From: a virus
Taxonomy: Duplodnaviria; Caudoviricetes
Strand: one strand, 5' to 3'
IMG/VR virus record: IMGVR_UViG_3300044940_000392
Coordinates: 1 to 62,237 of that record
DNA: 62,237 nucleotides
The first letter of the stretch is position 1; each line of letters starts with the position of its first letter. Below, piece after piece: positions 1 through 62,237 of the stretch. The notes beneath the pieces were generated by a model. It saw nothing but the letters and a program-made list of their open reading frames with translations, was not told the DNA's origin and did no database searches. The position numbers and the translations under genes are program-made.

Positions 1-125
1 GACCGGATTGCCCAAGCATGGAAGAAAATAGTTGTTGTGCGTTAATCGCTCGATTGGATGAATCAGAACCGAGTCCAGTTAATCCTAGCATTCTCTGTAG
101 TGCCGCTTGCTCACCGGAGGAGGTT
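1..125. repeat. Exact terminal direct repeat (copy 1); most likely assembly overlap of a circular or circularly permuted genome
   Basis: 1-125 is identical to 62113-62237, and a minus-strand ORF reads in frame across the junction. Confidence 0.95.
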
Positions 126-1279
126 AAATTTCCTCCCATACCAAGACGCGATAAAACATCTTGCATACCGGAACCCATTAAACCAGAACCCATTCCGAAT
201 TGTTGTAGCTGCAATCCTTGTTGGCCCATTCGAGCTTCGTTAATCGCGCTTCCGATATTTTTCAACATATCGGTTTCGTTTTCTTGAACCGCTTGATTTT
301 GTAATCCGCTTCGCACGGCAGGACCGCCGCCGCGCAACATAGCTTGACGATAATTCTGTGCGGAATTATTCGCAAATTGCGTCCCGGCTTTATCCGCTGC
401 CATGTTAGTAACTTCATCCATGGAAAGCAGAGGATCTTTTCCTAAAATTTGTTGGCCGCGGTTTCGTAAAAATTGATTTTCCGAAGTATTCCCCCCTGTT
501 CCTAAAATTCCACGACCGAGAGAGCTAAGAGCGTTTGAATTTTCATTAAAACCTTGTGTAGCAAGACCTTGTTTTGCGGCTTCAAGCGCAAGTTGATCCC
601 ACGGAGTCATACCGCCCGTTTGTAATCCGGATTGACCAAAACTCATTAAGGCTTGAGCTTGTGGAGTCATGCCGCCGCGTTTAATGGAATCTGTCCCAGC
701 ATCGACGGTAAAGTTTGAATATGGATTCGCGCCGCCGCCCTGAATAACTTGTTGGGCGATATTCCGCATTTGTGGATTTCCTGACTCATTCATGATTCGG
801 GAAATCATGTCAAACGCAGCTTGACTTTCTGGGGTTCTTCCTCCTTGTGTAAAAATAGCGGACCCAATTTCACCCATACCGCGCATTAGAGAACCAAGCT
901 GTCCCTGTTGATCCATGACATATTGCATCAAGGGATTAACGCCCGCGTTTGTTAGATTTTGACCGAGAAAATTAAATGGATTGTAAAATGAGTTTAAGTT
1001 TAATGAATCATTAAATAATCCCGTAACATTCTGACGAGTTTTTTCAGCGCCCGCGCCAGTGTTGTCTAAAAACGGAAGAAGCCTCGCATATAGATCATCC
1101 TTACCGCCCATGGCGATATCTTGTCCAAACTGCTTCGCATCTATTCCGGTATTCATCAAGTTAGAAATCAAGCCTTGCTGCCATTTCAACTGACTAGCTT
1201 GGTCTTGATTTCCACCAAAAATTCCACCAAGAATTTTTCCAGCAGCGCTCCCGATGAGAGATAGTGTAAGTGGATCCAT
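1..1279 (-). CDS. N-terminal part of a ~615 aa G/Q/M/N-rich putative ejection (internal virion) protein; continues at 62112-61544
   Basis: ATG at 1279 (MDPLTLSLIGSAAGKILGGIFGGNQDQASQ...), open to position 1 and in frame with ORF 61544..62203; glycine-rich hydrophobic N-terminus; follows the tail genes as P22 gp7 does. Confidence 0.8.
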   Translation of the reverse strand, partial: MDPLTLSLIGSAAGKILGGIFGGNQDQASQLKWQQGLISNLMNTGIDAKQFGQDIAMGGKDDLYARLLPFLDNTGAGAEKTRQNVTGLFNDSLNLNSFYNPFNFLGQNLTNAGVNPLMQYVMDQQGQLGSLMRGMGEIGSAIFTQGGRTPESQAAFDMISRIMNESGNPQMRNIAQQVIQGGGANPYSNFTVDAGTDSIKRGGMTPQAQALMSFGQSGLQTGGMTPWDQLALEAAKQGLATQGFNENSNALSSLGRGILGTGGNTSENQFLRNRGQQILGKDPLLSMDEVTNMAADKAGTQFANNSAQNYRQAMLRGGGPAVRSGLQNQAVQENETDMLKNIGSAINEARMGQQGLQLQQFGMGSGLMGSGMQDVLSRLGMGGNLTSSGEQAALQRMLGLTGLGSDSSNRAINAQQLFSSMLGQSG

Positions 1280-1306
1280 ATTATTTCTTTCAATACTATT
1301 TTAACA

Positions 1307-1714
1307 TTATACCGTAAATGATGAACAAGACGGAGAGGAGTTAATCTCTAAGGCTAATCCAGAAGATAATTTAGTTTGAATGTAAAATGTAACTTTTTGT
1401 CCCGCGGGTCCCGGAATAAATATTTGAACAGGAGAAGATTGTGTCGAAACCGGACCAGAAAAAGATTGAATATTTACCGTCGCCGGGTTCTCAATTGTCC
1501 AATAAACGAAATATTCATTAAATCCATTCGGTTCGTCAAATACAATAGTAAAGTAAGTACCCCCGGAAATTGTATCTATTCGTGCAACGAACGGAGATGA
1601 AACATTTTTAATCCTTTGTCCAGATTTAATCTGCGGAGGAAGAACAGCACCTTCCGCGGCATTACGTAGATTCGCAATTCGATTTACAATAAATTCTGAA
1701 GATTCAGTTCTCAT
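1307..1714 (-). CDS. Hypothetical virion protein (beta-rich)
   Basis: 135 aa ORF coupled by TAATG overlap to the upstream tail gene. Confidence 0.65.
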   Translation of the reverse strand: MRTESSEFIVNRIANLRNAAEGAVLPPQIKSGQRIKNVSSPFVARIDTISGGTYFTIVFDEPNGFNEYFVYWTIENPATVNIQSFSGPVSTQSSPVQIFIPGPAGQKVTFYIQTKLSSGLALEINSSPSCSSFTV

Positions 1715-4023
1715 TATGCTCCAGAGGTTGGGGTAAAGATAAATGAAAGATTATGAAGTTCTAGAGGATCAGCGTTGTTTATTAATCGCATTTCAAGCGC
1801 AATTCTTTCAGCAACTTCATTAATTTGAATATATTGTGTTTTATACCCTTTACTCGGATTCCTTCGCGGAGGGTCGGTTAAAATATCTGAAGAAATCCCA
1901 TCAGTCCAAAAATCATCAAGGTAAAAATAACAATAAGGGTCCGAATCGGTTGAATTGATCATTGTTCGGTCGAATTTAATCATCGAAACATTCGGAACCA
2001 TTGCTTCTTTTACAAGCGCGTTTATGTGATTTCCCGGCGAAATTTCAGCAAGATGAGTTGTAAAGAATAAATTAAATGAACGCGGCCCGTCCCAAAAATA
2101 ATCTTGAGTTTCCCGCGCTGTTGGGTCGAGTCGTGCAAATTGGCCCTTTTTAGAAACCTCATCCCATATAAAAAAGATAGCGCGGCGTTGAGAAGAAGCT
2201 TCTGAAATTCTTCCAACGGCCATTACTGTACAATTAATATCCCACGGAGTAAACCAGAAAGGGTATTTATTTTCTTTAGTTTTATTAATATCCATCACCC
2301 ATTGACGGGATAACGTTGGATTATCTGCCCGGTGAGAGCAGACAAATAACCATTGTTTGTCTAAATCCGCCCAATATTCAATTTGAAACTCGCCGCCGCC
2401 GTTTGAAGAATCGACTAAATCTGTATATAAAGGTTCAGATATATTCTGCGGATTTTCAATTCCTTCCATTAATACAATTTGAAAATCGTGAGTAAGCGAG
2501 GCTACAGTATTTCCATAACGAGTAATCGCTAATGGGTGGCCGGGAGGGCTTCCCACTTGATCAAAAATTGGGCGAAGATTAAATGAATCTAATGTTTGTC
2601 CGGTTATAATGTATGATTGATTTACAGTTGTGATATATAACGCATCCGCGGTTGCCCGAAGATTTGTAATATTGTCCTGTAATGCGTAAAAGTTTCCATT
2701 TAATCCTGATGGAAAACATTCTTCAGGGACGCCGTCAGTGATTTCTTCGTTTCCAGAAAATACTAATTTAGTTCCAATTCCGTACCAAATTCTTCCCGCA
2801 TAATACGCCAGTGGCGTAGAAGCTTGAATAGGATCGACTCCGACAACTTTTGGCGCAATATTCGGAGGAGGAGGATCATTTGAAACAGTAGTTGGAACAA
2901 TAGTTGATACGTCATTTGTAAGTGCGGAATCAGTTACCGGAGAATCGAAGCCAGAGGATCCAATAAAATCTGCAAGGTGTTTATCTTCATACGTTACTGT
3001 AGTCGCGCCGGGGTTTGGAATTGTGTCGAGTAAATAAAATCTTCCGCCGCCGTCAGTGGTTCGATAAATACGAATATAAGGAATATTAGTTGTATCCGCG
3101 GTTCCCGTTAAAATAATCTTTGGAATAAGATTATTAAATGACCCCGTTGCCGAAGGCGCGTTTCGCGGATCTGCTTCTTGTGGTACGCGGGAAGAAACTT
3201 GTCCTGTAATTGATTCGTAACAATAAGCATAACGCCACGTTACATTTACATTTACAGGAAAATTTGACGTTGCCCATGAATTTCGTAAAACACACAAAGT
3301 TCGGTCTAAGTGCGGCGCGGCAGTAGTTCCACCAACTCCACGAGTTATGGTAAAAGTTAGCCCGGTTTTAGATGTAACAGTGATTAATTCATTATCTAAT
3401 TGAAATGTAAATGGCGCGGCAGGAAATGGATCAGGGCCTTGAATTGTTAATGACGTTGTGGAGTTATTAATTCCACCATTAAGATATCCAATAGTAGCGT
3501 CAATTCTCGCAGGAACAGTCGGAGCTTGAATACCCCATGGGTAAAATTTAGCAATGCCGTCTGTACCGTCAAAAATAATAGAACCAAATAAATCATCTGC
3601 CGCGGCGGGGTAAGATTTAATATATAATTTCCCACGAGAAGCCACAGCTTCGTGTGCGATTAACGATTTATTACACCCGCGGATATCTGGAAATTTAACA
3701 ATCTGTGAAGGTGTCGGAGATTGGTATCTTTGGTAGTATAATTCCCATAAATTTGTGGTATGATTAAACGCCGAGTAAATTGCATAAATTCTCTGCGGTG
3801 TTTCTTCTGTTTGAACAAAAAAGATCCTATCAACCCGAAAATCAAAGCGCCCGTTTGGAATTTCCTTAGTACCAGGACGGCGGCGAAGTTTTCCTTTTCG
3901 AGTAATGAATGTGTTTAAACCTCTGATTAATCTCGGAGTGTTTACAAGTTCATTCTCGATTCTGTTATAAGGAAAATCAAGACGGTCGTATGTAGTTGCG
4001 TCAAATGCGGGATATTGAGGCAT
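1714..4023 (-). CDS. Putative tail nozzle / DNA-stabilisation protein (P22 gp10 / T7 gp12-like)
   Basis: 769 aa beta-rich; N-terminal G.LRRRPG motif, IRIYRT and GRIWYG/LVFS motifs typical of podovirus nozzle proteins; position before the ejection proteins. Confidence 0.7.
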   Translation of the reverse strand: MPQYPAFDATTYDRLDFPYNRIENELVNTPRLIRGLNTFITRKGKLRRRPGTKEIPNGRFDFRVDRIFFVQTEETPQRIYAIYSAFNHTTNLWELYYQRYQSPTPSQIVKFPDIRGCNKSLIAHEAVASRGKLYIKSYPAAADDLFGSIIFDGTDGIAKFYPWGIQAPTVPARIDATIGYLNGGINNSTTSLTIQGPDPFPAAPFTFQLDNELITVTSKTGLTFTITRGVGGTTAAPHLDRTLCVLRNSWATSNFPVNVNVTWRYAYCYESITGQVSSRVPQEADPRNAPSATGSFNNLIPKIILTGTADTTNIPYIRIYRTTDGGGRFYLLDTIPNPGATTVTYEDKHLADFIGSSGFDSPVTDSALTNDVSTIVPTTVSNDPPPPNIAPKVVGVDPIQASTPLAYYAGRIWYGIGTKLVFSGNEEITDGVPEECFPSGLNGNFYALQDNITNLRATADALYITTVNQSYIITGQTLDSFNLRPIFDQVGSPPGHPLAITRYGNTVASLTHDFQIVLMEGIENPQNISEPLYTDLVDSSNGGGEFQIEYWADLDKQWLFVCSHRADNPTLSRQWVMDINKTKENKYPFWFTPWDINCTVMAVGRISEASSQRRAIFFIWDEVSKKGQFARLDPTARETQDYFWDGPRSFNLFFTTHLAEISPGNHINALVKEAMVPNVSMIKFDRTMINSTDSDPYCYFYLDDFWTDGISSDILTDPPRRNPSKGYKTQYIQINEVAERIALEMRLINNADPLELHNLSFIFTPTSGA

Positions 4024-5510
4024 TATTTACCAATAAGTGAACTGCCGTTTGGAAGATTTCCTGCTATTTGCGAATTTGCAGATTGTTTAGGTGCGCCGAA
4101 AGGATTTCCTGTATTGGCTTCGTTTCCACCAGAAGCCATGGAATATAAGCCGCCGCCGTAACGCCCGCCGCCACCGCCCGCAGCACTCATTCGAGAAACG
4201 CCGTTTCCAGATTGAGCATATAAACCACCGCGGCCCTGTGGCATGAAATATTGAGAATTCATATTTGAACCAAGTGGCGCGTTTTGATTTGTATTTGGCG
4301 TACCTGTCGCCGGAGCTTGCGGAGTACCGCCCGAAGGGGGTTGAGTTCCTGTATTACCTCCCGGATTCGGCATTTGAGGCGTTCCGATGTTTCCGGTTAT
4401 GTTATTGAAAATAGGGAACCCGTTGGGGCCGTTTATAAATTGCATTTGCCCGCCTTGGAATTGAACGGGGTTGGATGTTCCCATACCGGGGTTTGACGGA
4501 TTTCCGGGAACCGGACCCGAAGGAGTATATGTTGGATTCCCACCAGCAAACTTTGATGGGTCCCAACCGGGCGGCGCTTGCGGAGAAATTACTCCGCGTT
4601 CGACGAGGTTAATTGCGTCGGTATTAATATTTGGGTCATTTGTGTGTTGTTGATTCCATACACCCATTAGATTAATGACATCAGAAAGGGCGTTGAATGG
4701 ATTTTGTGACGACGCCGCGTTGCCTAAAAGTGACCCAATTGCGGAAGCGTCAATCATCTGCCCATTAGGCATTCGGATATATTGATCACGTTGCGTTGTG
4801 CCGAAAGTTGCGAATGGAGAAGTTACAACTTCGCCGCCAAGAAGTTTTGCTAATTCTTGGGGATTATTAATAACTCCTAATGCGCGGGTGATATTTTCAG
4901 TTTGGCCGTTATTGAAATTCTGCCACTGAATGTTCATCGGGTCAAAACCGAATTGTTGACCGCCGAGCATAGCTTTCATTAAATCAGACTGCCAGCCGGG
5001 GTTAGCATTAAACCAAGCCTGTTGCTGTGATGTAAATTGATTCTGTGCCGGGGGTTGTCCACTTCCAGCCGGAGGAGTTCCCGCAGGTGGATTTGTTGGC
5101 GTTTCCGTTTGTGCGGGATTTGGAATATTACTTAAAGTATTATACAAACCTTGTATTGAGCTAAAAAACGGATTTGGACGTGCCGTTTGATTTGTATTTT
5201 GAGGCGTTTGCTCAACCGAAGATTGAGAAACAGGGCGCGGCGATGTTGGCATTTGTTGACGAACGCCTTCCGGTTGATTAAACGTATTAATATCCATTGT
5301 TTGAATTGGATTTTGCATTTGCATTGCCGCCATGTAATCGTTTAAAGTAAATGGAGCAGGAGCTTGTATTTGAAATTGTTGACTGGGATTTGTAATCGAA
5401 GGTTGAGGCGTCGGATTAAATGGCGAAGTAGAAATAAAATTCTGTATATTATCGAAGCCGCCGTTGGAAAATGTAAATGGACTATAAAGCCCCTGTTCAA
5501 TTAATCCCAT
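4023..5510 (-). CDS. Low-complexity P/Q/N/G-rich protein, possible internal virion protein
   Basis: ~495 aa (ATG at 5510 preferred over TTG at 5525); disordered-looking termini around a central, probably folded segment. Confidence 0.7.
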   Translation of the reverse strand: MGLIEQGLYSPFTFSNGGFDNIQNFISTSPFNPTPQPSITNPSQQFQIQAPAPFTLNDYMAAMQMQNPIQTMDINTFNQPEGVRQQMPTSPRPVSQSSVEQTPQNTNQTARPNPFFSSIQGLYNTLSNIPNPAQTETPTNPPAGTPPAGSGQPPAQNQFTSQQQAWFNANPGWQSDLMKAMLGGQQFGFDPMNIQWQNFNNGQTENITRALGVINNPQELAKLLGGEVVTSPFATFGTTQRDQYIRMPNGQMIDASAIGSLLGNAASSQNPFNALSDVINLMGVWNQQHTNDPNINTDAINLVERGVISPQAPPGWDPSKFAGGNPTYTPSGPVPGNPSNPGMGTSNPVQFQGGQMQFINGPNGFPIFNNITGNIGTPQMPNPGGNTGTQPPSGGTPQAPATGTPNTNQNAPLGSNMNSQYFMPQGRGGLYAQSGNGVSRMSAAGGGGGRYGGGLYSMASGGNEANTGNPFGAPKQSANSQIAGNLPNGSSLIGK

Positions 5511-5561
5511 AATAGTATCTTTCAATACTATTATATAATATGTAGTTATTTAAGAATAAAA

Positions 5562-6446
5562 CTAAAAACCGCGTGGATTACTAAAAGAATGATATGAATT
5601 AAAACGTTGTGTTTGCGGGTTAGATTGTACAGTAGGGGGTTGCGGCGCGGGTTGTTGTGGTTGTCCAGCCGGGTTTGGTTGTGAGAAATTCTGCTGCGCC
5701 CGGTTTTGAACGGGAGAATACATGCTAGAATTGCTAGAATTACTAGGCATCATACTGGGAATCATCGAGCTTTGCGAAGGCATTCCGCCAGGATTTGAAT
5801 TAAATTGATTACTTGAATTTTGTGGATTAAAACTGCGTACGAAATCCATTAAACCACGACTGCTCTTCAAAAAATCTGCTTCGGCTTCGGCCCAATTAGC
5901 TGGACGCCCATAGTATGCTTGATATTCTTCGTGTGCTTTTCTCTCCCGTTCATCTGCGTTCACTCCAGAAAACATAAGACTGTATGGATTAGGTGGAGGA
6001 GTCTGTCCGCCAAAACCACCATTTGAAGCATTTGGAGGAAGATTATTTAATTGTCGAATCTGTTCCTGAGAAATCCTGGAGTCGGGATTAAATCCGGGAG
6101 TATTTCTTGATAGATTAAAAAACTGTTCTAAAGAATTTACTCCCTGTTGATTTTGAGACATTATCTGCTGTAAAAATGCTTGCATTGGATTTGGTCCTTG
6201 AGAAGTTGCAGGAGATTGTTGTTGTCTAAAAAATTGCTGAGCCGCGTTTGGTTGATGAAAATTTGTATTATTTGGATTTCTTGAAATGCTCGAAATAAAT
6301 GCTTGAAGCGGATTACTTACCTGCGGAAGCTGTATTTGAGGTTGCCGTGGAACCTGCTGTTGCTGCCGCCCTTGATTCAACATCATAAGCATTTGCATCA
6401 ATGCCATGGGATTCGCTTGTTGTCTAAATAATCCTTGATTAAACAT
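5562..6446 (-). CDS. Q/N/S/P-rich prion-like low-complexity protein
   Basis: 294 aa; repeated NP(L/M)QAF-type units; almost no charged residues except a short central segment. Confidence 0.75.
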   Translation of the reverse strand: MFNQGLFRQQANPMALMQMLMMLNQGRQQQQVPRQPQIQLPQVSNPLQAFISSISRNPNNTNFHQPNAAQQFFRQQQSPATSQGPNPMQAFLQQIMSQNQQGVNSLEQFFNLSRNTPGFNPDSRISQEQIRQLNNLPPNASNGGFGGQTPPPNPYSLMFSGVNADERERKAHEEYQAYYGRPANWAEAEADFLKSSRGLMDFVRSFNPQNSSNQFNSNPGGMPSQSSMIPSMMPSNSSNSSMYSPVQNRAQQNFSQPNPAGQPQQPAPQPPTVQSNPQTQRFNSYHSFSNPRGF

Positions 6447-6461
6447 TACATTATTATAATA

Positions 6462-6725
6462 CTATTTTTTGTTCATTTTATTTTTAACTGAATTCTTCGG
6501 CGTATTTTTTGAAGAATTTTTCAATACATTTTCTAACGGATTTGGGGTCGTCATTTTTTCTTTCATCCGTTCATTTACAATTTTTTGTAAATATAAAGGA
6601 TCGGCGTCGGAGGGCGTGGTTACAGTTTCTTGTTTTGAAGTATCTCCTTGGGCCGCGGCTTTGTCTAAAACTTTTTTAGCCGGAAATACATAATTTTTAA
6701 TCTTATCTAAAAGTGTATCTTGCAT
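6462..6725 (-). CDS. Hypothetical basic protein
   Basis: 87 aa ORF with AAGGA SD-like site. Confidence 0.6.
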   Translation of the reverse strand: MQDTLLDKIKNYVFPAKKVLDKAAAQGDTSKQETVTTPSDADPLYLQKIVNERMKEKMTTPNPLENVLKNSSKNTPKNSVKNKMNKK

Positions 6726-6828
6726 TATTAATCCTTTTTAATTATTTTAATATTTTCACGCCGAGGGTTATTTTTCACCTTCTTTTGTTTCTTACTTTCG
6801 GACTTAACAAAAGTTAAATAAACTTTCT

Positions 6829-7536
6829 TTATCTCCATAGAATATTCCCCGGCCAAAATGAACCTGAAGTTGTAGCTAGCGGCCCGGAAGGAGTAATATT
6901 TGTATCTCCATCATTTAACCCCTGATCGCGGGACATTTCTTCAATTGCCGTTAAAGCTTTTAGCTGTGCTTTTTCGTCCATCGGATTTCCATTTAATTCA
7001 TAACCTTTCCATAAAGCACATTCCATTAAAGTGAAAAAGTATTTATCATCAAATGGTAATAATGTACCTTGAAAATTACTCGATAAAACTCTCGGTGGAA
7101 GTGTTTTATAAGTTCCAGTTATTAAATACTCCGGACAACCCCAAGAATCGGGAACGCGGGGAAAAACTCGGAAAGCGCGTTTTTCAGGAACAAAAGCAAT
7201 CGATGAAGGAAATGATCGGACGTTTGTTTCAAGTAAAATCTTTGTAGTGTCTAAAGGAATTTTACGAACCGGGTTTCCGTTTAATTGAACAAGAAACGCG
7301 GTCCGAAGTCCATCAAAATCTTCAGGAACAATGTTTAATGGAGAACCGTAGTCTTGTACGCTTGGAGCAAGCCAAAACGCGGGGAGGGTTTTAATGGATT
7401 CTCTCCAGTCATACCGTTTCCAAATTTCTTGAATTGTCATATTACAAATTAACGCCGCAAAATCTTCTTCGGTTGTGCGAGAGATTTTTTTAGAAATTGC
7501 GGAAATTAATTCGCCGTATGTAAGAGTTCTGGCCAT
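6829..7536 (-). CDS. Putative head-tail adaptor / tail tubular ring protein (paralog A)
   Basis: Motif series W....W, QDY, P.DF, PS, R.FP.P, GTYK shared with the neighbouring gene and with podovirus adaptor-type proteins. Confidence 0.65.
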   Translation of the reverse strand: MARTLTYGELISAISKKISRTTEEDFAALICNMTIQEIWKRYDWRESIKTLPAFWLAPSVQDYGSPLNIVPEDFDGLRTAFLVQLNGNPVRKIPLDTTKILLETNVRSFPSSIAFVPEKRAFRVFPRVPDSWGCPEYLITGTYKTLPPRVLSSNFQGTLLPFDDKYFFTLMECALWKGYELNGNPMDEKAQLKALTAIEEMSRDQGLNDGDTNITPSGPLATTSGSFWPGNILWR

Positions 7537-8237
7537 TATTTCTTAGTCCTTTTTGGATCTTGTGAAGTTTTAACGTCAATAAACGGAAGCGGTTCTCGTT
7601 GACGAATTTCTTCAATCATTGATTCCATTTCGCCGCGTTGCCCGTTTGCCGTCATTTGTCCATTGGAAAATTGAATATTTCCGGCGCGCTGATCGTCCGC
7701 ATATCGGTACGCGTAGTATAGAACAATATTACGAAATACATCAATATATTCATCTGGAAAAATTAATGAACCGGGCGTGTATATTGTAGTTTCGTCAAGC
7801 GTGTTAAATTCTTTTTTATATGTCCCGGTTAGCGTCGGAAGTGTGCCCGGCGCATATCCAGATGGAACGGGAGAAAAACGATAATTACCATTAACACCTG
7901 CTCCCGAAATTGCTAATTGAGAGGGTTGTCCAGTTTTAGCGGATTCAAGCGGCAGAAATGGAACAATTTCTAATTCTTTTGTAAGTTTATCGGCAAATAT
8001 TAAATTTGCATCGACGCCATATAAAAAATCTGACGGAAGTGTTACTGTATAGTCTTGTGTGTTATTGACTAAAACTGTAGTAGGCAATGATCCTAAAGTC
8101 CAACGCCAAGGCGCGGCTCTCCAAAAATATCTGGCGGCGTCATTAAGAACCTCAACTTGCAGACGATATAGCGGCATATTTTTAATATACTGTTGTGCCC
8201 ATAACAGGGAATCAATAGGTCTTTCTGTTGCCGCCAT
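7536..8237 (-). CDS. Putative head-tail adaptor / tail tubular ring protein (paralog B)
   Basis: Same motif series as 6829..7536 (FWRAAPW, QDY, LPSDF, GQPSQ, RFSPVP, GTYK). Confidence 0.65.
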   Translation of the reverse strand: MAATERPIDSLLWAQQYIKNMPLYRLQVEVLNDAARYFWRAAPWRWTLGSLPTTVLVNNTQDYTVTLPSDFLYGVDANLIFADKLTKELEIVPFLPLESAKTGQPSQLAISGAGVNGNYRFSPVPSGYAPGTLPTLTGTYKKEFNTLDETTIYTPGSLIFPDEYIDVFRNIVLYYAYRYADDQRAGNIQFSNGQMTANGQRGEMESMIEEIRQREPLPFIDVKTSQDPKRTKK

Positions 8238-8259
8238 GATATTTAATTACCTGATCTTA

Positions 8260-8667
8260 TTATCTCACACCAGGCCCCCCGATAGCTTCACCGGGAGGTA
8301 GCAGATGTTGTGGAATAGAATTCTTTAACCATTCTTTTCCGCAAGTCTGACAAATTCCCATGATTTCTCCGTGGTGATTATAAGACGCGACAAGCGCGGT
8401 TGTGCCGTTGGGTTTTTTATGATCACAAGATTCTTGTATACGAAGTTCCTCCTCGCGCTTAGCTTGTGCTTCTTTCGCTAGAACTTCCTGCTGCTTCTTA
8501 CGAATTGACTTTTTGCGATTCTCTTCATCGATATCTTTTTGATATTTTTCAAGAAGAATCTGGGCAAGTTGTTCTTGCACGGAAGATGAAACTAAACTTG
8601 TAGGTTGTCCCATCATAGCTGCTTGAATTACTGAAATATCTTCGTCGTTTGATTGAAATTTTTTCAT
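8260..8667 (-). CDS. Coiled-coil protein with C-terminal Zn-ribbon
   Basis: Charged helical middle; CDH...CQTC motif. Confidence 0.65.
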   Translation of the reverse strand: MKKFQSNDEDISVIQAAMMGQPTSLVSSSVQEQLAQILLEKYQKDIDEENRKKSIRKKQQEVLAKEAQAKREEELRIQESCDHKKPNGTTALVASYNHHGEIMGICQTCGKEWLKNSIPQHLLPPGEAIGGPGVR

Positions 8668-8697
8668 TTATTTATTGAAATCCTTTATTAAAAATTA

Positions 8698-9723
8698 TTA
8701 AGATTGAATCATTGTGGGAATCGTTAATCCCCAAGGACGTCCTGTGACGTTGCCTAATCTACCATAAAAGCCATAATGAGTGGGTGTAAATAGCAATGTT
8801 CTGGAAACAGTTTGAAGTGGTAAAAAATTTTCTCCATCACGGGAAATTCTAAAACCCCGGTTAGTATTATCATCAAACATTTGCATCCAGAAATCATGTC
8901 CCCATAGAGTTGATTGGTTATACGCCACAAGGTTTGCTTGGCCGCCAAAATTATTATTAGTGAATGTCGCACCTTCTAAAACAATAAATTGATTTGAATT
9001 TGATGTACTATATACTGAAAAAACATGACAGCCAGTTAAAGATACAGTATTTGAATTACTGAATAAAATTCCATATTGAGCAAATTGACCACTTTGTCCT
9101 CCTAAAAATTGCGGTAAAATTTTGAATGTAATAGTATATGGAGGAGTTGGTGTTGGGAGAAAGGCCATTTCCATTGCGCCTTGTGTATTACTATTTGTTC
9201 CGAAATATAATCCGCCCTTAGAATCAGTTAATGTTGCATTTCCATTTGTAGCAACAGTCCAATTTGAAGCCGCCGGGGGCCGGGTTACTTTTCGTCCATT
9301 TAGAAAGTAAATTAAATTCGTTCCATTATCATAAACGAATGGGTAATATGAATCTTCAAGAAGATAAACATTTCCTGTTTGCCCAGGAGAGGGAAGCGCG
9401 GCGAATGTTGAAGGACTGACTACTGATCCACTACTATTAGCAATAATATCCTCCATTGTTTTCTTAGTCACGATATTATACACCGTCGCTTGTGCGGAAT
9501 GTTCCGTTGCGGTAGTTCCTTGAAACCCTCGAGTTACTGTCCATAAAACTGTCGAGTTATTATCAACCCGAATAATTTCACTGTCAATTAAAACGTAAAA
9601 AAAATCGCCGGGGGAAGTGATTAAAGGAAATCCGTCATTAGAAGCAACTGGAATTGAGGTTTGAGACGCAGTGATTGACAGGGTTAATGACGTAACCGCA
9701 TTATTTGCAAATAATTCAGCCAT
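8698..9723 (-). CDS. Putative tail fibre/spike protein with beta-rich (lectin-like) C-terminus
   Basis: N-terminal FANNA..L...I / EII.V / TRG..GTTA..H module common in phage tail proteins; beta-rich C-terminal domain. Confidence 0.7.
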   Translation of the reverse strand: MAELFANNAVTSLTLSITASQTSIPVASNDGFPLITSPGDFFYVLIDSEIIRVDNNSTVLWTVTRGFQGTTATEHSAQATVYNIVTKKTMEDIIANSSGSVVSPSTFAALPSPGQTGNVYLLEDSYYPFVYDNGTNLIYFLNGRKVTRPPAASNWTVATNGNATLTDSKGGLYFGTNSNTQGAMEMAFLPTPTPPYTITFKILPQFLGGQSGQFAQYGILFSNSNTVSLTGCHVFSVYSTSNSNQFIVLEGATFTNNNFGGQANLVAYNQSTLWGHDFWMQMFDDNTNRGFRISRDGENFLPLQTVSRTLLFTPTHYGFYGRLGNVTGRPWGLTIPTMIQS

Positions 9724-10358
9724 TAAATTCGAGCCTTTACATCCTTCCGTTTTCCTGTTTTAGAGGCCCATTCGGGAGTGTTGTCTGAAGAAAAAACTTC
9801 CTCAACGCGAGTTAAAGAAACGAGACCGGATTGAATTAATCGAATTAAAATTGTTCGATAACCCATTTTTGCAACATTCCACGGAATTGTGTATTTTGTC
9901 AACCCGGGCTTTTCGCCTTCGTCAATTTGAATAATTCCATTAATATCGACCCGCGGCGCGTCCATTTTTTTCGGTGTCCACGAAGGATTTAAGCTATCAG
10001 GATCAACGTCAGTAATCGTGCGTGTATTTAATAATGTCCTCTCAGGAACGATACCTTCTTCAAACGCGGCGATGTATTTTTTTGGATTTAATCGAGTATT
10101 ATACACAACCCATATATTTGGTTTTTGTGGATGACGCTCTACTTGAACGTAATATGATAATTGTTCAAGTTTATTTTTAACATCCGTACTTGATAAACAA
10201 TTTCCCATTTGAGATACAACACTCGTCGGATCATTGTCTTTTCCGAGCAGCACGGCATTTTCATACTGACGAAGTGAATCTAAAATTCTTTGATTATCAG
10301 TTTCGACTTGCTTAAAAAAACTATCTGTTTGTAATTGTTCCGTGTCTTTGATTAACAT
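9723..10358 (-). CDS. Hypothetical protein (structural module)
   Basis: 211 aa ORF within the late operon. Confidence 0.65.
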   Translation of the reverse strand: MLIKDTEQLQTDSFFKQVETDNQRILDSLRQYENAVLLGKDNDPTSVVSQMGNCLSSTDVKNKLEQLSYYVQVERHPQKPNIWVVYNTRLNPKKYIAAFEEGIVPERTLLNTRTITDVDPDSLNPSWTPKKMDAPRVDINGIIQIDEGEKPGLTKYTIPWNVAKMGYRTILIRLIQSGLVSLTRVEEVFSSDNTPEWASKTGKRKDVKARI

Positions 10359-10596
10359 ATATCATTTCTTGTCGAAGAGATTTTACTTCAATTGTTAATT
10401 CTTCAATTGAGGAATTTAACACTTTGCCTATTGCTTTTCCTTCTTCAATATCTTTTTGCATTATTTCAAACTTTTGTAAATAAGTTCCGGTTACAAATGA
10501 AAGTGAAATTAAAATTGTAGCAATGGAAATTACCCAACCCATTAATTGACCAAAGGATAGTTTAATTTCATGAACTTTTTCAAATGTATTTTCCAT
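10321..10596 (-). CDS. Single-TM coiled-coil membrane protein, holin-like candidate
   Basis: TM segment LMGWVISIATILISLSFVTG followed by a coiled coil. Confidence 0.5.
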   Translation of the reverse strand: MENTFEKVHEIKLSFGQLMGWVISIATILISLSFVTGTYLQKFEIMQKDIEEGKAIGKVLNSSIEELTIEVKSLRQEMIYVNQRHGTITNR

Positions 10597-11009
10597 TATG
10601 CAGGCACCGGAATAATTGATCCATTGGTTAGTGGAGCATTCAATGTTAATAATGGAAGTGTTACTGTTGCGGAATTTACTGTAAATAAATTGCCCGGCCC
10701 TGCAATAATTCGCATCGTTGAATCAATTATATAATGAACATATTGCGTATTCGGGGGAGTTATATCTTCATTATAAAATAATCCCAGTGCATCATCAAGC
10801 TTACCATCTTGAATGGGAATTAAAGCAAACGACGTGGGGAGAGGTAAATTTTCATCAGTATCGCCGTAGTTTACGTTAATCCATGCAGTTTGAGGAGTTC
10901 CGTCTGCCGTGGGGCGAGTTAATCCAATAATCGCGGCACCGTTGAAGTTAGTCCCGTCCGACCACTGGAAAATCTGTGATTGATCAAATTTACCTATCCG
11001 CGGCGTCAT
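10596..11009 (-). CDS. Hypothetical virion protein (beta-sandwich-like)
   Basis: 137 aa ORF, TAATG-coupled; N.DITP.NT.Y motif seen in tail-associated proteins. Confidence 0.6.
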   Translation of the reverse strand: MTPRIGKFDQSQIFQWSDGTNFNGAAIIGLTRPTADGTPQTAWINVNYGDTDENLPLPTSFALIPIQDGKLDDALGLFYNEDITPPNTQYVHYIIDSTMRIIAGPGNLFTVNSATVTLPLLTLNAPLTNGSIIPVPA

Positions 11010-11539
11010 TATAGCCCAAGTACCTTTTTAATCGCGGCTAAATCAGAAAGAACTTGCGCTTCAAAAGCAGGATTATTTCCTCCCGCCGAAGAGCGCGTTT
11101 CAAGATATTTCTTGTACTTTTCCTTATTTCGCGCTACAACAGAAAAACCATCAGGCGAGCGTACAATATCGTACTCATTGACGAAATTATCTCTAAGCGG
11201 GCGGTTTTGTTTCAGAATTAAAGGTTTTCCAGTAAAGTTAAAATCCTTCGGAGGAATATTTACTAAAGGCGCGTCAGTGCGAAGCATTAGGATTAATTCA
11301 GTAACATATTTCCCTTCTGCATCATACAACCAATTGCCGTTTTCATCCACAGCAACGGTATCAAATAAAATTTGACGTGAAGTAGATGCAGGAGCATTTA
11401 ACGTCCAAAGTTTAATTGGTTTACGTTCATCAAAAGGCGGAGGGTCGATATTAAACGCTTTTTTATACTCTTCGGGAGTTGCGTACTCAGGTACTAAAAA
11501 ATGTGGTTCAAGAGGTTCAAGTGTATCGATGTATTGCAT
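11009..11539 (-). CDS. Hypothetical protein
   Basis: 176 aa ORF, first after the capsid terminator, with a structured ~100 nt leader. Confidence 0.65.
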   Translation of the reverse strand: MQYIDTLEPLEPHFLVPEYATPEEYKKAFNIDPPPFDERKPIKLWTLNAPASTSRQILFDTVAVDENGNWLYDAEGKYVTELILMLRTDAPLVNIPPKDFNFTGKPLILKQNRPLRDNFVNEYDIVRSPDGFSVVARNKEKYKKYLETRSSAGGNNPAFEAQVLSDLAAIKKVLGL

Positions 11540-11687
11540 AGGATTCTTATTTACAGGGGATTACTTGCCCGTCAGAAGCAACCCCCCGCAAATCGGTTAT
11601 GATCGCCCCCTTTCGGTTAAGTGTAGCATAAACAGCCTTTCTAAATATATTGTATCATAGCCTTTTAGTTGTCTATAATTTTTAGAT

Positions 11688-11718
11688 AAAAAAATATCCC
11701 CGATTTCTCAGGGATATC
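11688..11718 (-). terminator. Intrinsic terminator after the major capsid gene
   Basis: ATATCCC/GGGATAT stem plus U-tract on the minus strand. Confidence 0.8.
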
Positions 11719-11739
11719 TTTTTGCACGGAAGAAACTAA

Positions 11740-12738
11740 TTATCCAAGAGTAGAAACTTGATCGATGGTACGAGAGCGATAAACACCCCCGATACCCGCA
11801 GGACCTTCAACGAAACAACCTGTAGTTACGAAGTTGTACGAAACGGCCCCGCCGATCTTACCTTCAGGATCATAAAGAGTAGCGCCCTGACGGCCTACGA
11901 CGTTGATCTTGAATTTCTGTGTCTTAGGATCAGTGACTTTGGAAGGACCGCGGCCCGCTAGATCAATTTTCTTTAGACCGCCCTTACCGAAGATATATGT
12001 ACGATATTGACCACTGTTTGTGAAAACGTTAGTGCTTTCAAGAATTCGAGTAGTAGCGATATCTGCAACCCAACCGCGATCTTCTTGCTTGAGAAGCGGA
12101 GAATTCTTAGCCCCGCCGCCCGCCATTTGATACTTATTAATATCAGCAAGCCCGTTAGCAGTTGGATCATTTACAAGGTCAAAAGTGATAAACGGGTGCA
12201 TGATACAGAAGTAAAAACCGTCATCAAAAGGTTCAACGTCATTTGCAGAGAGAACCGCTTTGACACCGCGGAGATCCTCAACAGTAAATACAGAACCGAG
12301 GGGAGAAAATACGGTCGAAGCGGCTTGCGCGTCGATGATATTTCGGAACATTGTATCTACGGATAGGCCCGCACGATAGCCAAGCAGTTCAGCGTAGTGA
12401 TTTACTTGAGGATCATACGCGGTATCGACTAGGAAATCAGAAAGGTTAATGTAATTCGCAAACTGAGTAAGAGTTGCACTTACGGTGCGCGAATTTACAG
12501 TTAGAGATGTACCAACAGTTCCTTCCGCAGTGGGAACGGTGGACGCGGACATATTCTGATAACGGTACATTGTAACAACGCGGCCTTCTTGTTTAGGCAT
12601 TGTTTCGTTATCAAAAGCATCACAGAAACGGAATTTCTTCATTAGCCGATCAAGCGCGGTTCGGTTGTAATAAACCTTTCCGGCAATGTGAGCTAGACCG
12701 GGGGATGTAGTTTGCATACCAGCAGGTGTATAAGACAT
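11740..12738 (-). CDS. Major capsid protein (N4-gp56-like, HK97 fold)
   Basis: YYNR..L / MPKQEG..V...RY / EG..G / QFANYI.LSD / HP....DL motifs; follows portal and scaffold; own promoter and terminator. Confidence 0.9.
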   Translation of the reverse strand: MSYTPAGMQTTSPGLAHIAGKVYYNRTALDRLMKKFRFCDAFDNETMPKQEGRVVTMYRYQNMSASTVPTAEGTVGTSLTVNSRTVSATLTQFANYINLSDFLVDTAYDPQVNHYAELLGYRAGLSVDTMFRNIIDAQAASTVFSPLGSVFTVEDLRGVKAVLSANDVEPFDDGFYFCIMHPFITFDLVNDPTANGLADINKYQMAGGGAKNSPLLKQEDRGWVADIATTRILESTNVFTNSGQYRTYIFGKGGLKKIDLAGRGPSKVTDPKTQKFKINVVGRQGATLYDPEGKIGGAVSYNFVTTGCFVEGPAGIGGVYRSRTIDQVSTLG

Positions 12739-12787
12739 AGATAATTGTTACCTTACAAGAATATCATAACATATAACATATAAAAAT

Positions 12788-12821
12788 AAAAAAAGAGGAT
12801 ATTTCTATCCTCTTTTTTTTT
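12788..12821. terminator. Bidirectional intrinsic terminator after the scaffold gene
   Basis: A7-GAGGATA-TTTC-TATCCTC-T9. Confidence 0.8.
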
Positions 12822-12838
12822 ATTATTTTGTTTAATTT

Positions 12839-13624
12839 TTACTGACGAATTAGCGCTTCAAGTTGTGAATTATCTAATCGATTCAGATATTCTTCAATAT
12901 CTCCTTCGGGAAGCATTGGTGTTGCTGTGCGGTTTACAGTTGGCGGGGGCGCAAATTGATTTTGGTTATAACCATAAGTCTGAGGAGGTCCATAGTTTTG
13001 ACTCAAGTTTTGTTGTTGAGGAGTTTGAATTAAGCCATAAGAAGTAGCAACGCGATATGCAGCTTCTAGTCCTTCAAAGGTAAGAGGGATGTTTAACTGA
13101 TTTGCCACGCCTCTAAGAATTTGCGCGTTTTGGTCAGTATTTTGAAACTCCGGGTGTGCGTTTAGAAACTTATAGGCCGTAAGCTGATGTTCAAGTGCGG
13201 CGACATTATTAAGCTTTTCTTTAATCGCTGGAGGAACGCGCTCAGGACCATACCGAACTTCGTCAAGATAATTGAAAGCTTCAATTGGGTTTTCTTGAAT
13301 AAGTTTTACAAATTTTTCGCGGTCAAAAGATGGTTCATTTTGATTTTTTGAAGCTGGAGTTTCGGATTGATATCTTTTCAACTCTTCCATTTGGGAAAGA
13401 AGTTCTGCTTGGTTTTGAGCAACGGCGGAAAATGCGTTGTTAATTGCAGTATTCATTTCTTCCACAGAAGAAAATACATAATCCGTGCCGCCAATGTTTA
13501 GCTTAATTTCCTGTTTTGGCCTTGCATCTTCATCATTTTCGATGTTAATGCCCGCCGCTTTAAGCTGTTCATTAACTGCGTTTTTAATTAATTGTTCGTC
13601 TACCATATTGTCTGAGTAACTCAT
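12839..13624 (-). CDS. Putative capsid scaffolding protein
   Basis: Helical acidic 261 aa protein between portal and capsid genes. Confidence 0.7.
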   Translation of the reverse strand: MSYSDNMVDEQLIKNAVNEQLKAAGINIENDEDARPKQEIKLNIGGTDYVFSSVEEMNTAINNAFSAVAQNQAELLSQMEELKRYQSETPASKNQNEPSFDREKFVKLIQENPIEAFNYLDEVRYGPERVPPAIKEKLNNVAALEHQLTAYKFLNAHPEFQNTDQNAQILRGVANQLNIPLTFEGLEAAYRVATSYGLIQTPQQQNLSQNYGPPQTYGYNQNQFAPPPTVNRTATPMLPEGDIEEYLNRLDNSQLEALIRQ

Positions 13625-13657
13625 TTCTGTATTTATTGTATCAAAAGTTGCCTAAAA

Positions 13658-13924
13658 TTAAAGAGCCTCTTCGATTGGAATTCGATAAGTATCTTCATAT
13701 GTTTGCTTTGCCTCATCAGGGGCGGTTATCAGCATCGAGTAAAGCATGTTTAGAGCCTTCCATTGCGAATGAGTAATTATAATCTCATCTGGATCATTTT
13801 TCTCTACTAGATCTCGCTGAACTTCTTTAAGTTTTTCCATAAAAGTATCACAAAGCGTTGTGAAGCCTTTGTTAAAACGAAGCCGATATACTTCAATTAA
13901 AATATTTTTTTCGTTTTGATCCAT
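13658..13924 (-). CDS. Hypothetical small protein after portal
   Basis: 88 aa helical ORF, TAATG-coupled to the portal gene. Confidence 0.65.
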   Translation of the reverse strand: MDQNEKNILIEVYRLRFNKGFTTLCDTFMEKLKEVQRDLVEKNDPDEIIITHSQWKALNMLYSMLITAPDEAKQTYEDTYRIPIEEAL

Positions 13925-16137
13925 TATTTATTCTTTTTCTCCGGTTTTTGTGATTCATTAATGCGTGGTTTCATCATAGCACGCATTTTGTCCAATTCAA
14001 GTTGTTGATTATTCTTTTTAGCTGTAAATTCAAGATTAGAAGCCGACATTAAAGAGTCTATTAACATCTTCTGTCGAGAAGCTACGGCGTCATTTTGAAT
14101 TTTGTTTTGTGTTGCTTGTGCTTGTAATTCGGACTGAGCGCGCTTTGCTTGAATCTGTTGTTGATTCTTTTCGCGCTCAGCTTGAATTTTAATTTGTGCT
14201 AGTTCTTTTTCAAATTGTAATTTCATTTGATTGAAAAGCATTTCCGTCTGCATTTCCATTTGAGCCTTTTGTTGCTCAATTTGCAGCAGCGCTGGATCAG
14301 TTTGTTTTTGCATCTGAACTTTTTGCAGTTCAGTTTGTGATTTCATTTGTTGAATCTGAACACGAGTCTGGAGATCCGCGTTTTGTTTTTGTTGTTGCGC
14401 TTGCTGTGCTTGTTGCTGCGCTTGTTGCCGTTGTTGAATTTCTTCTGGCGAAAGCGGGCGGATTAGTGTGTATTTTTCAGAAGTGCCCGCCGCATCTTGT
14501 AAAAATCGTAGAAGTTCATTTGGATCAACTGTTTGATTTGCATTACCAAGCTGTTCGAGAAATGGCCCGTTTAGCAAATATTGTGTAATAAACGGAAAAA
14601 TTTGTAAAAGCTTTTCCCGCGTAACCATTTTTGAAGAAGCGCGGATTACAAAATTTACACGAGAATTAAATACCTGTGCTGGAATACGGTACATTTGACC
14701 GTCTGCTGTGCGGGCATCGAGGAAATCATACATTCCAGTGTGCAGTGAAATCATATGATATAGTTTGTATAACATTGGAATTAGCATGTAATTTTCAATG
14801 TTTTCAACAATATCAAGTAACCGCATTGATCCGCCAGAAACTTGAGCATTAACGCCCGTCGCGGTTCGATTTACATTACCGCCGCGGGGAACGCCCATAC
14901 CGAAACCGTTAATACCTGTACGTCGTTCTGCCGCGTTTTGAATAAATTCAATTTCGCTGAACACGTTTGGAATTACGTCTTGCGGTTGGACGAGATCATA
15001 ATCAGTTTTATCATCAACAGTTACAATCTTGCCCGGATGCCACCGATTATTTCCCGGAGTATTAAGTGTTGATCGTTTCATTAAACGCGGCGGTTCAAGG
15101 GATAAATGAATTCGATCCAAACGGGCATTTAATAATGCTTCAATGTATCGTTGATTATGCTCCTGTACGTCTGGAATTCCCATTGCGTACCAACGACCGG
15201 GATAAATGTAACACGGCGCAAAACAGAAAGGGATAAATTTATACGGATTACGTTCGTTATAAACAACAACTTTACGATTTAAAACCCAGATGATTCGATC
15301 TTTTGAGTAAAAAATTAAACACTCGATTAAACGATCCGACGGGTTAGCCGGAATGTCAGTGGAGTTTGGGAAATAACTCCGCCCTTGGATAGCTTCTTGT
15401 TGCGATTTTGTTTGATCCGCGGTTGCATACGGAGATTGTGTTGAAAGAGTGTAGAGTTCGTTATCGTCGGGAATTTTCATATTCGGGACGCCGCGATACT
15501 CGATTAGTTCTTTAACTGTAAACATTTTGCGCCGAATAATGCTTCGCGCTTCATCAAGATTTGGAACGCTCAAACCCGGATCAACGTAGATATCTCGTAA
15601 ATCAACCCATGAAAGAATTGGACGTTTTTGAACATCATTCCATTCAATAAAAACCCCTCCGTTTCCGCGGTAGATAACATCTTTTGTAGCAAGTTTTAAT
15701 TCATTAATCCCCGTTCCACCAAAGTCATTTCTTGCATGTTCTAGAATAAATCGTAAATGATCCTCAATCATTACGAGATTCTGTGGCGGCGTTCCCCGGC
15801 CCGCTTCAACGTCAAACCATTCGCCGGAACCAAAAAGAGCTTGGGAAATAGACGGATGCGCGGATTCGATTTGATCGAATGTTAAATTAAATGGAATCGA
15901 TGAACGCGGAATATTTGTATTTGGCCAAACTTTTGCTGGAACGAAACCCGTGTATAGCCGATCTTGTTCGTTAAACCGCCGATCATGGTTAATGAATCTG
16001 TAAGATTCGTAATTAGAAAACGTCTGGGTTACGAGTTGAAGCGCATAGGTATTTTTAATTGCATCGAGAGGAGATACAAGAGGTTCATTATCTAAATTTT
16101 CATGTGGAAGTTCTGGAATGTGTTTTAATTCGGGCAT
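13924..16137 (-). CDS. Portal protein (P22-like with C-terminal Q-rich barrel)
   Basis: 737 aa; D.YVDP, NPY...PF, TATG motifs; long Q-rich coiled-coil tail; follows the terminase. Confidence 0.9.
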   Translation of the reverse strand: MPELKHIPELPHENLDNEPLVSPLDAIKNTYALQLVTQTFSNYESYRFINHDRRFNEQDRLYTGFVPAKVWPNTNIPRSSIPFNLTFDQIESAHPSISQALFGSGEWFDVEAGRGTPPQNLVMIEDHLRFILEHARNDFGGTGINELKLATKDVIYRGNGGVFIEWNDVQKRPILSWVDLRDIYVDPGLSVPNLDEARSIIRRKMFTVKELIEYRGVPNMKIPDDNELYTLSTQSPYATADQTKSQQEAIQGRSYFPNSTDIPANPSDRLIECLIFYSKDRIIWVLNRKVVVYNERNPYKFIPFCFAPCYIYPGRWYAMGIPDVQEHNQRYIEALLNARLDRIHLSLEPPRLMKRSTLNTPGNNRWHPGKIVTVDDKTDYDLVQPQDVIPNVFSEIEFIQNAAERRTGINGFGMGVPRGGNVNRTATGVNAQVSGGSMRLLDIVENIENYMLIPMLYKLYHMISLHTGMYDFLDARTADGQMYRIPAQVFNSRVNFVIRASSKMVTREKLLQIFPFITQYLLNGPFLEQLGNANQTVDPNELLRFLQDAAGTSEKYTLIRPLSPEEIQQRQQAQQQAQQAQQQKQNADLQTRVQIQQMKSQTELQKVQMQKQTDPALLQIEQQKAQMEMQTEMLFNQMKLQFEKELAQIKIQAEREKNQQQIQAKRAQSELQAQATQNKIQNDAVASRQKMLIDSLMSASNLEFTAKKNNQQLELDKMRAMMKPRINESQKPEKKNK

Positions 16138-16289
16138 TGATCGTCTTTCTTATCTTTAGTTAATTGCGCCGCGATATCAATAGACTTGGATAAAACTATC
16201 GGAACTGGCACACCGAGTCCTTCAATTTTATCCTTCGCCTTGTCAGTAATTTGTAGCGCTTTTTTGATTTTTTTCCAAAACGTTTTCAT
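16125..16289 (-). CDS. Small amphipathic basic protein (54 aa, not in ORF track)
   Basis: MKTFWKKIKKALQITDKAKDKIEGLGVPVPIVLSKSIDIAAQLTKDKKDDQCPN; fills the terminase-portal gap. Confidence 0.55.
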   Translation of the reverse strand: MKTFWKKIKKALQITDKAKDKIEGLGVPVPIVLSKSIDIAAQLTKDKKDDQCPN

Positions 16290-16300
16290 ACATTTTTATT

Positions 16301-18565
16301 TTACCAAGGGACGCCAGAAAGTTTAGGAATACCTTCTGTTGTATAATACTCCGCATCCTCATCCCAGGGTGAAAGAATTCCTAGCGCTGCTTCCTCCATT
16401 TTTGATTTGTAAATTTCAATTTCAGGCTTAGCATCAAGCCGCCCGAAGTATTCTTTTCCGTTAAAAAAATCTGATAAACAGTCAAGAATATCATCGTTCG
16501 GAGAATTCGGAAATTGAATTAATTGTTTTTTCAATGCCTCTAAAGCTTCAATATTTGACAAAAACCTCATTTCGCGGTTAATGTACCACGGTTGAAGTGT
16601 TTTTAAAATTCGTTCAGTTTTGCTTAATGACGTATCGCGTTTAATGAATTCCAGAGGGAGCTTGAAACCTGGGTATTTTTTCTGTAAAACTTCTTCTTCG
16701 CGCCCGATTGCGGCGTTTAAACCGCGGACGAACCCCGTTTCTTCAATTTTAATTTTTAATACAGGAGATATTTTCGATTTATTCCACTTAATATATAAAG
16801 CCAATAAATTTGAAACGATCTGGTTTGGCAACCATTTTCCATAAATGATATCCACGATGTAAGGTCGTCCGCTTTTCGACCACGCCGCAACAGCCATTGC
16901 TGTATAATCCGACCGCCCGCCTACTGTTTCTGCTGTATCGACGGAAATTTCGTAATGAGATACTCGGATATTTTGTTTGAATTTATCCTCGTCGATTAAT
17001 GCAGGATAATTCTCCTTAGGATCGACCGGGAATAATACTTGTCCATCGACGCCGCCTATAGGAAAATTCAATTGCTGTGAATTGCTAGAAGCATACCCTT
17101 GTGAAATGTAGTTTCCGGTTTCAGTTTCAAGTGCGTACACAGTTTCAGTTGAATGATATGTAATATCAAGAATTTTAACTTTAGTACCAAAATGGCTTGC
17201 CCGATTTTCTAAATTTTTATAAATTAATTCTTTTTTACCAAGAATTCCATGAACAGCAAATAATCTCCATAATTCACTTCCAATTTTTGGAACATCATAT
17301 ATTTTTTTACCACCGCCGCGCTTTCCCATGTACCATTTATGATCTAGGGTGCAATATATATTTTCTCCATTTGAAAGAGATAGTTTATATACGTCTGCGG
17401 TTTTAGAAAAAACAGCCTTAACTTTTGTTTTTATTAACCGTGGAGTTTCAGACGGAACATATACATTATCAAATCCAATAATTTCATCTCCAACCTTAAT
17501 AGTGGAAATATCACTTTCTGACCAATCGGCTTTTAAGATTTTAGCCCAAGAGGGCGTACAAGAAAACGTCGCTTGGTCTGTGCGTTCCATTTCTTCGAGT
17601 TTCTGTAATGTAAATCTTTCTGGCCATACAGGGATGCGTTTTCCTTCTTTATCTTTTTTAAAGGGAAGGTTTTGCTCTTCCGGAGTATACTCAGGAGGTT
17701 TTTCACCTGTGTCTCGCTCAAAGCACGCACGGACGTACATAAGATACTCAGGTTCTCGATTCTCTTTTTTTGCCTTTTCATATCCTTCGATAATTTTTCC
17801 ATAAACGTCTCCGAAATTATATCTTGTCCCTTCTACGTCAATCCAGTACGACGGCGCGACGAGAAGATTTTCAGCCATATAAAAAGATTTTGCAACTTTA
17901 TCTAACATGTCGCCATAACAATTATTTGGATCGACAATATCAGAAAATTTTATGACATCAAAGTGAAGCCCGGCAGTGCCTTTTTCAATTGATCCCGCCA
18001 GCACCGAAGGTTCTTTACGCATTGATGTAATGTCATAAAATGGGCGGATATTAAATTGCCCGACTTTACCGAAATCATTTACTGATTTTTGCGGGCAAAG
18101 TTCGGGAAATAATTGACGAAGCCGCGGGTTATGTCGAAAGTGATCGCGGATTTCATCTACGATCATATTACCTTTATCAAGGTTTGATTGGATAATATGT
18201 ATCGCCGCGTCGGGATAATTTAACAACCACTGAATTGTGTGCGCTTGGCAATTAATTGTGGTTTTTAAATGTCCGCGGGAGTCAAGAATAAGCCTGCGGC
18301 GCTTTCCGGGAAGTTTTACAAATTCTTTTAATGTATATATCGGTTTATATTTCCAACGCCCGTTTTCGTAAATATCATTAGCTTCAAACTGTTCACGCGT
18401 CGGTTTGGGAAATGCTTGAAGAGTTTTTATTAATCCTCCGTGTACTTTATCCGAAACATCGACGTACCCGAGAATTTCGTTACAGAGATAAATTAAATCA
18501 AACCGTGCAAGCCATCGCGCTTTTCTCCAAGCAACTACCTCCTGCGCGGATATTTTTTGTTTCAT
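16301..18565 (-). CDS. terL: Terminase large subunit, intein-containing
   Basis: Walker-A-like SRGHLKTT, GLHFDVIKFSD, GTRY coupling motif, nuclease ISVDTA...SDYTA, IEE, FP..PNDD..D. Confidence 0.93.
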   Translation of the reverse strand: MKQKISAQEVVAWRKARWLARFDLIYLCNEILGYVDVSDKVHGGLIKTLQAFPKPTREQFEANDIYENGRWKYKPIYTLKEFVKLPGKRRRLILDSRGHLKTTINCQAHTIQWLLNYPDAAIHIIQSNLDKGNMIVDEIRDHFRHNPRLRQLFPELCPQKSVNDFGKVGQFNIRPFYDITSMRKEPSVLAGSIEKGTAGLHFDVIKFSDIVDPNNCYGDMLDKVAKSFYMAENLLVAPSYWIDVEGTRYNFGDVYGKIIEGYEKAKKENREPEYLMYVRACFERDTGEKPPEYTPEEQNLPFKKDKEGKRIPVWPERFTLQKLEEMERTDQATFSCTPSWAKILKADWSESDISTIKVGDEIIGFDNVYVPSETPRLIKTKVKAVFSKTADVYKLSLSNGENIYCTLDHKWYMGKRGGGKKIYDVPKIGSELWRLFAVHGILGKKELIYKNLENRASHFGTKVKILDITYHSTETVYALETETGNYISQGYASSNSQQLNFPIGGVDGQVLFPVDPKENYPALIDEDKFKQNIRVSHYEISVDTAETVGGRSDYTAMAVAAWSKSGRPYIVDIIYGKWLPNQIVSNLLALYIKWNKSKISPVLKIKIEETGFVRGLNAAIGREEEVLQKKYPGFKLPLEFIKRDTSLSKTERILKTLQPWYINREMRFLSNIEALEALKKQLIQFPNSPNDDILDCLSDFFNGKEYFGRLDAKPEIEIYKSKMEEAALGILSPWDEDAEYYTTEGIPKLSGVPW
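17081..17560 (-). mobile_element. Mini-intein (160 aa, no homing endonuclease) in terminase
   Basis: Begins with Cys (CTPSWAKILKAD...IKVGDEI); block B CTLDHKWY; blocks F/G TVYALETETGNYISQGYASSN; +1 Ser; spliced extein reads ...ATFS/SQQLNFP. Confidence 0.88.
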
Positions 18566-18567
18566 GA

Positions 18568-18807
18568 TTAAGAATAAGGAATGTCGTTTTCAGAAGTTTT
18601 CGGAAAGGTGTCGAAGCCTGTTTTTGATTGTTTAATTTTAACAATTAAAGCAATCGGGGTTATTGGAGAAATTACACAAGAATATTGTTCAAGACGTGTG
18701 AATATTGCTTCGGGAATATTTTTAGGAGAGGGGAGTACAGGAATAGTGTATCCGCGTGACAACACAAATGAACCAAGCCCTGATACCCCCGGAACTCCCG
18801 AAATCAT
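18568..18807 (-). CDS. Hypothetical protein
   Basis: 79 aa ORF that tiles between its neighbours on the late strand. Confidence 0.5.
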   Translation of the reverse strand: MISGVPGVSGLGSFVLSRGYTIPVLPSPKNIPEAIFTRLEQYSCVISPITPIALIVKIKQSKTGFDTFPKTSENDIPYS

Positions 18808-18812
18808 AGATA

Positions 18813-19085
18813 TTAAAGCGCGACGATATTAAAAGTAATTGTCGGGGGATCAATTGCCGCGTTTGTTAAATTACCAAGACGAACAATTACAGTTCCGGGT
18901 GTGGTGCAATATGCGTCAGAAATGACAAGATTTGCATTAAGCCCAGAAGCGGACACTAAGTAAAAATGATCTTTAGGTGCGCCCGGCGCGGGGATTGAAA
19001 TATTTGTTGTTGCGTTTGCCGCGCAAGAAGGAACGTTAAAAGGAATCTTAGCAATAAAAGATGGATTAATAGCGGTTTTAAACAT
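18813..19085 (-). CDS. Small beta-rich virion protein
   Basis: GA..D / V.VRL.N.T.AAIDP pattern seen in phage decoration/tail domains. Confidence 0.65.
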   Translation of the reverse strand: MFKTAINPSFIAKIPFNVPSCAANATTNISIPAPGAPKDHFYLVSASGLNANLVISDAYCTTPGTVIVRLGNLTNAAIDPPTITFNIVAL

Positions 19086-19105
19086 TTTTATTTCCTATTT
19101 CTATT

Positions 19106-19444
19106 TTAGTACAATTCAATCTGACAAAGCGGGGCTGTAATTGCATTTGAAGAAACAAATCTCACGTATGGAATTTTTTCTAAAATCCATGGTGGAAATG
19201 TTACAAGAAAATTACCTGCCCCGGTTGGAAGAGTGAAGTTTTGGTTTGGGGAAGTTGATGCGGAAATATGTACAACTACATTGAAAAATAAAGTACCGTT
19301 AAAAGAACCTTGTACTGTAATAGTTCCAGAAGCATTTGAATCTAGAACTTTAACCGCGCTTACCGGTTTAATTCCTTTCTTAATTACAGTAGAAGTTGTT
19401 TGGTTATTATTAATAGTCGCAGAATGTAAAGCGGGAAATGACAT
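19106..19444 (-). CDS. Small jelly-roll-like virion protein
   Basis: TITVQGS.NG..F ... YVRF pattern. Confidence 0.6.
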   Translation of the reverse strand: MSFPALHSATINNNQTTSTVIKKGIKPVSAVKVLDSNASGTITVQGSFNGTLFFNVVVHISASTSPNQNFTLPTGAGNFLVTFPPWILEKIPYVRFVSSNAITAPLCQIELY

Positions 19445-19461
19445 ATTATTCTCTATCTTTA

Positions 19462-20037
19462 TTATGATACATCAGGGACAATAATTAAATAACCCCGTGC
19501 AAGGGTATTTTTATTGCCCGATTTAGTTAATTCAATATCGTAAGGAAATCTTTGAATATATGCGGGCAAAGATGCGGTTAAATTACCGGCGATTGTGCAG
19601 GTAAATTTCCCTTCAGGGGCGTTAGTAATTAAAATTCCTGAAGGCGGGGATGATGTTAATTGAAAAAATGGAACCGTGTCGTTTAGATTTTTTTTACAAG
19701 TTAATGTTAAATTTGCCAAAGAAAGATCGACCGCGTTTCCGTCAAGAACAGCGATACAGTCAAAGATATAATTATCGCCGCGGACTAATTGGATATTTGT
19801 ATTCATACGTTCTTTTCCATAAATTGTGTCGGATGAAAATTTTCCCGCGCCGAGCGATGGCCATACAGGAGGAATTGGAGGGTCCATTGCATAAGGAGGA
19901 ACAGGAGGAGAAGACGCGGGAGGGGTTGCGAAAAATCCATAAATTAATTGTCCCCAGGGAAGTTTTCCACCTTGATATGCTTGTGTGTTGATTGTTGTAG
20001 AGATATTGAAAATTAAATCATCAAATACTTGTGGCAT
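19462..20037 (-). CDS. Tail/baseplate-associated protein (BppU-N-like C-terminal domain)
   Basis: RGD...F...VDLS...YDIEL...TL.RG...V.PDV. Confidence 0.65.
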   Translation of the reverse strand: MPQVFDDLIFNISTTINTQAYQGGKLPWGQLIYGFFATPPASSPPVPPYAMDPPIPPVWPSLGAGKFSSDTIYGKERMNTNIQLVRGDNYIFDCIAVLDGNAVDLSLANLTLTCKKNLNDTVPFFQLTSSPPSGILITNAPEGKFTCTIAGNLTASLPAYIQRFPYDIELTKSGNKNTLARGYLIIVPDVS

Positions 20038-21533
20038 TATGGAACAACCACCCAGAGAGATCCGCGAGAATTATTATTAGAACCATTTGAAGGACCTAAA
20101 CAATACCAATTATGTCCATCAAAAGACGCCGTAGTTCCTTGAGGTTGTGCATCGGAGGAAATAAAAGCGTCATATAATTGTCCAGTCCAACGAGATTTTG
20201 CACTAAAATTTCCTGAAAAAGCTATATGAGGCTCTAAAATAACACGAGAACCATTCACAAATTGCATTGTTGAACCGGCATCAGCTAGACGAGAAGGAGT
20301 TGGCGTTAAAAGAGAAATTGCTCCAATAGTGCTGGTATTAATTAAGATAAATGAATTTCCGTTAAGACATTGATATGAAGATGCATTTTCAGCACCAAGA
20401 CGAGTAAAAGGAAATGCTATACTGGAAGTTTCATCTCCTGAACCCCAAAAAGCCATAGCTACACGATCATTAGTCGGTTTAGAACAAACTCCTCCAGTAG
20501 TATATGCGCCGTTTCCTTGAATTGGAATTGTATACTGTGTTGGAGATGTTACTGTGATAGTAAATGTACCATTTGCTGCAGTATTTCCACCAATTCCTCG
20601 ATGAAAAACAGTATCGCCTGTTACATATCCATGTGGAGCAGAAGTTGTTATTACAATTGGATTAGTATTTGTTGCATTTGTAATAACTCGTGGAGCTAAA
20701 AACGAGTAAACAAACGGAACGCCTGCGTGAAATGCCCCACCCCCACCATTAGGAGCTGCGCCACCGTCAATGAAAAGATAAAATGAATAGCGATTTGCAA
20801 TTATTCGCCAACTTACAGGGCCAGGGGTTACAAACGCCCCGCGATAACCGTAAGTACTAGTATTTGGTTCAAAACCGTTTGCAAATGGATGCGATCTATA
20901 GAGTTCATTTTCATCCATCACATAAAAACGAACCAAATGTGTTAATGAAATAAGAACTTCTTGTGCATCAACTCCGTAAACTCGAACTTGTTGTTGTGTG
21001 ATTGGAGTTTTCGGTGAAGTCCAAATATATCCAGCAATACGATTATTTGGAAAAGTAAATGAAAAATTACCATTTCCAGATGTACCAAAAGAATATAATG
21101 CTTGTTGTCCAAATGGTGTTGTATTAATTTTAGACTGAACGCGCATTCTACCAGAAGTATTTGAATTTCTTCTAAAGTCTGCCGCAGTAATAAATTGATT
21201 TAGCGGAGTATTATTTCCATATTTAGTGCCTTCACCAGGGCCTTTATTAATTGCATTATATAAGTTTTCAGCAGTATCAGAAGCTGTTGCATCAATTAAT
21301 ACATCATTAGCATTTGCAATACTTGTTTTGAAAGTATATGTTTGTCCCGCAACAGTTACAGTATTGTTATTATTGGGTTGGCCCGTCCAAACAAGTTCTG
21401 AAAACGCAAAAATATTTTCGGAAGACCAACCCGCTGCGGTCAGGGTTGTATTAATTGAATTTAATAATTGCTGCCTTGTCGAAATAGAGTAAACGTCATT
21501 CCGATAAGGCCCGCCGGAATATACGAGAGCCAA
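20037..21533 (-). CDS. Tail fibre/spike-like protein with an E1-FCCH-like insertion
   Basis: T/N/S/G-rich; ITNATNTNPIVITTSAPHGYVTGDTV...NGTFTITV module; TTG start. Confidence 0.7.
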   Translation of the reverse strand: MALVYSGGPYRNDVYSISTRQQLLNSINTTLTAAGWSSENIFAFSELVWTGQPNNNNTVTVAGQTYTFKTSIANANDVLIDATASDTAENLYNAINKGPGEGTKYGNNTPLNQFITAADFRRNSNTSGRMRVQSKINTTPFGQQALYSFGTSGNGNFSFTFPNNRIAGYIWTSPKTPITQQQVRVYGVDAQEVLISLTHLVRFYVMDENELYRSHPFANGFEPNTSTYGYRGAFVTPGPVSWRIIANRYSFYLFIDGGAAPNGGGGAFHAGVPFVYSFLAPRVITNATNTNPIVITTSAPHGYVTGDTVFHRGIGGNTAANGTFTITVTSPTQYTIPIQGNGAYTTGGVCSKPTNDRVAMAFWGSGDETSSIAFPFTRLGAENASSYQCLNGNSFILINTSTIGAISLLTPTPSRLADAGSTMQFVNGSRVILEPHIAFSGNFSAKSRWTGQLYDAFISSDAQPQGTTASFDGHNWYCLGPSNGSNNNSRGSLWVVVP

Positions 21534-21536
21534 AAA

Positions 21537-21977
21537 TTATACCCCGTTTGTAGAAGTTGAATTGAAAATCGCGTCAGAAGTAACGCGGAGTAGTGCGGAT
21601 TTCAGGTCAGAAGTGGTACTTGCGCCGTTCAGGTTATTAACAACCCAGGGGATAGTTAGCGCGGTTCCACCAGATGCAGGAGTTCCACCAAAACGCACAG
21701 TTGGGGTGTAATTCTGGGAACCGTCGTCCGCGATAGTAATGTACCATGCGGAGTTATTATTCGCGGGTGTTTGCGAAATGTTATTAAACATACCGTTATA
21801 CGCCATCCAGATAGCAGTACCGAGAAGTTTGGAAGAAGTCGAAGCGCCGTTTAGGTTATTCTCAATCGCCGGAAGAGTTACAACAGTACCTCCGGAAGCG
21901 GGAGTACCGCCGCGAATCACGGCAGGAGTAAAAACACCTGCACCGTTGTTAGCTAGGTTAATTTGAAAAGATGCCAT
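21537..21977 (-). CDS. Internally duplicated virion protein (decoration candidate)
   Basis: Two ~70 aa repeats, each with GGTPASGGT...NNLNGAST.S. Confidence 0.7.
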   Translation of the reverse strand: MASFQINLANNGAGVFTPAVIRGGTPASGGTVVTLPAIENNLNGASTSSKLLGTAIWMAYNGMFNNISQTPANNNSAWYITIADDGSQNYTPTVRFGGTPASGGTALTIPWVVNNLNGASTTSDLKSALLRVTSDAIFNSTSTNGV

Positions 21978-22030
21978 AGTTAAATCTCTATTTATATATT
22001 ACAATAACAATAGATAAAGTTGACTAAAAG

Positions 22031-22282
22031 ATGCCAAAAATTAAATTAAATGTGAATGATCTTCGCGCAATTTTTTATTATCGTTCGATTGGATATCCTA
22101 TAGATAAAATTGCTTCAGCATTTTTTATCTCTAAATCTCATGTTTCGCGGATTTTGAACTTTGAGCGCTGGGAAAAGAAGAGAAGTCAAATCTTTTCGCG
22201 AGAATTTGATCAAACTGATACCAAGAAGCCGGAGGAGAACCGGACCGAAGTTGAGTATGAACAGGCTCAACAAGACGTTTAA
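22031..22282 (+). CDS. HTH DNA-binding protein
   Basis: GYPIDKIASAFFISKSHVSRILNFERW is a typical HTH; isolated plus-strand gene. Confidence 0.65.
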   Translation: MPKIKLNVNDLRAIFYYRSIGYPIDKIASAFFISKSHVSRILNFERWEKKRSQIFSREFDQTDTKKPEENRTEVEYEQAQQDV

Positions 22283-22736
22283 AACTTCCACCGGAGGTTA
22301 ATCCGAGTTTTTCAGCTTCTTCTTGCATGATTTTGTATCCCTCCGGATGATTCCAGTCCGCTTTACCGGGCGGGTTTTCGACATAACAATCAACGGCTTC
22401 TCCCCAATTATGCCAAGACTGGCCGGGAAGTGCGTTGGTGATGATTTTTTGTTTAATTGTTGTCTTTTTTCGTGTTGATAAAGCAAATTGCAGAATCACA
22501 CGAAGATTTTCACAACCAAGATTTTGAAAAGTGCGGATAATGTTCAGAATTTGAGGGTCAGTTCGGCCTACGCAGTAATTTTGTGCTTGTATCAAAGGGC
22601 TACGCAGGGTGGAATATGGGACAATTTTAATGCCCCGCGCCGCAACATTTTCAATCATTTGTTGGATTTTTTCCCGAAACTCCGGGACAAGATCGTCAAG
22701 GGATCGGGAGTTAAAGTTTATAGGCAACTTATCCAT
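22131..22736 (-). CDS. Endolysin, M15-family (L-Ala-D-Glu-type) peptidase
   Basis: LRS...Q, ITNA.PGQSWHNWGEAVD, GL.SGG.F...EPVH.QL; ATG 22736 preferred over 22802. Confidence 0.9.
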   Translation of the reverse strand: MDKLPINFNSRSLDDLVPEFREKIQQMIENVAARGIKIVPYSTLRSPLIQAQNYCVGRTDPQILNIIRTFQNLGCENLRVILQFALSTRKKTTIKQKIITNALPGQSWHNWGEAVDCYVENPPGKADWNHPEGYKIMQEEAEKLGLTSGGSFKRLVEPVHTQLRSGSPPASWYQFDQILAKRFDFSSFPSAQSSKSAKHEI

Positions 22737-22758
22737 ATTTTTAGTATACAGGATAAAA

Positions 22759-23880
22759 CTACTCTTCTTCGGTATTCTCTTTCTTAGAATTATTGATGTC
22801 AAACAAAAATTTCAACACCGCGTTCTGCTCTGTGTTTGAAATTTTACGATGAAGTTTTTGTTTTGCCTGTGCGCCGTATTTTAACAGCTCAGTGTCAGTT
22901 AATTCTGGTAATTTAATAATTTGTATTCTGTCATCTTTATCAGATTTTTGTTTAGCACCGGAAACTCTATGTCCTTGAACAATTTCGGCCTCAGGATAAA
23001 GACTTTTAATCAATGGAAGTATTTTTTTAATATCAGAAGCCCCTACTGAATGTTGGGGGTCATAACTGCCTTTTCCATGTTTTGGATCAAAGAAATTTTC
23101 TGAATATTTTTGCCGATTAAACAACTCAAGCATTTCAGCTTTATCTTCATTTTTACCTGAAGGTCTTTGTAATGTGTATGGAGCAATAGAAATATCAACA
23201 GCTTTATTAAATTTTCTATTTTTATAAATATAATCTAAAAGATCAGAATAAGTAAAAGCCTTATCATAAGTTCCAAATTTAAAATTTTGAACTAAATTTT
23301 TAATATCTTCAAAAGGAACATATTCATTTCCTAATTTTATTTTTTCTGTATTATAATCTATTTTTTCACGTAAAGAAGCTACCGCTTTAGGATCCACACC
23401 TTTTGATGCAAGAGTTACTTTTATTTGATTTCTGCTACCCGTACTAGACCTGTCTACAGGCTTTTCGCCGTATCTAAACGTAGATGGAATAGCAACAAAA
23501 GAATCTAGTGAAATTTTTTCTGTTTTTGGTTTACTCTGTGCCTGCTTTGTTGCTAATTTTCGTAAATATTTTAAAGCCGCAGGAACTACTGCATAAGAAG
23601 GATCAATAGATGTTGGAATTGATCTGTTTGGTTTTGGTGGTCCCGAATTTTTAATTCCGGGAAGAAGCCCAAGAATATTATTTTGAAATTGAGCAATAGC
23701 AGCATACTGACCTAAAATTTCATTTGCGCGTGCGACTTCAGGTGATAACGGCGCTCCCCATTCGGCATCTAATTCTTTTTGACGCGCTTCGGGCTGTTTA
23801 TCTAAAAAAGATTCCACAGCGCGGCGTTCAATTGTTTGTTGAAGAATATCTGAAAAGGAAAGATTTGGTTTAACTGCCAT
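22759..23880 (-). CDS. Hypothetical protein, possible ejected effector with GNAT-like C-terminus
   Basis: 373 aa; C-terminal VGASDIKKILPLIKSLYPEAEIVQGHRVSGA. Confidence 0.6.
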   Translation of the reverse strand: MAVKPNLSFSDILQQTIERRAVESFLDKQPEARQKELDAEWGAPLSPEVARANEILGQYAAIAQFQNNILGLLPGIKNSGPPKPNRSIPTSIDPSYAVVPAALKYLRKLATKQAQSKPKTEKISLDSFVAIPSTFRYGEKPVDRSSTGSRNQIKVTLASKGVDPKAVASLREKIDYNTEKIKLGNEYVPFEDIKNLVQNFKFGTYDKAFTYSDLLDYIYKNRKFNKAVDISIAPYTLQRPSGKNEDKAEMLELFNRQKYSENFFDPKHGKGSYDPQHSVGASDIKKILPLIKSLYPEAEIVQGHRVSGAKQKSDKDDRIQIIKLPELTDTELLKYGAQAKQKLHRKISNTEQNAVLKFLFDINNSKKENTEEE

Positions 23881-24926
23881 TAAAATTCTCGATTTTTATT
23901 CCGAAGATGTTGATTTAACTTTAAATTCATCATTTTTTCTTCAGCAAGTGACTGTTTAATTAAATCATATTTTGCTTTTGTTAGTTCTGTGCCTAATAAA
24001 GCTTCCATTTCAAGAGCTTCAGCGTACTCTTTCATGGAAGTAAAGCCTTTAGAACGTGCTTCAGGACGTAGTTCGGATAAAGCAAGCCGATCAGCGCGGT
24101 TTTCGGGAATATTTTTACCCGCGTTGACAAGATTTTCGACATTCATATCTAAACCGCGCCGTTTTGGTAAAAATGGATTTGGTTTTTTACCCATTCCGAG
24201 GAATTTATCGAGTAAAGCTTGTGCGCCTTCTTTTACCCATTCGGGAGAAGATCCGGCGGAACGCGCTTGACGGTTTAGGTATTGTTTTCCGCCCGCGGGG
24301 GTAAATTTATGCGCGTCTCCGCGTGGAGATAATCCAGAAGAGGGAATCATTGGTTTATTTGGAGAGGCAATTGCTTCGCGGGGCGGTATAGTTACAGGTG
24401 CGGGAGTCGCCGGGGACGGGTTATTCATTCCAACAGGGCCGGAAAGATTACTTGGCCGCGCCATACCACGAGCACCAAGAGGGGACGCGGCGAGTAGAAT
24501 TTGTAATCCAAGACCCATTGGTGTTAAATTCTTCTCTAACTGTTCAAACGCCCGTTGCCCGGCATCCTGATTTTCGCGCAAAGCAGTCATTTGACGAAGA
24601 TTGGAAATTTCTCCCGGCTCAAATGGAAGTTGAGGGGATAAACGGGGTTTATCTTGAGGAACAAAACCTTGTTGAGAGGGGTTGTTTTGTGTTTCTGTAA
24701 TTTTATTCAAAATTTCAGTAATGATTTTTTTTGCTACTCTTTTTTTCTTAGAAACTTTTGGTTTTTCTTTAATAATAAGTCCATCATTAGGAGGTAAAAA
24801 TTGAGCAAAAGGATCAGGAATATCATATTCTGAGCTTTCTTCCGGGTTATTTAATTGTCCAGAAATATATTCCGGAGAAATTAAATTCTCCAACATTCGC
24901 ATAGTGGCTAGCTTAGTCTCTGACAT
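23880..24926 (-). CDS. Hypothetical P-rich protein, possible internal virion protein
   Basis: 348 aa; short hydrophobic segment MGLGLQILLAASPLG. Confidence 0.6.
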   Translation of the reverse strand: MSETKLATMRMLENLISPEYISGQLNNPEESSEYDIPDPFAQFLPPNDGLIIKEKPKVSKKKRVAKKIITEILNKITETQNNPSQQGFVPQDKPRLSPQLPFEPGEISNLRQMTALRENQDAGQRAFEQLEKNLTPMGLGLQILLAASPLGARGMARPSNLSGPVGMNNPSPATPAPVTIPPREAIASPNKPMIPSSGLSPRGDAHKFTPAGGKQYLNRQARSAGSSPEWVKEGAQALLDKFLGMGKKPNPFLPKRRGLDMNVENLVNAGKNIPENRADRLALSELRPEARSKGFTSMKEYAEALEMEALLGTELTKAKYDLIKQSLAEEKMMNLKLNQHLRNKNREF

Positions 24927-24949
24927 TTTAATTCTTTCATATTTATTAT

Positions 24950-24992
24950 AAAAGAAAATCCCCGATACCGTTTTCAGGACAGTACCGGGGAT
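24950..24992 (-). terminator. Intrinsic terminator downstream of nrdJ and the candidate sRNA
   Basis: ATCCCCGGTACTGT-CCTGAAA-ACGGTATCGGGGAT-TTTCTTTT on the minus strand. Confidence 0.75.
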
Positions 24993-25044
24993 AGTAGGAG
25001 GAGAAGAGAGTGCGTGAGCGTCGAGTGTTGCTGGTTTTATTATA

Positions 25045-26916
25045 CTACTTTACAGGGCAAAATCCTGAAACACATTCTAGCGATTCCATTTCGCCGTCAG
25101 AAATTTCATCAATGTCGATTGGTTTTAGTTTTTTAGTTAAACTTTCGTACTCTTTTTGTGTAATTTCTTCCTTCGGAGCTTGTTTAAAGCCATGATCTGA
25201 ATGAAGAAGGAATGAAATTGACTTTAATTCCGATAAATGATTTTTTAAGAATGTTTTAATATACGGAATATCTTCTTTTTTGTAATAAACAGTTACCGAG
25301 ACTGAATTATCTGACCAATATCGTTGCGCTAGAAGGACGGTTTTTAATTGATCTTCCAACGACCACAAATCCGCGGTTGGATACCCTTCTGGCGCGGCGA
25401 CGTAAAAATCTACTACTAGAGTATTATGATCCAGTGTTCCGTCAAAGTTTATTTGTGGTTCAATTTTATGTCCGGCGGCGCGAAGTTTTGGAATTAAAGG
25501 ATCATCAGAAGCAAAGCGGATTCTTTGAATATAGTATTTCGAATACGCGGCGTGGATGCCTTCGTAGCCTTTTTGAGATAAAAGTTTCGAAACTGTGCCG
25601 GAAGGTTTAATTGTAGTTAATCGTATAGATTCCGGCACGCCGAGTTCTTTGGAGTATTCTTTATCTTGTTGACGGAGATATTTATATAGTTCATCAAGAA
25701 TTTCGGCGGTAAATAAAGATGAACCTAAACATCCAGTTAAACCGATACCTATGCGGTGATTCTTTTTGACAATTTTATCCGTAATCGGATTATGATACTT
25801 TTCTAAAGTAACCCGTTTTGCATAACGATATAATAGCCTCGCGACTTTGAATAATTCTTCTTTTGATGAAATGTTCATTAGAGGAATTTCAACTAAACAG
25901 CACGGCTCGCCGTTTTCCAGACAAATTTCAGCGCAGGGATTTACGCCGATTGCGGAATCTTCTGATAATTCGCCGATTCGGCCATATTTTTGCATTGTGG
26001 CACGGTTGACTATTCCAAACGGTTCGCCATTTTCGTAAGTTTTCCAAAATTCGGGGTGAACATCTTCCATGTCGGATGCGACGATTGAATAATTTGCAAA
26101 TGCGCGGTAGTTCGGGATATTTCCCAAATCCCAGCGTTTTGCTTTAAGATATTCTTTATCCCAACAATCACCAAGAATAATAATTGCCGAACGGCGCACA
26201 TTGCCCGCGACGACCATTTGACCAATCATGCAAATAATATCCGCCGCGTCTATCGGTCGAATGTGTTTGCCCGCCCGGTTGTCTAAAAGTGTACATAATT
26301 GTTCAATAAATTTGAGTAATGGTGTGGGGCCTGAAGCTACGCCGCCGAATCCTTTAATCGGTTCGCCGTATCCGCGAATACATTTTGTTGAGAAGTTAAA
26401 AGATTTTCCGGTTTCAAAATATGATTTTAAAACTTTCCGAGTGAGTTCACACCAACCTTCTCGGGAATCGGGGACAATAAATTCCGCGTCATAGGTATTC
26501 AGGTGTTGAATTTTTACATTCTTTTTAACTTTCGGAAGTTTACTGACAAAACGATGTTCAACAGATAAACCCACTCCGCCACCGAGCATTAAATAATCTT
26601 GTGCATAAACAAAATGCTCAAAATTTTCCGCCGTCCAGAAAAAACAATTGTTTAATGAAGCCCCGCCGAGCCTTTTTTGTGTCTCTGTTCCTGATTGCCA
26701 TAAACCGCGCCCTGCTGGAATACCCTTTCGGGATAGCATTACAGTTCTTAACTCTTGTCGTTCGTCCATTCCCACAGACACCAAAGCAGTGTTGCCGCGA
26801 ATAACGCGATCAACGGTATCGGGCCATGATTCCAATTTTCCATTTTCTTTACTCCTTGCGTATGTTCTTTTGTATACAATTTTGGCTAACGAATCCCATT
26901 CGTTTTGATTATACAT
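25045..26916 (-). CDS. nrdJ: Class II (adenosylcobalamin-dependent) ribonucleotide reductase, monomeric RTPR type
   Basis: RTYAR, P.GRGLW, LNNC, GGGVG, DSREGW, GNVRRSA, NPCAEI, TIKPSGTVS, C-terminal CVSGFCPVK. Confidence 0.95.
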   Translation of the reverse strand: MYNQNEWDSLAKIVYKRTYARSKENGKLESWPDTVDRVIRGNTALVSVGMDERQELRTVMLSRKGIPAGRGLWQSGTETQKRLGGASLNNCFFWTAENFEHFVYAQDYLMLGGGVGLSVEHRFVSKLPKVKKNVKIQHLNTYDAEFIVPDSREGWCELTRKVLKSYFETGKSFNFSTKCIRGYGEPIKGFGGVASGPTPLLKFIEQLCTLLDNRAGKHIRPIDAADIICMIGQMVVAGNVRRSAIIILGDCWDKEYLKAKRWDLGNIPNYRAFANYSIVASDMEDVHPEFWKTYENGEPFGIVNRATMQKYGRIGELSEDSAIGVNPCAEICLENGEPCCLVEIPLMNISSKEELFKVARLLYRYAKRVTLEKYHNPITDKIVKKNHRIGIGLTGCLGSSLFTAEILDELYKYLRQQDKEYSKELGVPESIRLTTIKPSGTVSKLLSQKGYEGIHAAYSKYYIQRIRFASDDPLIPKLRAAGHKIEPQINFDGTLDHNTLVVDFYVAAPEGYPTADLWSLEDQLKTVLLAQRYWSDNSVSVTVYYKKEDIPYIKTFLKNHLSELKSISFLLHSDHGFKQAPKEEITQKEYESLTKKLKPIDIDEISDGEMESLECVSGFCPVK

Positions 26917-27039
26917 ATATTAAAAATCCTTATCAGTGTTCGCGCCTTGAACTTGGCGTGTTACTATTTTACCAGGGGTTCTTGGGCAGGCTTGGCCTTC
27001 TAAGCATTAAAAATTTTTATAAAAAGATTAGTTCACTAA

Positions 27040-27216
27040 ATGTTCAAACACAATACTTTCTTAATCGGCGATTTGCATTTAATCAATAACTAGAATAATG
27101 TTGTAAATCCAAAAGATAAAATTTATGTTCTGGGCGACGTTGTGATGAATAAACGCGACCTTTGGAAATGCGGAATGCTGAATGGTGATAAAGTTCTCAT
27201 TTCTTTGATGAAATAA
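27040..27216 (+). pseudogene. Degraded calcineurin-like metallophosphoesterase remnant
   Basis: MFKHNTFLIGDLH-LINN*NNVVNPKDKIYVLGDVVMNK...LNGDKVLI: family motifs with an internal deletion, TAG at 27091 where Trp is expected, truncated before GNHD. Confidence 0.7.
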
Positions 27217-27255
27217 AAAATCTCCCAGTTCGATAAAACCGGGAGATTTTTTTTT
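27215..27255. terminator. Bidirectional intrinsic terminator
   Basis: AAAAAATCTCCC...GGGAGATTTTTTTTT. Confidence 0.8.
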
Positions 27256-27266
27256 ATAAGTAAGAA

Positions 27267-27548
27267 CTAAGCTTCTGGATCAGGCTCAGGTTCAGGATCA
27301 ACAGGAACTTCAGGATCTTCTTCATGAAAAGCGACGGGAAACGAATTGTCCACCGCCTCTAGCTCCGAAAGCGATACTGACAGTTTAGCCGCGAGATTGT
27401 CGACTTTAGTTTGCAGTTCATTTTTGCCCTTAACGACTTCTTCGAGTTCATCGATAAGAGAAAGCATGGCCGCGTAGTCTGCTTTAATGTTTTCAATTAA
27501 AGCCGCGATTGCGTTAATTTTTGCTTCAAGTACAGATAAGTCTACCAT
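27267..27548 (-). CDS. Acidic coiled-coil protein with PE/PD tail
   Basis: 93 aa; own promoter and terminator. Confidence 0.75.
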   Translation of the reverse strand: MVDLSVLEAKINAIAALIENIKADYAAMLSLIDELEEVVKGKNELQTKVDNLAAKLSVSLSELEAVDNSFPVAFHEEDPEVPVDPEPEPDPEA

Positions 27549-27554
27549 GATTTT

Positions 27555-27583
27555 ATTTTATCAAATAGTTTAAAAACTGTCAA
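27555..27583 (-). promoter_or_regulatory. Sigma70-type promoter (leaderless transcript for 27267..27548)
   Basis: TTGACA-17 nt-TAAAAT with extended -10 TG; ATG 6 nt after the -10 box. Confidence 0.8.
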
Positions 27584-27650
27584 CATTTTATAAAGTATTT
27601 TGTCTAAGTTTTTCTTTCTGGCTTCAGAAGCTTTAGCGGATAATAAAAGC

Positions 27651-28019
27651 ATGATAGTGAATAAATTCCGTGCGTTCGGTTTTAACAAAAAATCATTTTA
27701 TTATGATGTATTTATTCACGCTACACTTTCGTCCCTGCGCGACGAATGGGATAAGTTGCCTAAAAATGCCACGCCGCACGGAAGCAACGGAGTTAATGCA
27801 TATACATTAAAATACTTTCCGCCTGAGAAAAAGTGTTTGGGCGAAATTCATTTGACTAAAAACTCCCCGGAGGATATTATTTCTCATGAATGTTGTCACG
27901 CCGCGCTACATTATATTTCAAATAAAAAATATCCAGCCGGGCTTGACTTAGAAGAAGAATTTTGCTACAATCAACAATATTTTTTTAAGAATATTAAAAA
28001 TAAACTTCGCGTAAATTGA
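27651..28019 (+). CDS. HExxH metallopeptidase-like protein
   Basis: IISHECCHAALH...EEEFCY. Confidence 0.7.
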   Translation: MIVNKFRAFGFNKKSFYYDVFIHATLSSLRDEWDKLPKNATPHGSNGVNAYTLKYFPPEKKCLGEIHLTKNSPEDIISHECCHAALHYISNKKYPAGLDLEEEFCYNQQYFFKNIKNKLRVN

Positions 28020-28240
28020 TTAACATAGTCCGCTGTGCTATCGAAAAAGTTGCCTAAAATACCGCCGCCGGGTTGCCTAAAAATAAAAACCGCGTTTCCA
28101 TATATAAAATCTTTAATATAAAATCTTTAGACAACTTTTAGAAAATTTTTCTGAAATTTTTGTAAAAATTTTTGTAAAAATTTTTTCCTTCAATCGAGAA
28201 CTTAACATCACATGTGCCAAAGCCCACATGTAATCGGAAA

Positions 28241-28672
28241 AGTACTAGTACTAAAGTACTAAGGGTACCAGTACCCCCGGTCTAGTACTATGGGACCCCT
28301 TTCCCAGTACTAAATTGGTACTAAAGTACTATTGACACCTACATTTTTCTGTGCTCTAGTACTAAAGTACTACACATTAATGTGACTAAAGTACTATTGA
28401 CTTTAGATAGTAATAGGATAGAAGTACTATCGGTACTATAGAAATTGGTATTAAGGTACTATACAATTCGTACTAAGTACGGGATGTCAATAGGAATTTA
28501 GTACTATACAGTACTAGATGTAAAATGAACCGTTCGTACTATTAACTTCCCGAGGAATGTATGAATGTAGTACTAAAGTCCCACCGGGCACACCCACGCG
28601 GCTAAGTCAAGTACTATTTTCCAATTTAATCACTTAGTACCTTCGTACTGCAAAAATAAATCGAAAGTACTA
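28241..28672. repeat. Irregular array of ~25 GTAC-core (mostly AGTACT/GTACTA) short repeats
   Basis: Hand count of 25 GTAC in ~430 bp of non-coding DNA; recurring unit AGTACTAAAGTACTA. Confidence 0.9.
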
Positions 28673-28707
28673 TTGAGGTCCCACGTTTTATGTATTTTAA
28701 AAATGGT

Positions 28708-28754
28708 ATACTACATATTGTGGTGGGTTTAGGGGAAGATACTATATGTAGTGG
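28708..28754. promoter_or_regulatory. Tandem NrdR-box-like sites
   Basis: ATACTACATATTGTGG (28708) and ATACTATATGTAGTGG (28739), 31 bp apart; match acaCwAtATaTwGtg and its characteristic spacing. Confidence 0.65.
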
Positions 28755-28969
28755 TGTGGTGGAATAGATATTTGTTATTTGACTATAAGCGGGCGGGTGT
28801 ATATATGTGTGCGTGTATCTTAAACAACTTTTAGTGCGGGTGAAGTCAGATAGAGGGACCGCGAAAATAAGTGGAACAAACGGCGCCTATAGGTGCTATA
28901 GTATTAATAGAGAGATTCCTCTCAATCACGGTTTGGCCGTATTCCGTCAAACGGCCTATAGGAGTAAAT

Positions 28970-29236
28970 ATGGCTCGTGGGAAAACCACCACTAAGGCGT
29001 TTGTGGACGCCCGAATTAACGTTGAGGACCTCATTTGGCACATTGCCAAGCAGGGGGGACAGTATGTATCTCCCCTGAAGCTGGGGAAAATCTTGTATGA
29101 GCTTGAAGCTCAGATTCAGGACGCCGCTAAGGCAGCGATGATGGAAGCGGTTAAGAACCGCGTTCACCTTGCGGCAAATCTTCCGGTCAATGAAGAGGAA
29201 CTCACCACGGAGGATTACGTTTCTGTAATCCCCTAG
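28970..29236 (+). CDS. First early gene, hypothetical
   Basis: AGGAG SD then ATG at 28970 (MARGKTTTKAFV...); extended -10 TGCTATAGT upstream at ~28884. Confidence 0.7.
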   Translation: MARGKTTTKAFVDARINVEDLIWHIAKQGGQYVSPLKLGKILYELEAQIQDAAKAAMMEAVKNRVHLAANLPVNEEELTTEDYVSVIP

Positions 29237-29304
29237 ACAATTTACCTATAAGGGCATCCGTACTCAATAAGTCTGGGTGCCCTTATTCTATTTTAGGAGG
29301 AAAC

Positions 29305-29661
29305 ATGAATTACGAAATAGCCCAACAGTGGGTAGCCGCGCTGAGGAGCGGGGAATATGCCCAAGAAAAGTCTAGACTGAAATCAGACAACGGCTATTGT
29401 TGTTTGGGTGTTTTGTGTGATTTATACACAAAACAAAATCCATATGTAAAATGGAAGTCATTGGAATCAGTGACAGCATATTTCATTCTAGAGCATAGTC
29501 TTGTTCTGCCTTGCGAAGTGAAAGAATGGGCCAGAATGAAGTCGGAGTGCGGGCAATTCATCGAAGAAGGAATGTTTTTGCGACTAGATAAAATGAATGA
29601 CGACGGTCATTCATTTAACGAAATCGCCGATGTAATAGAAAAAGTGTGGGAGAGATTATAG
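29305..29661 (+). CDS. CCLGVLC-family protein, paralog 1
   Basis: W..ALRSG.Y.Q...L...GYCCLGVLCDL...LP..V.EWA...ND.G.SF.EIAD; AGGAGG SD. Confidence 0.85.
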   Translation: MNYEIAQQWVAALRSGEYAQEKSRLKSDNGYCCLGVLCDLYTKQNPYVKWKSLESVTAYFILEHSLVLPCEVKEWARMKSECGQFIEEGMFLRLDKMNDDGHSFNEIADVIEKVWERL

Positions 29662-29663
29662 CA

Positions 29664-29747
29664 ATGAATGAAATCAGCATGATTGCTTACATTCCCGCCG
29701 CAATCTTACTGATATCTTGGTATATCAGTAATCGGAATTCAATCTGA
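29664..29747 (+). CDS. 27 aa hydrophobic micro-peptide
   Basis: MNEISMIAYIPAAILLISWYISNRNSI; GGAG SD. Confidence 0.4.
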   Translation: MNEISMIAYIPAAILLISWYISNRNSI

Positions 29748-29941
29748 GAATTCACAAGGATATTATAGGGAAACCTATAGTATCCTTTGAATCTTTAGAT
29801 ATAGATTCAATTGTCATTTCACGTTCAGTCGCTTATCTTTCAATTCATTTATTTCGGGTATATATAATACTCCGGTCAAAATGTTTTGTAAGTTAGCGGC
29901 AATTATTTTCCGTCAATTTGTTTTTTAAGGAGAAAGGTTTC

Positions 29942-30964
29942 ATGGCTCATGAAATACAGCATTATGTCGGGCGGAAGTCCGCTTGGCATAATCTTGGGAC
30001 GGTATATGGAGATTATCTTTCCATAGATGATCTTCTAAACGATAGCGCGCTTAACTATACCGTAAGTAAGCGCCAGCTAGAATATGATAGAAAACCAATC
30101 GACGCATGGGGAACGTTTCGTGATGATACAAACGAATTTCTTTCTACAGTTGGAAAGGATTACGTTGTAATGCAGCACGTCGATGGTTTTAAGATTGCTG
30201 ATTCCTTTATAGGAAACGGCGTTACAAAGTTTGAAACAGCCGGAGTACTGGGAATCGGGGAGCGGGTTTGGTGCTTAGCCCGGCTTGACACTGATATTCT
30301 TATCGGCGGGGAGGATAAAATCGAGAATTATCTTTTATTCTCAACTTCCCACGACGGTTCTCTCGCGTTTGAATTTCGTCTTACAAATATCCGTGTTGTT
30401 TGTGCGAATACGCTCCGTGCGGCTAAGGCGCAAGGGCTGAGTAATTTCAAGGTTTACCATACTAAGAACGCGCAAGCCTCATTCGAACAGGCGCTTCAGG
30501 CAATGAAAGCTACAAGGGAGGAGTTGAAAACTGTTGAGGAGCAACTGAACTTCTTAAACTCCCGTGCCGTTCGGGAGAATGATATGAAAGAGATCTTCGA
30601 CGCTCTGTTCGGAAAGAAGGATTCCAAACGCGGCCAAACTCGGTTGGAGAATGTTTTGAATGACATTCTCGAATTGTATGAGTCCAACGACAATGACTCG
30701 TTTCCTCATCAGCGCGGCACTGCGTATAATCTGCTGAATGCTATTGTGGAATATACCGATCACGTTAAGGGAGGGTTTTCCAATCTCTCTTATGCAACCA
30801 TCGGAGCGGGCGCTAAACTTAAAGAAGCCGCGTATGAGATTATTTTGGACGCGGCGGGAAACATGATGCCGTCCAGTAATCGAGTTTATTATTCGATTCC
30901 TGCTGCTGAACCATCGAATGATGATGTCAACAAAAACGCAGTGAAAGAGTTGTTGGGTTTATAA
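29942..30964 (+). CDS. DUF932/DUF945 (TIGR03299-like) phage/plasmid protein
   Basis: MAHEI...AWH.LG, ETAG.L..G.RVW, SHDGS, T.IRVVCANTL, HT, GTAY.L.NA.VEY.DH. Confidence 0.88.
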   Translation: MAHEIQHYVGRKSAWHNLGTVYGDYLSIDDLLNDSALNYTVSKRQLEYDRKPIDAWGTFRDDTNEFLSTVGKDYVVMQHVDGFKIADSFIGNGVTKFETAGVLGIGERVWCLARLDTDILIGGEDKIENYLLFSTSHDGSLAFEFRLTNIRVVCANTLRAAKAQGLSNFKVYHTKNAQASFEQALQAMKATREELKTVEEQLNFLNSRAVRENDMKEIFDALFGKKDSKRGQTRLENVLNDILELYESNDNDSFPHQRGTAYNLLNAIVEYTDHVKGGFSNLSYATIGAGAKLKEAAYEIILDAAGNMMPSSNRVYYSIPAAEPSNDDVNKNAVKELLGL

Positions 30965-31022
30965 TAAAATACCCAGACCTGCTCGCTTTACTGCAAACAT
31001 TTGTTCAGAAAGAAAGGGTTAA

Positions 31023-31199
31023 ATGACTTACAGAGAACTATTGAAACTATTAGCTGAAATGTCCGAAGAGATTCTGGATCAAAACGTAACAGTGTTTGAT
31101 TCCGAATCTAAAGAGTATTATCCAATGGTTAAATACTCGGTTACAAAAGAAGATGATGTCTTAGATAAAGGACATCTCTTTCTGAGTTACGACAGATAA
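31023..31199 (+). CDS. Small conserved phage protein (58 aa, not in ORF track)
   Basis: MTYRELLKLLAEMSEEILDQNVTVFDSESKEYYP...DDVLDKGHLFL. Confidence 0.65.
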   Translation: MTYRELLKLLAEMSEEILDQNVTVFDSESKEYYPMVKYSVTKEDDVLDKGHLFLSYDR

Positions 31200-31379
31200 T
31201 TTTAAGAACATTTATAGACTACGTTCTTTTAAGCGCGTGGATGTCGTAGCTGAATTGTTCGGAATGTAAGTGGATTTATAGGGCGGATTTATTCAATTAA
31301 GTCCGCCCGGTTAAATTCATTTATTACTCAGCGAGTATATGAATTTACCGCAAAGTATGAACGAAGAGGAGAACTTTAG

Positions 31380-31649
31380 ATGAGTATCCAACAATATTTC
31401 ATAAAATTCGGATTGTTTAAGGTTACTTCGGGAAACGAAGTGGAGTTTCATCCTGTCATTCCGCAAACGAAAGTCACGCCAGATATGCAGCTTGGTTACG
31501 GTGTTTCTGTTTTCGGCTTTAGCACATTTGAACAGTGTTTCCAAACGCTGGAAGAGGCCATTGCGTATTGCCGCGAAGATTTCAAGGAAAACAAGGAATT
31601 TAAGATCATCGATGAGGATGCGCAGCTTCTCATTTCGATTAACGAATAA
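31380..31649 (+). CDS. Hypothetical protein
   Basis: GAGGAG SD; 89 aa. Confidence 0.65.
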   Translation: MSIQQYFIKFGLFKVTSGNEVEFHPVIPQTKVTPDMQLGYGVSVFGFSTFEQCFQTLEEAIAYCREDFKENKEFKIIDEDAQLLISINE

Positions 31650-31726
31650 TTGAGTGAAATTTATAAGCCGATTGAGTAAATTCAGTCGGTTTTTATAATT
31701 TTATTCAAGGAACAAGAAGGTATAAC

Positions 31727-32878
31727 ATGATCGAGTGCTTAAAGTCCAAATCTGGGAAAACTAAATTCTCAGATTACGAAATTTTGGAATATCCTAATAT
31801 GAGGAAAGGCGAGTATGCGGTTCCTATCGGTATGATTAAGACCGATATTGGAAATCTGTATTTATTCAGATTTATCATATTCGGCGGGGTTAATAATTTC
31901 TTTCATCAATCATACGTTCAAGTTATTTATGAACGTATGCCGATGAGTAGAACCAAAATTTTCTATTCAAACAGGGAATTAGAAAATAGTTTTGGTTATT
32001 ACAATGAATTTTTTTCTTCAGTGTATTGGTCGAATTGGAAGAAATCTAAAGATGATCCAATACTAATCAAACCGCGAAAATGTTCTAATTGGATCGAGAG
32101 GGAAATAGTACGGGTTGTATACGGGGAATACAATCTATTGGATAGCAATATCTTAGTCTATCCAATAAAGCACTTTCCGCATATTGTTGTTAAGGATAAG
32201 GAACTGTTTGTTTCTTTTATTCCTGACGATAAATACGGGGACGCGGACCGCCGGGTTCAAATGAAGATCGGACGGTATTTGACTAAATATACCGCGTATT
32301 CAAATGAGGAAATTAAAACTCTCATTCTAAAACTTAAAATTCATCATTTAGCTGAAAATAGTTTCAGCCTTCACTTCACTGAAGATAGAGATAAAATACG
32401 GGAAATTTTCGAGATTCCTATGTATGCTCAGGACTCCAGTCAAGTTTCCTGTATGTATAACAAATTTCAGGCTTGGGAATTTCGCCCATACGACATATAT
32501 GCTCACAACCCGACAATGTGTGTCGCATATATGACTTGCGAAGAACTCATTGTTGCGCGATCAGTAATTAATGTTGCAGAAAACGGCTACGTCCGCACAT
32601 ATGCAATAAAGGAAAATAATTCCTTATTGCATACTAAATTCCGTAAATTGTTACAAAGTGAAGGTTATCATAAAACCTCACTTGAAGGGTGCTGGTTTTA
32701 TGCTAATTATACTAAATCAGGCCACTTAATCGCGCCATATATTGATGGGGACGCACAGAAGGGAATAGCTTTAGGAACTAATCGAGTTTCGATTGTTAGT
32801 TCTGATGAATGGTCCTGCTGGGATTATGAATTCACTTCTACTGACGGCGTAGCTGAGCCGGGCAGCGAAGATAAATAA
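31727..32878 (+). CDS. Hypothetical SCM-motif protein, paralog A
   Basis: HFPHIVV, GRYL, SCMY, VAY, ARSV, YVR.Y, LEGC, APYIDG. Confidence 0.8.
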   Translation: MIECLKSKSGKTKFSDYEILEYPNMRKGEYAVPIGMIKTDIGNLYLFRFIIFGGVNNFFHQSYVQVIYERMPMSRTKIFYSNRELENSFGYYNEFFSSVYWSNWKKSKDDPILIKPRKCSNWIEREIVRVVYGEYNLLDSNILVYPIKHFPHIVVKDKELFVSFIPDDKYGDADRRVQMKIGRYLTKYTAYSNEEIKTLILKLKIHHLAENSFSLHFTEDRDKIREIFEIPMYAQDSSQVSCMYNKFQAWEFRPYDIYAHNPTMCVAYMTCEELIVARSVINVAENGYVRTYAIKENNSLLHTKFRKLLQSEGYHKTSLEGCWFYANYTKSGHLIAPYIDGDAQKGIALGTNRVSIVSSDEWSCWDYEFTSTDGVAEPGSEDK

Positions 32879-32896
32879 TTTTGAAGGAGAAAGAAT

Positions 32897-34027
32897 ATGA
32901 ATACTTCAAATGAACTAGAAGTTATTAAACTTGATGGTATTTATAATACTGAGCAGTATTTAATACCATTAGCAGTAGCGAAAACAAGCGTCGGAAACTT
33001 CTATCTCGCCAAGAATGTTTCTTTATTTAATTATCGGCAAGAGATAACAGTATCTGATTATCTTTTTGGATATGAAAGAAACCATCTTAGGCACTTTTAT
33101 TGTTTCTCCGACAGCAGGGAGATGAATAATTATTTTCTGCCAAATGGTTTCTTCGATATTGACATAACTGCTGTTCGGATTAAGAATATAATGAATGAAC
33201 CCGTCATTTGTTATTTGAAGAAAGTGAATGACTGGCGTGCCCGGGAATGCTATAAGATTGCCCTCGGAGAATATACTCCAATAAATCCAAACTACTTTAA
33301 GTATATCCCCCAACACTTTCCACATATCGTTGTGTACGAGAAAAACTTATATGTCTCGTATTTCATCAACGAAAAATACGGAGAATCGAATCGACGGGCT
33401 GTAACTCGATTGGGAAAATACTTGCGTAGTTTGAATATGTATTCAAACGAGGAAATTAAAGATATTGTTGAAAAAATGAAAATCAAATATATAGATTTTC
33501 ACGATTGTGAATTAAAATTTACATCCAATAAGGATAAGATTCGGCAGATATTTGAGACTCGAATGATGGCGGAAGATTCAGATAGAGTTTCCTGCATGTA
33601 TAATAAATTCAACCACTGGAAAGTTCGCCCTTACGACATATATGCTGATAATCCGACAATGGAAGTAGCATATATGGAACGCAAGGGGAAAATAATCGCA
33701 CGGTCAGTGATTAATTCATTAAGCCGTGGTTATGTGCGGCCCTATGCGATTAAAGAGGATAATAAAATGATTATCCATAAATTTATCGAACTTCTTTCCG
33801 ACAATAAATATAATAAAACAAGTCTTGAAGGGTGCTGTTTTACAGCTAACTATAATCAAGCGCTTGAATTAGTTGCGCCGTATATTGATGGTAAGGCGCA
33901 AAAAGGAGTTCTTTTACCAGATAGAAAGATAAGGATTGTACATAATAATTCGAAGAAATGGGACTTTGAATTCGACAATACCGAAGGGGTTGCCTTTGAT
34001 AATGATGAAAATGAGGAAATAGAATAA
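32897..34027 (+). CDS. Hypothetical SCM-motif protein, paralog B
   Basis: Same motif series as 31727..32878 with a divergent N-terminus. Confidence 0.8.
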   Translation: MNTSNELEVIKLDGIYNTEQYLIPLAVAKTSVGNFYLAKNVSLFNYRQEITVSDYLFGYERNHLRHFYCFSDSREMNNYFLPNGFFDIDITAVRIKNIMNEPVICYLKKVNDWRARECYKIALGEYTPINPNYFKYIPQHFPHIVVYEKNLYVSYFINEKYGESNRRAVTRLGKYLRSLNMYSNEEIKDIVEKMKIKYIDFHDCELKFTSNKDKIRQIFETRMMAEDSDRVSCMYNKFNHWKVRPYDIYADNPTMEVAYMERKGKIIARSVINSLSRGYVRPYAIKEDNKMIIHKFIELLSDNKYNKTSLEGCCFTANYNQALELVAPYIDGKAQKGVLLPDRKIRIVHNNSKKWDFEFDNTEGVAFDNDENEEIE

Positions 34028-34815
34028 TGCAAATAAGATTAGAGCAGATGTTACAGTACATGCGCCCGGCGGGGACTCATACTGAAGTAGAATTTATACA
34101 AAAGTATATAGATTCAATCGAAGGAATTAAAACTGATTCTTTCGGGAATAGAATTCTAGAATACCCGGGTTCGAAAGTACTAATTACATGTCACACTGAT
34201 ACAGTTCATAGAATGCCGGGGTTACAGAAGATTGAGAAAAAAGGTAATATAATCCAGTTATCGAAAAATAGTCAATCTAATTGTCTGGGCGCAGACAATA
34301 CAGCCGGGGTTTACGCGGCGCTAAAGATGATTCGGGCGGGAGTGCCGGTGTCGTTTGTTTTTCACCGGGCGGAAGAGTGCGGCGGACTAGGTTCAGCATA
34401 CTTTGTCCAAGTATTCGAAGAACATATACGGAAATATGATGTTTGTTTATCGCTCGATAGAAGAGGATATACAGATATCATTACGAAACAATCACTAACG
34501 CAAACAGCGAGCCGGGAGTTTGCTGAATCACTTGCAAATGAGTTGCAAATGGGTCATTTGCCATCAGAAAATGGAATATTTACTGATAGTCTTAATTACT
34601 CCCATATAGTTCGTGAATGTTCTAATTTATCAGTCGGATATTTTAACGAACATACTTCACGTGAGTATTTAGATAAAGATTACTTGGATAGATTAATACA
34701 AAAGCTAATCAAAGTAAACTGGCATAATTTGAAAATTGCGAGGAGTTTTCAGGAAGATTATCTGCTTGATGTTTTTGATGAAACGGATACTTTTAATATA
34801 TCCCGGTTTCTTTAG
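34027..34815 (+). CDS. M20/M28-family Zn peptidase
   Basis: CHTDTVH, LGADNTAG, AEECGGLGS, DRRG, FTDS, NLSVGY.NEHT..E. Confidence 0.9.
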   Translation: MQIRLEQMLQYMRPAGTHTEVEFIQKYIDSIEGIKTDSFGNRILEYPGSKVLITCHTDTVHRMPGLQKIEKKGNIIQLSKNSQSNCLGADNTAGVYAALKMIRAGVPVSFVFHRAEECGGLGSAYFVQVFEEHIRKYDVCLSLDRRGYTDIITKQSLTQTASREFAESLANELQMGHLPSENGIFTDSLNYSHIVRECSNLSVGYFNEHTSREYLDKDYLDRLIQKLIKVNWHNLKIARSFQEDYLLDVFDETDTFNISRFL

Positions 34816-34860
34816 TAAGTAATCATAATTGGTGTAAATGAGTGTATAAGTACTACTTAT

Positions 34861-34889
34861 TTGCACCGCATATACGAACATAGTACAAT
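34861..34889 (+). promoter_or_regulatory. Sigma70-type promoter
   Basis: TTGCAC-17 nt-TACAAT followed by a GGAGG SD. Confidence 0.7.
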
Positions 34890-34919
34890 AGAGAGAGCCA
34901 TAGGGAGGAGAGACTAGAA

Positions 34920-35093
34920 ATGCGTAAATTGAAGTGTACATTCCAGTTCAAAGGAACTGATAAAGGAATTGTTTTTTACGATACGGCTGATAGCTCGATG
35001 GATGAAATACGAGTTAAAGCCGTCGATCAATTATTGAAGCTATTCCCGGAAATGAAAGATGAAACGGTGGAGGGGGAAATCGAATGGATGTAG
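34920..35093 (+). CDS. Small hypothetical protein (57 aa)
   Basis: GGAGGAG SD; MRKLKCTFQFKG... Confidence 0.6.
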   Translation: MRKLKCTFQFKGTDKGIVFYDTADSSMDEIRVKAVDQLLKLFPEMKDETVEGEIEWM

Positions 35094-35263
35094 AAATGGA
35101 GAGAAAGGCTTGCGTTAAATTGGCGCGGAAAATATTAAATAATCGAGATAAATTTGAGAAAAAGTCTTGCGATTTGATTGATCTAGCGGAGTATTTTATT
35201 ATTCTCGATAATAAATTGAAAACGGGCGCTGATTTTCCTCATTGCTGGTTGGTTAATAAATGA
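35084..35263 (+). CDS. Small hypothetical protein (59 aa)
   Basis: GGAGG SD; LAEYF..LD..L..G.DFP..W pattern. Confidence 0.6.
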   Translation: MDVEMERKACVKLARKILNNRDKFEKKSCDLIDLAEYFIILDNKLKTGADFPHCWLVNK

Positions 35264-35442
35264 GAGCTTGCTGTGAAAAGGAAATTACGGAATTAAATAA
35301 GAAAAGTGCATATTTTTCTTGTTATATTCCATTCGGTTTTAGTAGTAAAATTCCAGTAACTTATCATAATGGAGAAAAAGTTATGATAAATGGAGTTGAG
35401 AAAAAGAAAAGGGGAGAGAGAATCGTATGTTTCAGAAGTTAG
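35260..35442 (+). CDS. Small hypothetical protein
   Basis: ATGA overlap with the preceding ORF. Confidence 0.5.
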   Translation: MRACCEKEITELNKKSAYFSCYIPFGFSSKIPVTYHNGEKVMINGVEKKKRGERIVCFRS

Positions 35443-35579
35443 TTGCGACACTTATTCTGATATTTTCAATCGTAATGTTTGTAACATTACTTTGCTCAAC
35501 TAATGTTCAGAAAAACGCGTCCGATTGGGGCATTTTGGCATTAATTCTTTTTATTCTTCTAAAGGATGACAATGGATAA
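35427..35579 (+). CDS. 50 aa two-TM membrane peptide
   Basis: MFQKLVATLILIFSIVMFVTLLCS...WGILALILFILLKDDNG. Confidence 0.55.
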   Translation: MFQKLVATLILIFSIVMFVTLLCSTNVQKNASDWGILALILFILLKDDNG

Positions 35580-35670
35580 AGACCTAATATACATGCTATA
35601 TATTCTTATAGTAATCGGATTAGCCGCGGTTGCTGTTGAATATTTCAATAATGGAGGATTAAATGATTAA
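35572..35670 (+). CDS. 32 aa single-TM peptide
   Basis: MDKDLIYMLYILIVIGLAAVAVEYFNNGGLND; AAGGA SD. Confidence 0.5.
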   Translation: MDKDLIYMLYILIVIGLAAVAVEYFNNGGLND

Positions 35671-36307
35671 ACATGTTAGATACGGGTTTGCCAATAACTC
35701 GTCATCAAGCCATTCGCTGATTATGACTAAAGATCCAGTTAAATTGAAAGAAAAACCTGAAAAGGATTTTGGATCTTTTGGGTGGGATTTTTTTGTATTA
35801 AAAACGCCGGAGAATAAAATCCGGTATATGTTTTCTCAAATTTTTGATTTTCTATGTAGAAGATCAAAAATCACTTGGCCTTCCCCGGAACATGTTATTG
35901 AAAACGAGAAAAGAAAAATCCACGAAAAAGTATTTCTTTTTTTCCTCGCCCGGTATCCTAAATACACGAATCAATTACCAGCTTTCAGTGCACACAACAA
36001 TTATGTAGACCACCAAAGTCAATTCTGTTTCCCGGAATACGCCGACGGGACTTTGAATTGGAATTTTTGTCAAGCGTTTATTGACTTCATTCTCCGGGAC
36101 GATATCACAATTCTCGGCGGGAATGATAATGAATATAGTCCGAAATCGTGGAATAAGTATTCCGACGATGTTATTTACCTGTTCAAATTCATGACGGATA
36201 CGCGGACAAAATTCCGTGCCCGGTTTGATGTAAATAACAACACATGGGTTATTTATGACCGCAAAACTGGACAGAAAGTTTCTATAAATTTTAAGGAGAT
36301 AGCATGA
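35663..36307 (+). CDS. NSSS-motif protein (radical-SAM partner)
   Basis: R.GF.NNSSSSHS, YVDHQS, GGNDN. Confidence 0.8.
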   Translation: MIKHVRYGFANNSSSSHSLIMTKDPVKLKEKPEKDFGSFGWDFFVLKTPENKIRYMFSQIFDFLCRRSKITWPSPEHVIENEKRKIHEKVFLFFLARYPKYTNQLPAFSAHNNYVDHQSQFCFPEYADGTLNWNFCQAFIDFILRDDITILGGNDNEYSPKSWNKYSDDVIYLFKFMTDTRTKFRARFDVNNNTWVIYDRKTGQKVSINFKEIA

Positions 36308-37098
36308 TCGAGAATAAAGCCTACATGCCAGAATTGGTCGATTTGAAGATTACAGATTACTGTAATTACAATTGTGTGTATTGTTATCAAAATAGTACTA
36401 CAGAAGGACGGCACGCGGAGATAGATTTGATCGAAGATATTATTCTCGATTGCGTGAATAATGAAGTATTTGAAATCGCTATCGGAGGCGGCGAACCAAC
36501 GACTCATCCTGATTTTCTCCGTATTTTGAAATTCGGGCGCGAAAATGGAATTCAATTGAATTTCACAACTAGAAATTCAAAATTTCTAATGCAAAATGCT
36601 TGGCTTCTTGAACATCATTCAGTCGCTTTTTCCATTGATTCTGTAACGGCAATTGAATGGTATGCCTCTATTATGCATCTTCCACAATTACAATTTACGC
36701 CTCAACTAGTATCCGGTGTTCTTACGGAAGAACAATATACTCGGATAATGGAATTTTGTAAGGAAAAAGAAATAATTCCAACTTTACTCGGCTTTAAGCA
36801 GGTCGGGCGCGGCGGCCCATTTAAGCTGGTCCATTCACAAGCTAAAATGACGCCGGACGCGGAAATTGAAATCGCGCTTCGGACGTTCGGAAAAATCAAT
36901 GTGGATACCGCAATGCTTAAACAATGTTCCAGCGTAACTGGGTCGATTTGTAAAAAACTATTTTTCACAAACGAGGGGCTAGTTTCTTGTTATATCGACG
37001 CGGTTAATAAAACAATTGCTTCATCGTCTTATCACGAGGAAACAGCGATTCCTTATCATTCATTAAGAAAAGACTGGAAGAAACTTCCGGTTGTTTAG
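36304..37098 (+). CDS. Radical SAM protein
   Basis: CNYNCVYC, GGGEPT.HP, NFTT, EG..SCYIDAV. Confidence 0.92.
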   Translation: MIENKAYMPELVDLKITDYCNYNCVYCYQNSTTEGRHAEIDLIEDIILDCVNNEVFEIAIGGGEPTTHPDFLRILKFGRENGIQLNFTTRNSKFLMQNAWLLEHHSVAFSIDSVTAIEWYASIMHLPQLQFTPQLVSGVLTEEQYTRIMEFCKEKEIIPTLLGFKQVGRGGPFKLVHSQAKMTPDAEIEIALRTFGKINVDTAMLKQCSSVTGSICKKLFFTNEGLVSCYIDAVNKTIASSSYHEETAIPYHSLRKDWKKLPVV

Positions 37099-37120
37099 TT
37101 TAATTAAAGGATATAAAAAA

Positions 37121-37726
37121 ATGAATCTCGACATAATCAGAAACCTGACAATTCTGTATAATTCCACAAACCCGTCCCGCCGTTTTGAGGGTTTGAAATT
37201 CTGGAATGAAATTTCCGACAAAGTTTACCGAGAGGCGCGGACGTTTCATATTCCTGATAAAATCCTCTGCGGTATGACTGCGATTCTATCGCCGGGCGTA
37301 GAATTAAAGAAAGCTCTTGAATATTCATTGCAAATCGCGGATGAGCTTAAACGTGGATATAAGATGAATGAATTAACTCTCCTCGGCGCGTATGGATGGA
37401 ATAATTTATCCAAAGCGGCGGAGTTATTCTTAACCGGAAAAGTCGATCTTATTTCTGGAAATAAAGTAGTTAATACTTATGAACTACTCGTAAGACCGAA
37501 TCGAGAAAATGTTTCAATTGGACGAAATGAAAAACGGGCGGCGTATAATGATTTCGTCACTGATGATTCTAAGTTGAAAATTTCCCCGAAAGAATATGAG
37601 TTCCTCGCGGAGCATTACAGATACGCCGCAGGCGAATTAAATCTCAGACCTTGCGATTTACAGGCGGTTATTAATATTCAAGTAAAAGAATATTTTGCAC
37701 GAACCTTGTATGGTGTTATCGTATGA
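37121..37726 (+). CDS. HhH-glycosylase-like phage protein (DUF7178-like), probably degenerate
   Basis: A.LSP, G.KV, Y..AA..L...P..LQAV motifs; expected VT.D.HA replaced by VSIGRNE. Confidence 0.6.
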   Translation: MNLDIIRNLTILYNSTNPSRRFEGLKFWNEISDKVYREARTFHIPDKILCGMTAILSPGVELKKALEYSLQIADELKRGYKMNELTLLGAYGWNNLSKAAELFLTGKVDLISGNKVVNTYELLVRPNRENVSIGRNEKRAAYNDFVTDDSKLKISPKEYEFLAEHYRYAAGELNLRPCDLQAVINIQVKEYFARTLYGVIV

Positions 37727-37809
37727 AAGATATCATACTTTGGGTATTGGTGTTTTTTCTAATGGTTGAAGTAATCGCCAGTTACTTTGAAAGGAAAATT
37801 AATGAATAA
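37723..37809 (+). CDS. 28 aa single-TM peptide
   Basis: MKDIILWVLVFFLMVEVIASYFERKINE; ATGA overlap. Confidence 0.5.
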   Translation: MKDIILWVLVFFLMVEVIASYFERKINE

Positions 37810-38161
37810 AGAAATTAAAGAAAAATGGATCGCCGCGCTTCGCAGTGGTGAATATACACAAGCAAAAGAAGTATTAAAAAATGAAGATAGTTTTTGTTGC
37901 CTAGGTGTTCTATGCGACTTGTATTCAAAAGAAAAGAATATACCATGGAAACCCGGGGGGATCGGTCTTTCAATAGAAGATTGCTATTTTTCCTTACCTG
38001 CTAAAGTTATTGACTGGGCGGGATTCAAAAATAAAAAACCAATTCCAATAGTGACTTTACCTGATGAGCGTGCTGTGGATCTTTCCGCGTTAAATGATAC
38101 GTTTAACTTTTCATTTAACCAAATTGCGGATTTAGTTGAACAACAAGGAGATAATTTGTAA
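37802..38161 (+). CDS. CCLGVLC-family protein, paralog 2
   Basis: WIAALRSGEY.Q...FCCLGVLCDL...LP..V..WAG...LND...SF.QIAD. Confidence 0.85.
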   Translation: MNKEIKEKWIAALRSGEYTQAKEVLKNEDSFCCLGVLCDLYSKEKNIPWKPGGIGLSIEDCYFSLPAKVIDWAGFKNKKPIPIVTLPDERAVDLSALNDTFNFSFNQIADLVEQQGDNL

Positions 38162-38550
38162 TGTCGTTAAATATTGAATTATTAAATAAAGTGAAGGAAT
38201 GTATCTTAAATGATCCTTCTCAATTTGATATGGATTATTTTCACATGGAGGATCCAGAATCTACTTGCCAGACAACTTCATGTATCGCTGGATGGGCCGC
38301 TTATTTGAACAATCCTGAATGGTATAATTCAGCATCATTAAATGAAAATTTTACCTATTTTCTTTCTTTTGAGGGTGAATATGTCCTCGGATTAACTTCT
38401 TTGCAAGCAGGAAAACTGTTCTATTATCATAGGTGGCCGAAACAGTTTGCAGAAGCATATTCAAAAGCGAAATTAGAAAATAACAAAAAGCAAATGGCGA
38501 AAGTAGCTGCGGATTACATTGATTATTTTATTAAAAATAAGGATGAATAA
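38161..38550 (+). CDS. Hypothetical phage protein (C.TT.CIAGWA motif)
   Basis: FDM..F...CQTTSCIAGWA...LGL...A..LF. Confidence 0.75.
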   Translation: MSLNIELLNKVKECILNDPSQFDMDYFHMEDPESTCQTTSCIAGWAAYLNNPEWYNSASLNENFTYFLSFEGEYVLGLTSLQAGKLFYYHRWPKQFAEAYSKAKLENNKKQMAKVAADYIDYFIKNKDE

Positions 38551-38949
38551 ATGCTTCTTCAGACAAAAATTACGATTTTAAATATAAATGAAATTCAATC
38601 GGTGAAAATTACAGAGAATGATATTACTGTTCTATTCAAAGGACGTAATGATTCCGTAATTTTACATGATCCCGACATGGTTGAAATGTTAAAAATTTCC
38701 TTTGCTGCGGGACTTATTACCCCGGAAATTGCAAAAACTCAAAATATAGAGTATTCAAAACTCGTTAAACTTCAAGCTGCCCAGTCCGCACTGAAAGCAA
38801 AAATTCAACAAAAAATGGTTCTTGCGGAAATCGCGGAAATGGAGGAAGATTTGGAATACATTGAAAAATACGGTATTCAAGAATTTATCGCCCGCGGTCA
38901 AAAATTTCCTCCGCCGATTGTGACTCCCGGCGGAAACAATGTCCAGTAG
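38551..38949 (+). CDS. Hypothetical protein
   Basis: 132 aa; beta N-terminus plus coiled coil. Confidence 0.65.
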   Translation: MLLQTKITILNINEIQSVKITENDITVLFKGRNDSVILHDPDMVEMLKISFAAGLITPEIAKTQNIEYSKLVKLQAAQSALKAKIQQKMVLAEIAEMEEDLEYIEKYGIQEFIARGQKFPPPIVTPGGNNVQ

Positions 38950-38963
38950 AAAATTATTCAAAA

Positions 38964-39881
38964 ATGAAAGGAAAAATAATGTTCAAACCATCCGCTGAAA
39001 TTCTAAACTACGTAGTAACCAAATCGGGTGACCGATTAATTTCATTCAAACTCACAATGCACCGATGGGTTCTTTCTGAATTTAATACCCACCGCGCATT
39101 TTCCCGCAATTCCGCATCTTCCCGTGCTATTCCGATTCATAAAATGATCGAATTAGCAGAAACTTCTGATGTTGCTCCCGTCGAATGGGGTAAGAATTGT
39201 TCAGGAATGTCAAATAAGGAGATTATTTCTGAACAAAGTATTTTAGCTTCTATTCAAAATGAATGGGAAATTGCGCGGCATAATGCTATCGAATCAGCTA
39301 GACGATTAAATAATCTTAATGTTCACAAACAAATTGTGAATAGAATTCTTGAACCATTTTTACCTCATACAGTAATCGCAACAATGGACCGACAAGCATT
39401 GGAACATTTTCTAATGCTAAGAACTTCAATTGAAGCTCAACCTGAAATCCGCGCACTGGCCTTAGAAATGCAAAGACTATATCATTCAACGCGTCCGGGA
39501 ATGTTGTATGATTTTCAAATCTATTCGCCATTCGGAATCTATGAATGGGAATGTCTTAATATGACAGAAGTTCCCGATGATCAAACCGGGCAATACGAGA
39601 ATAAATTAATGTATTCTCCAGTAATTTACCGTGACGTTTCAAAATGTGCGCGAATTTCCTATTTGAAACATGAGGAAACCGCGTCTGAAGAGAAGGATGA
39701 GAATTTGTTCTGGAAGTTGTTCAAAGCAAAGCATTTAAGCCCGTTCGAGCATCTTGCTTTATATGACCCGCAACGACGTTTTAGTAGATTTTTCGGATAC
39801 TTCGGTGAGGAAGATTTATACAAATCTAATTTTCCGAAAACATTCATTCAGCTAAGAAAGCTGATTGAAATGAATTTCTAA
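38964..39881 (+). CDS. thyX: Flavin-dependent thymidylate synthase
   Basis: EFNTHRAFSRNSASSRAIP, HKQIVNRILEPF, AQPEI, CARISY, H.SPFEH. Confidence 0.9.
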   Translation: MKGKIMFKPSAEILNYVVTKSGDRLISFKLTMHRWVLSEFNTHRAFSRNSASSRAIPIHKMIELAETSDVAPVEWGKNCSGMSNKEIISEQSILASIQNEWEIARHNAIESARRLNNLNVHKQIVNRILEPFLPHTVIATMDRQALEHFLMLRTSIEAQPEIRALALEMQRLYHSTRPGMLYDFQIYSPFGIYEWECLNMTEVPDDQTGQYENKLMYSPVIYRDVSKCARISYLKHEETASEEKDENLFWKLFKAKHLSPFEHLALYDPQRRFSRFFGYFGEEDLYKSNFPKTFIQLRKLIEMNF

Positions 39882-39889
39882 CCCCCGCT

Positions 39890-40051
39890 TCGCATATATA
39901 CGCACGCGACATGATTACTAATATATATATTATATATAATAAAAACCGCATGTATACGCAGAGGCGCGTATATGGTAAGTGCGCGGACGTGCATATATGG
40001 TAAACGCATGTGGGCGCGTATATGGTAAACACGTCGTATATATGCTATGAT
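39890..40051. repeat. Iteron-like direct repeats and (AT)n tract; candidate replication origin/operator
   Basis: GCGTATATGGTAA-type units at ~39967, 39991, 40017, 40035; AT-only run ~39919-39945. Confidence 0.6.
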
Positions 40052-40276
40052 GAAACCGTAGCCCGTCGAGTGTGGAACTGGTACTTTGGTACTGGTGGTG
40101 AAGCCCTTGAGACGCGCCGTTAAAACCTCTCCCCTTGAGCCACAGAGGGCCGCTATTGAATCGGTCCGCTGTGCCGGGGGTGACTAGGCCAATGCCGAGG
40201 CCGACGCAATACAGAGCGTTTCTGGGCCAAAACGGACACATAAATTTCAACTGAAAAATAAAAAAAGAGGAAAAAA

Positions 40277-40633
40277 ATGAATCAAAAAATTGCAAAAAAA
40301 TGGATCGATGCTTTGCGTAGTGGGCAATATAGAAAATCTAAACATTGTCTTAAAAATAAACGCGGTTATTGTTGTTTAGGTGTATTAACGGATTTATACA
40401 GAAAAGAACATAAAAAAGAATGGGATTATAATTCAAACCATAAACAATATTCTTTTATGTTTGCATATAATTTCTTACCAAAAGAAGTTATAGAATGGGC
40501 CGGAATGAGAAATGAGTTTGGAGAGTTTTATGTAAATAAAGAAAAAAGAATTACATTATATGAAGAAAATGATAAAGGAAAATCGTTTTCAGAGATTGCG
40601 GATATTATTGAAAAATATCTGGAAGTATTGTGA
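40277..40633 (+). CDS. CCLGVLC-family protein, paralog 3
   Basis: WIDALRSGQY...GYCCLGVLTDL...LP.EV.EWAG...ND.G.SFSEIADIIE. Confidence 0.85.
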   Translation: MNQKIAKKWIDALRSGQYRKSKHCLKNKRGYCCLGVLTDLYRKEHKKEWDYNSNHKQYSFMFAYNFLPKEVIEWAGMRNEFGEFYVNKEKRITLYEENDKGKSFSEIADIIEKYLEVL

Positions 40634-40637
40634 ATTT

Positions 40638-40751
40638 ATGAAAAAACAAAAACTTGTCGAAACAGCATTTGAAGCAATGATTAAGGCAATTAAGCCTGAA
40701 GTTAATAAACTTGTTAAATTTTACGAAAAAAATTATAAGGAAAAAGTATAA
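40638..40751 (+). CDS. Small basic peptide
   Basis: MKKQKLVETAFEAMIKAIKPEVNKLVKFYEKNYKEKV. Confidence 0.45.
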   Translation: MKKQKLVETAFEAMIKAIKPEVNKLVKFYEKNYKEKV

Positions 40752-40762
40752 GGAAAATTATC

Positions 40763-41170
40763 ATGAAAACTCTAAACATTAAATTGTCTGCTCCCGAAGG
40801 TTTTGAATTTATTCCATTTGATACCGAGCCGCGCTTTTTAGAAAAAGATGAATATGGAATTATTTATCCTAACGATGATTCGGAAGATAATGTAATAAAA
40901 GCTAAAGAAAAAACTTTATTAAAATATATCCCTTTAAGAAAGTTTTCTCAGTTGCCTAAAATTTCATTCAAAGTGGACAGTTCACATTCATATAATGAAA
41001 ACATCTGTATCCCTGATGGATATGTTATTTTAGGTTTCGATAAATTATTCTATTTACAACAGAGTGGCGCGGATTATTGGTTAGATTCTTTTGGAAAAGT
41101 CAGAGAATTTAATAATGCCGATGGAATTGATTCTTATCAATTCTGGTTCGGATTAAAAAAGAGACCATAA
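40763..41170 (+). CDS. Hypothetical protein with two P(E/D)G(F/Y) units; paralog of 44080..44520
   Basis: APEGFEF...EYG / IPDGY...GFD...G.V...GLKK. Confidence 0.7.
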   Translation: MKTLNIKLSAPEGFEFIPFDTEPRFLEKDEYGIIYPNDDSEDNVIKAKEKTLLKYIPLRKFSQLPKISFKVDSSHSYNENICIPDGYVILGFDKLFYLQQSGADYWLDSFGKVREFNNADGIDSYQFWFGLKKRP

Positions 41171-41210
41171 AAAATTAATTACTTTTTTAAGAGAGGAAAT
41201 AAAAAATAAA

Positions 41211-41606
41211 ATGAATACTCAAATTGCACAGGAGTGGGTTTATGCTTTAAGGAGCAGAAAATATGAACAAGCAAAAGGTAATTTGAAAACATTTTCAGGT
41301 TATTGCTGCTTGGGTGTTTTATGTGATTTACATAAAAACCAAACACAAGAAGGTGAATGGATAATTTCCCAAGATGGAAATTATTGTTATAAAACAAAAT
41401 CTGAAGAATCTAGAATTTTTTTACCTGAAGAAGTCGTTGAATGGGCGGGAGTAAAAACATTCAATCCTTATATTACAAACGAAGAAAAATGCGAAAAAAC
41501 GGATAAAAAATTTATGAAAAAAATACCGTTATCACGATTGAATGATAATTATTGGAACTTTCGTGAAATTGCTGAAATCATTGAAAAATATCAGGAGGAA
41601 CTATAA
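41211..41606 (+). CDS. CCLGVLC-family protein, paralog 4
   Basis: Same scaffold motifs. Confidence 0.85.
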   Translation: MNTQIAQEWVYALRSRKYEQAKGNLKTFSGYCCLGVLCDLHKNQTQEGEWIISQDGNYCYKTKSEESRIFLPEEVVEWAGVKTFNPYITNEEKCEKTDKKFMKKIPLSRLNDNYWNFREIAEIIEKYQEEL

Positions 41607-41607
41607 A

Positions 41608-41997
41608 ATGAAAGTTGAAATTGCACAAAAATGGATTAATGCATTAAGAAGAGGTGAATATGCACAAATAAAAAGAACCTTGAAATCTTTTTCCGGCTTT
41701 TGTTGTTTAGGTGTTCTATGTGACATTCATAGAAAAGAAACCGGAAAAGGCAATTGGGATTTTCAGTCATCAAATGGTGAAATTTGTTATAACATTGATG
41801 CAAGAGATTATACTGCTTTCTTACCGAAAGAAGTGTGTGAATGGGCAGGTATAAAAGAAGAAGATCCTAGAGTATTATTAAGTGACGAAGAAAATCCTGC
41901 TGAAAAAAACATGTCCTCTTTATCATCCTTAAATGATAGTGGAACTAGTTTTTCGGAAATTGCGGATATTATTGAGGAAAATATCGAAACAATATAA
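41608..41997 (+). CDS. CCLGVLC-family protein, paralog 5
   Basis: AGGAGG SD then ATG at 41608; same scaffold motifs. Confidence 0.85.
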   Translation: MKVEIAQKWINALRRGEYAQIKRTLKSFSGFCCLGVLCDIHRKETGKGNWDFQSSNGEICYNIDARDYTAFLPKEVCEWAGIKEEDPRVLLSDEENPAEKNMSSLSSLNDSGTSFSEIADIIEENIETI

Positions 41998-42009
41998 GAA
42001 GAGATTATA

Positions 42010-42363
42010 ATGAATATACAAATTGCTGAAAAATGGATTGAAGAATTAAGAAGCGGAAACTACGTACAAGGAAAGTTTAAGCTAAAATCCAATGAAGGAT
42101 ATTGTTGCTTAGGTGTTCTATGTGAGCTTTATCTGAAAGAAAATCCTAAAAAAGAAAACTGGAAATACAATAAAATAGTAGATGCATACACAATTTTTAA
42201 TGAGTATGATTATTTACCTGAAGAAGTCCAGAAATGGGCGGAAATAAAATCAGATGATGCATATCTTTCTCCGGGTGTATCTTTAAGTATCTTGAATGAT
42301 CGTCTTGATTATGATTTTAATCGAATCGCACAAATTATCGAAAATGAAAAGGAATTTCTATAA
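42010..42363 (+). CDS. CCLGVLC-family protein, paralog 6
   Basis: Same scaffold motifs (CCLGVLCEL). Confidence 0.85.
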   Translation: MNIQIAEKWIEELRSGNYVQGKFKLKSNEGYCCLGVLCELYLKENPKKENWKYNKIVDAYTIFNEYDYLPEEVQKWAEIKSDDAYLSPGVSLSILNDRLDYDFNRIAQIIENEKEFL

Positions 42364-42726
42364 ATGGAAATTTTCATTAATGGTTTACGCGAAGTAGAAA
42401 CAAAAAGTGGAAAAAACGCGGGGAGAAAATCTTTATTCTTTTCCGTCGCGTTCAAAATTGGGAATTCATTAATCATAACCACCGGGTGGAGATTATTTGA
42501 TAAAAAAATCCATCCTCAAATGGCTATGTACGGCGGCGGCAGGATTTTAAATCTATCCGCCGTTGATTCAGCAACCGCCGCGATGATTTATTTTAAATTG
42601 AAAGAAAAACTAGTAGATGAATATTCAAAATATGAATTATCAGAAGATTTGAATGAAGCAACGCGGTTAATCATCGCACGGAAGTCTGATGTACAAAAAA
42701 TGCTACCGGAGTTAATCAATGCCTAA
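42364..42726 (+). CDS. Hypothetical protein
   Basis: 120 aa ORF within the operon. Confidence 0.65.
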   Translation: MEIFINGLREVETKSGKNAGRKSLFFSVAFKIGNSLIITTGWRLFDKKIHPQMAMYGGGRILNLSAVDSATAAMIYFKLKEKLVDEYSKYELSEDLNEATRLIIARKSDVQKMLPELINA

Positions 42727-43732
42727 GGCTGTAAAGTATGACTTTACTGAAAACGGAATTCAAGCTCGAATTGATAAATTCAATTCAGAACTGATCGGAC
42801 AAGATCACGTTAAAAAGTCTTTTGAGAAAGTTTTCAAACAGATTTATTTTGACGAAACATTTGGCTTCAAGGAAAATTCGATAATCGGCGCGGCGTTTCT
42901 ATGCGGGCCATCTGGAAGTGGTAAAAGCTTCGCCGCAACCGCAATGAGCAAGGCTATTCATGGCACGGATAGACATATTCTTAAAGTGAATTGTAATGAA
43001 TATGTAAACGATCATGAAATTGCTAAATTACTCGGAGCGCCGCCCGGATATTTAGGACACAGGGAAACACAACCGTTATTGTCTCAAGCGCGGTTGAACG
43101 CGGTAGCTTCGGAATTGTCCCCGGTTTCAATCATTCTATGGGATGAAATTGAAAAAGCATCTCCAAAGTTTGCTGATACAATCATGCAAATTCTCGACCG
43201 GGGTATTCTTCGTGTCGGAGATAATTCGCTTGTAAATTTTGAAAAAACATATCATTTGTTTACAACGAATATCGGATATAAATATAATTCATCAAGTTTT
43301 CTTTTAGCGGAAAATCAGAATAAAGAAAAAGATCAGATGGCCGCGCTTCGTAAAAATTTCCGCCCGGAATTTCTTAACCGAATCTCCTCTTTTTTGTTCT
43401 TCAATCCGTTTTCTAAAGCAGAAATTCAAAAACTGTTTGAAAAAATGTTGGTTGAACGCTTCGCTAATATTAGGCTTCAGGCTTCAGCACTTAAAGCGCG
43501 GTTAAATAAAATCGTTCTTTCTGTGAATTGCATGAACGAATACTTACCGAGGTTATCCGATTCAGTTTCCGGCGCGAGGAATATTAAGTATATCATTAAC
43601 AATGAGTTCTACCTCGTCGGGGCTGATCGGGTTTGTAAAGAAATAAATGATCTTCCAGAAGATTTTAATATTTACTTTGATTTCGTAAAAAACGAGTTAA
43701 TCGCTGAAATTATAACCGCCTATGAAGATTAA
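42719..43732 (+). CDS. Single-ring ClpB/ClpA D2-like AAA+ ATPase (AAA_2)
   Basis: IGQD, GPSGSGKS, LLGAPPGYLG, DEIEKA, QILDRG, FRPEFLNRI, GARN. Confidence 0.9.
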   Translation: MPKAVKYDFTENGIQARIDKFNSELIGQDHVKKSFEKVFKQIYFDETFGFKENSIIGAAFLCGPSGSGKSFAATAMSKAIHGTDRHILKVNCNEYVNDHEIAKLLGAPPGYLGHRETQPLLSQARLNAVASELSPVSIILWDEIEKASPKFADTIMQILDRGILRVGDNSLVNFEKTYHLFTTNIGYKYNSSSFLLAENQNKEKDQMAALRKNFRPEFLNRISSFLFFNPFSKAEIQKLFEKMLVERFANIRLQASALKARLNKIVLSVNCMNEYLPRLSDSVSGARNIKYIINNEFYLVGADRVCKEINDLPEDFNIYFDFVKNELIAEIITAYED

Positions 43733-44111
43733 TAAAGTAGAAATTCATTTATCAAATTTCGTATTCTTAGCCGGAAGTATAAATCGAGATATTAAACTTC
43801 GATTTACTCTTTCCGTTCTAATGTATTGTGACGAAGGTGATCCTTTGGGTTATTCTATCTATGGTTGTATTGCTTATATCAATCATCAAGATAGATTAAC
43901 TTGGCACGGTCCTGCAACACGCTCACGCGGCGTGTTATATCAAAACTTTGTACCGTTTAAACGGCTACATATTGCAGTAACTAATAAACTCGCAGAAACT
44001 AAGTATGCGAAAAAACTGAAACGAAATGTTTTATCTTATTTTGAAAAAACGCCGGGGGAATTAGATCCATCTTTGGAGAATGAAGAAAAGGAGATTAGTT
44101 TTGAACTCTGA
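43722..44111 (+). CDS. Hypothetical protein
   Basis: 129 aa ORF within the operon. Confidence 0.65.
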   Translation: MKINKVEIHLSNFVFLAGSINRDIKLRFTLSVLMYCDEGDPLGYSIYGCIAYINHQDRLTWHGPATRSRGVLYQNFVPFKRLHIAVTNKLAETKYAKKLKRNVLSYFEKTPGELDPSLENEEKEISFEL

Positions 44112-44520
44112 TTTTATAAAAAATATCGAACTTCCTGCGGGATTTAAGTTTAATCCAGAAGATTGTGCTTTAAGACAGATTGGAAAAAATGAATATGGAT
44201 TATTTCTGAATAATAAAGGAAATTGGGTTTTATACTCAGGATATTCAGTAGATCCTGAAATATTAGGTATTCCGGTGTTTGAGAAAAAAAAGGAAAAATT
44301 GCATAATACTAAAATTATCTTAGAAGTTTTTAATTTATACAATCCTGATATGCGTATCCCTGAAGGATATATTCAATGCGGTTTTGATACTCCGAGAGGT
44401 TTATTCAATAAAGACATTAAGTATTATCTTTCTTATGAAGGGAAAGTTGAAGATACTTGGTTTAATTTAACATCTTCTCTTATTGTTGTAGGATTAAAAA
44501 AGGTTAATGAAAAGGAATAA
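44080..44520 (+). CDS. Hypothetical protein; paralog of 40763..41170
   Basis: LPAGFKF...EYG / IPEGY...GFD...GKV...GLKK. Confidence 0.7.
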   Translation: MKKRRLVLNSDFIKNIELPAGFKFNPEDCALRQIGKNEYGLFLNNKGNWVLYSGYSVDPEILGIPVFEKKKEKLHNTKIILEVFNLYNPDMRIPEGYIQCGFDTPRGLFNKDIKYYLSYEGKVEDTWFNLTSSLIVVGLKKVNEKE

Positions 44521-44527
44521 TTAAAAT

Positions 44528-45100
44528 ATGAAAATTGAAGATATCGAATCTCTCCAAGAACCGCTTGATGAAAATTTTCGTAAGAAACCCGGCGATCCAA
44601 AGTTTGATCCGGTAAAAGAATCTGAAGCCGCTGCGGATACGGAAGTTAAGGAAATTGAAACGCGGGACGCCGATTTAGTATTAACCATAACTCCTTCAGT
44701 TTCTGAAAAAACTTCAACCGGGCAGGTAGCTAAAAAACTAGCAGAAATGTTATACAACGGCGTTTCCCGGGAGGTAGCATTAAAAACCCTAGGCGTTGAA
44801 GATCATGAAATTGATGCCCGGCAATTAGCGATTGAAGCGAATTCCTTCATCGTTCAAAATTACACATTCCCAGATGAAGCGCGGCGCATGGTCGTAAAAG
44901 CTACGCTTAACAAGTTGCTGACCGATGCTATAATGACCGGAGACATCGACACGGTGTTGAAGGCAACTAAGCAAATCGCGTCTGACCCGGACGTTGGTTT
45001 GACCGCGCCGCCCCAGAATGTGGTAAACATTTCATTAGAAAAAGTTAATGAAGCGTTGAATAAAGCGAATGATAGAGATGAATTCAAATTTGATGATTAA
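44528..45100 (+). CDS. Possible terminase small subunit (HTH plus helical oligomer plus beta tail)
   Basis: HTH-like GVSREVALKTLG, helical core, C-terminal QNVVNISL strand; not adjacent to terL. Confidence 0.4.
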   Translation: MKIEDIESLQEPLDENFRKKPGDPKFDPVKESEAAADTEVKEIETRDADLVLTITPSVSEKTSTGQVAKKLAEMLYNGVSREVALKTLGVEDHEIDARQLAIEANSFIVQNYTFPDEARRMVVKATLNKLLTDAIMTGDIDTVLKATKQIASDPDVGLTAPPQNVVNISLEKVNEALNKANDRDEFKFDD

Positions 45101-45119
45101 AGAAAAGTTTAATTAAAAA

Positions 45120-45278
45120 ATGTCTGAACCAAAATTTCAAGAATACGCGCACGATAAATATTTCAATACAAAACAATCCGATATTGAACAACCCGCGACG
45201 CCGGGGATTCATATTTTAAGAGAAACAGAAATAAAGAAAATGAAGAAAAAATTAAAGGAAATTCTGTTAAAGAAATGA
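45120..45278 (+). CDS. Small hypothetical protein (52 aa)
   Basis: MSEPKFQEYAHDK...; ATGA overlap with the nuclease gene. Confidence 0.45.
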   Translation: MSEPKFQEYAHDKYFNTKQSDIEQPATPGIHILRETEIKKMKKKLKEILLKK

Positions 45279-46126
45279 ACTGGAAGGCATTAAAAAAAGA
45301 AATCGATTGGGATAAAGTCGATTCTGCGATCATATCCGCGGATCAAGAAAATATTTCAACGGAAGTATTTAAAGTCGCAAAAAATATGGTCATGGACGCG
45401 ACTGAGTATTTTTTACCACTTGATTTGAAATGGTTCACGATTGTTCAGGTTGAAAAAGAATTTGAACATACATACGGAACATTGACTGACCGCGGGTTTA
45501 TTGATTTAATTCTTAAAATTAAGAAAACCGCAGGTAAGCCGTATTCAGATTACGCGGATGAAAAAATCTTAATCGACTGGAAAACCACGGGCGGCGAATT
45601 AAATACTACATGGAGGAATTATTATATTGAATCGTGGCAATGGAAGCGTTACTCCGCGAATGAAGGGAATAAGTTATTTGAATATCGCGGAATTTCTTCA
45701 AAAACGAACTGGGATGGAAATCGTTTCGTATCTTCTTGCGCTCCGTTGATTTTATCAGTCCCTGATAATAATTACGAAAATGTCGAAGATGATTTACTTC
45801 TCCGTCAAAAACTGCGGCTTGCATTACAAAATTCCACACTATACCCAAGAAACATGCCTTCGGCTTGTTTTAAGTTTAATGAAAAGTGTGAATTTTTCGA
45901 TGGATGCGCGGCGGGCACTTCTAAACGGGATTTAATTCCGCTAGAAGTTTTAAATAAAACGTCTTATTCCTCGGACGAAACGTTCTTACTTTGCCCGGAA
46001 AAATATCGGCTTACGAAATTAACAGAAAGCCGTAAAGATGATTTTGAAAACTCAAGCGGAATGGGAACATTAGTCCACCGCGGTTTAGCTGAAATTTATT
46101 TACAATTCAAGGAAGAAAATGCTTAA
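45275..46126 (+). CDS. PD-(D/E)XK Cas4/RecB-like exonuclease, circularly permuted
   Basis: VEKEF, GFIDL, IDWKT, Q...Y, C......C.F...C; the normally N-terminal S.S...F..CP.KY...GT.VH block lies at the C-terminus. Confidence 0.85.
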   Translation: MNWKALKKEIDWDKVDSAIISADQENISTEVFKVAKNMVMDATEYFLPLDLKWFTIVQVEKEFEHTYGTLTDRGFIDLILKIKKTAGKPYSDYADEKILIDWKTTGGELNTTWRNYYIESWQWKRYSANEGNKLFEYRGISSKTNWDGNRFVSSCAPLILSVPDNNYENVEDDLLLRQKLRLALQNSTLYPRNMPSACFKFNEKCEFFDGCAAGTSKRDLIPLEVLNKTSYSSDETFLLCPEKYRLTKLTESRKDDFENSSGMGTLVHRGLAEIYLQFKEENA

Positions 46127-47060
46127 TTTAAAGAAAAACACTGAAACATCTTCATCAAATGTCGTCGCGCCGCCGGATAAAAAAGTTCTCCGCGCTCCGG
46201 CTAAGAATTATCGAATTATCGACCCGGAGGAAGGCGAAGTTGTTCCTCAGGTTAATATTGCACTCATGGGATTACCGGGAACAGGCAAGACAAAATTCGT
46301 TGCCGATTTAATTGAACGCGGCGCGAAGGTTTTTACAATTAATACTGATCCGGGCGGCGCGGGAATGGAAACTATTCTTTCGCAGTTTATTAAGAAAGAT
46401 AATCTGGAAAAGTTCAAAACAAACTTTCGAGAAATTCAAATTTCCGATTATGACACACTCGATGAATTCCTAGAGAATCCTTTAAAGTTTTACCCGAAGA
46501 TGTGGGAATTTAATCCTGACTTTCTTGTATGGGAAGGGTTCTCGAATTTCCAACAAACGATGTTATCGGAAAAGATTGGGGAATTATATCGCGACGCTGC
46601 GGAAAGTTCGGATAAGAATAAAAACGTATCAGAAACCCGCGCTGAGGGCTTGAAGCTCGAAATGCAAGACTGGGGTATGATTCGGAATGGTACAATCCGC
46701 CGGATCGAAGATTTTCTTCAAATCAAAAATCCGAATAAAGCCGCATTTCCGAAAATTTTAACAATTCACGAAGCGGTTGAAACTGTTACGTTGAAGCAGG
46801 AAAACGCGCCCCCGAAGATTGAAGAACGCGCTTCATCTCGCCCGGCCCTTCAAGGCGGTGCTAAAAATATTCTTGGCGGCGGGTTTTCACTAATTCTCCG
46901 AACGTCAATTGAAGGAAAAAGGTATTTCTACGAAAATACAACCAAAACCCTCGGTATGACAAAAAATCGTGGAATCGATCTTCCTGAAGGGAAATTTGAA
47001 GCGTCCGCGGAAACCGTAATCAATGCAATCGAACGGTCATATGGAATTAAACTGTTCTAG
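46119..47060 (+). CDS. AAA_24 / Sak4-like ATPase (single-strand annealing)
   Basis: GLPGTGKT Walker A; DWG, H, P.LQG, KNR; next to the exonuclease. Confidence 0.75.
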   Translation: MLNLKKNTETSSSNVVAPPDKKVLRAPAKNYRIIDPEEGEVVPQVNIALMGLPGTGKTKFVADLIERGAKVFTINTDPGGAGMETILSQFIKKDNLEKFKTNFREIQISDYDTLDEFLENPLKFYPKMWEFNPDFLVWEGFSNFQQTMLSEKIGELYRDAAESSDKNKNVSETRAEGLKLEMQDWGMIRNGTIRRIEDFLQIKNPNKAAFPKILTIHEAVETVTLKQENAPPKIEERASSRPALQGGAKNILGGGFSLILRTSIEGKRYFYENTTKTLGMTKNRGIDLPEGKFEASAETVINAIERSYGIKLF

Positions 47061-47069
47061 GAAAATCTA

Positions 47070-47549
47070 ATGGTTAAATATGAAGTTTTGTCTAAAATTT
47101 TTCGTCATTGTGTTGAGAATGATACAAAATTTTTTAGATCATCCGTAGCTTACGAATTACATGACATATCTGCCGGAAATATTGGATACAGTTTAAAAGA
47201 ATTGAGGAAACAGAAATATATTGAATTAATCGGGTATAACGATTACGAATTAACTGTATTTTCTCAAATGATGTTATATATCGGAAGAGTAATTCGCCGA
47301 TATTTTTCAATCGCAAATACAGAGATACGCATTGAAATATTGAAATGCTTAGAAGGAAATGGAATTCGCGGCGATTTTATGGACTTCATTCTTACGAATG
47401 ATTTAACACCAGAGGAGTTTGCGAAGTTTCTTGATCTTTCTATCCAAGAAGTTAATTATTTACTTGATTATATCGACATAAACCTGTGCCGTACTGCTAT
47501 TAAACGGCGGATACAACTTCCTTTTTCAACTCTTTTGTTAGATGAGTAA
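47070..47549 (+). CDS. Winged-helix/HTH protein
   Basis: YSLKELRKQKYIE wHTH-like segment and LTPEEFAKFLDLSIQEV HTH. Confidence 0.55.
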   Translation: MVKYEVLSKIFRHCVENDTKFFRSSVAYELHDISAGNIGYSLKELRKQKYIELIGYNDYELTVFSQMMLYIGRVIRRYFSIANTEIRIEILKCLEGNGIRGDFMDFILTNDLTPEEFAKFLDLSIQEVNYLLDYIDINLCRTAIKRRIQLPFSTLLLDE

Positions 47550-48000
47550 ATAATTCACCGGGGTCGGTTTTATACGAAGTCAATTCCCATAACATATTAC
47601 ATACATGTTGCAAGACATAAATACAAACTTCAGAACAAAAAAACTTATGGGGACGTTGACGGACAAAAGGTAAAACGAATTTGAAAATTCCGGCCCAGTC
47701 GTACCCGGCGTCACATAAAGAGGCGGCGTAGGCGAGAAGATTTTCATATTCATAATCTGGAATTTCAATAGGAACTAAATCCCATTTTTCTGGATTTAAG
47801 TGAATGAATTTGAATCGAACGCCGCCTTCTTTTTCATAAGATGAGAAACATAATGATAATTCCCTGTTATTTTTTTCATCTTTAATTTTATGTGGAAAAA
47901 TCATTTCCACATGAGAATATGGTGATTTGGTTTTCCATGAAATTGCTTTTGAAAATGCTCCACCGTGCGCGGCTTTGAAAAATGCTAAATGGATTATCAT
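47500..48000 (-). CDS. Permuted papain-like NlpC/P60 (YaeF/YiiX, C92-like) protein
   Basis: SPYSHVE, GGVR, G.YDW, FFCSEVC. Confidence 0.8.
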   Translation of the reverse strand: MIIHLAFFKAAHGGAFSKAISWKTKSPYSHVEMIFPHKIKDEKNNRELSLCFSSYEKEGGVRFKFIHLNPEKWDLVPIEIPDYEYENLLAYAASLCDAGYDWAGIFKFVLPFVRQRPHKFFCSEVCIYVLQHVCNMLWELTSYKTDPGELFTHLTKELKKEVVSAV

Positions 48001-48028
48001 ATATTTTTATTATAAATTATTAAAAATA

Positions 48029-48421
48029 ATGAATAATAATCTAAAAATCTTAGAAAAATATTATAAATCCTTACCTAAACTCCCACGCGGTCAACATAGA
48101 CTCGTTGCGGGAATTTGGGAGAAAAATAAATTAATCTCTTTAGGGTTCAATCAGCTAAAAACTCATCCGTATCAAAAACAAACGCAAGAAAAAATTAACC
48201 CGACGCGGCAATTTCTTCATGCCGAAATACATGCGCTAATCCAAGCGTTTCGTGTCCCTTCTTGGTCACCAGAGAGGTCAACCATGATCGTCTACAGGGA
48301 AACGCGGGGTGGCATTCCGGCGACCTCTAGGCCCTGTGAAGGGTGCTCTGAGGCGCTGCGCTTAGCCGGGGTGCGCCGCGTGCTGTATATGGACGATGAA
48401 GGCTTCATTAAAACTCTTTAA
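48029..48421 (+). CDS. Cytidine/dCMP deaminase-fold protein
   Basis: GFN..KTHP, LHAEIHAL, SRPCEGC. Confidence 0.85.
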   Translation: MNNNLKILEKYYKSLPKLPRGQHRLVAGIWEKNKLISLGFNQLKTHPYQKQTQEKINPTRQFLHAEIHALIQAFRVPSWSPERSTMIVYRETRGGIPATSRPCEGCSEALRLAGVRRVLYMDDEGFIKTL

Positions 48422-48514
48422 TCTAAGTAGTCGCGCCGCACACTACTAGTACAATGTGAATAGGCACGCAGAGTACCGCCAGCCTGAAATACCTCAAATA
48501 GAAAATAAACCAAA

Positions 48515-49204
48515 ATGTCAACACAATTCGCAAAAATGCAAGCAAAACCCATGCCGTCATTGGCGTGCGTTGGTAAAGTAACAGAAGTCGGCCCCGTTGC
48601 TGTATCCAAGTCCGGCGTTTATCTAACCTGCCCTGTTAAAATCGCCGCTTATGGCGCTGGCCGGGCACAAACTACTTATTTCACATTTAACCCCTCGTGG
48701 CTTACTCAAAAATTCCACGAAGCAGTTAATGAAGTTGGATCCGTGGAAAATTATTTTTCTGAAAACTTTGGAGGTCAAACATACGAAAAAGATGGAGTTG
48801 AAAAGGATGTAGCACGAAGTTTTGGTTTCGTGTATTCATCCAATATCGGAAATGCCGATGGCGATTCATTCCTAGAATGTCTACTTGGTGAAGATTTTGA
48901 TTCTTTCGTTTCGGAGGCATTTTCCGCTGATTTTGATGAGGAAAACCCAGATCTGGAAGCTATGACAAATCTTCTCGATTCGCAATTCCGGAACCGAAAG
49001 ATTGGTTATGTTCTGGTTCAAGGCCGTATTGACACCGGAAAGACTGACGAAAACGGGAAAAGGATATACGTTAAGGATAATAATTATGTTATCAAAAACT
49101 TTTTCCCGGTTAATGAGAAGAAGATTAAGTCCCTCGAAAAGTCTGCCGCGAAGTCCAAGACGGGCTTTAAGCTTACATTCGATCCAGACGAAGTTCTTAG
49201 TTAA
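48515..49204 (+). CDS. Probable ssDNA-binding protein
   Basis: OB-like strands, acidic; own promoter-like TACAAT and terminator; in the replication module. Confidence 0.45.
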   Translation: MSTQFAKMQAKPMPSLACVGKVTEVGPVAVSKSGVYLTCPVKIAAYGAGRAQTTYFTFNPSWLTQKFHEAVNEVGSVENYFSENFGGQTYEKDGVEKDVARSFGFVYSSNIGNADGDSFLECLLGEDFDSFVSEAFSADFDEENPDLEAMTNLLDSQFRNRKIGYVLVQGRIDTGKTDENGKRIYVKDNNYVIKNFFPVNEKKIKSLEKSAAKSKTGFKLTFDPDEVLS

Positions 49205-49215
49205 TTTTTGAAAGG

Positions 49216-49263
49216 AATATCCGGGATGGTAGAGTAATTTCCACTATCCCGGATATTTTTTTT
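49216..49263 (+). terminator. Intrinsic terminator
   Basis: AATATCCGGGATGGT...ACTATCCCGGATATT plus T-tract. Confidence 0.85.
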
Positions 49264-49452
49264 ATGGATAAAAGTGTTTATAAAATAAATTTTACCGGAA
49301 GTTTGTATGTCGAAGTTCCTAAAAATAAATATGTGTTGTTAGAAAAAATGGAAGCAACAGAAAAAGGAAAGGATATTTTATTGAATATAGAATTAGAAAA
49401 AAATATAATTCTTAATTTTCAGGAAATTGAATTTCAATATCTAAAAAAATGA
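49264..49452 (+). CDS. Small hypothetical protein
   Basis: 62 aa ORF. Confidence 0.45.
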   Translation: MDKSVYKINFTGSLYVEVPKNKYVLLEKMEATEKGKDILLNIELEKNIILNFQEIEFQYLKK

Positions 49453-49508
49453 AAGAAAAATTGGTTGAAATATAACTTAAAATTTTTTAATTCGGAGAGT
49501 TTGTAAAA

Positions 49509-50072
49509 ATGACATATTCATCATGTGGATGGGGTTATACAGAAATTCCCCCACTAAGAGTCAGTAGTTATTTATTTATTGAAAAGAAAAGAAACCTTCT
49601 TAATGGAACTGCAATAGGAGTTTTTTCTCAGCCGGGGAAAATTTTATCGTTCCGAATACTATTCGATAACGGCGCGATGGTTAGTAAGGTTCCATTAAAC
49701 TTTATTGGCGAAATTGGTTGTGAACCTTTTTATTTTCCTTACGAAGCTCAAGTGTGGGATTGCTTATCTTACGGAATTTCTTGTCATATTCTTTCGCACG
49801 TTGAAGGATGTACTGTGAAAGTTAATTATAAAGCTGTGAAAACAGAAGCTTCGTACTTATTCACTCTTTCCTTCTGGGGACAAGGGACGTATGCTTCTAA
49901 AGGTGATGAAATAGGATATAAAGATTTACATGTTCTTTCGACTTCAAATGGGCTAATTGCTTATCCAAATACAAACATTGTATGGAATGAAAGTTCTCAT
50001 GTTACCCCGTTTTCATGGGAAAATGCTCCGAAAATAGAAACTTTACAAGAACTTCCTTCTTGTGAATCATAA
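49509..50072 (+). CDS. Conserved phage hypothetical protein
   Basis: GA...KVP, Q.WDC.SY, YLFT, PN..I.W motifs. Confidence 0.7.
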   Translation: MTYSSCGWGYTEIPPLRVSSYLFIEKKRNLLNGTAIGVFSQPGKILSFRILFDNGAMVSKVPLNFIGEIGCEPFYFPYEAQVWDCLSYGISCHILSHVEGCTVKVNYKAVKTEASYLFTLSFWGQGTYASKGDEIGYKDLHVLSTSNGLIAYPNTNIVWNESSHVTPFSWENAPKIETLQELPSCES

Positions 50073-50900
50073 ATGAAGAAAATTCAAATAAATATTCCTT
50101 CAGAACCGCAAGAATGGACGTCGCAGGGATTATTAAAAAAACCCGCGGGCTGTAAATTTTGCGCGATGTACGAGAAAGGTCAAAACTTTGTTCCCGATTT
50201 TATTCCAGAAGGTATTAAGCTTCTTTTCGTATTTTCTTCTCCAGAAAAGGATGATATTCTTGACAATCGGCTTTTATCTGGTAATTTGGGATGGTTTAGA
50301 AAAAATAAGCTCATTTATGATCTTGGATTAAAAGATCACGAAGTCGGGTTGTGTTCCATTATCCGCTGTTATCCGGGGAAAGATAAGTTTAATAAACTTT
50401 TTTATCCAGAAAAAGCGATACGTGTATCTTGTGAAAAGTTGTGTCGGCAATATGATTCGAGAAGTTTAATTGCGGGAAATATTATACCCCGCGGCATCAT
50501 AAATTTTGATCCAAATGTTTTCGTACTAACCTTCGGTATTGAAATGTTAACCCAAGGTGCGGCTTTTCAACATTTAATGAAAGCTGATATTAAAAAAGCG
50601 TTGAAAACAATTCCAAACGGAGGGCGTCCCGCAATACTTTTTGGAGAACCCGCGATTAATTTATTTGCCCCGTATTGTTTCGGGCCCGGTCAAGGCGGTG
50701 TAAAAGCTTGGCGCGGCCATATATTTGAAGGATCATGGAAAGATTTATCTATTAAGGATTTGGATATAAAGGAAATTTCTGAACAAGAGAACCCTTTTAG
50801 ACGATGGAAGCCTCAGAAAAAAGGAAAGATTATACCTGTTTTGAAAAAATTTCATAAAGCGGAGAGTAAGAAACCACATAATGATATTAATAAACACTGA
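50073..50900 (+). CDS. Family-4 uracil-DNA glycosylase-like protein (Fe-S), likely degenerate
   Basis: CKFC, IIRCYP, C; GE.PG motif appears as FSSPE; no HPA motif seen. Confidence 0.6.
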   Translation: MKKIQINIPSEPQEWTSQGLLKKPAGCKFCAMYEKGQNFVPDFIPEGIKLLFVFSSPEKDDILDNRLLSGNLGWFRKNKLIYDLGLKDHEVGLCSIIRCYPGKDKFNKLFYPEKAIRVSCEKLCRQYDSRSLIAGNIIPRGIINFDPNVFVLTFGIEMLTQGAAFQHLMKADIKKALKTIPNGGRPAILFGEPAINLFAPYCFGPGQGGVKAWRGHIFEGSWKDLSIKDLDIKEISEQENPFRRWKPQKKGKIIPVLKKFHKAESKKPHNDINKH

Positions 50901-51528
50901 AGAAAAAAAATTAAAAATGTACGAAGCAATTAATGAAGCTGTTCGAGAGTTCGTGATTACAAATTGGGAAAAATTGCCAAAAGATGAAACATCGAAGGAA
51001 GAATGGTATACAATGTTGAATCAAGCGGTTGTTCATGCTGCGAATATTTATAATTGTTTAAGTGCCCGGTTTGTCGAAATTTATAAACTATCCGAAGATG
51101 TTAAAACACCTGTTTATTCAACCGACGGCGCTGCTTGTTTTGACATTCATGCACATCTTCCGCCAGAACAGAAGATTTACATCTACCCCGGCGGCGCAGA
51201 AGTAATTTCTACGGGGTTAATTTTTAAAATTCCCCGCGGATTTTGTATGAAAATTTATTCCCGATCAGGGATGGGTTTTAATGATAATATCTCATTAATC
51301 AACTCCGTAGGAATAATTGACTCGGATTACCGCGGAGAAGTTAAAGTGAAGCTTATCAAAGCATTAAACGGAAGTGATACTGATTATGCTCCTTATTGTA
51401 TTCAAAACGGTGATCGAATTGCGCAAGCTATGATCGTTCCGGTTACGAGAGTTTTGTTTTCAGAACTAAAAGAAAAACCAGAATTAGAAGGAAATAGAAA
51501 GGGCGGGTATGGATCTACAGGAAATTGA
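50881..51528 (+). CDS. dut: dUTPase (trimeric) with N-terminal extension
   Basis: AACFDI, RSG, GIIDSDYRGEV, RIAQ, RKGGYGSTG. Confidence 0.95.
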   Translation: MILINTEEKKLKMYEAINEAVREFVITNWEKLPKDETSKEEWYTMLNQAVVHAANIYNCLSARFVEIYKLSEDVKTPVYSTDGAACFDIHAHLPPEQKIYIYPGGAEVISTGLIFKIPRGFCMKIYSRSGMGFNDNISLINSVGIIDSDYRGEVKVKLIKALNGSDTDYAPYCIQNGDRIAQAMIVPVTRVLFSELKEKPELEGNRKGGYGSTGN

Positions 51529-51829
51529 TATTGAAATTAAGAACTTAAAAAAGCTTGAAAAATTCAATAACAGTTTTCCTGAGTTCATATTCAGCGAAGT
51601 CGTTAATGATGTAAATGAACTTTCAAAATTCTTAGCGGAAGCATTTTTACACTACGAGTATTATGATTATAAAAAATCTCTCGTAGAAAATGTACAAACA
51701 TTAATTGGACTACATATGCACGACGCGATTGAAGAATATAATCAACGCGTAATAAACACAAACGCCGATTTTTATGGAAAAGAATCTTTTAAATTAGGAA
51801 ATTTGCATATAGAGACAAAAAATGAATAA
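51509..51829 (+). CDS. Hypothetical protein
   Basis: 106 aa ORF within the operon. Confidence 0.6.
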   Translation: MDLQEIDIEIKNLKKLEKFNNSFPEFIFSEVVNDVNELSKFLAEAFLHYEYYDYKKSLVENVQTLIGLHMHDAIEEYNQRVINTNADFYGKESFKLGNLHIETKNE

Positions 51830-52025
51830 AGAATTAATTGAAAAATTTATTAAAAAAGCAGATGCCGCGCTTGATATGAGCATGAAGGTTCTTGAATCAA
51901 TTACTGATCTATTAGAAAAAGAAAACATTAACATCGAGATAACTCAAAGCGAAGATATTGATCGAATATTTTCAGAATATTTCGCTGCAAGGACGGAATT
52001 GAAAGTTGAAGTGAATAAAAATTAA
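51822..52025 (+). CDS. Hypothetical protein
   Basis: 67 aa ORF within the operon. Confidence 0.55.
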   Translation: MNKELIEKFIKKADAALDMSMKVLESITDLLEKENINIEITQSEDIDRIFSEYFAARTELKVEVNKN

Positions 52026-52264
52026 TCAAAAAGCTTTTTGGATGCTTTACGCGCATTATTGTAATCTTGTACAGAAATTACACCTAAATTTGAATTACAA
52101 TTCTCAGGAAATATCGCCCCCTTTTCCGGGCATCCAAAAAGCTTTCGGAAAAATTTATCATAATGTTTTTCAAACTCAAACACACGTTGCCTTAAATTAT
52201 CAACTTCAGGCGATTGGCCTTTTAAGAGAAAAAGAGTAAAAAACATTAAGGCAAATTTCCGCAT
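52022..52264 (-). CDS. Small secreted protein (signal peptide, one Cys pair)
   Basis: MRKFALMFFTLFLLKG-Q...; GCP...NC; isolated minus-strand gene. Confidence 0.6.
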   Translation of the reverse strand: MRKFALMFFTLFLLKGQSPEVDNLRQRVFEFEKHYDKFFRKLFGCPEKGAIFPENCNSNLGVISVQDYNNARKASKKLFD

Positions 52265-52300
52265 TATATTTATATTTTAACGTAAAAAAAGGAGAAGAAA

Positions 52301-52723
52301 ATGTTGCAGTACTATGATTATGAAAATGTTCGGATTTTTAACGAAACATATTACTTACAGAAAGAAGAGTGTTTTCATTTAGAGTATTTTTATAAACAAA
52401 TCCAGCCGCAAAAAATAGAAAATTTAAGCGAATTTGTCGGTAATATGATCGTAAAAGGTATTTCGTCAATTAAATTAACCAATTCTTCTGTATTAGTTTC
52501 TGGTATACGATTTGATGAATCATATTATTCTGATTCAGCAAAGCCAGTTATTGTAGTTTATTATCTTAAGACATTAAGTTTAAAAGAAATTGAACAATAT
52601 GAAAACTGGAAAGAAAAAGAGAAAAAAAATAAAAAGAAACTGAAACAAGAGCTTAAACAAAAGCAACAAGAAGAAGAATATAATTTATATCTCGAATTAA
52701 AGAAAAAGTATGAAACAAAGTAA
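52301..52723 (+). CDS. Hypothetical protein
   Basis: AGGAG SD; C-terminal E...YLELKKKYE. Confidence 0.65.
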   Translation: MLQYYDYENVRIFNETYYLQKEECFHLEYFYKQIQPQKIENLSEFVGNMIVKGISSIKLTNSSVLVSGIRFDESYYSDSAKPVIVVYYLKTLSLKEIEQYENWKEKEKKNKKKLKQELKQKQQEEEYNLYLELKKKYETK

Positions 52724-54797
52724 AATAGCCATCCCCGGCTTAACTGAAGTTCAACCGAGTTTGTTTTGTAATGAAATTCCTGAGGTTAAATTTCACGATA
52801 AATTCCCTGAAGTTAAAACTTCTGAAAAAGATTTTATAAAACTTTTGGAAGAATTTGATCCCACATTTGGTTTAGGATTAGATTACGAATTTGATGTAGA
52901 TACATATAAACCGACAATTATTGGAATTGCAGATAAAAACTACGCAGTATCTATTCCGGCGAATGATATTTTATTGAAACAAGCATATGATGCAATTAAT
53001 GATAAAAAATCCCGTTTCGTTGGATATTCAATTTTCGGCGCGGAAAAGCCTATAGTAGATAATATATTGAATACTGAGACTCCCTTAGAAATATGGGACG
53101 ACGGATTGAGGAGTTTTTATCTAGCGAATTCCATTTTATGTAAATCGCCGGGTAAAGAGGAGAATGACGAAGGCGGGTCCCTTGGTTTCATGGGATTGAA
53201 TACCGCAGCGATGTTTTATCTGAATATACCAGTTTGGAAAATTTGTCGCGGTAATAATTGTTATGGGCCATGTCCTTATCATCAGGTATTTGAATACAAC
53301 GGTGTCGATGCTTGGGCCGGATTACTTGTACACAATGCCGCGATTGCCGATTTTTTGAAAAAGGGAGGAGAATATAAGACATATTTACGAAAACTGAATT
53401 ACGCATACATTTGCTGGAAAAAACAGAATAAAGGAATTTATATAGACAAAAAACAAGTGCTTGAAGTTGAAAAAGTACTTGAAGAAAAGAAAAATTCACT
53501 ATTTAAAGATCAAGATGTAAACCCCGGCTCTCCCGTTCAGATTATCAATAAAGCGAAAAGTTTGAATTATAAACTTGAAAAAACAGATATTAAAACCGTA
53601 CAGAAAAGTTTAGAAAAAGAACTTCGGTCCATGGGTTATGGATCAATTCAAGATTTTGAATCAATTCACGGAGAAGGACAAGAAGATTTTGACCCTGAAT
53701 TTGTTGCTAAAAAGATTGAAAAATTTGATGTGAAGAACGCCGAAATTGCGGCGTTTTTTTATAGATTGTATAAGTACAAAAAAACTGGAAAGGGGACTAA
53801 ATCATGGTTTGATGAGAAATATTTTAAACGACTAAATGTCCTAAACCCGCGCTTTAACGATACCGGATCATCTCTCGGAAGATTATCATCAAGTAAGCCG
53901 AATTTTCAAAACGTACCCCGGACGGGATTCGGAGAAGAGATTCGGAAATGTATTGTATCTCCACCCGGTTTTGATATTATTAAAGCCGACTTTTCAAATC
54001 TCGAATTACGAATTATTCTCTGGAAAGCCGGGTTCGATATTAAGACGATTCTTAAACACGATCCATTTCAATGGTTGGTTGACAACTCGAATGATCTGTT
54101 TAATCAAGTCGCGGTGAAAATGAATACCGGATTTTCGGCCCGCGATTGGGCTAAAAGTGTTTCGCATGCGAGTAATCTTTTAGAAGGATTTACATTATTA
54201 TCGCCGAGGGATTTAATCAAACCGCAAACGGAGAAGTTAATAAAAAACGGGGCGCTGCGGGTTTTTCATGACTGGCAATTCCGGGGTAAAACTGTTGCAT
54301 TTACTGGCGCAAATCTAGCGGAAAGACTTTTAGGAAGTAAGACTGAAGTCAATCGAAAAGCAATGCTGGAAATGCAATGGGATATTTATTTCAAATCTTT
54401 TCCGATTCTGAATGATTTTCATAGAAAACTTTTAAATGAAATAGAAAATGAAACTATTTTTCATATACCCGGCGGTATGGTCTTAGACTTATATGGGCCG
54501 GATTTGGATGATGCTAAAATCAGCGCGGCGGCAGTAGGGCAGGGAGGGGGTGCGGCCTTCACACAAGAGGCGGAGACGCGGCTAGTTGACCACATCGGCG
54601 ACGTGCCGTTTGCGACAGTTCATGATGATATGAATTTTTATTTTGCCGAAAGTATGAGTGATGAGAAAATCCTGGATATAATGAGAATAATAGTGGAACC
54701 GAGTACACTATTACCTAGTATGATCTGCCCAGCTAAAGTATTACGGGGCAAGAATTGGAAGGAATCAGATATGAAATTATTAGGGAAAATTTACTAA
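52710..54797 (+). CDS. polA: Family A DNA polymerase (divergent)
   Basis: ExoI GLDYE, ExoIII YNGVDA, GRLSSSKPNFQNVP, motif A ADFSNLELR, motif B R..AKSVSHASNL, motif C TVHDD. Confidence 0.92.
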   Translation: MKQSKIAIPGLTEVQPSLFCNEIPEVKFHDKFPEVKTSEKDFIKLLEEFDPTFGLGLDYEFDVDTYKPTIIGIADKNYAVSIPANDILLKQAYDAINDKKSRFVGYSIFGAEKPIVDNILNTETPLEIWDDGLRSFYLANSILCKSPGKEENDEGGSLGFMGLNTAAMFYLNIPVWKICRGNNCYGPCPYHQVFEYNGVDAWAGLLVHNAAIADFLKKGGEYKTYLRKLNYAYICWKKQNKGIYIDKKQVLEVEKVLEEKKNSLFKDQDVNPGSPVQIINKAKSLNYKLEKTDIKTVQKSLEKELRSMGYGSIQDFESIHGEGQEDFDPEFVAKKIEKFDVKNAEIAAFFYRLYKYKKTGKGTKSWFDEKYFKRLNVLNPRFNDTGSSLGRLSSSKPNFQNVPRTGFGEEIRKCIVSPPGFDIIKADFSNLELRIILWKAGFDIKTILKHDPFQWLVDNSNDLFNQVAVKMNTGFSARDWAKSVSHASNLLEGFTLLSPRDLIKPQTEKLIKNGALRVFHDWQFRGKTVAFTGANLAERLLGSKTEVNRKAMLEMQWDIYFKSFPILNDFHRKLLNEIENETIFHIPGGMVLDLYGPDLDDAKISAAAVGQGGGAAFTQEAETRLVDHIGDVPFATVHDDMNFYFAESMSDEKILDIMRIIVEPSTLLPSMICPAKVLRGKNWKESDMKLLGKIY

Positions 54798-54905
54798 AAT
54801 GTCAAGATTAAAATTTTTAAGTGTATTTTTTAATGGAAACAGTGTTACTTTCTTATTTGATACCCCGGAAGAATCTGTTGTTACAGCAACAACTTTAGGA
54901 GTTTA

Positions 54906-55202
54906 ATGAGAAATAAAGACATCAAGTATTCAGATAAAGAAGTCGCGATTTTATTAAATAATCTTGTCATCGCGCAACGGCATGTAATTCAAAATTTATC
55001 TACTGCGCGGGTCACAAGATTACGGGAATATACAAGCGCGTTAATCGAACCTTGTTTTGAACACATAAATGAAGGTTTATTAACAAAAGACGAAGCGTGC
55101 TTTATTATTACTTCCGCAGCGCTGCTTTTATTTATGAAAACAAAAAAAATCACAAAAATGCCCTCTGAAAAGATTGCGAGGAATGTAGTTGAAGATAATT
55201 AA
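54906..55202 (+). CDS. Hypothetical protein
   Basis: AGGAG SD; 98 aa. Confidence 0.6.
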   Translation: MRNKDIKYSDKEVAILLNNLVIAQRHVIQNLSTARVTRLREYTSALIEPCFEHINEGLLTKDEACFIITSAALLLFMKTKKITKMPSEKIARNVVEDN

Positions 55203-55971
55203 ACATCCATTAAAAAATGAAACAACCATGGTTTCTATTGGTTGTTTGCATTTAGGAAAAGAAGATCCGTATTTATATAATTTATTTCTTCAATATATTG
55301 AAAAAATTAAGCCTGATATTGTTTTATCCGGCGGCGATTTGACTGATGCGTCGGAATTTCGCAGTTCAGCAAAAGTTTCTGATGTTCAAATAAAACGGGC
55401 TATAGAAAGAGATAAGAAATATACAAGAGATTTTTGTAATAATGTTTTTCAATTTGGAGGTCCGAGTGTTAAATTTTTATATTTAATTCAAGGAAATCAT
55501 GAATTACGTTATCGACGAATGGCGGAAAGTAAAGAATTATTCAGAAATGAATTATCCCGCGAAACGTTTAAAAAAGAATGGATTAATCCAAAAGCAAAAA
55601 TTATCTGGGATTATCCGGACGGTGAAATTTTACAAATTGGAAAGTGTAAATTCATTCATGGACGTTGGTATTCAAAAAATCATTTGAAACAACATTATGA
55701 TGCTTATGGTTCGAATACTTTTTACTGGCATACACATCATTTATCAAGTAATTCATTCACTCATGCTAAAAATAAATCCGCGGATATTGTAGCTACTCTT
55801 GGTTGTGGAGAAAAACTGCTGCCTGATTGGATGGTGGGTAAGCCTCACGATTGGGTTAACTGTTTCCAACAGTGGTATTTTGATAAGAAAGGAAATTATC
55901 ACATGTATAACATTGTGTATCATCAAGATCGAAAAATTATTTGTCCGGACGGAGAGGTTTTAACTGTATGA
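55189..55971 (+). CDS. Calcineurin-like metallophosphoesterase
   Basis: GCLH (for DxH), GGDLTD, GNHE, FIHG, WHTH. Confidence 0.85.
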   Translation: MKIIKHPLKNETTMVSIGCLHLGKEDPYLYNLFLQYIEKIKPDIVLSGGDLTDASEFRSSAKVSDVQIKRAIERDKKYTRDFCNNVFQFGGPSVKFLYLIQGNHELRYRRMAESKELFRNELSRETFKKEWINPKAKIIWDYPDGEILQIGKCKFIHGRWYSKNHLKQHYDAYGSNTFYWHTHHLSSNSFTHAKNKSADIVATLGCGEKLLPDWMVGKPHDWVNCFQQWYFDKKGNYHMYNIVYHQDRKIICPDGEVLTV

Positions 55972-56210
55972 GTATTGAAAATAAAGTTCTTCATTATGAA
56001 AATGATTATTTTCCCTTTTGTGAATCATTCCTAGATGAGCTGGAAAATCCAGAGGAACCGGGTAGCTGTTTTGCAATTAGATCATATTCAAATGATGAAT
56101 TAGAAGTAGAAACATTTGCATTAATCGCGTACGGGAAGTATGCAAAATTTTGTCGACAAGTACTAGAACCACTATTAATTGAGGAGTCAAAGAAAAATAA
56201 TGAACAATAA
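55968..56210 (+). CDS. Hypothetical acidic protein
   Basis: ATG at 55968 (ATGA overlap). Confidence 0.6.
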   Translation: MSIENKVLHYENDYFPFCESFLDELENPEEPGSCFAIRSYSNDELEVETFALIAYGKYAKFCRQVLEPLLIEESKKNNEQ

Positions 56211-56685
56211 TCAATCAGAAGTTTCACAAAAGCGCGATCCGCGCCCGTTTTATATGGGTTTGCCTCTGGAGGTTTTTAGCCGAATCGCCGAGACATATCA
56301 AGAAGGTGTTATTAAATACGACAGCAGCGCGTGGGAGCGATTTTATCAAAAAAAAGCGCATCCCGAAGATTTTCTGAAGATGTTTGACCATGCGGTTAAG
56401 CATATTTTTGAAGCCTATGACGAAATTGTAAACGGAAAGATTCACAATGGTCTGGAAGATAATCTTGCACATGCTGTGGTGAATTTATGTATGATTATGT
56501 GGGCAACGGAAAATGGGATGCTTCCGAATAAATTGAAAGTAATGAATGTAATCCCCGATTTAATGAATGAAAGTTTCGCTGATCAAGAAGAGGAGACAGA
56601 AAAAGAAAGTATTGATGAAAAATCAGAAGAAAAAAATGAGACTCCCACTACAAAGTTATTAAAAATTTTTGGAGCTTTGAAGTAA
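56200..56685 (+). CDS. dATP/dGTP diphosphohydrolase-like (DUF5664) protein
   Basis: G..KY....W, HA..H, EDNLAHAVVNL. Confidence 0.75.
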   Translation: MNNNQSEVSQKRDPRPFYMGLPLEVFSRIAETYQEGVIKYDSSAWERFYQKKAHPEDFLKMFDHAVKHIFEAYDEIVNGKIHNGLEDNLAHAVVNLCMIMWATENGMLPNKLKVMNVIPDLMNESFADQEEETEKESIDEKSEEKNETPTTKLLKIFGALK

Positions 56686-56737
56686 TAAATTATTGAATTA
56701 ATTTACTGTACTATTTTTTTAATAGGAGAATAACGAT

Positions 56738-57688
56738 ATTGCTGTTAAAGCTGCACGATTATTCGAATTATTGAATCGACCAATTCAAACAGCCCCTTGC
56801 TGGATTGAGCCGGGGATTTTACCGAAAAACGGGCTTTGCGTAGTCGGCGGCGAAGCTAAAATCGGGAAAACTTTCAATATATTTTCAGGATATGCAAAAG
56901 CATTGGCATGTCAAGAGAATTTATATGAAAACCCAGAATGGATTGTACCGCAAGCTTGTAAAGTTCTCGTAATTGAACAAGAACTTGGGGAATATATTCT
57001 CCAAAAGCGCGTTCAGGCGATGTATAAAAATTCAAATCTTAAGTATTATTCTGATAATCTATGGGCAATTTCAAAAGAACCGGAATTAAAACTAGATCTT
57101 GCGTTGGAAAAAATTAAAAAACAACTGGATATTATCCAACCCAATGTTTTAATTCTCGACCCAATCAGTAATTTTCACTCTGGTAATGAAAACGCCGCAC
57201 AAGAGGTAGAGTTTTTAATCAATCAGTTAAAACTTCTTCTTCGAGATTATAGAGAGTTAGATTTGTCAATTATTTTTACACACCATTTCGGTAAACCCCC
57301 GGCGGCACAATTCGCAGACGAAGTTGATAGGTTGTCTCCGTATGCTTTTCGCGGAAGTTCAAAATGGTATGATGCTGTAGACACAGCACATACGATAATT
57401 AAAACAAAAACTTTCAATCGAAAAGAAGGTAACGATACATTCATTGGATGGCAAATGAAAAATCGCTTTACCTTACGAGCTTCTGAATGTCCGCCCGATT
57501 TTTATACGGAGTTTAATAAAAATAACGATCAAAGAGTTATCTTTTCACATTATCAAGGCCAGCCCGCGCCAGGTAAGACTGTTAAAATCTATGAACAAAA
57601 ACCCGTTAAGGTTATTGATTCGGCGGCGAAACAAGCTGTTCTTGCGAAGCCGGGGGAGGAAAACCTACTCCTTCAGAACCTTGATTAA
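56738..57688 (+). CDS. RecA-fold (AAA_25/RepA-like) helicase
   Basis: GEAKIGKT, VLVIEQE, LILDP, HHFGK, FRGSS; probable ATT start at 56738 after AGGAG (track start is TTG 56771). Confidence 0.85.
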   Translation: MAVKAARLFELLNRPIQTAPCWIEPGILPKNGLCVVGGEAKIGKTFNIFSGYAKALACQENLYENPEWIVPQACKVLVIEQELGEYILQKRVQAMYKNSNLKYYSDNLWAISKEPELKLDLALEKIKKQLDIIQPNVLILDPISNFHSGNENAAQEVEFLINQLKLLLRDYRELDLSIIFTHHFGKPPAAQFADEVDRLSPYAFRGSSKWYDAVDTAHTIIKTKTFNRKEGNDTFIGWQMKNRFTLRASECPPDFYTEFNKNNDQRVIFSHYQGQPAPGKTVKIYEQKPVKVIDSAAKQAVLAKPGEENLLLQNLD

Positions 57689-59936
57689 TCGGCGGTTGCT
57701 GCGGTTGTTGATTTTGCTGCGGCGCGGGTGCCGATTCATTTGTGACTGCTAATTCTTTCAAATATTCAACTATGTCAGTAAGCTCATTTTCAGTAATGGG
57801 CTTACTTTCATTTTTAATGAACGTCGCAAGATAAGGGACTTGCGCGTATGTAAGCGTGCCGCCCGAATCAATAAATCGAATAAAATCATTCGCAAGACGT
57901 TCATTCCGTAAAGCTGTCCGAATAAGAACCGGAGTAGCAATCGCAAGAGCCGCGATTCCCGTTGCCGCGGTTTTCAGTAAAGCGCCACCGTGAAATTGAG
58001 ACGCGCCGAAGAGCATATAAATACCTTGGTATGCCGCGCCGCGAATAGCCGCCCCGGTTAAATACGACCGAACATAATCTGAAGTTGTACGATTATTTCC
58101 TTGAGGTACAGCTTTAATTAACCGATCCGCGAGTTTCGCGAATTTTTCCTGCCCACCCGGAACACCATAAAATTGTTCAATATTAGGAAGGCCATATTTG
58201 GCCAAATAATTCTGCATGTTTGAGAATTGGTTTGTTTTTGGATCAATAGACTTTACAAAAAAATCAAATACAATCGCATCCCCCATAGCTTCATTAAACG
58301 CTTTCTGTTGCGCTTGTGGGATATATTTAATAAAATCAGAATATTCATCCGGGCGCATACTACGAACAATTTGTACGAATTCGTCAATATTTTCCCCCGA
58401 TTGGACAATTTTTTTAATATTCGGAGGTAATACGCTTAAGGAATTAAGTTGCTCTTGTACGGTTTTGATTTCATTTTGTACTTTTTGTAAATCAACTCCT
58501 GTAATTTCTTTTTGTTTTTTATAAAAATCAGCTTCCTCTTGATTAATTTTTGCAATTTCAGTTTTAGCTTTTGTTTGTTCTGTTTTTAACTTTTTTTCTT
58601 CGGTATTTAGCCCCGCTTGATATTTTTTATTTATTTGTAAATTTCTATCTGCGGCGGTATATTGCCGTTTAAATGCGTTTAACTCTTTATCAACAAGTTT
58701 CTTATCAATTTCAAATGATTTAATACTTTCATCAAATGATGAATAAATTTGCTTGTATTTGTTGTCTAAAAGTTTTAACGCGTCTGCTTTTTGCGCACGA
58801 TTCATTTTCTTGTTAAGTAAAATTTTGCGCTGTTCAGTAAGATAATCTTGCTTCCATTGTTCCTTTGAAAGTTGATTTTTCAATTGATCGGCGGATTTAT
58901 CAATTTGTGTATCTTTTAGCCCGCCCTGCGTTTCTTTAGAAACTCTTTCCTTCGCAATACTATTTGCAACCGCGGCTTGCCTAGCTTGGGCACGGCGGAT
59001 GATAATATCGTTTAATTTATCATTTACTTCATCGAGTTGTTTAAGTAGAATATCTCGCTGTAAATATTGTTGAGTTTTTGCAAACGGCCCGGTCGCGGAA
59101 TTTGCAGTAAAAGATTTTAACTGATCTTCAAGCGTTGTTTTTTGAGATTCAAGCCCTGTAATTATATTTTCCAACGGCTCTAATGTCGTGGTGCGAATTC
59201 CTTCTTGTGCAGTTTTAGCAAGTGGTTTAGCTTTATCAAATGCGAAAGGCGCAAGTGCATTATACGGTGAAGCGGTCGCCTGTTTTGATAAATTTTTATT
59301 TGTCAATTGATCCAAAAGCCCCGGAATTGCGCGTTTTAAGCGTGCAGAAATAACCCCTGGAGAAGCTTCACCTACATTCTTCCAAGCATTGCCGACATTC
59401 GGAAGAAGCATTGATGTAATTCCTTCGGGAGAAATAGGATTAAAACCTTGAGGTTTATCCGTATCAATGCCCGTTTGAAGCATTTTACCTGCTTCGGCCT
59501 CAGCCAACCCCGCCCCACCACGGATTACAGGGCCTAGCATAGCAGGGGCCTTTGACGCTACCGTTCCCACACCTTTGCCAATCGCGCCGCCGAACAGAGA
59601 GCCAAGAGTACCCGCCGCCCACTCTCCTTTTGTCATAGGTGGAAAAGCGAAGCCTAGCGAAGCCCCCACACCACCACCGAGCGCCGCACCGGGAACGCCG
59701 CCCCCTACCACGCCGCCGCCTATAGCCCCCGCAGTACCCATACCGAGCGCCCCAAGCAGACGATCTTTCATTGTTACTTCATTTGAAACAGGATCAATTG
59801 TTTCTGTTTTTAATTTTGTAAGATCAATATTCGGATCATCGGCGAGGGTATTATATAGTAATTCAATTTCTTCTTTTGAACTTGCAGTATAAACTTGACC
59901 GTTTGGCGTTGTAATTTTTAAAGTCTTACTGGGCAT
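57612..59936 (-). CDS. Large putative ejection protein (glycine-zipper TM plus long coiled coil)
   Basis: 774 aa; GxxxG repeats at the N-terminus, coiled coil, hydrophobic C-terminal helices; last gene of the late arm. Confidence 0.7.
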   Translation of the reverse strand: MPSKTLKITTPNGQVYTASSKEEIELLYNTLADDPNIDLTKLKTETIDPVSNEVTMKDRLLGALGMGTAGAIGGGVVGGGVPGAALGGGVGASLGFAFPPMTKGEWAAGTLGSLFGGAIGKGVGTVASKAPAMLGPVIRGGAGLAEAEAGKMLQTGIDTDKPQGFNPISPEGITSMLLPNVGNAWKNVGEASPGVISARLKRAIPGLLDQLTNKNLSKQATASPYNALAPFAFDKAKPLAKTAQEGIRTTTLEPLENIITGLESQKTTLEDQLKSFTANSATGPFAKTQQYLQRDILLKQLDEVNDKLNDIIIRRAQARQAAVANSIAKERVSKETQGGLKDTQIDKSADQLKNQLSKEQWKQDYLTEQRKILLNKKMNRAQKADALKLLDNKYKQIYSSFDESIKSFEIDKKLVDKELNAFKRQYTAADRNLQINKKYQAGLNTEEKKLKTEQTKAKTEIAKINQEEADFYKKQKEITGVDLQKVQNEIKTVQEQLNSLSVLPPNIKKIVQSGENIDEFVQIVRSMRPDEYSDFIKYIPQAQQKAFNEAMGDAIVFDFFVKSIDPKTNQFSNMQNYLAKYGLPNIEQFYGVPGGQEKFAKLADRLIKAVPQGNNRTTSDYVRSYLTGAAIRGAAYQGIYMLFGASQFHGGALLKTAATGIAALAIATPVLIRTALRNERLANDFIRFIDSGGTLTYAQVPYLATFIKNESKPITENELTDIVEYLKELAVTNESAPAPQQNQQPQQPPINQGSEGVGFPPPASQEQLVSPPNQ

Positions 59937-61509
59937 TTAATTTTCTCGCTGCATCATCAATTAATTTTTGAACATTCGGGCGGTTAGCGGATCTGGGAGA
60001 AGTTTCTGTTGGTTGTTTATTTTTATAACTTTTATATTCTTGAATAATATCTTCTAAATACGGAAGCTTCGGAGCGCGTTTTGCATTTTTTGCAACTTGC
60101 ATTAAAACATTCATTTTTGCTTTAACGAAATTGTAAAAATTACTATCGCCTTTAACTTCAGCAATAAGTTCAGGTTGAACTTTTTCAAGCAAATTGCTTC
60201 GTGTTAGAATACCCTGTGTAAGCAATGCCGCGGCGTATTGCTCAGGCGAAGAAGCTCTTCCTTCTACAATAATTTTTAAATCATTAATAAGAGATTCGGG
60301 AGCGCGGCCACCATAAATACTTTTAACGTGCATGAGCGCGGCGAATGACGGAACCTGCCAACCAAAGGCACTTGCGGTTGCAATGTCAGGGATGTTGTTA
60401 ATAAAAGCCTTAATCTGTTGTCCAAGTGAAGTATTATTTAATCCTGTATAATCTTTAATCTTTCCAGAAGCAAGATCAGCAAGAGCATTTGCACCAGCAC
60501 TTCTGAATAGCGAATCTGCTTGTCGCATTTCATTTAAGCTTCTTACTTCTGCAGCAGGAATATATCTACCCGGAAGTTCCTCAATATCTTCAGAAAGTTG
60601 TCCTGTAATTGGATTATAATTTTTTAAAGGTTGCGTTTTTATGAAATCAATTTCTTTTGTTTCAGGATTATATACTGCACGATCTTGGATGGGGCCGCGG
60701 TATAACTGTTGACGAAAATTTGTAGGACGAGATGCACTAAGAAGTTCTTTTAAAATATTAAAAGATTCTTCTGGTAATTTTCCTTGAGATAAAAGCCCGG
60801 AAAAGTCTGCTAAATTCTTAGGACGATTAAGGTTATTTTTAATCTCTTCAATTTTCGCATCATTCAAAGCGCCCTGTGACGCGGCTTTTGAAACTTCTAC
60901 AATAAATTGATTACGAACTTTTGTATCCTGAATCTTATTTGCTTCTTGTTTTGCTTTAAATAAAAGCTCATTCTTTTCTTTATTGATCCGCGCTTTTTCA
61001 TATTCGGAAGATAACTTTCCAAATAAATTATTTAATGAAGTTTCTCTACCGCGTTCGTTCGAAATTTGTTTATCAACACGGTCTTTCATTAATTCGTAGC
61101 GTTTTAATTCTTCATCTTCTCGCCGAACACGCAAACCGCGCCCGGAATCTACAGTCAGAAGTGCGTCAAGAATTCCTAAACCGATTGATCCGAGTTTTCG
61201 TTTCTTGCTTGCGCCTTTCCATTTGTACATTCCACGATAATCTTCTCGCGCTTTTTCAATCGGATCATAGTCGATTGATTTAGAAAGATTTTTAATATTT
61301 TCATCCACGCCGCTGATTTTATTCCGAAGCGTGGCCATATCAGATTCGATTTGACTAAAATTCGACGTATCTTGTTGATAAGGCTTTAAAGCCTTTTCAA
61401 TATCAAGTGGCGTTTCTTGTACATTTACAGATGATGTATTAAATGAATCTTCAGGTTCTAGGCCCGGAGAGTACATATTTTGAAAAAGCCAATTTGGAAA
61501 TTGTCCCAT
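59926..61509 (-). CDS. Putative ejection protein
   Basis: 527 aa helical protein between two ejection-like genes. Confidence 0.65.
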   Translation of the reverse strand: MGQFPNWLFQNMYSPGLEPEDSFNTSSVNVQETPLDIEKALKPYQQDTSNFSQIESDMATLRNKISGVDENIKNLSKSIDYDPIEKAREDYRGMYKWKGASKKRKLGSIGLGILDALLTVDSGRGLRVRREDEELKRYELMKDRVDKQISNERGRETSLNNLFGKLSSEYEKARINKEKNELLFKAKQEANKIQDTKVRNQFIVEVSKAASQGALNDAKIEEIKNNLNRPKNLADFSGLLSQGKLPEESFNILKELLSASRPTNFRQQLYRGPIQDRAVYNPETKEIDFIKTQPLKNYNPITGQLSEDIEELPGRYIPAAEVRSLNEMRQADSLFRSAGANALADLASGKIKDYTGLNNTSLGQQIKAFINNIPDIATASAFGWQVPSFAALMHVKSIYGGRAPESLINDLKIIVEGRASSPEQYAAALLTQGILTRSNLLEKVQPELIAEVKGDSNFYNFVKAKMNVLMQVAKNAKRAPKLPYLEDIIQEYKSYKNKQPTETSPRSANRPNVQKLIDDAARKLNAQ

Positions 61510-61543
61510 TTATTTATCCTTAATAATCATTCCCTGAAGTATT

Positions 61544-62237
61544 TTAAACCCATGTGCCACCCCCGCTATTGTTGCCTCCGCGTTTCTTTGATATCAATTG
61601 GCCCGCCGCATCAATGCCCGCAGAAATAGCTTCTCCATAAGGATTCTTCATATTCTCTGGTGGTTTATAGTTGCCGAGTGAAAATAGGCCGCCAAGTGCA
61701 TTATTATACATACCAAAACCCTGCTTCATAAAATCGTTAATTGGATTTAATCCGCTCAGAAAATTTTGTTGCTGATTATTTAAAAAGTTCATTCCTGAAT
61801 TTAAATTATTTTGATAAGCGCCGTATTGAGTCTTTAATCTATCAAGCCCGAATGAATCCCCGGCGAGGGAATTATTGAAAATATTTCCGTAAGCATTAGC
61901 GCTGCCGCCAAAGCCCGCGTTTCCGACATTTCCAGCATTGATAGCAAAAGAATTTTGTCCTTGAAGATTGTTTAAATATTGAGCAATTGCGGCTAAGTCA
62001 GTATTGTTAGTTTGCCCGAATAGATTAATCCCCATTCCAAGCTTATCATTCGCTTCCTTTAATCCTTGCATACCAAGTCCGCCGAGCGTTGCCATGTTTT
62101 GGTTGCTAAGCTGACCGGATTGCCCAAGCATGGAAGAAAATAGTTGTTGTGCGTTAATCGCTCGATTGGATGAATCAGAACCGAGTCCAGTTAATCCTAG
62201 CATTCTCTGTAGTGCCGCTTGCTCACCGGAGGAGGTT
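61544..62237 (-). CDS. C-terminal part of the ~615 aa ejection protein starting at 1279
   Basis: In frame through the terminal overlap. Confidence 0.8.
   Translation of the reverse strand, partial: TSSGEQAALQRMLGLTGLGSDSSNRAINAQQLFSSMLGQSGQLSNQNMATLGGLGMQGLKEANDKLGMGINLFGQTNNTDLAAIAQYLNNLQGQNSFAINAGNVGNAGFGGSANAYGNIFNNSLAGDSFGLDRLKTQYGAYQNNLNSGMNFLNNQQQNFLSGLNPINDFMKQGFGMYNNALGGLFSLGNYKPPENMKNPYGEAISAGIDAAGQLISKKRGGNNSGGGTWV
62113..62237. repeat. Exact terminal direct repeat (copy 2)
   Basis: Identical to 1-125. Confidence 0.95.

Follow-up and report, generated by a model that had tools for sequence, protein, structure and literature searches.

The question raised by this locus is why a single phage genome should keep six divergent copies of one small gene and what these copies might do. 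A profile built from the six proteins and searched over the window (the whole 62,237-bp record) finds exactly six copies, with E values of 1e-49 to 1e-54, all of them full length and free of internal stops. Three lie in tandem and the other three are dispersed over 13 kb; open reading frames and profile search thus agree with a sequence-only reading that had described six intact small genes, the last three in tandem. That reading had also credited most copies with clear SD sites, which holds for four of the six (AGGAGG, AAGAGG, AGAGAGG, and CAGGAGG), the remaining two being weak. The copies are as follows.

29305-29661, + strand: DUF8296 paralog 1, 118 aa, pI 5.0; phrog_18067 match at E 1.5e-23, own-profile match spanning 1-120 of 120 at E 5e-54.
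37802-38161, + strand: DUF8296 paralog 2, 119 aa from the ATG at 37802 (the TTG at 37787 is an alternative start), pI 4.8; phrog_18067 E 2.4e-21, own profile E 4.7e-49.
40277-40633, + strand: DUF8296 paralog 3, 118 aa, pI 9.15, the only basic copy among the six, with Thr for the third Cys (CCLGVLT) and Lys where the others have Gln20; phrog_18067 E 1.2e-19, own profile E 1.3e-54.
41211-41606, + strand: DUF8296 paralog 4, 131 aa, pI 5.6, head of the tandem trio and the copy with the longest second variable segment; phrog_18067 E 4.6e-19, own profile E 9.9e-53.
41608-41997, + strand: DUF8296 paralog 5, 129 aa from the ATG at 41608, pI 4.7, middle of the trio, beginning 2 nt past the paralog 4 stop; phrog_18067 E 1e-20, own profile E 1.5e-53.
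42010-42363, + strand: DUF8296 paralog 6, 117 aa, pI 4.7, last of the trio and 12.7 kb from paralog 1; phrog_18067 E 7.9e-18, own profile E 7.7e-49.

Judged by profile similarity, the six genes are members of DUF8296 (Pfam PF26948, Pfam 38.1), the same family as PHROG phrog_18067. The phrog_18067 profile matches all six (E 8e-18 to 1.5e-23) over positions 1-127/128 of 129, and paralog 1 is identical to a protein, P0002, that bears a precomputed PF26948 label. Among the matches listed, the PF26948.1 label is found on the four window proteins that can be identified there and on all of the matches, at least 120 in number; the Atlas, which names PF26948 as DUF8296, gives DUF8296 for 30 of the 30 nearest clusters (93-96% viral). 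The genes had been put forward as an undescribed system, a description that does not survive their being already catalogued as PHROG 18067 and Pfam DUF8296. The accompanying statement that the family has no assigned function is correct: the Pfam and PHROG entries both carry none, and we found neither a function nor a paper for DUF8296/phrog_18067 in databases and literature. As an accessory family of tailed phages, DUF8296 is very large, comprising 41,273 clusters at 50% identity, nearly all viral; single queries recovered it from 13 of 50,697 cultured-phage records and from 2 of 72,556 plasmid records, and its hosts range from Actinomycetota to Cyanobacteria, Saccharibacteria, and archaeal MAGs.

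The six paralogs are 39-48% identical in amino acid sequence, and 28 alignment columns are invariant across them, including W9, L13, R14, Y18, C32-C33-L-G-V-L37, L68-P69, V72, W75-A76, N98-D99, F104, I107-A108, and E112. Three conserved blocks, as first described, are evident in the six-sequence alignment. The two intervening segments had been said to differ completely; they do vary in sequence and length, but W50, in the first segment, is invariant. In the AlphaFold model, both variable segments are ordered beta-hairpins (at about residues 45-67 and 79-93) on a helical core predicted to consist of five helices (AF2 model of paralog 1, pLDDT 97.3 and pTM 0.91). Column entropy reaches 3-4 bits at these residues versus less than 1 bit in the conserved blocks, and both entropy and the codon counts given below uphold the proposal that variation is concentrated in defined loops on a constant scaffold. 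The predicted architecture is one fold, a constant core bearing two fast-changing segments. Among 407 distinct members, the first segment spans 11-45 aa, the second 7-38 aa, and the core 66-88 aa; the median pI is 4.69, with 82% of members under pI 6. Foldseek against the PDB yielded no matches at E <= 0.001 (best match, E 0.34), VIA-align none of 48,161 chains at Z >= 5 (best Z 3.9, rmsd 3.8 over 73 residues), and a PDB sequence-profile search no hits.

Three motifs mark the core: the central helix CCLGVL is N-capped by a Cys that never varies, an S-G-x-Y-x-Q loop is conserved, and an Asn-Asp pair is invariant. We measured their conservation in 419 members, a sample biased by retrieval of the loci with CCLGVL and W-x-AL-R/K-SG-x-Y patterns, which inflates the following values. 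The signature W9, L13, C32-C33-L-G-V-L, L68-P69, W75, N98-D99, F104, I107-A108 is 88-100% conserved, and eleven polar or small residues (R14, S15, G16, Y18, Q20, C32, C33, G35, D39, N98, and D99) are kept in 87-100% of members. C32, G35, V36, N98, and D99 are invariant, and Y18, Q20, C33, and S15 reach at least 96%; these last two sets are likewise invariant or nearly so in an 87-sequence alignment. Because the eleven polar or small residues are so well conserved, four of them (C32, G35, N98, and D99) without exception, we argue for one putative functional site shared by all copies. An antibody-like binder would account for such a site no better than a sponge or an enzyme would.

A close rival of the panel of host-directed binders that we tentatively prefer is that DUF8296 proteins are thiol-dependent enzymes or sponge-like binders of small ligands or metals, which we regard as possible but rather unlikely. 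Cys32, Cys33, Gly35, and Cys38/Asp39 on one helix face, the S-G-x-Y-x-Q loop, and Asn98-Asp99 would then form one putative pocket, and the hairpins would be lids tuning the substrate or ligand, with paralogs covering different nucleotides, metabolites, or modified substrates. The invariant and near-invariant positions of the 419-member sample speak for this, as does the placement of C32 immediately before helix 33-44 in the model; a Cys at a helix N-cap occupies a position that classically lowers the thiol pKa. Helical periodicity puts residues 32, 35, and 38-39 on one face, C32, C33, N98, D99, Y18, and E112 are kept in six of six window copies, and the very wide host range would suit a universal small-molecule target. 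Several points count against it: the family conserves neither His nor any other residue that classically partners in catalysis, its model matches no enzyme or sponge of solved structure, and CCLGVL could be just a buried helix under tight packing. The pocket is a predicted one whose conservation figures are inflated by the pattern-based sampling. Two observations count against the binder panel itself: so many conserved polar or small residues (eleven) would more typically mark an enzyme or a site for small ligands than a pure protein-binding scaffold, and a wide host range favors a universal target (small molecule or nucleic acid) over lineage-specific defense proteins.

The start of a further gene overlaps the stop of paralog 2.

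38161-38550, + strand: companion gene, 129 aa, phrog_889/phrog_30739, motif CGTxxC(I/L)AGW.

It belongs to a second small uncharacterized phage family, whose Atlas neighbors include DUF6197 and which is multi-copy too (four copies in locus L033 and four in L052). Of the 112 other DUF8296 loci, 14 have members, and in 8 loci, counting the window, no more than 500 bp separates a member from a DUF8296 gene. The only invariant Cys of this family (C41) directly precedes helix 42-50, paralleling the invariant Cys before a helix in DUF8296 and lending the enzyme or ligand reading some further support, whereas the companion model (pLDDT 88.5) is all-helical and lacks the two beta-hairpins. An Atlas structure search with the companion returned DUF8296 clusters at TM 0.54/0.60 and 0.59/0.60, and the companion and DUF8296 models share one weak match, BFVD protein A0A142K951; hhalign of the companion against the DUF8296 profile gave a probability of 0.2-0.3%, that is, no sequence-profile link. 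In structure, the companion may be very distantly related to DUF8296, with homology unproven because profile similarity is absent and the all-helical model has no hairpins.

Small acidic phage counter-defense proteins include the DNA mimics Ocr and ArdA and the signal sponges Tad1, Tad2, and Acb2. DUF8296 proteins resemble these in length (about 100-130 aa), acidity (five of the six window copies), and occurrence among early or accessory genes but differ in that their model matches no solved structure; neither the Foldseek PDB results nor those of VIA-align list a sponge or DNA-mimic chain. We know of no feature like the conserved Cys/Asn-Asp site in the Ocr, ArdA, Tad1, Tad2, or Acb2 families. 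Gene accordions of the poxvirus K3L type consist of near-identical, recent copies, and SUKH genes form tandem immunity-protein arrays. Both are similar to DUF8296 in having multiple copies of one small gene family that vary in number between relatives. The window copies differ from a K3L-type accordion in their low DNA identity and saturated synonymous sites, and SUKH structures are present in the PDB, none being matched by the DUF8296 model.

The age of the copies bears on how the set arose. Overall DNA identity between window copies is 53-60% (15 pairs), and the longest exact run common to any pair is 17 nt, most pairs having 8-13 nt. Even within the most conserved 44 codons pS is 0.49-0.94, so synonymous sites are saturated, and pN in the N-terminal block is 0.21-0.31. 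A tree of the six, about 1.7-2.3 substitutions per site, resolves two sister pairs (paralogs 4 and 5, paralogs 1 and 6) and two singletons, paralog 2 being the most isolated. The six copies are old and under purifying selection. It had been suggested that they expanded as a gene accordion and that the DNA encoding CCLGVLC is similar enough for recombination; given saturated synonymous sites, a longest common run of 17 nt, no near-identical copies, and three of six copies dispersed, neither a recent accordion nor recombination at CCLGVLC is supported here. Among cultured phages, one DUF8296 example has a recombination-prone constant block.

Selection on the hairpins was assessed by simple Nei-Gojobori counting in three groups of orthologs (7, 5, and 7 sequences). 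Omega for both variable segments together is 0.77, 0.29, and 0.30, above the core values of 0.12-0.27, and exceeds 1 solely in the second segment of one group (1.56, from 17 codons with tiny counts). When close orthologs are pooled, the variable segments contain 66 amino acid-variable versus 25 synonymous-only codons and the core 50 versus 54 (Fisher p = 7e-4). The hairpins are under relaxed purifying selection, not clear positive selection. With omega for the variable segments below 1 in all three groups, the description of these loops as hypervariable in an antibody-like manner is not borne out, and an arms race is not demonstrated.

The window copies sit in a + strand replication and nucleotide-metabolism block, interspersed with same-strand genes for ThyX, a radical SAM enzyme, an AAA+ ATPase, nucleases, and DNA polymerase A. 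Their designation as early genes has its basis in position; a promoter scan returned 68 sites against 58 +/- 8.7 expected, no excess over chance. There is no conserved DUF8296 partner gene, the most frequent neighbor family being present at 10 of 113 loci. Seven loci form a T7-like group in which the DUF8296 gene lies upstream of a single-subunit RNA polymerase; DUF932 is nearby in 10 loci, including the window, where it is directly downstream of paralog 1 (29918-30964); orphan N6/N4 DNA methylases are nearby in 5 loci; and 6 loci have a neighboring ArdA-like match that is weak (E 5.7e-4, under Pfam's cut-off). These neighbors (RNA polymerase, DUF932, methylases, and ArdA-like) are circumstantial evidence for an early or takeover role. 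We consider it improbable that the genes are phage housekeeping factors, regulators or accessories of replication or nucleotide metabolism whose copies reflect sub-functionalization with no link to defense. The interspersed replication and metabolic genes would suit such a role, and purifying selection on old copies fits any stable function, but the family is patchy, as its low count in the cultured-phage query indicates, has neither a conserved partner nor a fixed genomic position, is mostly acidic without a recognizable DNA-binding motif, and varies in copy number among close relatives.

Copy number was compared across 113 loci, comprising the window and 112 others. Eighty-three are single copy within +/-8-10 kb, and 30 have at least two (29 of the 112 others carry 2-8); four have at least six, namely, the window, L077, and L099 with six each and L020 with eight. 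Multi-copy sets are common in DUF8296, and the window differs from the family in general not in kind but in having more copies. Six copies, which had been called exceptional, is a high number yet not a unique one; since multi-copy sets are common and the family is catalogued, the set in the window, although real and of interest, is not the only one of its kind and is no new discovery. In the cultured Synechococcus phage B23, four copies stand side by side (gp84, 85, 86, and 88). The proposed check on relatives shows that number varies, orthologous arrays in related phages holding eight (L020), six (L077), five (L018), and four (L040) copies; for L020 and L077, orthologs are 55-70% identical, versus about 45% for paralogs. 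Younger duplicates, with N-block DNA identity of 0.85-0.91, are present in L001, L002, and L014.

That the paralogs come together as subunits of a single hetero-oligomeric or multi-domain assembly, for which several copies are needed together, seems distinctly improbable. Tandem genes are closely packed (41606/41608 in the window and 4-nt overlaps in other arrays), and natural chains exist with two DUF8296 domains (P0122, P0255, P0257, P0258, and P0263) or three (P0123), but such long forms number just about 10 against thousands of members, and gene calling may have fused some of them. Moreover, related phages differ in copy number, and the prevalence of single-copy loci within +/-8-10 kb means that one copy is enough for most phages. 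The notion that the expansion is non-adaptive, made up of neutral passengers or decaying duplicates, has the relaxed constraint on the hairpins in its favor but is close to refuted, as six anciently diverged copies are all intact and keep every invariant family residue despite saturated synonymous sites, and the core is constrained in orthologs.

We therefore return to the reading that we tentatively prefer: the six are anciently duplicated DUF8296 members, kept by selection as a panel of host-directed binders that are expressed early and have one conserved site in common. The host-directed role is a best guess from position, size, charge, and evolutionary pattern. Each encodes a small, cytoplasmic, mostly acidic alpha/beta domain, which would be made alongside early or replication genes and would act on host components. 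The basic paralog 3 departs from an all-acidic picture of the panel. In this panel of binders, the conserved site would provide the same basic activity or contact for every copy, and the hairpins would confer a separate specificity on each. Over long periods, the arrays would gain copies by tandem duplication and lose others, a birth-and-death process and not a recent accordion, and the keeping of several old copies would mean that several targets are covered, plausibly host defense or other targets of phage takeover.

The six genes starting at 29305, 37802, 40277, 41211, 41608, and 42010 (paralogs 1 to 6, all on the + strand) are real, old, and intact paralogs of an already catalogued phage family, DUF8296, within which the window holds no special place. 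All six open reading frames named in the sequence-only reading are present, intact, and alignable over their full length, and the profile made from them hits these six places in the genome and no others. Pairwise identities are 39 to 48% for protein and 53 to 60% for DNA, and the three conserved blocks recognized there are borne out, with 28 columns invariant across the copies. Five of the proteins are acidic (pI 4.7 to 5.6), and paralog 3 (40277) is basic (pI 9.15). Each matches phrog_18067 (“unknown function”) end to end, and in a large protein collection the label PF26948 is carried by the window's proteins and by all 120 listed relatives; the Atlas names PF26948 as DUF8296 (Pfam 38.1), with clusters that are 93 to 96% viral. 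Neither Pfam, in a copy lacking the PF26948 model, nor NCBIfam gave more than noise for these proteins or for the product of the gene at 38161 (UDI, E = 0.094; UBA_2, E = 0.14).

When all 1.84 billion cluster representatives (clusters at 50% identity) were searched with HMMER, 41,273 clusters matched at E <= 1e-3 and 22,224 at 1e-10. The family occurs in phages or prophage-like regions of Actinomycetota, Pseudomonadota, Bacteroidota, Planctomycetota, Cyanobacteria, Saccharibacteria, Deinococcus, and archaeal MAGs, and one query located it in 13 of 50,697 cultured-phage records and 2 of 72,556 plasmid records. Literature searches returned no paper mentioning PF26948, DUF8296, or phrog_18067, and nothing on phage tandem paralogs as anti-defense.

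Six copies in one genome had been called exceptional, a view that does not survive comparison with other loci.

Copies of DUF8296 per locus among 113 loci (80 viral, 32 from prokaryote assemblies, and the window); counts are lower bounds because only 8 to 10 kb to either side was covered per locus.
One copy: 83 of 113 loci
Two copies: 16 of 113 loci
Three copies: 7 of 113 loci
Four copies: 1 of 113 loci
Five copies: 2 of 113 loci
Six copies: 3 of 113 loci (the window, L077, and L099)
Eight copies: 1 of 113 loci (L020)

The cultured Synechococcus phage B23 carries four adjacent copies (tblastn finds five genomic places), and several natural proteins (P0122, P0123, P0255, P0257, P0258, and P0263) have two or three DUF8296 domains per chain. 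Given these multicopy loci, the B23 array, and the multidomain chains, six copies represent the upper tail of a family habit. A further protein, P0264, combines an unrelated N-terminal part bearing a C-A-A-G-H motif with a DUF8296 domain split by a long insert.

Nor do the window copies, for which a gene accordion had been proposed, bear the marks of a recent one: synonymous sites are saturated in the most conserved 44 codons (pS 0.49 to 0.94, against pN 0.21 to 0.31), and the longest exact DNA run common to any two copies is 17 nt. The tree joins 29305 with 42010 and 41211 with 41608 as sister pairs, with 40277 nearby and 37802 apart, at distances of about 1.7 to 2.3 substitutions per site, though 118 columns resolve such a tree poorly. 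By these measures, the window copies are old duplicates maintained by purifying selection. Related phages elsewhere have orthologous arrays that differ in size. Between L020 (8 copies) and L077 (6 copies), diagonal identities are 55 to 70% versus about 45% between paralogs; L018 and L040 carry 5 and 4 copies, respectively, and in all four loci the final copy is 70 to 73% identical. Young duplicates occur in L001, L002, and L014 (N-block DNA identity of 0.85 to 0.91). Arrays of unequal size in related phages, together with these young duplicates, indicate birth-and-death evolution, and DUF8296 arrays recur and turn over slowly. The claim that the constant block is prone to recombination holds for phage B23 but not for the window, where shared runs do not exceed 17 nt. 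In B23, the tandem genes gp84, gp85, gp86, and gp88 (L113; MN695335, record positions 52972-54902) share a near-constant first 141 nt (77 to 89% identical, with exact runs of 20 to 40 nt) and have diverged 3' parts, a mosaic pattern suggestive of cassette exchange or gene conversion.

The window is the 62,237-bp record of a tailed phage, complete and bearing direct terminal repeats; its features include the following.

13924-16137, - strand: portal
16301-18565, - strand: large terminase
25045-26916, - strand: ribonucleotide reductase
~27.6-57.7 kb, + strand: block with DUF932, radical SAM enzyme, DUF7178, ThyX, AAA+ ATPase, PD-(D/E)XK nuclease, and DNA polymerase A
31727-32878 and 32897-34027, + strand: adjacent paralogous gene pair (383 and 376 aa) without a Pfam family
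34027-34815, + strand: M28-like peptidase
36304-37098, + strand: radical SAM enzyme
37091-37726, + strand: DUF7178
38161-38550, + strand: companion gene (phrog_889 or phrog_30739), starting on the stop codon of paralog 2

The phage is far from any cultured one: 29000-43000 has no megablast match among cultured phages, and the best identity of its large terminase to theirs is 27%. Public runs labelled hot-spring or microbial-mat metagenome contain the window, four of them possibly its own source, and no RNA run is among the listed holders. Contigs of a relative in run X5, mostly 93 to 99% identical, cover much of 29000-43000, so that a sister strain exists in another sample. Covered at 90 to 96% identity are paralog 2, the companion gene 38161, and paralog 4 at its start; the contigs are fragmented around the array, and no meaning attaches to the gaps between them. 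A joint in X5 from 37855 to 41698 was considered as a deletion and rejected, consisting of only a 26-letter side and 39 foreign letters, and we read it as another paralog cross-matching the conserved blocks.

Scans of the window for promoters and terminators gave nothing above chance, and no tRNA or Rfam family was found within it; between 28000 and 43500, a repeat scan detected only the paralog blocks themselves. The tandem-array region (40001-42000) has the lowest G+C content of the genome, 0.322 versus 0.35 to 0.45 elsewhere. The paired genes at 31727 and 32897 share DNA blocks that are 70 to 73% identical at a 1143-nt offset (repeat families D6, D7, and D10). Enzyme-like genes whose role is unclear, including one for a 214-aa protein without assigned function, lie interspersed among the paralogs at 34027-37726 (+ strand). 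Between ThyX and paralog 3, this tightly packed genome has a 395-nt gap (39882-40276) that contains an AT-only stretch (39920-39946) and three 25-nt direct repeats containing GCGCGTATATGGTAA (39957-40031), followed by a GC-rich stretch. The gap could be an origin or a regulatory region; it has no Rfam match, and the RNA fold of its GC-rich stretch (40040-40250) is no better than that of shuffles (z = -1.09).

Neighbor clustering over the 113 loci recovered no conserved partner gene beside DUF8296. The commonest neighbor family, DUF932, is present at 10 of the loci, including the window (directly after paralog 1), and 7 of these 10 come from a single T7-like lineage, where DUF8296 is encoded upstream of the single-subunit RNA polymerase. 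Other neighbors are a helicase (9 loci), a sub-threshold ArdA-like protein (6 loci), and an orphan N6/N4 DNA methylase (5 loci), and copies in bacterial assemblies adjoin HNH, integrase, GP88, PolA, ThyX, YqaJ, and DnaB genes, i.e., prophage-like DNA. These surroundings fit, circumstantially, an accessory, early-region gene.

AlphaFold2 modelled paralog 1 from an 87-sequence alignment with a pLDDT of 97.3 and a pTM of 0.91, and the predicted elements are as follows.

Residues 3-14: helix, the first element
Residues 20-31: small hairpin
Residues 32-44: Cys32 directly before helix 33-44 (CLGVLCDLY...)
Residues 50-52/58-61: hairpin
Residues 70-76: helix (V..WAG)
Residues 84-87/90-93: hairpin
Residues 94-99: helix (L..LND)
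Residues 104-114: helix (F.EIA..IE)

The two segments described as hypervariable loops thus correspond to the two beta-hairpins, both modelled with confidence. Searches with this model retrieved no solved relative: the best Foldseek match in the PDB had an E value of 0.34, VIA-align against 48,161 representatives reached at best Z 3.9 (rmsd 3.8 over 73 residues), a sequence-profile search of the PDB gave 0 matches, and BFVD returned uncharacterised phage proteins only. DUF8296 has a confidently predicted fold with no counterpart among solved structures. A homodimer prediction for paralog 1 scored 0.02, which gives no verdict and is evidence neither way.

Among 419 sampled members, C32, G35, V36, N98, and D99 are invariant; W9, L13, Y18, Q20, C33, L34, L37, F104, and I111 are at least 97% conserved; and R14, S15, G16, C38, D39, P69, W75, and E112 are 87 to 96% conserved, although conservation of exactly the CCLGVL and W-x-AL-R/K-SG-x-Y motifs is overstated because the loci had been selected by the patterns [FY]CCLGVL[CT] and W-x-AL-[RK]-SG-x-Y (proteins were the top profile hits). 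For a protein of 118 residues, the number of invariant positions occupied by polar or small residues is high and points to a shared functional site. Secondary structure and helical periodicity would place residues 32, 35, and 38/39 along the same side of the central helix, a stripe whose invariant glycine suggests that something approaches closely. The hairpin segments (residues 45-67 and 79-93) have 3 to 4 bits of entropy, vary from 11 to 45 and from 7 to 38 residues in length, and are rich in Asp, Glu, Asn, Ser, Tyr, Phe, and Trp. Across the family, acidic members predominate (median pI 4.69; 82% below 6 and 10% above 8).

Evolutionary rates were estimated from codon alignments of three close-ortholog groups.

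Omega in groups 1, 2, and 3 (7, 5, and 7 sequences, respectively).
Core: 0.27, 0.12, and 0.23
Both hairpins: 0.77, 0.29, and 0.30

Hypervariability stands insofar as the rate of evolution is two to three times higher in the hairpins than in the core, but positive selection is not demonstrable. Pooled, the hairpins have 66 amino-acid-variable versus 25 synonymous-only codons, compared with 50 versus 54 in the core (p = 7e-4), and overall they are under relaxed purifying selection. Omega exceeds 1 only in the second hairpin of the T7-like group (1.56 on 17 codons), where seven codons are amino-acid variable and none is synonymous-only. Amino-acid changes in this group cluster at codons 62-70, 101-114, and 130-140. 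Seven nearly identical alleles show D, V, Q, or E at one site, and within several codons 2 to 3 bases differ, which hints at allele exchange. The hairpins may be hot spots in some lineages.

The family of the companion gene at 38161 has no Pfam match and bears the motif CGTxxC(I/L)AGW. By a local iterative profile, it is present at 14 of the 112 DUF8296 loci outside the window (L033, L052, L056, L081, L029, L042, L109, and others), with four copies each in L033 and L052; it lies within 10 kb in 15 of 113 loci and less than 500 bp from a DUF8296 gene in 8, including the window. The model of gene 38161 (pLDDT 88.5) is all-helical and, like DUF8296, places an invariant Cys, here the only one, directly before a helix. 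An Atlas structural search with this family reaches DUF8296 clusters at TM 0.54 to 0.60, and one BFVD protein is weakly matched by both models. Profile-profile comparison (hhalign) gave no link between the families, and the companion model has no match among PDB folds (best Z 4.1); its HMM produced marginal in-register matches to DUF8296 fusion proteins (E = 0.012 to 0.04 in a 15-sequence search), which we do not count as evidence. The relation between the two families may be one of remote kinship or of functional partnership. Judged by their listings, neither the paper on DUF6197 (a genome announcement), an Atlas neighbor of the companion family, nor those on DUF932 look functional.

Having been kept for so long, the window copies are presumably non-redundant. 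They would share one site, with the hairpins setting differing specificity, and would act on the host early in infection; the six copies are plausibly, if short of probably, a panel of host-directed binders or inhibitors. Families with such properties have repeatedly proved to be host-takeover or counter-defence factors, but a new kind of small enzyme is just as conceivable for DUF8296. A somewhat less likely rival to the panel, favored by the breadth of hosts and by the polar invariant residues, is that of an enzyme dependent on a thiol, or of a binder of small ligands, in which substrate choice is tuned by the hairpins. Hetero-oligomer, phage housekeeping, and neutral readings share what likelihood is left.

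A bolder reading, which we regard as improbable, is that DUF8296 and the CGTxxC(I/L)AGW family form a large, unrecognised “N-cap cysteine” mini-domain superfamily with a fold new to solved structures, whose mixed arrays would be a long-lived, slowly reshuffled repertoire in which a common reactive Cys/Asn-Asp site traps or modifies differing host immune signals or effectors. If true, this repertoire would be a new counter-defence protein class spanning tens of thousands of phage lineages in bacteria and archaea.

DUF8296 merits experimental follow-up at the level of the family. The analysis points out cultured phages that carry it, namely Synechococcus phages B3 and B23 (4 to 5 copies) and Alteromonas phages vB_AmaP_AD45-P1 to P4, as well as a companion family possibly linked to it in function or evolution, and the window offers a clean natural experiment, with six anciently separated copies, all intact, in one 62-kb genome. 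DUF8296 is among the larger phage-only families without a function, and understanding what a single member does would supply an annotation for tens of thousands of genes in phages.
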